A DNA stretch of 20,284 nt from assembly GCA_963745235.1 (NCBI GenBank), contig CAVUXE010000070.1, forward strand, positions 1-20,284, given 5' to 3'. The notes beneath the pieces were generated by a model that was not told the origin of the DNA, searched no databases, and saw only the letters and a program-made list of their open reading frames with translations. Below are positions 1 through 20,284 of this stretch, one piece after another (the first letter of the stretch is position 1; each line of letters opens with the position of its first letter). Source of the DNA: an uncultured Spirochaetota bacterium (GTDB lineage: Bacteria; Spirochaetota; Spirochaetia; SZUA-6; Fen-1364). A program made the translations under genes and the position numbers.

Positions 1-9
1 ATATAGGAG

Positions 10-261
10 CTAGCTGATCGGTGGGAAGCGGCGTAGAATGGGGGAGCGGAAGCCTCCCCCATTTCGGCGTGCCTTCGATAAGCAGTTTCTTGGTAAAGGC
101 GATGTCCGCTGATCCCGAAGCTTATGGAAGTACTTCTGGGTAGCGACATTCATTAAGTTGGTACTGAATATGCGTCCATCGGACAAACGGCATATCTGCT
201 CGTCCTTTGCCCAAGGTTGTAGATAATGCCGCCAAACATAGCGCCGCTTTTTCTTTGTCAT
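10..261 (-). pseudogene. 5' fragment of a DUF4238-like protein
   Basis: MTKKKRRYVWRHYLQPWAKDEQICRLSDGRIFSTNLMNVATQKYFHKL resembles the DUF4238 N-terminus (HYVxxxYLxxW ... NVAxExxFY). The resemblance ends after about 50 aa. GAGGG-like RBS upstream. Confidence 0.55.
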
Positions 262-328
262 GCTTTCCCTCGGCCCTTTCCGATGCAGTCTCTATGACGG
301 CGCGATCCCAAATCCAAATCTAGTCTGC

Positions 329-386
329 GCCTAACATAGAGTCACGCCGCCTAGCCGCATCAGCCCGGCCGTGTCGGCTGTTACCA
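329..386 (-). other. Possible degenerate integron attC-like site
   Basis: Minus strand reads TGGTAAC-AGCCG-ACACGGCCG...CGGCGTGA-CTCTAT-GTTAGGC (58 bp). It ends in a perfect GTTRRRY and folds with a bulged G. The left core does not fit RYYYAAC. Confidence 0.3.
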
Positions 387-510
387 ATCCGCTGCCCCGG
401 TTTAAGAGGTTGGTTTCAAGGATTTGTTGTCCGCCATTTGGCCTGAGTGAACTTCTGATTCTTGGCGCGAGTTACAGTACGTCTCCGCGCGTTGGGTAGA
501 GGTGTGGAGC

Positions 511-756
511 TCATGGATCCAGATCAGGCACCGGTTCGGTAGTTCCATCAGCACCACCAGTCGAGCGGAAAGCTTCATCTATTTGGCGAATTGCCTCGCG
601 GATCTCGTCTTCTCGCTCTGCACTACTAATAAAAGAGCCTTCGGTTTGAACAAAAGCACACTCCTCAATGCTAGGTGAACCTCGTTGAAGAACCTCTACC
701 CCATTATTATAAGGGGGCCAGATCCTCTCTCCAAAGGGGTCAAGAGAATGATTCAT
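511..756 (-). CDS. Short hypothetical ORF or gene remnant
   Basis: 81-aa acidic ORF with no recognisable motif and no clear RBS. Confidence 0.25.
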   Translation of the reverse strand: MNHSLDPFGERIWPPYNNGVEVLQRGSPSIEECAFVQTEGSFISSAEREDEIREAIRQIDEAFRSTGGADGTTEPVPDLDP

Positions 757-852
757 GTGGCTCGCCTTGACGCAGCAGCGCTGCTTCCTGGCAAGGCTTC
801 GACGGGTTGCGTGGAAATGGACGGATCAGGTGCAAACATTCGCGCTGCGCCT

Positions 853-1070
853 GATGATAGCCCAGCTGCAGATGAAGCTGCAGCGGCTGTGCCAGCGGCT
901 CGTAGCGCAAGGAAGATTCAAGGCGGAGTACAGTTTTCACGACCTGCGCAACGCCTTCGCCGAGACGAACGCGGGTAGCGGCCTGAGGTGGCTTCAACGG
1001 AGGCTGGGACATGCGGCAATCGCAATCTCGAAAAGAGGAACACCTTGGCTGTGGACACAAGAAGTTGTGA
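853..1070 (+). pseudogene. C-terminal remnant of a tyrosine recombinase/integrase
   Basis: Within ORF 755..1189: YSFHDLRNAFA (HxLR box, 938-952) and WLQRRLGHAAIAIS (LGH, 1004-1012). No catalytic Tyr after LGH and no box-I Arg region. Boundaries approximate. Confidence 0.75.
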
Positions 1071-1152
1071 TGGCGGAAAGCCGCACGATAGCGGAATTAT
1101 GGAACCTTGACCACTTCGTTCGGACGCTCAGTCGGCATGCGGTGGAACGATG

Positions 1153-1182
1153 TTGCACGAAGCACTGGCAGTACGCGATAAT
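1153..1182 (+). promoter_or_regulatory. Putative sigma70-type promoter of the LacI gene
   Basis: TTGCAC (1153-1158), 18 nt, GATAAT (1177-1182); followed by AAGGAG at 1189-1194. Confidence 0.35.
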
Positions 1183-1208
1183 GGGTTAAAGGAGCCCCAA
1201 AGATTTCC

Positions 1209-2276
1209 ATGGTAACGCTAAAAGAAGTCGCCGCGGCGGCCGGAGTTTCAACGGCGACAGTTTCCCTGGTTCTCAACAACAAGCCCGGTGTGAACGCCAA
1301 GACCAAGGAGAAGGTGCTCGAAATTTCGAAGACCCTCGGATATACGCCCAACGGCATCGCCCAGCAGCTTGCCACACGACGATCCCTGACCATCGGGCTC
1401 ATCGTTACCGACATTGAGAACCCGTTCTTCGCTGCGGTGACGAAATACCTCGACCAGTTCACGAAGGAGGCGGGTTACGGGTTGATCCTCGAGATCTCTG
1501 ATGACGACCTGGACAGGGAAGAGACCAGCATCAGGGACCTGATCGGCAAGATGGTGGAAGGCTTCGTAATCGTTCCCACCCTCCGCAAGCTTCGGCAGGA
1601 TTTTTCGATCTTCGACCGGCTGCGGGCGTTGGGAATCCCGTACGTGTTCCTGACGTCATACTATCCTGGCCATGATTGCAATTGCGTCATGACGGACCTG
1701 GAACAAGGATCGTACCTCGTCACAAAGCACCTGATCGGCTTGGGCCGCCGGGACATCGTCCTTCTGGCTCCGCACGATCCGCGCGTCGTTCCAGCTGCGC
1801 TACGGATCAACGGCTTCAAGAAGGCCCTTCGTGACGGAGGGTGTGCGTTTCGTGAGGACATGATTGTCCGCTGCAAGGAGCCCAACTTCAGGTGCGGCTA
1901 TGAACGGACGGCGAGCTTCATCAAGCGGAGGAAGCCAGACGCCATCATGGCCATCAACGACATCCTCGCCCTCGGAGCGAAACGAGCCGTCAGCGAAGCT
2001 GGCTATCAGGTGCCCCAGGACATCGCCGTTGCCGGGTTCGATGACGTCATTTTCTCGTCGATCTCCGAAGTCCCGCTGACCACGGTGAAACAGGATGTAC
2101 CAGAAATGTGTCGGCTTGCAATCCAGGACCTCATGGCGCTCCTCGTCCTGAAGGATCCCTACAAGAGGCGTTTCTTTTTTCGCTCGCTGCGCCCCGAGCT
2201 GATCGTGCGCGCTTCCACGTTTCGCAATGGGACGCCGCCCGCAGCGGGAGGCATGCGCGGACCTGGCCAGGTCTAG
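1209..2276 (+). CDS. LacI/GalR family transcriptional regulator
   Basis: HTH TLKEVAAAAGVSTATVSLVLN; hinge LGYTPNGIAQQL; sugar-binding domain with NPFF, AINDILALG, VPQDIAVAGFDD, PLTTV, LIVRAST. Confidence 0.97.
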   Translation: MVTLKEVAAAAGVSTATVSLVLNNKPGVNAKTKEKVLEISKTLGYTPNGIAQQLATRRSLTIGLIVTDIENPFFAAVTKYLDQFTKEAGYGLILEISDDDLDREETSIRDLIGKMVEGFVIVPTLRKLRQDFSIFDRLRALGIPYVFLTSYYPGHDCNCVMTDLEQGSYLVTKHLIGLGRRDIVLLAPHDPRVVPAALRINGFKKALRDGGCAFREDMIVRCKEPNFRCGYERTASFIKRRKPDAIMAINDILALGAKRAVSEAGYQVPQDIAVAGFDDVIFSSISEVPLTTVKQDVPEMCRLAIQDLMALLVLKDPYKRRFFFRSLRPELIVRASTFRNGTPPAAGGMRGPGQV

Positions 2277-3478
2277 CGAGGATACTTCGGCAGCTTCGGA
2301 ACGACGTCGTTGTTGATGTCCGGGCCGAAAAACTTGAGGATCTCGAGGTCGGCAACTCCTGTGTTCACGAAGGTGACTCCCGCTGTTGCCTTCTCATGCG
2401 TGATGAGGAGTTCATCCAGCTCGAACTGTCCTGCCGCGATTTCCATCCTGTCTGCTGTTCCGCTTCCCCGCCACACCAAGACGTTGTAGACGCCGTTTTC
2501 CCTTGAGGTGATCCTGGCCCCGGGTTTCACGACAAGCCTCTTTCCGCTGAACTTCGTCGTGTTGTAGTAGATCCAATCCTCCGTGGCCTTCGCCTCTACG
2601 GGCACAGCGATGGGTACCGGCGGCGTGTGGTGATGCTCGTAGAAGTAAGGATCAGCATTTTCATCCCAGAGGAGCTGATTCAACGCGGCCCTTTCACCAT
2701 GCTTTTCCCGCTCCTGCGGCGGCACATCCTTCAGGAGCAGGCTCTTGGAAACCTTCAATCCGTCCACGACCGCCTGGAGAACGCCCATGACATCGGAGGG
2801 CTCTTGCAGCTCGATGGTCAACGCCGTGCCCGGCGCATGGAGAAGCCCGGAGGGAAGATGGAAGCCCTCTCCGGGGACGTTCAGGTAGGCACGCGAGTGC
2901 ATCAGGATAAGATCGCTGTCCCATTTTTGAAGGTACGGGAGAAGAACGTCGTATTGCTTCTTCTGCTCAACGAGGTAGGGATGGACGCCGAAAAAAGTCT
3001 CGGGATGGCGCCCCATGTCCACGTGCTCCGGGTAATAGTAGGCTTCTTCTTTGGAGGTACGGCCGATCTTGCCGGCATCTGCCTGTACCTGGTGATAGTG
3101 GTAAAAAATGCGGCTTTCGAAATCATAAAGCTTGGCCAGCCTTCCCAGGCTGCGGTGCGACGCGGAATACTGAGCGCCCATGATCTGCCGCGGACACTCC
3201 CTGACCGCGTCGCGAAGGAGAATGTCCTGGCCCTCAATCTCCAGCATGGACAGACCCTCGTTGAGGTGTCTCACGACATTGTCCGCCTCTGTTTCGGACG
3301 CGAGCCATCTCTCGCAGATGCACCCCCGCTTGCCAACGCCGTATTGATCCTCACGGAGGCCAAGCCGTTTGCCCGGCCGGAGAAAATCTCGCGCAACCCA
3401 TGCCGGTCGCAGGCGTAAAATGCCGCTGTTCTTCCCTATCTCACTTTCAACGATCTTCTTGAGCAAAGCCCGTTCCAT
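2273..3478 (-). CDS. Type I phosphomannose-isomerase-like (RmlC cupin) protein, substrate unknown
   Basis: PMI-I-like motif order: ERWLAS, AKLYD, YHYHQ, KEEAYY, LPSGLLHAPG, IELQEPSD. GGAGG RBS. Last gene of the sugar ABC operon. Confidence 0.7.
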   Translation of the reverse strand: MERALLKKIVESEIGKNSGILRLRPAWVARDFLRPGKRLGLREDQYGVGKRGCICERWLASETEADNVVRHLNEGLSMLEIEGQDILLRDAVRECPRQIMGAQYSASHRSLGRLAKLYDFESRIFYHYHQVQADAGKIGRTSKEEAYYYPEHVDMGRHPETFFGVHPYLVEQKKQYDVLLPYLQKWDSDLILMHSRAYLNVPGEGFHLPSGLLHAPGTALTIELQEPSDVMGVLQAVVDGLKVSKSLLLKDVPPQEREKHGERAALNQLLWDENADPYFYEHHHTPPVPIAVPVEAKATEDWIYYNTTKFSGKRLVVKPGARITSRENGVYNVLVWRGSGTADRMEIAAGQFELDELLITHEKATAGVTFVNTGVADLEILKFFGPDINNDVVPKLPKYPR

Positions 3479-3511
3479 CGAGTAGCCTCCCTGTTCTCTC
3501 TTTACCGCAGC

Positions 3512-4507
3512 TCAGTCCGAGCCTCTCACGGAGTTTCTGATCACCTCAATGCCGACCGCGCTGATCAGGAGGAGACCGGATACGACGTATTGCCAATACG
3601 CGCCGACCCCGAAAATGTTCAATGCGTTGTTGATCACCGCGAAAAAGAGGGCGCCGGTAAAGGAGCCGAACAAGGTCCCGCTCCCGCCCTTGAGGCTCGT
3701 TCCCCCGACCACGACGATCGCGATTGCATTCAGCTCATACCCGCTTGCCATGATTGCGTTCGCGGAGGAAAGCTCTCCTGCAAGAAGGATCCCCGCAATA
3801 GCAGTGCAGGCCCCGACGATCGAGAAGCAGATGGTCTTGATCCGGTTCACCGGAACACCGACTGTCCGGCTGGCAGTCTCGCTGCTTCCGATGGCGCGGA
3901 TGAAACGTCCGTAGACGGTCCTGCCAAGGAAGAGGGCGCACAGGATATACACGACGATCATGATGAGAAAGGGAATGGGAACGACGCCGACCAGGGTGTC
4001 GGTTCCAATCGCCCGCAGGAATCCGCTCCCAATCCCGAGAACCTGCCCCTTGGTAGCGATGAAGGCAACACCGAGGTACACGTTCATCATGCCCAGCGTG
4101 GCGATAAACGCTGGTATCTTCATCTTCGTGACGACAAAGCCGTTCACCAGTCCGAGTGCGATTCCGATCATGATCGTACCGATGACGGCGCCGCCAACCG
4201 AGGCGGGTGAAAGGATGGCGAGAGCGATTCCGCTTACTCCCAGGATGCCGGCGACGGAAAGATCGAACGCGCCCGCGATGATCAGGAGAGTCATCCCTGC
4301 GGCACCGATCCCGGCGAAAGAGGATTGGAGAAGGATGTTTGCGTAGTTGCCAGGGCGTCTGAAGTTCGGATTAATGATGCTAAGGACCACGACCGCAATC
4401 ACGAGCAGGGCCTGGATGTAATACTTCAGCAGAAGCTCCCCGAGACCCGATCCCCCCGTTGCCGTCGATTTGCCCCCCTGTATGGCCTCACGCTGTGCCG
4501 TTTTCAT
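3512..4507 (-). CDS. Monosaccharide ABC transporter permease (RbsC/BPD_transp_2 family)
   Basis: GMTLLIIAGAFDLSV, IPAFIATLG, GRFIRAIGSSETASRTVGV, GYELNAIAIVVVGGTSLKGG. Confidence 0.95.
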   Translation of the reverse strand: MKTAQREAIQGGKSTATGGSGLGELLLKYYIQALLVIAVVVLSIINPNFRRPGNYANILLQSSFAGIGAAGMTLLIIAGAFDLSVAGILGVSGIALAILSPASVGGAVIGTIMIGIALGLVNGFVVTKMKIPAFIATLGMMNVYLGVAFIATKGQVLGIGSGFLRAIGTDTLVGVVPIPFLIMIVVYILCALFLGRTVYGRFIRAIGSSETASRTVGVPVNRIKTICFSIVGACTAIAGILLAGELSSANAIMASGYELNAIAIVVVGGTSLKGGSGTLFGSFTGALFFAVINNALNIFGVGAYWQYVVSGLLLISAVGIEVIRNSVRGSD

Positions 4508-4512
4508 GCGTC

Positions 4513-5532
4513 CTATCTCCGCCTCAATATCGAGCTCACAACCAGGTCGCGACGCAGCGTATCCAGGTACAGCGCGAGGACGAGGAGCAGTCCGAGGTAG
4601 AGGTACTGGTAGAAGGCCGCCACCTTGAGGATGTTGAGAGCGCTGCTTATGGTGGCAAGGAGGAGGGAGGCGATGAGCGTCCCTGCGAGGTTTCCACTCC
4701 CACCGGCAAGGCTTGTGCCGCCCAGGACGCTAATGGTGATGGTCTGCAGCTCGAAGCCGGCTCCCAACGTCCCGTCCACAATCAGAAGCTGTGCGCTTAA
4801 CATCACACCGGAGACGGCCGCTGTGAGCCCGACCAAGCCGAAAACAAGCAGGGTCGTGCGGTCGATGTTGATCCCCGAAGCAATGGCCGCCCTTCGGTTT
4901 CCTCCGATGGCGCAGACATGCCGGCCGAACGGCATGTGGCGAAGCAGGAAGTAGAGCAAGACGAACGCGACCACAACAATGATCAGCGGCACAGGCACGC
5001 CAAGGAGCTTGCCATTGTTGATGGCGGCGAATTCCCTGTGCCCGGTGATCATCACGGATTGTCCCTTCGTGGTGAGCAATGCCACCCCGCGAATCACGCT
5101 CATCATGCCGAAGGTCGCCACGAAAGCGGGCATGCGAAGCCGTGTGACAAGAACGCCGTTTATCAATCCCAGGCAAATTCCAACCGCCAGGGCGCCGAGA
5201 ATCGCGAGCGGCATGCTCGTGACCTGCATCAGAGCTGCCGCCGTGATTGCGGTGAAGGCCTGGACCGAGCCGACGGAGAGGTCGAACCCCCCCATGGCGA
5301 TGGCGAAGGTCATGCCGAAGCCTGTGACTGCTGCGATCGAGGCAATGATGATCGTGTTCGTGATATTCGTGTAGGTGAAAAAGCCAGGCGCAATGAGGGA
5401 AGCGACAATGATAACCAGGATCAGCAGCGTCAGGACGCCGAGGCTCTCGAAAAACTGGAAAAATCGTACGATGAGAGGAGCGGAGCGCGCGGCAGTCCCG
5501 ACCGCTGCGGCTGCTTTCCTATGGGGTTCCAT
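4513..5532 (-). CDS. Monosaccharide ABC transporter permease (RbsC family), second subunit
   Basis: GMTFAIAMGGFDLSVG, MPAFVATFG, FGRHVCAIGGN, GFELQTITISVLGGTSLAGG. Start moved from 5613 to ATG 5532 (MEPHRK), which has a GGAGG RBS and overlaps the end of the ATPase gene. Confidence 0.93.
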   Translation of the reverse strand: MEPHRKAAAAVGTAARSAPLIVRFFQFFESLGVLTLLILVIIVASLIAPGFFTYTNITNTIIIASIAAVTGFGMTFAIAMGGFDLSVGSVQAFTAITAAALMQVTSMPLAILGALAVGICLGLINGVLVTRLRMPAFVATFGMMSVIRGVALLTTKGQSVMITGHREFAAINNGKLLGVPVPLIIVVVAFVLLYFLLRHMPFGRHVCAIGGNRRAAIASGINIDRTTLLVFGLVGLTAAVSGVMLSAQLLIVDGTLGAGFELQTITISVLGGTSLAGGSGNLAGTLIASLLLATISSALNILKVAAFYQYLYLGLLLVLALYLDTLRRDLVVSSILRRR

Positions 5533-7045
5533 CGCGTTCCTCCGTGACCCCGCTGCCGATCGCCAGCGCCGTGACGTTGTCCTCCGTGATCTGTTCTTTG
5601 GCCAGCGTGCCATTCATTCGTCCTGCTGTGAAGACGATGCAGCGGTCGCTGACGGCAACGAGCTCCGGAACGTCGGAGGAGCTCACGAGGATGGCGTATC
5701 CCTGCGCGGCCAGCCTTCGGATCAGGGCATGAATCTCCATCTTCGTGCCAACATCGACTCCGCGGGTGGGCTCATTGAGGAGAAAGATGCGTGACTTGCT
5801 GACGAGCGAGCGACCGATCATGACTTTCTGCTGGTTCCCACCGCTCAACTTCGTGATGAGCTGATGGGGGGAATACGCGCGGATGCTGAGCAGGTCACGG
5901 ATGCGCTCGTACTCCTTCAGCTCGCCCGCGGAATCCAACACGAGCCTTCCCCTGCGTCCGCCTGTCCGTGCTGCGCTGATCATCAGGTTTTCGAGGACCG
6001 CGAGGTCGGGGAAAATCCCTTCGGTCTTTCGGTCCTCGGCAAGCATCGAAAGCCCCTCTCGTATCGCTTCTTGGGGGTTCTTCAGCGCGGCCTGCTTTCC
6101 GTCGATCTCAACACTGCCGTGGGAGCGCTGCTCCAGGCCGAAGAGACACCGCATGAGCTCGAAGCGGCCCGAGCCGATGCGACCGGCACACCCCAAGACC
6201 TCGCCGTAGGAGAGGTCGAATGAAATGTCGCGCAGGGCACCGGGCACGGAAAGCTCCCGAACGGAAACAGCGGTACCCTTTCTCGTTTCCTCGATACGGG
6301 AGACCGTCGGCTGTCGCACAAGCGCGCGTCCCAGCATCATGGTGACGACATCATCCTGTTTAAGGTCCGCAAGCTGGCGCGTATCCACTCGGGCGCCATC
6401 CCGCAGCACGGTGACTCGATCCGCGATGCGGAAAACCTCGTTCAGGCGGTGTGAGACATAGAGCACTGCGACTCCCTGCTTCTTCATGGAGAAGATGATC
6501 TCGAATAGACGATCGACCTCCGCCGCATTCAGGGCCGCCGTCGGCTCGTCCATCATGATGACGCGGAAATCGGCGCAGAGGGCCTTCGCGATCTCGATGA
6601 GTTGTCGGTCTCCCACGTCGAAATACTCTACGCGCTGGTTCAGAGGTACTTTCAGCCCCAGGCTCCGGAGGGTCTCCTCCGCGCGACGACGAACCTCTTT
6701 CCAGTCGATGAAAACGCCCGTGCGCACCGGCTCGCGGCCGAGGAAAATGTTCTCCGCCACCGTCAATTGCGGCACGAGATTGAACTCCTGCGCGATCGTG
6801 CTGATTCCCGCCCGTTTCGCCTCGAAGGAATTGTTGAACTGTGTCGGCTTTCCATCAAGAACGATACTGCCGGCCGTGGGACGGATAAGACCGCTGATGA
6901 TATTGATCAGGGTGCTCTTGCCTGCCCCGTTTTCCCCCATCAAGGCATGGACCTCTCCGGGCAAAAGGTCGAGATCCACCTCGTTCAGGGCCCTGACGCC
7001 CGAAAACTGCTTTGTAATTTTCACTGCCTGCAGGACAGGACCCAT
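5519..7045 (-). CDS. Monosaccharide ABC transporter ATP-binding protein (RbsA/MglA type, two NBDs)
   Basis: Walker A GENGAGKST, MMDEPT, YVSHRL, second-domain LSGGNQQK and NEPTRGVDVG. GAGG RBS. Confidence 0.97.
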   Translation of the reverse strand: MGPVLQAVKITKQFSGVRALNEVDLDLLPGEVHALMGENGAGKSTLINIISGLIRPTAGSIVLDGKPTQFNNSFEAKRAGISTIAQEFNLVPQLTVAENIFLGREPVRTGVFIDWKEVRRRAEETLRSLGLKVPLNQRVEYFDVGDRQLIEIAKALCADFRVIMMDEPTAALNAAEVDRLFEIIFSMKKQGVAVLYVSHRLNEVFRIADRVTVLRDGARVDTRQLADLKQDDVVTMMLGRALVRQPTVSRIEETRKGTAVSVRELSVPGALRDISFDLSYGEVLGCAGRIGSGRFELMRCLFGLEQRSHGSVEIDGKQAALKNPQEAIREGLSMLAEDRKTEGIFPDLAVLENLMISAARTGGRRGRLVLDSAGELKEYERIRDLLSIRAYSPHQLITKLSGGNQQKVMIGRSLVSKSRIFLLNEPTRGVDVGTKMEIHALIRRLAAQGYAILVSSSDVPELVAVSDRCIVFTAGRMNGTLAKEQITEDNVTALAIGSGVTEERDGTP

Positions 7046-7083
7046 GACACCTCACCCCGCCCGAGAGTCGGCGCTGCCGAAAG

Positions 7084-7112
7084 GGGCGGCAGCCGGGACC
7101 CGGCTGCCGCCC
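7084..7112 (-). terminator. GC-rich intergenic stem-loop between binding-protein and ATPase genes (partial terminator or mRNA stabiliser)
   Basis: Perfect 14-bp inverted repeat GGGCGGCAGCCGGG-A-CCCGGCTGCCGCCC; only a short U-run (CTTTC) follows on the minus strand. Confidence 0.75.
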
Positions 7113-7137
7113 AGAATGACTAGACGTTGTATTGCGA

Positions 7138-8117
7138 TTACTCCGCGTTGGTCTTGTCGATCACCTTCACGGGGAAGTAGACCGACTTGGAGGCGGGATC
7201 GGAGAAATCGACTGGCTGATTATTCATGAGCTTCGTGGCAATATCTACTGCCTTCTGACCTTGTCCATAGGGATCCTGACGGATGGTGGCTGCCATGTCG
7301 CCGGACTTGATCAGCTCAATGGCGGGGGGATCCCCGTTGAAGCCCACAACAAACACGTCGGTCACACCATTCTTGCCCGCGGCCTTCAGGGCCTGGACTG
7401 CGCCCTCGGCTTCCGGATCGTTCGCCGCGTAGATGGCGGCGAGATTGGGGTTCGCCGAAAGAGTGTTCTGTGTCACCTGGTAGCCGCCTTGGACGGTATC
7501 GTTCCCGTTCAGCGTGGCGACGACCTTGAAGTCAGGGTTTTTCGCTATCTCGTCAACAAAGCCCTTGATGCGAAGATCACCCACCGCGGAACCCGGATGC
7601 AGCTGGATCGCGAGGACTTCCTTTGTCCCCGGCTTTCCCTTGAGTGCGTTCACCACGTACTGGGCAGCGAGCTTACCGCCGCCTTCATTGTCGGAAAGGA
7701 CGAAAGCGTCGTAATCCCCTGCAACGCCAACATCTCCGATGATGACCGGGATTTTCGCCTTGTGCGCGGCGTCAATGACCGCGGGGAGTGCCGGTGGCTG
7801 AACCGGAGAAACAATGAGGGCGCTGATGCCCTGATTGATCAGGTCGACGCTGCCGGATACCTCGGCCTGCTGGCTGCTCTTCTGATCCGCAAGAACGAAC
7901 CCGTATCCTGCAGCCTTCGATGCGTCCTCAATGCCCTTTGCATACGCCTGCCAGTACGGCTGCTGCATGTCATACACGGAGTAGCCGATGACGACCTTGT
8001 CCTTTTTGACGAATTGCCCGGCCGGCTCCTGCCGTGCCCTGCTCTTTCGCGCCGCCTGCGAACAGCAGGCCCGCGGTCAGGAGCGAGAGGCTCGATGATC
8101 CCCAAGGTTCTTTTCAT
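7138..8117 (-). CDS. Sugar ABC transporter substrate-binding protein (RbsB/Peripla_BP_4 type), two apparent frameshifts in the 5' end
   Basis: ATG 8117 with AAGGAGG RBS gives MKRTLGII; next frame gives SLSLLTAGLLFAGGAKEQG; third frame gives GQFVKKDKVVIGYSVYDMQQPYW, continuing as ORF 7138..7977 (SDNEGGG, AANDPEA, VVGFNG, ATIRQDP). Confidence 0.9.
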
Positions 8118-8153
8118 TTCGACCCTCCTTGAGTCAGATTGGTTTCGAGCGCG

Positions 8154-8169
8154 TTTAAAGCGCTTTAAA
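8154..8169. promoter_or_regulatory. LacI-type operator
   Basis: Perfect 16-bp palindrome TTTAAAGCGCTTTAAA with the AAGCGCTT core typical of LacI-family sites; lies at the predicted transcription start. Confidence 0.8.
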
Positions 8170-8175
8170 TTCAGT

Positions 8176-8203
8176 AGACTACGACATCCGGTGAGTTTGT
8201 CAA
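8176..8203 (-). promoter_or_regulatory. Sigma70-type promoter of the left ABC operon
   Basis: Minus strand TTGACA (8203-8198), 16 nt, TAGTCT (8181-8176). Confidence 0.65.
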
Positions 8204-8529
8204 GGGTTTCACAACAGCATAAGACCACCACTGCCCAAAATACTGGTCGAAGGGTTTGGAAGGCTCTTGCGGTTGTTTGGGGTGACTCCAAGGTTCGCTA
8301 GTTTTGCGCCCGCCCCTGTAAACAGATGCCAATCGAACCGCTTACAGCGTGTGCCCGTCTCGGGTCACAAGAAGTCTTCATTCCGGTCAAACCCCCTGGT
8401 AGACAAGAAGCCCGCTATGGGAAGAGGACGCTGGCTACTCGAGACAAAGAAGCTCATCGTTTATGAGTCGGGATCCGTTTCCTACTCTGTATAGAGGGCC
8501 ATAGTCCGATGCACGGAAACACATAGTGA

Positions 8530-8558
8530 TTGACTCAACTCATTCGGCAGTATATAAA
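8530..8558 (+). promoter_or_regulatory. Sigma70-type promoter upstream of the recombinase
   Basis: TTGACT (8530-8535), 17 nt, TATAAA (8553-8558). Confidence 0.6.
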
Positions 8559-8719
8559 TAGGCAACATAGAGCTACGGATCGGAACAGAGCGATGGGACC
8601 GCCGGCCAGATTCAGGGTTACTGAAGCTGAAGGCATTGCACAGGAGATGCGGCTATCGACGTGTTGCACCTGTTCAGCGATGTCTTCAGGAGGCCTGATG
8701 TCGCACCGAAGTTTTTCTT

Positions 8720-9610
8720 ATGGAAACAAATCCCAAGGGTACTTCGGGCATCATCTCAGATCTCATCGCACGCCTTCCGGGCATTCCCGCCGCCGAGCTG
8801 CTGAAAGTCCGAGCCCGCGGGTCACTCTCAACCGATGCCTACCGGCGCGCAGTCCGCGCCTTCCTGGCCTGGGCGGAACTTCGCTCTCCAACCGCTGAGC
8901 TCTTCGCCGCTTACATCGAGTATTCACGCCAAGCGGGGGCATCAGCCTCCAAGCTCAACCGCGACCTCTACGGCGGCAAGGCGGCCATTCTACAAGCCGC
9001 TCAGCGCCAGGGCATGAGCAGCCGCGAGCTTGCCATACTGAAAATTGCCCTGGACTCTATCCCTAGGGCAAAGACGAACACGCCCGAGATTAGGGTGATC
9101 TCACCCGTGGAGCGCGCGCGCCTGATCGCAGCGCTGCCCCTACGGGTGCGCCTTATCGCACGCTTCCTCTACGCGACCGCTGCGCGGGTTACCGAGGGCC
9201 TCAAGGTAAGGCTCACGGACCTCAAGGACGATGGAGACCGTGTACTCCTACGCTTCCATGGGAAGGGCTGCAAGGAGCGTTGGGTGAGAATCCCTGTGAG
9301 TTTGTTTGAAGAGATCGAGGGAGAGTATGGGAAGAAGGGGAGGGTGTACCTGTTCGAGAGCCACAATGGTGGCCCCTTCTCAAGACAATACGTGACGCGG
9401 GAGATTGCCAGGGCAGCCCGAAGGGTGTTGAATCGGCGGATCACAGCGCACAATCTACGGCACTCACGGGCCACGGATCTGTTTCAGAAGACCAGACGCC
9501 TCAAAGGAGTATCCGAAATGCTGGGCCACGCTTCCACCGCTACTACGGCGCGATTCTATGTGCGGGACTCTCTCACTGATGACGAGCTTTTCAACGGGGA
9601 GGGGTTGTAG
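8720..9610 (+). CDS. Tyrosine-type recombinase/integrase (XerC/XerD-like)
   Basis: Full catalytic set: R156 (YATAARVTE), K182 (GKGCKER), H244-x-x-R247 (HNLRHS), H270 (LGH), Y280 (TARFY). SAM-like N-terminus (TDAYRRAVRAFLAW). Confidence 0.93.
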   Translation: METNPKGTSGIISDLIARLPGIPAAELLKVRARGSLSTDAYRRAVRAFLAWAELRSPTAELFAAYIEYSRQAGASASKLNRDLYGGKAAILQAAQRQGMSSRELAILKIALDSIPRAKTNTPEIRVISPVERARLIAALPLRVRLIARFLYATAARVTEGLKVRLTDLKDDGDRVLLRFHGKGCKERWVRIPVSLFEEIEGEYGKKGRVYLFESHNGGPFSRQYVTREIARAARRVLNRRITAHNLRHSRATDLFQKTRRLKGVSEMLGHASTATTARFYVRDSLTDDELFNGEGL

Positions 9611-9763
9611 TGAAGGGAAAGGTGAACGGCAGAGTGCGGGATTGTTCGCTTGGCACACTTCTCCATTCGCCCCAGGTTTGATTTTGCATCCGGGGAGTGC
9701 ATTTCCTGCCGTGCAAATGCCGGTCGCACCCTGATGAAGATGTCACATCCTAAAGAAGACCAA

Positions 9764-9794
9764 CATGTTATATAATCTCATATTGTCTAACATG
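9764..9794. repeat. Imperfect inverted repeat resembling a tyrosine-recombinase core site
   Basis: CATGTTATATAAT-CTCAT-ATTGTCTAACATG; arms match at 11 of 13 positions; asymmetric spacer. Confidence 0.55.
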
Positions 9795-9914
9795 CGAGGG
9801 GAGTGGTCAAATGGACTCACCTGCCGGATCCCTGGACATCGTCGCACGTCGCACGCAAGCTTGGCGCGGTCTCTATAGATCACAGGCCAGTTAAGGACGC
9901 ACAGCTCCTGCCGG

Positions 9915-11442
9915 TTACTGATCCGAAGCTATCTTTTGCATAAGTGAGGCGGTATTCGCGTATAAATCACGGTAAACGCTGTAATGCAAGTCGTAATTTC
10001 GATTGCGAGGCAAACTAGGCCGTATTACGCGATCCATCTTTACCCAACCGTCAGCCGCCCCAATATTGGGAAAAAGCCCGACGCCTACTCCCGCGAGAAA
10101 AGCGTCTCCATAGCTATACCAATACGTTGTCGAGGGGTAATCTGTTCGATACCCGCAATATCACTAACAATTTGCATCCAAACGTCGTTGCTTGTCCCGC
10201 CTCCTACAGCAAATATGCGGACTGGATTTGCACCATCCGCCCTCATTTGTTCGATGTTGTGTCGTATACCAAAACCGACTGACTCAAGAAGGGCTCTATA
10301 GATGTCTGCCCGGGTGTGGTTAAGACCCAAACCAAATATCAGACCCTTGGCAGCTGGATCAGCGAAAGGCGTACGTTCGCCAGCGAAATACGGAAGGACA
10401 ACAAGTCCGTTGGCTCCAGGAGGCGAGCGCTGCCAGTCTCGAAAGGGCAGAATAGGCACTTTCACCTCCAGTTTTTTCGATTTGCACTTCTTCCGGTGCA
10501 AACTGGTCTCGAAACCATTTTGTTATGCTCCCAGCGGTAGCCATCCCGCCAGCAAGCATACATGTTCCTTTCTCAAGGAAGGGGCCACTCCAAAAAATGT
10601 GGCGTCATGTTTAGTCTCGTCGTGAGAAGTATAAAGAAGATACTGCTGCCGTACATGACCATCATGTCACCCGGCTTGGCTATTCCCGCGCTGATGGCTT
10701 CGGCGGCTGCATCGGCAGTTCCAGTAATTACGGGCGTACCTCCTACTAGGCCACTCAATCGTGCGCCTTCTGCCGTTACCCTACCTGCTATCTCGCACGT
10801 CCAAGTAAGACGGGGAAACACGTCTCGCGGAGCGACAAGCTGTTCAACGGCAATTTCCCATCTTTGGTTGACCGTATCCACAAATGGAGCAAAACCCATA
10901 GCGTCATAGATGTCGATCGTATTCTGGCCGGTCAGACGATAAAGCAGAAAGCCACTGCCATTTACTACCTGATACGTCTTTGCCCACACCTCGGGCTCGT
11001 TTGTACGGATCCAGAGAACTTTCGGCGAAGCCGATTGTGACGACAACCGGACGCCCGCACCACAAAGACCCTCGTCGGCATCGATCGCGCGTTGCAACTC
11101 AGCTATTTCCTTTACCGCTCGAGTATCGATTCCATAGAGAATAGCCTTACGAAGAGGTCGACCTTCGCGATCGATTGGCAAAACTGCAGGCGAGATTGCG
11201 CTAAAACCAATCCCTGCAATCTGGCGAGGCGAAATTCCGCTGCTTGTGAACAAATTGTTAGTTATAATTCGAAAGTCAGCCCACCAAGTATTCTCGGCGT
11301 CATGCTCGGCCCATCCCGGGATAGGCATTTCAAGATGGTGTTCGGTTGTGCTGTTAGCCACGACTTTCCCGGTCTCTTCAACAATCACGCCTTTAGACGA
11401 GTATGTACCAATATCAAACCCGAGCAGATACCTAAATTTCAT
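9915..11442 (-). CDS. FGGY-family carbohydrate kinase, three apparent frameshifts
   Basis: LLGFDIGTYSSKG, PGWAEHD, AILYGIDTRA, GTADAAAEA; then FWSGPFL..AGGMATAGSITKWFRD; then LPYFAGERTP..RALLESVGF..AVGGG; then SYGDAFLAG...MQKIASDQ ending at TAA 9917-9915. Breaks near 10595 (A6 run), 10425 and 10115. Confidence 0.9.
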
Positions 11443-12026
11443 GATCTGTGTCCTCTATATGATTTTCTACACAAGTTTGTGAACCGCCCCATGTTCGAAA
11501 GTCCATCACAGTGTACCGATCAATTCGCCTCAACCTCGAATTCGGCAACGTTCGATCGACCGCAGGTGATGTCCCTTGCACTTGCTAATATGAACACCGT
11601 GTAGCCAAAAAACCGATCTAAGTTTTCAGGCGAAGCGTTGCCAGCCATGGGGCAATGTCTGTCCGGTGCAATTAAAAAGCCGATTACGCATTGACGTGAT
11701 CGCCCTCAAGGACCTCCTGCGTTTGCGTTATCCGCTAAAACCGCCATGAGATCAGGAACTCAGAGGCCGCTTTGTCAAACAACAGTTAAAGAATCCGTCG
11801 CCTCTCGCGAAGAATTTCGCGTTCTCGCGTTCTTATCATTCAGTCAGCTCTATGCCCTCAAAGGCGCCTGTTTGCGGCTGTGAAAGTCCGATAGGCTCCT
11901 ACGCCTTGCTCGTTTGAAGCCAGCTATCCATATAATTAACTGGCCACTGGTACCTTGAAGAAGACGTCTATTAGCTGGTGCGGCTTCCATACCCGACCAC
12001 GGGCGCAACATGTACCGACCAGCTTT

Positions 12027-13105
12027 CTAAAGGAGTATCCTTCCATGGCTCATTATTAGTTTGTCGTCAAGGAAAACCTCGCCACCATCTCGCAAGTCTT
12101 TAACAATGTCCCAGTGAATCGCTGATTTGTTCGTGCCTCCGGTCGCAGCATATGCGCGTCCCAGTGCAATATGGATTGTGCCACTGATTTTTTCGTCCAG
12201 AAGGATATCGTTGGAGAAAAACTGAATGGCTGGGTTCGTGCCAAATGCGAACTCGCCTATACGACTCGCTCCGGACATCAGATTTTAGCACAGCTTGAAG
12301 GAAGTCTTCGCAGGTACTCGATGTAGCTTCTACCAGTACGCCACTTTCCCATCTCAAACGCAAATTTGATATAAAACGACCTCCCAAAACCGCAGGATGT
12401 TCAAAAAAGATTCGGCCGTTAACCGTCGACTCAACGGGAGACGTCGCGATCTCGCCGTCGGGCATATTCTGTCTACCGTCAGCTACTTCCCATTTTCGCC
12501 CTTGAACAGAAAACTTGAGATCGGTTTCATTTCCAACGATTTGAACCGTTCTTCCCGCATTCAAGAGAGCAGCCCAACGATTCCACTCTCCGCTCTCCTT
12601 GGTCCAGTCTAGTAGACAACCATTGAAAAAAGCGTCGATAGCTGTCTCCTCGTCAACACCCGCTTGCTGCGCCAGTGAGCCGTTCGGTACCCGAACCAAG
12701 CACCATCTAGTCTTTTGCCATCTAAGTGTTGAGATTCTTCCCATGGCGCTTCGAAGAGCCGAAAGTTTTTCAGAAGGAATGTCCCAAAAAACAGCAGGAT
12801 TGTGGGCTCCGCGTAGCCCAAAATAGACATTAGCCCAATCCATCCCATATGCCTCAATTTCAGGCACCCATTCGATCTGATCGGTTCCGCCATATTTCAG
12901 CAACATGCGGTTGAATTCTTCTGAAAGCATCTGAACCTGTGGATAGCCTCCGGCCCGGATGCACGCAGTGTAGACTGCGTTGACTAGTGGAAGTCTCAAT
13001 CTCTGTCATAGCAATCATAACCCTATCTTTTGGTTTAACTCCAGCCGATCGAACAACGAGCAACTCGCCAAGTTGTTCCCACCGTTTCTCCACTTTCATA
13101 TCCAT
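12027..13105 (-). CDS. M29 family (AmpT/AmpS thermophilic metalloprotease) aminopeptidase-like protein, two apparent frameshifts
   Basis: ELLVVRSAGVKPKDRV; NMPDGEIATSP; RIGEFAFGTN, ILLDEKISGTIHIALGRAY, NKSAIHWD (metal-ligand motifs). AAGGAG RBS before ATG 13105. Breaks near 12990 and 12278. Confidence 0.9.
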
Positions 13106-13138
13106 AAACTCCTTCGTATTCCCTAAATATCCAACGAG

Positions 13139-14192
13139 TTACGATTTGTTTCGTCCCAGGCGAACGACTTTGTTAACAACAAAGAATAGTATGAAGACAA
13201 TCCCCCACGCAAACTGTTTGAAGAACGAACTCCCTTGGGTTCCAGATAGTAGCATGTCAGACCCTGTAGACAAAATCTGAAAGATAAACAAAGAAAACAG
13301 TACTCTGATAACGCTGCCAATTCCGCGATCGGCACCTGACACAACCGCAATCAATATAGTGAGCAGAACATATGTCTGCGTGCCATATTCGAAAGAGACT
13401 GAACTCGTACGGCCCATTATTACGATTCCTGCCAAGGCACCAAAAAATCCGCTGACGGCGTAAAGCTTCCACGTAATTGTGAAGTTTTTAATCCCTGAAA
13501 ACTTTGCGGCAGTTGGGTTCGTTCCAAGCATTCGCACTTCATAGCCAAAGGATGTCCGGTTAAGGACCACGCCAATCACGACAGCTGCGATCAAAAACGC
13601 GATAAACGCGATTGGTATTCCGTCTAGTGTCCCGTTTCCAATCACTGAAACCTGCGTGGGAAACCCGGTAAGTGCCGTACCCTTTGTCAACCCCACCGTT
13701 ACCCCTTCGTACAACGTCATCGTGCCCAATGTTACTAAGATTGGCGAGATCCCCCAGCGGCCGATCAGGAATCCACTAAACGCACCGCATGCTGCTCCGA
13801 CAATCATAGCAGCAAGCAGGGAACTTGCCAAAACGATCCCGGCTTGCCAGTTCGAGGTCACAGCATGAGCGCTCATGAAATGCAATAACACAATTCCTGC
13901 TATTGTGGCTGATAGATTGGCATTGCCGTTGATTGATAGGTCGATGCCTCCAATTACGATCGTGAGCATCATCCCTAATGTCATCAAGCCAACTTCCGGG
14001 AAGCTGAATGGCCATGGTCGCCAATGCGGCGTTCGATAAGAAGCCTTTGGTAGTCACGCTGAAAAAGAGAACAACAATAATGCAAGCCGAAAGCAATACT
14101 AAGGTCTCGCTTTCTCGTCGCAAGGAAGCACCGACGCGAGTTGCTATCCCTTCTGTCCGTCTTCCCTTGAGCTTATTGCCCCAAGTTTTCAT
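13139..14192 (-). CDS. Sugar ABC transporter permease, one apparent frameshift
   Basis: MKTWGNK...ATMAIQLP, frameshift near 13998, then EVGLMTLGMMLTIVIGGIDLS, ISPILVTLGT, GTNPTAAKFSGI. Confidence 0.9.
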
Positions 14193-14207
14193 ATGGCAGC
14201 CTTGCGA

Positions 14208-15250
14208 TTACGAAAGCTGAGCGGTAACGCGGCTAGCCTTCGATATGCGACTCTTCGTAATCGCGGGAATCGCGATGAAAATAATCAAAGCCAATCCCGT
14301 GACCAGCCGTTGCCAATCGGCGGTAATCCCGAGATAGATGAGTACGCGTTGAATTTCTTCAAGCAGAACAACACCAAGGATTGCACCAATTACAGTTCCG
14401 CGACCTCCCCAAATCGAAGCTCCGCCAATAATTACTGCCGCAATTATATTCAGCACACGATCGCTGAAGTTTAGGGGCGAAAAATATTGATCTAGAGCGC
14501 CTGCTACGACGCCAGCAAAGGCCGCCAAGAAACCGATTAAGGCAAATAAGCCACGAATTAGCGCCTTCCAATTGTATCCGGTACGCGCCGCTACCTCTCT
14601 ATTGCCGCCAATACTATAGAGACCCCTGGCCAAAAACCGTATATTTTAGCAGAAACCAAATGCATAGGGCGAGGACTACGACATAAATAAGGGATACTTG
14701 AAGTCCTGAAGTCCCGGCGTGGGGATTTTTAACAGTAACTAGCACATGGGTCGAAAAACCCACCAAGCCATGCGGCATCTTAAAATTGTACACCGCCCCA
14801 ATGAAAAACAACGTAAAGCCATACCATAGTGCGTTGAAAGCCAGCGAAACATTAAAAATGGGAAGATCAAATTGGGAGATTAGGTAGCCCTCGAGAAAAC
14901 CCACAACCACTCCCAGAAAGCCGGGCGATCACAAAGTACAGCGCTATTCCTCCATTATATCCAAAGTGCAAGAGGAGCAAATGAGTGCCGAATGATGTCA
15001 TCGCAGCGATTGCAACGAAAGAAATATCAACTCCCCCCGAAATCAAGACCATTAACACGCCTAGAGCCAAGATACAGTTTGGAATGGTACTTCGCACAAC
15101 ATCAAATAGCGTCGCTAAAGATAGAAACGCGGCATTCCTTGCCCCAACAAGTACAGCCAGCATAACAATTAGAAGGAATACAATGCTCTCACGTGCAAGC
15201 ACTTTTTTGCTCCATGCAGCTTTTCGGTGCGCTGGCCGAGCTTTGGGCAC
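14208..15250 (-). CDS. Sugar ABC transporter permease, two apparent frameshifts; 5' part in frame with the upstream ATPase
   Basis: LGVLMVLISGGVDISF (in ORF 14867..16783), then ORF 14614..14910, then RGLYSIGGNREVAARTG and IIAAVIIGGASIWGGRG (14208..14633). Possible own GTG start at 15250 after AGGGGA. Confidence 0.85.
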
Positions 15251-15259
15251 CGATTCCCC

Positions 15260-16783
15260 TGAAACAGCCTTTACTTCGGCAGGTTGCTCAGAAATCAATT
15301 CTCTGCTCAACTCTTGCTCGTTCATCATCTCTCGTACAAATTCCCTCGCAATCCTTCCCTCTCGCATGAGAAGTACACGATTGCAAGTCTGCAATAGTTC
15401 GGGAACATCATCCGACACAAGAATTATGCCCATTCCAGCTCTAGTCAGCTCGCGTATTAGCCCGTGAAGGTCTGCCTTAGAACCTACATCCACACCCACA
15501 GTTGGAGCATTTAGAAGAAGTATTTTAGGATTGCTTGCAAGCCACTTGCCAAGTACCAGACGTTGCTGATTTCCACCTGACAGGCTGCTTGCCGGGAGCC
15601 GAGATGTAGGAGTTTTTATGTCGAGCTTACGAAGCCATTCGTCTGTTTTTTGCTCCTTCCTTTTGTCTAAAAGGAGTCCAATCTTATTGATTAGGCTATG
15701 TATGACACGCACAATAAGATTGTTAGATATCGACTGCTCGAGAAATAGGCCTTCACGTATTCGATCTTCTGGAACATAGCCTATTCCTCTAGCCACAGCA
15801 TCGGAAATGCTTCGCAATTTTTCCTCATTACCTTCGAGGTAGACTTTACCTGACATAGCAGGAAGTGCCCCAAATAGAGAAAGCGCAACTTCTGATCTGC
15901 CTGATCCGAGGACCCCTGTAATCCCCAGCACTTCGCCGGGTTTGAGTTGAAACGTGATATCGAAAAAGTATGGCGCAGCTGTTAGTTTTTCGACCCGCAG
16001 CAGAGGTAACGCATTTTCATCGCCTAAACTAAAAGATAGTGCGCCTGTATCTATCGTCCGTCCTGTCATGTAGAATGTCATGGTCGGAATGTCAAGGTCC
16101 CGAGTGCGCTCATCGAATACTTTTTCACCGTTTCGAAGAATAAGTGTATGCTCCGATATTTGTTTTATCTCGTTTAGTTTATGACTAACGAAGAGTATTG
16201 ATATCCCCTTTTTCTTCAAGTCGCCGATGATTTCAAATAGATAACGGATCTCGCGCTCTGTGAGAGCTGTCGTTGGCTCGTCCATAATGATTAGTCGAGC
16301 GTCTTGAAGGAGAGCCTTGGTGATCGCAATGATTTGTTGATCCGCTGTGGTAACTGTCTCAACTAGTGAATCCAGGTCAACCTCGACTCTGACCTTTGAA
16401 AGACCTTCTCTGGCGATTTCATTGACCTGTCTCCAGTTGACAAACCTTTCGCCACTGGAAATCAGGTGATCTACAGCTATGTTCTCCGCTACGGTCAAGT
16501 TTGGAAAAAGAGAGAAGTCCTGATAAATAACATGGATCCCCTCTCGTATCGAAGCAATTGGTGTTAAACGATCATAGTGACGACCATTGATGGCCAGGTC
16601 ACCCTCGTCCGGATTGTAGACTCCGGAAATTATTTTGATTATTGTGGATTTTCCTGATCCATTTTCTCCTACCAAGCAGGCAACCTCGCCTCGGTCGAGA
16701 GAAAAACTTACGTCGTTAAGAGCCTTCACACCTGAGAAGCGCTTACTCAGGTGCTTTACCTCAAGCAATTTATCTTCCATCAC
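15260..16783 (-). CDS. Sugar ABC transporter ATP-binding protein (two NBDs); no in-frame stop before the permease, so the 3' boundary is approximate
   Basis: GENGSGKST, IMDEPTTAL, VSHKL, YVPEDR, LSGGNQQR, LNAPTVGVDVG. Confidence 0.93.
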
Positions 16784-16817
16784 CCGAGAATCCTTATCTG
16801 CCTGCTGCTCGAAGTAA

Positions 16818-16847
16818 CGGCGAGGGAGGTCTCATCCCTCCCCGCCG
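16818..16847 (-). terminator. Intergenic stem-loop between binding-protein and ATPase genes
   Basis: CGGCG(A)GGGAGG...CCTCCCCGCCG: 11-bp stem with one bulge and no strong U-tract. Confidence 0.55.
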
Positions 16848-16883
16848 CCCTTGATTCTGTTCAAAAATAAGGATGTTTCAGCC

Positions 16884-17873
16884 TCAATAATTGTACTGAT
16901 CCATATTCTGAGGCGTGATCTTTATCCACGCCGATCCGTAGATCACTGGTACCCCATTGGAATTAGTAACGAGATGAATATGATTATACCCAGGGACTTT
17001 AAGGTCCATACCATCAACGATTTTTTCGCCTCTCAGAACTTTGAGAGCGACTACATTTGAGGCGTATCCTTGGGCAGCCGGATCCCAGCAGGTCGCCAAG
17101 CTGATCGCTCCGCTTTTTAGTAAGTCTCCAGAGTAAGAGACAATGCTCGTGCCAACGTCTGCGATTTTTCCATCCAGCCCAGCTTCCTGAATTGCACGAC
17201 CGGCGCCGGTGACGTCACCCGCAGCCGATCCCTCGACTCCCTTTACATCTGGATGACTCGCCAAGACGTCTTTCATGACGCTGTAGGCGACGTTTATGTC
17301 TTCCTTGCTTTCATACAGACCGATCCGATGCATCTCTGGATAGTGGTTTTTTTGATAAGCGAGAGCTGCATTCACCCATTCCATGTGGGAGTCGTTACTG
17401 AGTGCGCCAACAAACTGGATATAGTCTCCCTTCTCGTCCATACGCTTCGCGAGTTCTTGCATGATCATTTCGCCATATGCTTTGTTATCAAACGCCTCCA
17501 CGTCGTAGTTTGCGTCCTTTACATTGGCTGCTTCCATAGTCACTACGATTATACGGGCGTCCATCGCCTGCTTTTGGACCGCCTCTTGCTGCTCTACGCC
17601 ATAGGGGTCGTTCATGATTGCTGCTGGGTGCTGCGCGATCAAAGTCTGAATAATGTTGATCTGCTGAGCTGAATCCGCAACAGACGGACCCTGCATGAAA
17701 GCATTTGCGTTATTGTCCTTGCCGAACTGTTTGATCCCTGTCTCCATTCGCGTAAACCAGTTAAAAGCGATCGATTTGACAACCGTTGCAAATACCGGCT
17801 GTGGAGCCGCAATTGCAATCGATGTCACCACCGTTGCCAACAAAACCGCAACGATCAGGATTTTCTTGGCCAT
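16884..17873 (-). CDS. Sugar ABC transporter substrate-binding protein, LsrB/RhaS-like family
   Basis: Signal peptide MAKKILIVAVLLATVVTSIAIA; VVKSIAFNWF, QGPSVADSAQQ, WDPAAQG, DLKVPGY, C-terminal NMDQYNY. GGAGG RBS. Confidence 0.92.
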   Translation of the reverse strand: MAKKILIVAVLLATVVTSIAIAAPQPVFATVVKSIAFNWFTRMETGIKQFGKDNNANAFMQGPSVADSAQQINIIQTLIAQHPAAIMNDPYGVEQQEAVQKQAMDARIIVVTMEAANVKDANYDVEAFDNKAYGEMIMQELAKRMDEKGDYIQFVGALSNDSHMEWVNAALAYQKNHYPEMHRIGLYESKEDINVAYSVMKDVLASHPDVKGVEGSAAGDVTGAGRAIQEAGLDGKIADVGTSIVSYSGDLLKSGAISLATCWDPAAQGYASNVVALKVLRGEKIVDGMDLKVPGYNHIHLVTNSNGVPVIYGSAWIKITPQNMDQYNY

Positions 17874-18010
17874 GTACTAGCACCTCCTCCATTTGGTTTC
17901 GCATTGGTTGCGCTCAGCTAAAGACCACAAGTTAGACACCCATTTGATAGCATCACAAGTTTAACGTGTCGAATGTGATCAATAGCGCACGACCTTTGCT
18001 CTCTTTTGCG

Positions 18011-18039
18011 ATAATAGCACTACTTAAACCGTCTGTCAA
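18011..18039 (-). promoter_or_regulatory. Sigma70-type promoter (extended -10) of the right ABC operon
   Basis: Minus strand TTGACA (18039-18034), 17 nt ending TGC, TATTAT (18016-18011). Confidence 0.75.
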
Positions 18040-18053
18040 TCAAAAACTGATTG
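18037..18053. promoter_or_regulatory. Candidate operator between the divergent promoters
   Basis: Inverted repeat CAATCA-AAAAC-TGATTG overlapping the -35 of the leftward promoter. Confidence 0.4.
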
Positions 18054-18102
18054 TTTATTTAAGGCATTCGTGCATAATTTGACGCGTAAGCTCTTATTAG
18101 TA

Positions 18103-18131
18103 TTGACTTTTCCCAATGTCAGCATTACTAT
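18103..18131 (+). promoter_or_regulatory. Sigma70-type promoter of the DeoR-SgcQ unit
   Basis: TTGACT (18103-18108), 17 nt, TACTAT (18126-18131). Confidence 0.7.
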
Positions 18132-18294
18132 ATGAGCGGAATATGCTCGATTTTGGCAGTTAGGAAGGCGTTTCGCCATAGGGATGAGTCATATCTTGGA
18201 GGCTTTGCTATCAACGGTTGTAGACAAGGGAATGGGCACGCGAATTGGAAGCTTCGTGGTAGAACTTCCTTCCTGCGAATGACACATTTTGTCC

Positions 18295-19071
18295 ATGAAA
18301 CATTTTGAAAGAATACAGGAAATAGCGAGAATCTTCGAGGCGGAGGGCAACGCATCCACTGTCTTTCTTGCGAATACCTTTAACGTCTCCGAATCATCCA
18401 TTCGTCGAGACATTAATTACCTCATATCTTCCAACACGCGCGTGCATCTTAAGCGCGTCCATGGCGGGGTAATTCTTCAGGATAAAAGCCCGAAGGCGTC
18501 GAGTACATGTTCGAGGTGAAGCTTGCCTTGAACAGCAAACTGAAAATTGCGCTCGCGAAAGAGGCAAGCACGATATATTGAGAACGGTGACCACATCATA
18601 CTCGATTCCGGTTCTACTTGCTACTATCTAGCTCAACACCTGCATCACAAAAAAGGGCTATGCGCCATGACACTCGACGTGAAAATCGCCGAGGAACTCG
18701 GAAGGTATCGAGATATCGAATCCAGCATCATTGGCGGGCTGATACGTCCCGGTTACTACACCGTCGGCGGGATTCGCGCGCTGGAAAACCTGGATCAGTT
18801 CACGGCAAACAAAGTCTTCATGTCATTGGACGCAATCGACGTCGAACACGGAATCACCAACGCCTCCGAGTTCGAAGTTGGCGTGAAACAGAAGTTGATA
18901 CGGATGGGAAAGAATGTCTACGTTCTCGCAGATCATACTAAGTTCAATTCCCATACCCTATACAAGGTTGCCGACATTTCAGTCATCAACACTATCATCA
19001 CCAACAAAGAGCTGGACGAACACTACGCTGATCTTGTCCGTAGTAAAGGGGTCAACCTAATACTGGTATGA
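18295..19071 (+). CDS. DeoR/GlpR family transcriptional regulator with two compensating frameshifts
   Basis: HTH LANTFNVSESSIRRDI and RVHGG; linker EGVEYMFEVKLALNSKLKIALAKEA in another frame (about 18492-18567); then YIENGDHIILDSGST, IIGGLIR, LADHTKF. Confidence 0.92.
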
Positions 19072-19133
19072 CGAAGGCAATATGTCGTCTGGTCAGTGAG
19101 TTGGCTAAGCGCGTGAACACAGGAGGTTTTTCG

Positions 19134-19946
19134 ATGAATGGAAATTGGACTGAGCAGGTCTTTGGCTGTAAGAAGCCGATAATCGCGATGTGTCACTTCG
19201 GCGCTCTGCCGGGTGATCCATCTTTTGACAAGAAGGGTGGGATGGCTGGAGTACTGGAATGGGCGCGGAAAGATCTGGCGGCGCTGCAGAAGGGCGGCGT
19301 CGATGCCGTGATGTTCTCCAACGAGTTCAGCCTACCCTATTTGACGCGTGTAGATACCGTAACGGTGGCGAGCATGGCCCGCCTGATCGGTGAGCTGAAA
19401 GCTGATATCCGCGTACCATTCGGTGTGAACGTCCTGTGGGATCCGATCGCGTCACTCGACCTCGCCGTGGCGACAGGGGCGAAGTTCATACGGGAAATTT
19501 TCACCGGAGTCTATGCAAGTGATTTCGGCCTCTGGAACACCAATTATGGCGCCACGGCGCGACATCAGAAGGCAATCTGCGCAGACGAAGTCAGGCTGCT
19601 GTTCAACATCGTTCCGGAAGCGGCGCGATATATGGCGGACCGGGACATCGCGGACATCGCCCGGTCAACGGTATTCAACGCTCGTCCGGACGCCCTGTGC
19701 GTGTCGGGACTGACTGCGGGCGCTCCAACCGCCGTTCGGACCGTCAAGGAAGTCAAGGAAGCGGTTGGAGATACGATCGTGTTCTCCAATACGGGCGTAA
19801 AGCTGGAGAATGTCGAAGAACAGCTGATGGTCGCTGACGGGGCAGTCGTCGGCACCACCTTCAAACAGGGCGGGACTTTCGAGAATCATGTCGACGAAGA
19901 GCGTGTCCGAGCGCTCATGAAAAAAGTGCGAGAGCTTCGTCAATAG
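19134..19946 (+). CDS. sgcQ: BtpA/SgcQ family TIM-barrel protein
   Basis: KPIIAMCHFGALPGDP, LQKGGVDAVMFSNEFSLPY, PFGVNVLWD, FIREIFTGVYASDFG, DALCVSGLTAG, NTGV, ADGAVVGT. Start moved to ATG 19134, which has an AGGAGG RBS. Confidence 0.92.
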   Translation: MNGNWTEQVFGCKKPIIAMCHFGALPGDPSFDKKGGMAGVLEWARKDLAALQKGGVDAVMFSNEFSLPYLTRVDTVTVASMARLIGELKADIRVPFGVNVLWDPIASLDLAVATGAKFIREIFTGVYASDFGLWNTNYGATARHQKAICADEVRLLFNIVPEAARYMADRDIADIARSTVFNARPDALCVSGLTAGAPTAVRTVKEVKEAVGDTIVFSNTGVKLENVEEQLMVADGAVVGTTFKQGGTFENHVDEERVRALMKKVRELRQ

Positions 19947-20284
19947 GCGAGGTCCCAAGCCCCACCCCCCTCACCAGCCTTTGCGAGTTTGCGAGGCGCT
20001 CCTCAGTTGGGTCCTAAGCGCATGACCAAAGTTATGTCTGGAGTTACCGAACAACCTCTATCTAAACCCCGCCAGCGGCCCAAGTCGCGCGATGTCTCGT
20101 CAGCGAACCCTCTTACGTTTGCCTTTGGAGTTAAAGCCCAGCAGACTGGCGTTCTGGTAGCAGGACTTTCCTCCCGGTTTCAGGCTATTCAACGATCTCT
20201 TACAGTACGACGACGACCCTCCTGAATGGTACGACTGTCGGAAGCAATGGAGTTTCGGAATCGTTCACGCTACTAGTGTTCCGT

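Follow-up and report, generated by a model that had tools for sequence, protein, structure and literature searches.

The window, a 20,284-nucleotide stretch of DNA from an uncultured Spirochaetota bacterium, carries a gene of the BtpA/SgcQ family beside genes for sugar import and phosphorylation, which raises the question of whether this locus corresponds to the sgc operon of E. coli and what it might degrade. In the cited part of PMC13343008, the sgc substrate is described as unknown in E. coli, and knockouts of sgcC and sgcX showed no growth defect across 190 Biolog carbon sources.

Gene content and conservation of the block

The block at 9915-19946 holds one copy of a catabolic cassette of eight genes that is conserved and widespread, made up of a DeoR regulator, a CUT2 importer (binding protein, ATPase and two permeases), an M29-like gene, a XylB-like FGGY kinase and SgcQ. 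Pfam searches bore out the gene content, order, strands and coordinates that had been read earlier from the letters alone. The minus strand encodes an intact CUT2-type periplasmic sugar-binding protein (SBP; 16884-17873; Peripla_BP_4, 4.5e-48), an ATPase with two ABC_tran domains (~15281-16783; 2.5e-51), which is 64% identical to the ATPase of locus L069 across residues 1-496, and two BPD_transp_2 permeases identified by Pfam and tblastn, permease 1 (14208-15210; tblastn with L069 permease 1) and permease 2 (13139-14192). They are followed on the same strand by a short (~355 aa) M29-like dinuclear metallohydrolase (12027-13105; Peptidase_M29, 1.9e-29 and 1.8e-11), 68-72% identical to its Atribacterota orthologue, and by the XylB-like FGGY sugar kinase (9915-11442; FGGY_N 4.5e-43, FGGY_C 1.9e-27; tblastn with intact orthologues). 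As previously noted, the M29 gene (start 13105) lies 33 bp past the last permease (stop 13139). The plus strand carries the DeoR-family regulator (18289-19071; HTH_DeoR 2.5e-11, DeoRC 2.2e-39), 41% identical to an Atribacterota DeoR, and an intact SgcQ (19068-19946; BtpA 9.2e-88, 294 bits with a cut-off of 30; TIGR00259, 314.6 bits with a cut-off of 153.4), whose start overlaps the DeoR stop by 4 bases. The two arms form the expected divergon, with transporter-to-kinase genes on one side and DeoR-SgcQ on the other of a 415-bp intergenic region (17874-18288). A convincing repeat was sought in this region and none was found; at 17876 the deposited sequence differs by one base from a short-read contig. 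The non-coding spacer between the M29 and FGGY genes (11443-12026) measures 584 bp, versus ~15-50 bp in relatives, and has no ORF, no second copy in its own genome and no Rfam match.

We then surveyed 80 loci carrying the 355-aa M29 clade in at least seven phyla. SgcQ was found within 5 kb on the same strand in 72 of the 80, FGGY within 7 kb in 64 and both in 60; when the distance was reduced to 150 bp on the same strand as M29, SgcQ was still present in 47/80 loci and FGGY in 51/80. The earlier note had named this neighbourhood check beforehand, and because the linkage proved recurrent, the scattered distribution that would have told against its reading was not what we found. When the neighbours were clustered, the genes shared widely among loci were limited to DeoR, SBP, ATPase, permeases, M29, FGGY and SgcQ; DhaK/DhaL genes occurred in 14/80 loci. 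We found no paper describing this cassette in the literature. The cassette is widespread but uncharacterised, and it provides a tangible way into the still unexplained sgc operon of E. coli.

SgcQ, its hydrolase partners and the sgc operon

SgcQ neighbourhoods were analyzed in a sample of 64 BtpA genes from two phyla. Identity to the window SgcQ among 63 sampled BtpA proteins showed a gap between 62.8% and 50%, and the 9 genes above it (at least 62.8%) formed a compact SgcQ group. M29 or M42 lay within 5 kb of eight of the nine, three of them beside M29 and five beside M42 (including a partial M42 at the end of contig G284:C99), while the ninth sits at a contig start, where its neighbourhood is cut. 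These results showed that a narrow SgcQ orthogroup is near-exclusively paired with M29 or M42. A third metal amidase, PIG-L, adjoins SgcQ (65-67% identity) in two rhizobial genera, Sinorhizobium and Phyllobacterium. Outside the narrow group, most BtpA genes had no detectable amidase nearby (6/16 and 4/48 had one, counts that are lower bounds since seed sequences only were used). A sugar kinase or PTS adjoins most BtpA genes (FGGY, PfkB or PTS EIIC within 6 kb in 49/64), which supports the action of SgcQ on a phosphosugar. No PDB relative of SgcQ was found by sequence; its C-terminal part gave weak matches to TrpA and GGGPS (E 0.04-0.7), HHalign against Rpe-like proteins returned a probability of 2.6%, and a deaminase-like role had no homology support. 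Cyanobacterial BtpA, which acts in photosystem I biogenesis, shares with the window SgcQ the matches to PF03437 and TIGR00259, but the window protein reached only 140 bits with the photosystem I equivalog NF045918 (cut-off 400) and stands in a context of sugar catabolism.

The earlier note had called the cluster an analogue of sgc in which M29 stands in for the M42 peptidase-like SgcX. In agreement with this substitution, no M42 gene was present in any of the 80 M29-clade loci. Recurrent linkage, the pairing of SgcQ with M29 or M42 and the 65.5% identity between the window and E. coli SgcQ proteins together sustain the analogy and make the cluster an sgc counterpart. The E. coli sgcXBCQAER operon of the KpLE2 island, whose composition was confirmed by its RefSeq annotation, likewise pairs SgcQ with a peptidase-like dinuclear hydrolase and has a regulator of the DeoR type, and in both systems the substrate is predicted to be phosphorylated before the SgcQ step. 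Whereas E. coli uses a galactitol-type PTS (IIA/B/C), M42 SgcX and Rpe-like SgcE, the window combines a CUT2 ABC importer and an FGGY kinase with M29 and lacks SgcE. Rpe-like epimerases are present in sgc-type loci and in some cassette loci, and a low-GC spirochaete genus holds a full sgc-type operon (EIIC-GAT, Rpe-like, BtpA, M42, EIIA and DeoR). The cassette and its 'PTS + M42' sgc counterpart are, taken jointly, very probably read correctly.

Predicted ligand and chemistry

The SBP matched PDB entries 5BRA (6.8e-74) and 9I1M (AauA; 3.5e-52) and retains five of the six residues by which AauA contacts D-ribulose (K, W, E, H and E), with Ser223 replaced by Ala. Among 29 cassette SBPs, four contacts were invariant, the fifth was Glu or Asp in all 29, and the Ser223 position was Ala in 24. 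Judged by these aligned residues, the pocket is shown to be AauA-like, and it argues for a ligand that would be small and ketopentose-like. Because the pockets of CUT2 binding proteins generally close around plain monosaccharides, a bulky amide conjugate would be unexpected in such a pocket. The kinase is nearest to xylulokinase (TIGR01312, 331 bits, below the cut-off of 380), and its PDB relatives are 3IFR first and then E. coli XylB. D-ribulose uptake by Aau of EHEC and Rbl of Citrobacter rodentium likewise depends on a CUT2 ABC importer, followed in Rbl by an FGGY kinase. In contrast to the window, which has SgcQ and M29, Rbl has neither SgcQ nor a peptidase-like gene; its kinase is sufficient for the use of free D-ribulose and its KpsF-like isomerase is dispensable, as far as the cited part of PMC12307932 goes. 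The regulators of Aau and Rbl also differ from the DeoR of the window.

By analogy, we tentatively infer the following route, whose specific chemistry of amide cleavage and then SgcQ is, in our view, less likely than not. The SBP would import a small ribulose-like pentofuranose derivative bearing an N-acyl or aminoacyl group, and FGGY would phosphorylate its primary hydroxyl, a step that in sgc would fall to the PTS. A cytoplasmic M29 (M42 in sgc, PIG-L in rhizobia) would then hydrolyse the amide on the phosphorylated intermediate, and SgcQ, as a putative phosphate-binding barrel enzyme, would turn the sugar phosphate left by this step into a pentulose phosphate able to enter the pentose-phosphate pathway. 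Where present, the Rpe-like epimerase would act after SgcQ, and DeoR would sense the phosphorylated intermediate. The earlier note had placed cleavage before phosphorylation, which is unlikely because the PTS version phosphorylates on entry and no signal peptide was seen on M42 or M29 by inspection by eye. Its amide-linked substrate is still something we infer: PIG-L beside the same SgcQ group speaks for it, the SBP pocket against it. A substrate common to all three partners is not obvious, since M29 and M42 are aminopeptidase families and PIG-L is a de-N-acetylase.

The proposed route follows the logic of the nag and aga systems for GlcNAc and GalNAc, in which a PTS, or an ABC transporter and a kinase, is combined with a metal-dependent enzyme that hydrolyses the amide of the sugar phosphate and a second one that yields a ketose phosphate. 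The likeness is one of working principle only. The aga system has a DeoR-type regulator, AgaR, which was also the best NCBIfam match, below cut-off, of the cassette DeoR from locus L032 (not that of the window). However, the enzymes are non-homologous (NagA/AgaA have the amidohydrolase fold, and NagB/AgaS are unrelated to BtpA), and nag/aga handle a hexosamine, whereas the cassette SBP pocket suggests a pentofuranose.

Alternatively, a free ribulose- or xylulose-like ketose could be phosphorylated by FGGY to the 5-phosphate and processed by non-hydrolytic chemistry (isomerase, epimerase or aldolase) on the SgcQ barrel and the dinuclear metal site of the M29-like protein, a layout resembling that of the ara, rha, fuc and L-xylulose pathways, with their isomerase/kinase/epimerase-aldolase trios. 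This possibility, which we hold to be doubtful, would suit the conserved AauA contacts, the xylulokinase-like FGGY and a cassette of exactly three enzymes plus transport and regulator; the DhaK/DhaL genes would fit an aldolase releasing unphosphorylated triose, and the Rpe-like epimerases are also in its favour. Against it, no isomerase, epimerase or aldolase built on an M29, M42 or PIG-L fold is known to us. Moreover, three unrelated hydrolase families interchange beside one SgcQ orthogroup, so that a shared hydrolytic step is the simplest reading. Free D-ribulose, in addition, would need a kinase only, as the cited part of PMC12307932 reports for Rbl.

Foreign origin, frame breaks and the M29-like clade

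In this genome the cassette was acquired horizontally and forms an island next to an integrase that occurs in several copies. A tyrosine recombinase of the phage-integrase family (8720-9610, plus strand; Phage_integrase 7.8e-22) bounds the low-GC block on its left, and further copies were found on contigs C30 (97%) and C11 (95%, frame-shifted) of the same genome. In blastn against this genome, the tail of the repeated element occupied 9611-9812 and the sequence past ~9812 was unique; metagenome contigs diverge at this tail, with loose ends at 9601-9811. The GC3 of the block is 0.42-0.55, whereas the left half of the window has values of 0.72-0.76; 18 of the genome's 2771 4-kb windows have less than 50% GC, the block among them. 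The SgcQ tree put the window protein in a clade (SH-aLRT 99) shared with 9 Chloroflexota and 2 Atribacterota rows, and 14 Spirochaetota rows fell outside it; the protein sides with Anaerolineae and Atribacterota rather than with its Spirochaetota kin, and is 76.7% identical to an Atribacterota SgcQ. Since the join to the remaining contig passes through a repeated integrase, a chimeric join is possible. The low GC3, the integrase border, the 584-bp spacer and the foreign origin had all been missed earlier. As a whole, the explanation that combines cassette, island and a nag/aga-like mechanism is the best one, and its chances are about even.

Only SBP and SgcQ have clean open frames in the deposited block. 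About 10 one-base indels, unremarked in the earlier note, hit FGGY, M29, both permeases and DeoR. FGGY is split into four segments by three shifts (11442-10612, 10595-10428, 10426-10070 and 10136-9930), M29 into three by two (13105-12968, 12990-12277 and 12272-12030), permease 1 into three by two (at ~14625 and 14870-14919) and permease 2 into two by one (near 13998). The DeoR frame is lost and regained at ~18517-18560, where three stops occur, and the ATPase lacks a stop codon, its frame entering permease 1 to give a 638-aa ORF. Independent short-read contigs from three runs lacked one base at 10592, 12275 and 13998, in each of the three of ~10 breaks that they reach, at a depth of 2-3.5 that lies in the tool-flagged error-prone range. 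Deletion of these bases in silico joined FGGY segments 1 and 2, joined the last two M29 segments and gave permease 2 an open frame of 355 codons. Because all three covered junctions lacked one base and its removal reopened the frames, we read the breaks as mostly assembly errors, not gene decay. The same contigs otherwise showed 0-1 mismatches with the window and so derive from the strain of the window or one nearly identical to it. It is improbable, in our view, that the breaks are genuine and mark a non-functional copy decaying after transfer and loss of selection. Such decay would account for the ~10 breaks per 10 kb of block versus none visible in the 9.6 kb to its left, the low GC3, the spacer that has no counterpart in relatives, the lost ATPase stop and the split M29 and FGGY frames in a genome of the same genus (G008), and the junction check covers three junctions with low-depth contigs. 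Besides the mended junctions, the fragments align at 50-77% identity to orthologues and retain all catalytic-site residues, which argues against decay.

The M29-like clade shares the Pfam family of the aminopeptidases AmpS, PepS and AmpT, and the residues aligned to their Glu/Glu/His/Tyr/His/Asp set, which we take to be the metal ligands of M29, were invariant in 6/6 clade sequences. An ordinary aminopeptidase whose place beside sugar genes is meaningless would fit these residues and the databases, which label the clade 'aminopeptidase' only, but is strongly disfavoured by the close same-strand linkage to SgcQ and FGGY across phyla, by the presence of a canonical longer M29 elsewhere in clade-bearing genomes (e.g. 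G331) and by the distinctness of the clade, which matched no NCBIfam model and reached AmpT, PepS and AmpS only at E 1e-21 to 1e-18. Unlike these enzymes, whose solved chains have 408-418 aa versus ~355 aa here, its members are putative hydrolases located in sugar operons.

Gene content of the cassette and frame breaks in the deposited sequence

The source genome (5.85 Mb in 104 contigs, 85.7% complete with 5.9% contamination) has Spirochaetota MAGs as its relatives, and the window is one entire contig of it. Pfam searches bore out each of the families that the earlier note had read from the sequence: on the minus strand, an FGGY kinase (9915-11442), a Peptidase_M29 protein (12027-13105), two BPD_transp_2 permeases (13139-15210), a double ABC_tran ATPase (about 15281-16783) and a Peripla_BP_4 binding protein, hereafter SBP (16884-17873); and, on the plus strand, a DeoR regulator (18289-19071) and BtpA/SgcQ (19068-19946). 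The 33-bp gap that it had reported between the last permease and the M29 gene was exact. SgcQ belongs to the BtpA/SgcQ family (294.4 bits against PF03437, cut-off 30; 314.6 bits against TIGR00259, cut-off 153.4) and fell short of NF045918, the equivalog for photosystem I biogenesis BtpA, with 140.1 bits against a cut-off of 400. Matches to HTH_DeoR (43.6 bits) and to the DeoRC sensor domain (135.4 bits) placed the regulator in the DeoR family, and two frame fragments of the M29 gene matched PF02073 with 103.1 and 43.9 bits (cut-off 27). The window's own kinase fragments match FGGY_N and FGGY_C; intact cassette orthologues at two comparison loci, L088 and L013, scored 331 and 319.6 bits against the xylulokinase XylB equivalog TIGR01312 (cut-off 380.25), so that by these scores the cassette kinase is XylB-like though under the equivalog cut-off. 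Its nearest solved relative is 3IFR, an uncharacterised FGGY kinase. Of the suggested LsrB/RhaS-like sugar importer, Pfam confirmed the ABC importer; SBP remained far below both the RhaS (90.6 bits, cut-off 342) and the LsrB (66 bits, cut-off 384) equivalog cut-offs. Searches of the window returned no Rfam family and no tRNA, and neither the DeoR-SBP spacer nor the M29-FGGY spacer contained convincing operator-like repeats.

As deposited, only SBP and SgcQ have clean frames, as judged from the ORF listing and from tblastn with intact orthologues. Frame shifts interrupt FGGY (three), M29 and permease 1 (two each) and permease 2 (one), DeoR carries a short out-of-frame stretch with three stops between its two domains, and no stop separates the ATPase frame from permease 1. 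Taken alone, the ORF listing suggested real decay into a pseudogene cluster. Logan contigs from four soil-metagenome runs were aligned to window positions 9000-20284. These short contigs (151-400 bases) showed 0-1 mismatches to the window; the three that crossed junctions each lacked exactly one base, at 10592, 12275 and 13998, and a fourth was one base short at 17876, which lies three bases before the start of SBP. Removal of those bases by script gave merged open frames of 364, 325 and 355 codons. Because independent contigs are without the base and the frames reopen, we read the frame breaks as assembly error, with fair confidence given junction contigs of low depth (2-3.5) that cover three of about ten junctions. 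Decay was set aside after this comparison and is kept as the less probable explanation; the indel rate gauged from three integrase copies (one in-frame 9-nt gap and one 7-nt insertion) was not decisive between them. In practice, what look like pseudogenes in the source genome are probably errors of assembly. At a locus of the same genus (L014, G008:C24), M29 and FGGY are each split in two ORFs and SgcQ lies about 9 kb away; the split ORFs may be another instance of indel errors or decay.

Recurrence of the M29-SgcQ-FGGY linkage and its relation to sgc

The alignment of the 355-aa M29 clade was scanned against one genome per GTDB species. The scan returned 230 relatives, the best 80 of which were examined (61-100% identity; from Spirochaetota, Chloroflexota, Acidobacteriota, Armatimonadota, Atribacterota, Desulfobacterales-type bacteria and a cyanobacterium). 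SgcQ was found within 5 kb on the same strand in 72 of these 80 loci, FGGY within 7 kb of M29 in 64, and both in 60. The co-occurrence of M29 with SgcQ and FGGY, which the earlier note had put forward as a check, is therefore recurrent among the best 80 of 230. Three of the eight loci without SgcQ end within 400 bases of M29 and four have full flanks; several of the 16 without FGGY also end within 400 bases of M29. The only widely shared real genes that all-against-all clustering of the flanking ORFs recovered were M29 in 80 loci, SgcQ in 71, FGGY in 65, the ATPase in 53, permeases in 37, SBP in 31 and DeoR in 30. Same-genus genomes carry a compact sgcQ-M29-FGGY operon with gaps of a few bases, and the order found in Atribacterota and Anaerolineae (DeoR, SBP, ATPase, permease, permease, M29, FGGY, SgcQ) comprises the gene set of the window. 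Accessory genes among the 80 loci encode DhaK/DhaL (14), IMPase-family proteins (9), aldo-keto reductases (9) and Rpe-like epimerases (4).

Individual loci departed from this pattern. An Atribacterota locus has an M20 peptidase and a GATase1-like gene as well. In a cyanobacterial MAG (L078), DhaL/DhaK adjoin M29 and there is no FGGY gene. In three spirochaete loci (L072, L094, L098), DhaK/DhaL and a small cupin resembling ureidoglycolate lyase run in the direction of the ABC transporter, opposite to SgcQ-M29-FGGY. A divergent variant, L062, L070, L073 and L075 (Leptolinea), consists of M29, then DeoR, then an SgcQ 43-46% identical to the main group, with no FGGY within the flanks; its SgcQ sequences form a separate long-branched clade. 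In metagenomes, the M29 clade accounts for at least 6912 90%-identity clusters at E ≤ 1e-10 among 8000 scored; it is abundant in soil, sediment and digester samples and, where named, is called just 'aminopeptidase'.

In the RefSeq annotation of E. coli K-12, sgcX (M42), sgcB, sgcC, sgcQ, sgcA, sgcE and sgcR form one operon. The window resembles it in its SgcQ, 65.5% identical to that of E. coli, and in having a DeoR-type regulator next to SgcQ, here directly upstream with a 4-base overlap. In contrast to sgc, the window has M29 instead of the M42 protein SgcX; neither the window nor any M29 locus among the 80 gave an M42 match. An FGGY kinase together with a CUT2 ABC importer takes the place of galactitol-type PTS IIA/IIB/IIC. 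The Rpe-like epimerase SgcE has no counterpart: tblastn with three Rpe-like seeds found no such gene in the window, and it occurs at four of the 80 M29 loci.

BtpA scored above cut-off in 18 of 301 sampled Spirochaetota genomes. A low-GC genus among them has EIIC-GAT, Rpe-like, BtpA, M42, EIIA and DeoR genes of sgc type (the PTS was seen at locus L103); BtpA and M42 share a contig in four genomes and are split across contig ends in a fifth, the ABC+M29+FGGY cassette occurs in two genomes, and several have BtpA beside a PfkB kinase and RbsD/FucU. A second sample, from the phylum of Bellilinea, gave BtpA in 46 of 301 genomes, a tally that counts one unpublished genome, G373, which is excluded from everything that follows and on which no claim rests; M42 adjoins BtpA in two genomes of this sample. 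We compared all 64 BtpA genes of both samples with their flanks. FGGY, PfkB or PTS EIIC lay within 6 kb of 49 of the 64, the strongest evidence at hand for an action of BtpA proteins on phosphorylated sugars. Most sampled BtpA genes showed no amidase nearby, a tally that undercounts unseeded families because its seed proteins came partly from the same loci.

Identity of the sampled BtpA proteins to the window SgcQ was bimodal, with nine at 62.8-70% and the next at 50%; E. coli SgcQ, at 65.5%, falls inside the narrow group. Neighbours of the nine genes were M29 in three cases, M42 in five (including a partial M42 at the end of contig G284:C99) and a contig start in one. Rhizobial plasmids (Sinorhizobium, Phyllobacterium) carry an SgcQ of this group, at 65-67% identity; its cluster is controlled by DeoR and includes a deacetylase of the PIG-L family. 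The proposal that ABC plus kinase replaces the PTS and that M29 replaces M42 is thus well supported as a non-orthologous displacement about a single SgcQ orthogroup: M29 or M42 stands beside eight of its nine sampled genes, and M42 is absent from the 80 M29 loci.

More distant BtpA proteins (29-48% identity) have other partners: PfkB, FGGY with an amino-acid permease and an SDR, or the genes seen on the Rhizobium and Thermus plasmids and at locus L112 described next. The single Rhizobium plasmid examined (R. indigoferae, L119) has DeoR-BtpA-FGGY followed by a gamma-glutamyltransferase-family gene, and a Thermus thermophilus plasmid (L169) carries this trio ahead of an SDR gene and a CUT1 ABC transporter; BtpA matched 189 plasmid records, 108 of them from Rhizobium. 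A frequent context in the phylum of Bellilinea (L115, L131, L133, L135, L140-L142, L149, L150, L153, L154, L156, L157 and L159) joins BtpA and FGGY to an amino-acid permease of the APC family, and many of these loci add an SDR dehydrogenase and DeoR. The result is a sugar-kinase module supplied by an amino-acid-type transporter. Locus L112 (G379:C28:69000-87000) holds GntR, a PfkB kinase, BtpA, a PurD-like ATP-grasp protein, M42, a Bmp/PnrA-type (nucleoside-type) binding protein, the remaining ABC genes and a PP-loop ATPase; its glycinamide-ribonucleotide-synthetase homologue adjoining an aminopeptidase-like gene hints at aminoacyl-ribosylamine chemistry. In L117 (G426:C1:21000-40900), one long operon comprises BtpA, two luciferase-like oxygenases, an SDR, an Opp/Dpp-type peptide/opine ABC transporter (SBP_bac_5), Amidohydro_2, an IF-2B/MtnA-like isomerase, an Rpe-like epimerase, a short M29 and FGGY.

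Binding pocket, enzymes and a proposed route

The closest solved relatives of SBP are 5BRA (6.8e-74), a solute binding protein on which our literature search found no paper, and 9I1M (3.5e-52). The latter is AauA of EHEC, reported to have a Kd of about 2 µM for D-ribulose, with contacts at K37, W43, E118, H167, E196 and S223 (PMC12307932). In the HMMER alignment, the window SBP keeps five of the six contacts, as K33, W39, E114, H163 and E191; unlike AauA, it has alanine (A218) at the S223 position. Across 29 cassette SBPs, the K, W, E and H contacts do not vary; the fifth contact is always E or D, and at the sixth 24 proteins have Ala, four have Met and one has Gly. With five of the contacts kept and the Ser position changed, the comparison argues for a small ribulose-like furanose as ligand, with an exocyclic group unlike that of D-ribulose.

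E215, E281, H308, Y315, H327 and D329 of the M29 clade (numbering of locus L016) are invariant in the alignment of intact orthologues, and we take them to be the M29 metal-binding and catalytic set. The first four align to AmpT, and the same motifs are visible in the window M29 fragments. Inspection by eye revealed no signal peptide in the M29 clade. The SgcQ alignment has many invariant polar residues. The window SgcQ sequence matched no PDB sequence at E up to 1; a 63-sequence SgcQ profile gave spurious ribosome-recycling-factor matches and weak C-terminal ones to TrpA, GGGPS and HepGPS (E 0.04-0.7), and HHalign of SgcQ with seven Rpe-like proteins returned a probability of 2.6%. None of these sequence searches thus yielded an informative homologue of SgcQ.

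We are nearly certain that the cassette is an inducible system for uptake and catabolism. Because one SgcQ orthogroup is accompanied by one or another of three unrelated metal amide hydrolases, we favour a route in which a sugar-linked amide would be hydrolysed and SgcQ would then act on the sugar phosphate. The nag and aga pathways follow a parallel logic of amide hydrolysis and then a sugar-phosphate enzyme. The order given in the earlier note, amide cleavage and then phosphorylation, is expected to be the reverse: PTS versions phosphorylate on entry and the hydrolase is cytoplasmic, so phosphorylation would come first and hydrolysis after it. The AauA-like pocket and the lack of a detected amidase near most BtpA genes are real evidence against a bulky conjugate. 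The rival explanation is a free ketopentose-like sugar on which M29 and SgcQ would carry out non-hydrolytic steps. That explanation is possible but on the unlikely side, given the alternation of three unrelated amide hydrolases next to the same orthogroup. E. coli sgc data favour neither reading decisively: according to a 2026 transcriptome atlas, slow carbon sources that contain nitrogen induce the sgc iModulon, and knockouts of sgcC and sgcX show normal growth on 190 Biolog sources (PMC13343008).

In its fullest form, the amide route would make narrow-sense SgcQ the second enzyme of a so far unrecognised pathway for the breakdown of pentose-type sugars that bear an N-acyl or N-aminoacyl group, in which the short M29, SgcX-type M42 and PIG-L proteins would be interchangeable sugar-phosphate amidases and SgcQ would convert the freed amino-sugar phosphate to a pentulose phosphate with release of nitrogen. 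We offer this detailed scheme as a speculative and rather doubtful one. Glycosylamines, pentosamines and pentose Amadori products are possible sources of such N-substituted pentoses.

Our literature searches found no description of the cassette and no function for SgcQ, the AauA paper being the sole relevant match for one of them. Operons of the sgc kind are already known but uncharacterised. To our knowledge, about three decades have passed without a biochemical function being assigned to BtpA/SgcQ, to E. coli sgc or to the M42 genes of PTS operons. A narrow SgcQ orthogroup is now defined, and practically every member has beside it one of three unrelated metal amidases as well as a PTS or kinase, which makes this old question directly testable by ordinary experiments. 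Cultured carriers of intact cassettes are Bellilinea caldifistulae (GOMI-1, locus L088), rhizobial plasmids and Leptolinea tardivitalis (a divergent variant without FGGY, whose SgcQ shares about 44% identity with that of the window), and the solved D-ribulose-binding relative of SBP can steer ligand screens. Were the amidase/SgcQ route true, it would provide the first enzymatic function for the BtpA family and the E. coli sgc operon and would reclassify thousands of 'aminopeptidase' genes; a solved function would correct a large block of annotation, because the M29 clusters carry that name only. The 2026 atlas still calls the sgc substrate unknown (PMC13343008).

Origin of the block and the left half of the window

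The block has a GC content of 45-52% against 61.2% for the genome, and is among the 18 of 2771 4-kb genome windows under 50% GC. Its GC3 runs from 0.42 to 0.55, with DeoR at 0.60 and SgcQ at 0.65; for the left half of the window the values are 0.72-0.76. Window proteins are closer to the Atribacterota/Anaerolineae copies (SgcQ 76.7%, M29 68-72%, ATPase 64%, SBP 61%) than to those of same-genus spirochaetes (58-66%). In a maximum-likelihood tree of 63 SgcQ sequences, a quick IQ-TREE search, the window falls in a clade (SH-aLRT 99) with nine Chloroflexota and two Atribacterota rows, separate from all 14 Spirochaetota rows; alignment and tree left out nine of the 71 clustered ORFs, truncated or over-long (L028, L029, L053, L066, L085, L087, L091, L092 and L096). 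A 10-kb DNA search of 30 relatives matched SgcQ, M29 and FGGY at 64-71% identity and no transporter, a result that pointed to transfer. Judged by composition and phylogeny, the block is probably foreign DNA.

A tyrosine recombinase (integrase) gene at 8720-9610 borders the block and has copies on two other contigs, C30 (97% identical, with the in-frame 9-nt gap) and C11 (95%, with the 7-nt insertion). The shared sequence stops at about 9812, so that the multi-copy element consists of the integrase and some 200 bases beyond it (8720-9812). A chimeric assembly at the integrase-cassette join is conceivable, because the join passes through this repeated element. Integrase paralogues at about 50% identity lie on at least six further contigs of the source genome.

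Two long ORFs overlap on opposite strands at 7132-8301 (plus) and 7138-7977 (minus), and the plus-strand ORF, of 389 aa, has no Pfam match. The window also carries a second sugar-uptake locus at 1209-7045, of host-like GC and with all frames clean, which comprises a LacI regulator (1209-2276, plus strand), a 401-aa protein that has no Pfam match and is possibly a binding protein (2273-3478, minus strand), two BPD_transp_2 permeases and a double ABC_tran ATPase (5519-7045, minus strand).
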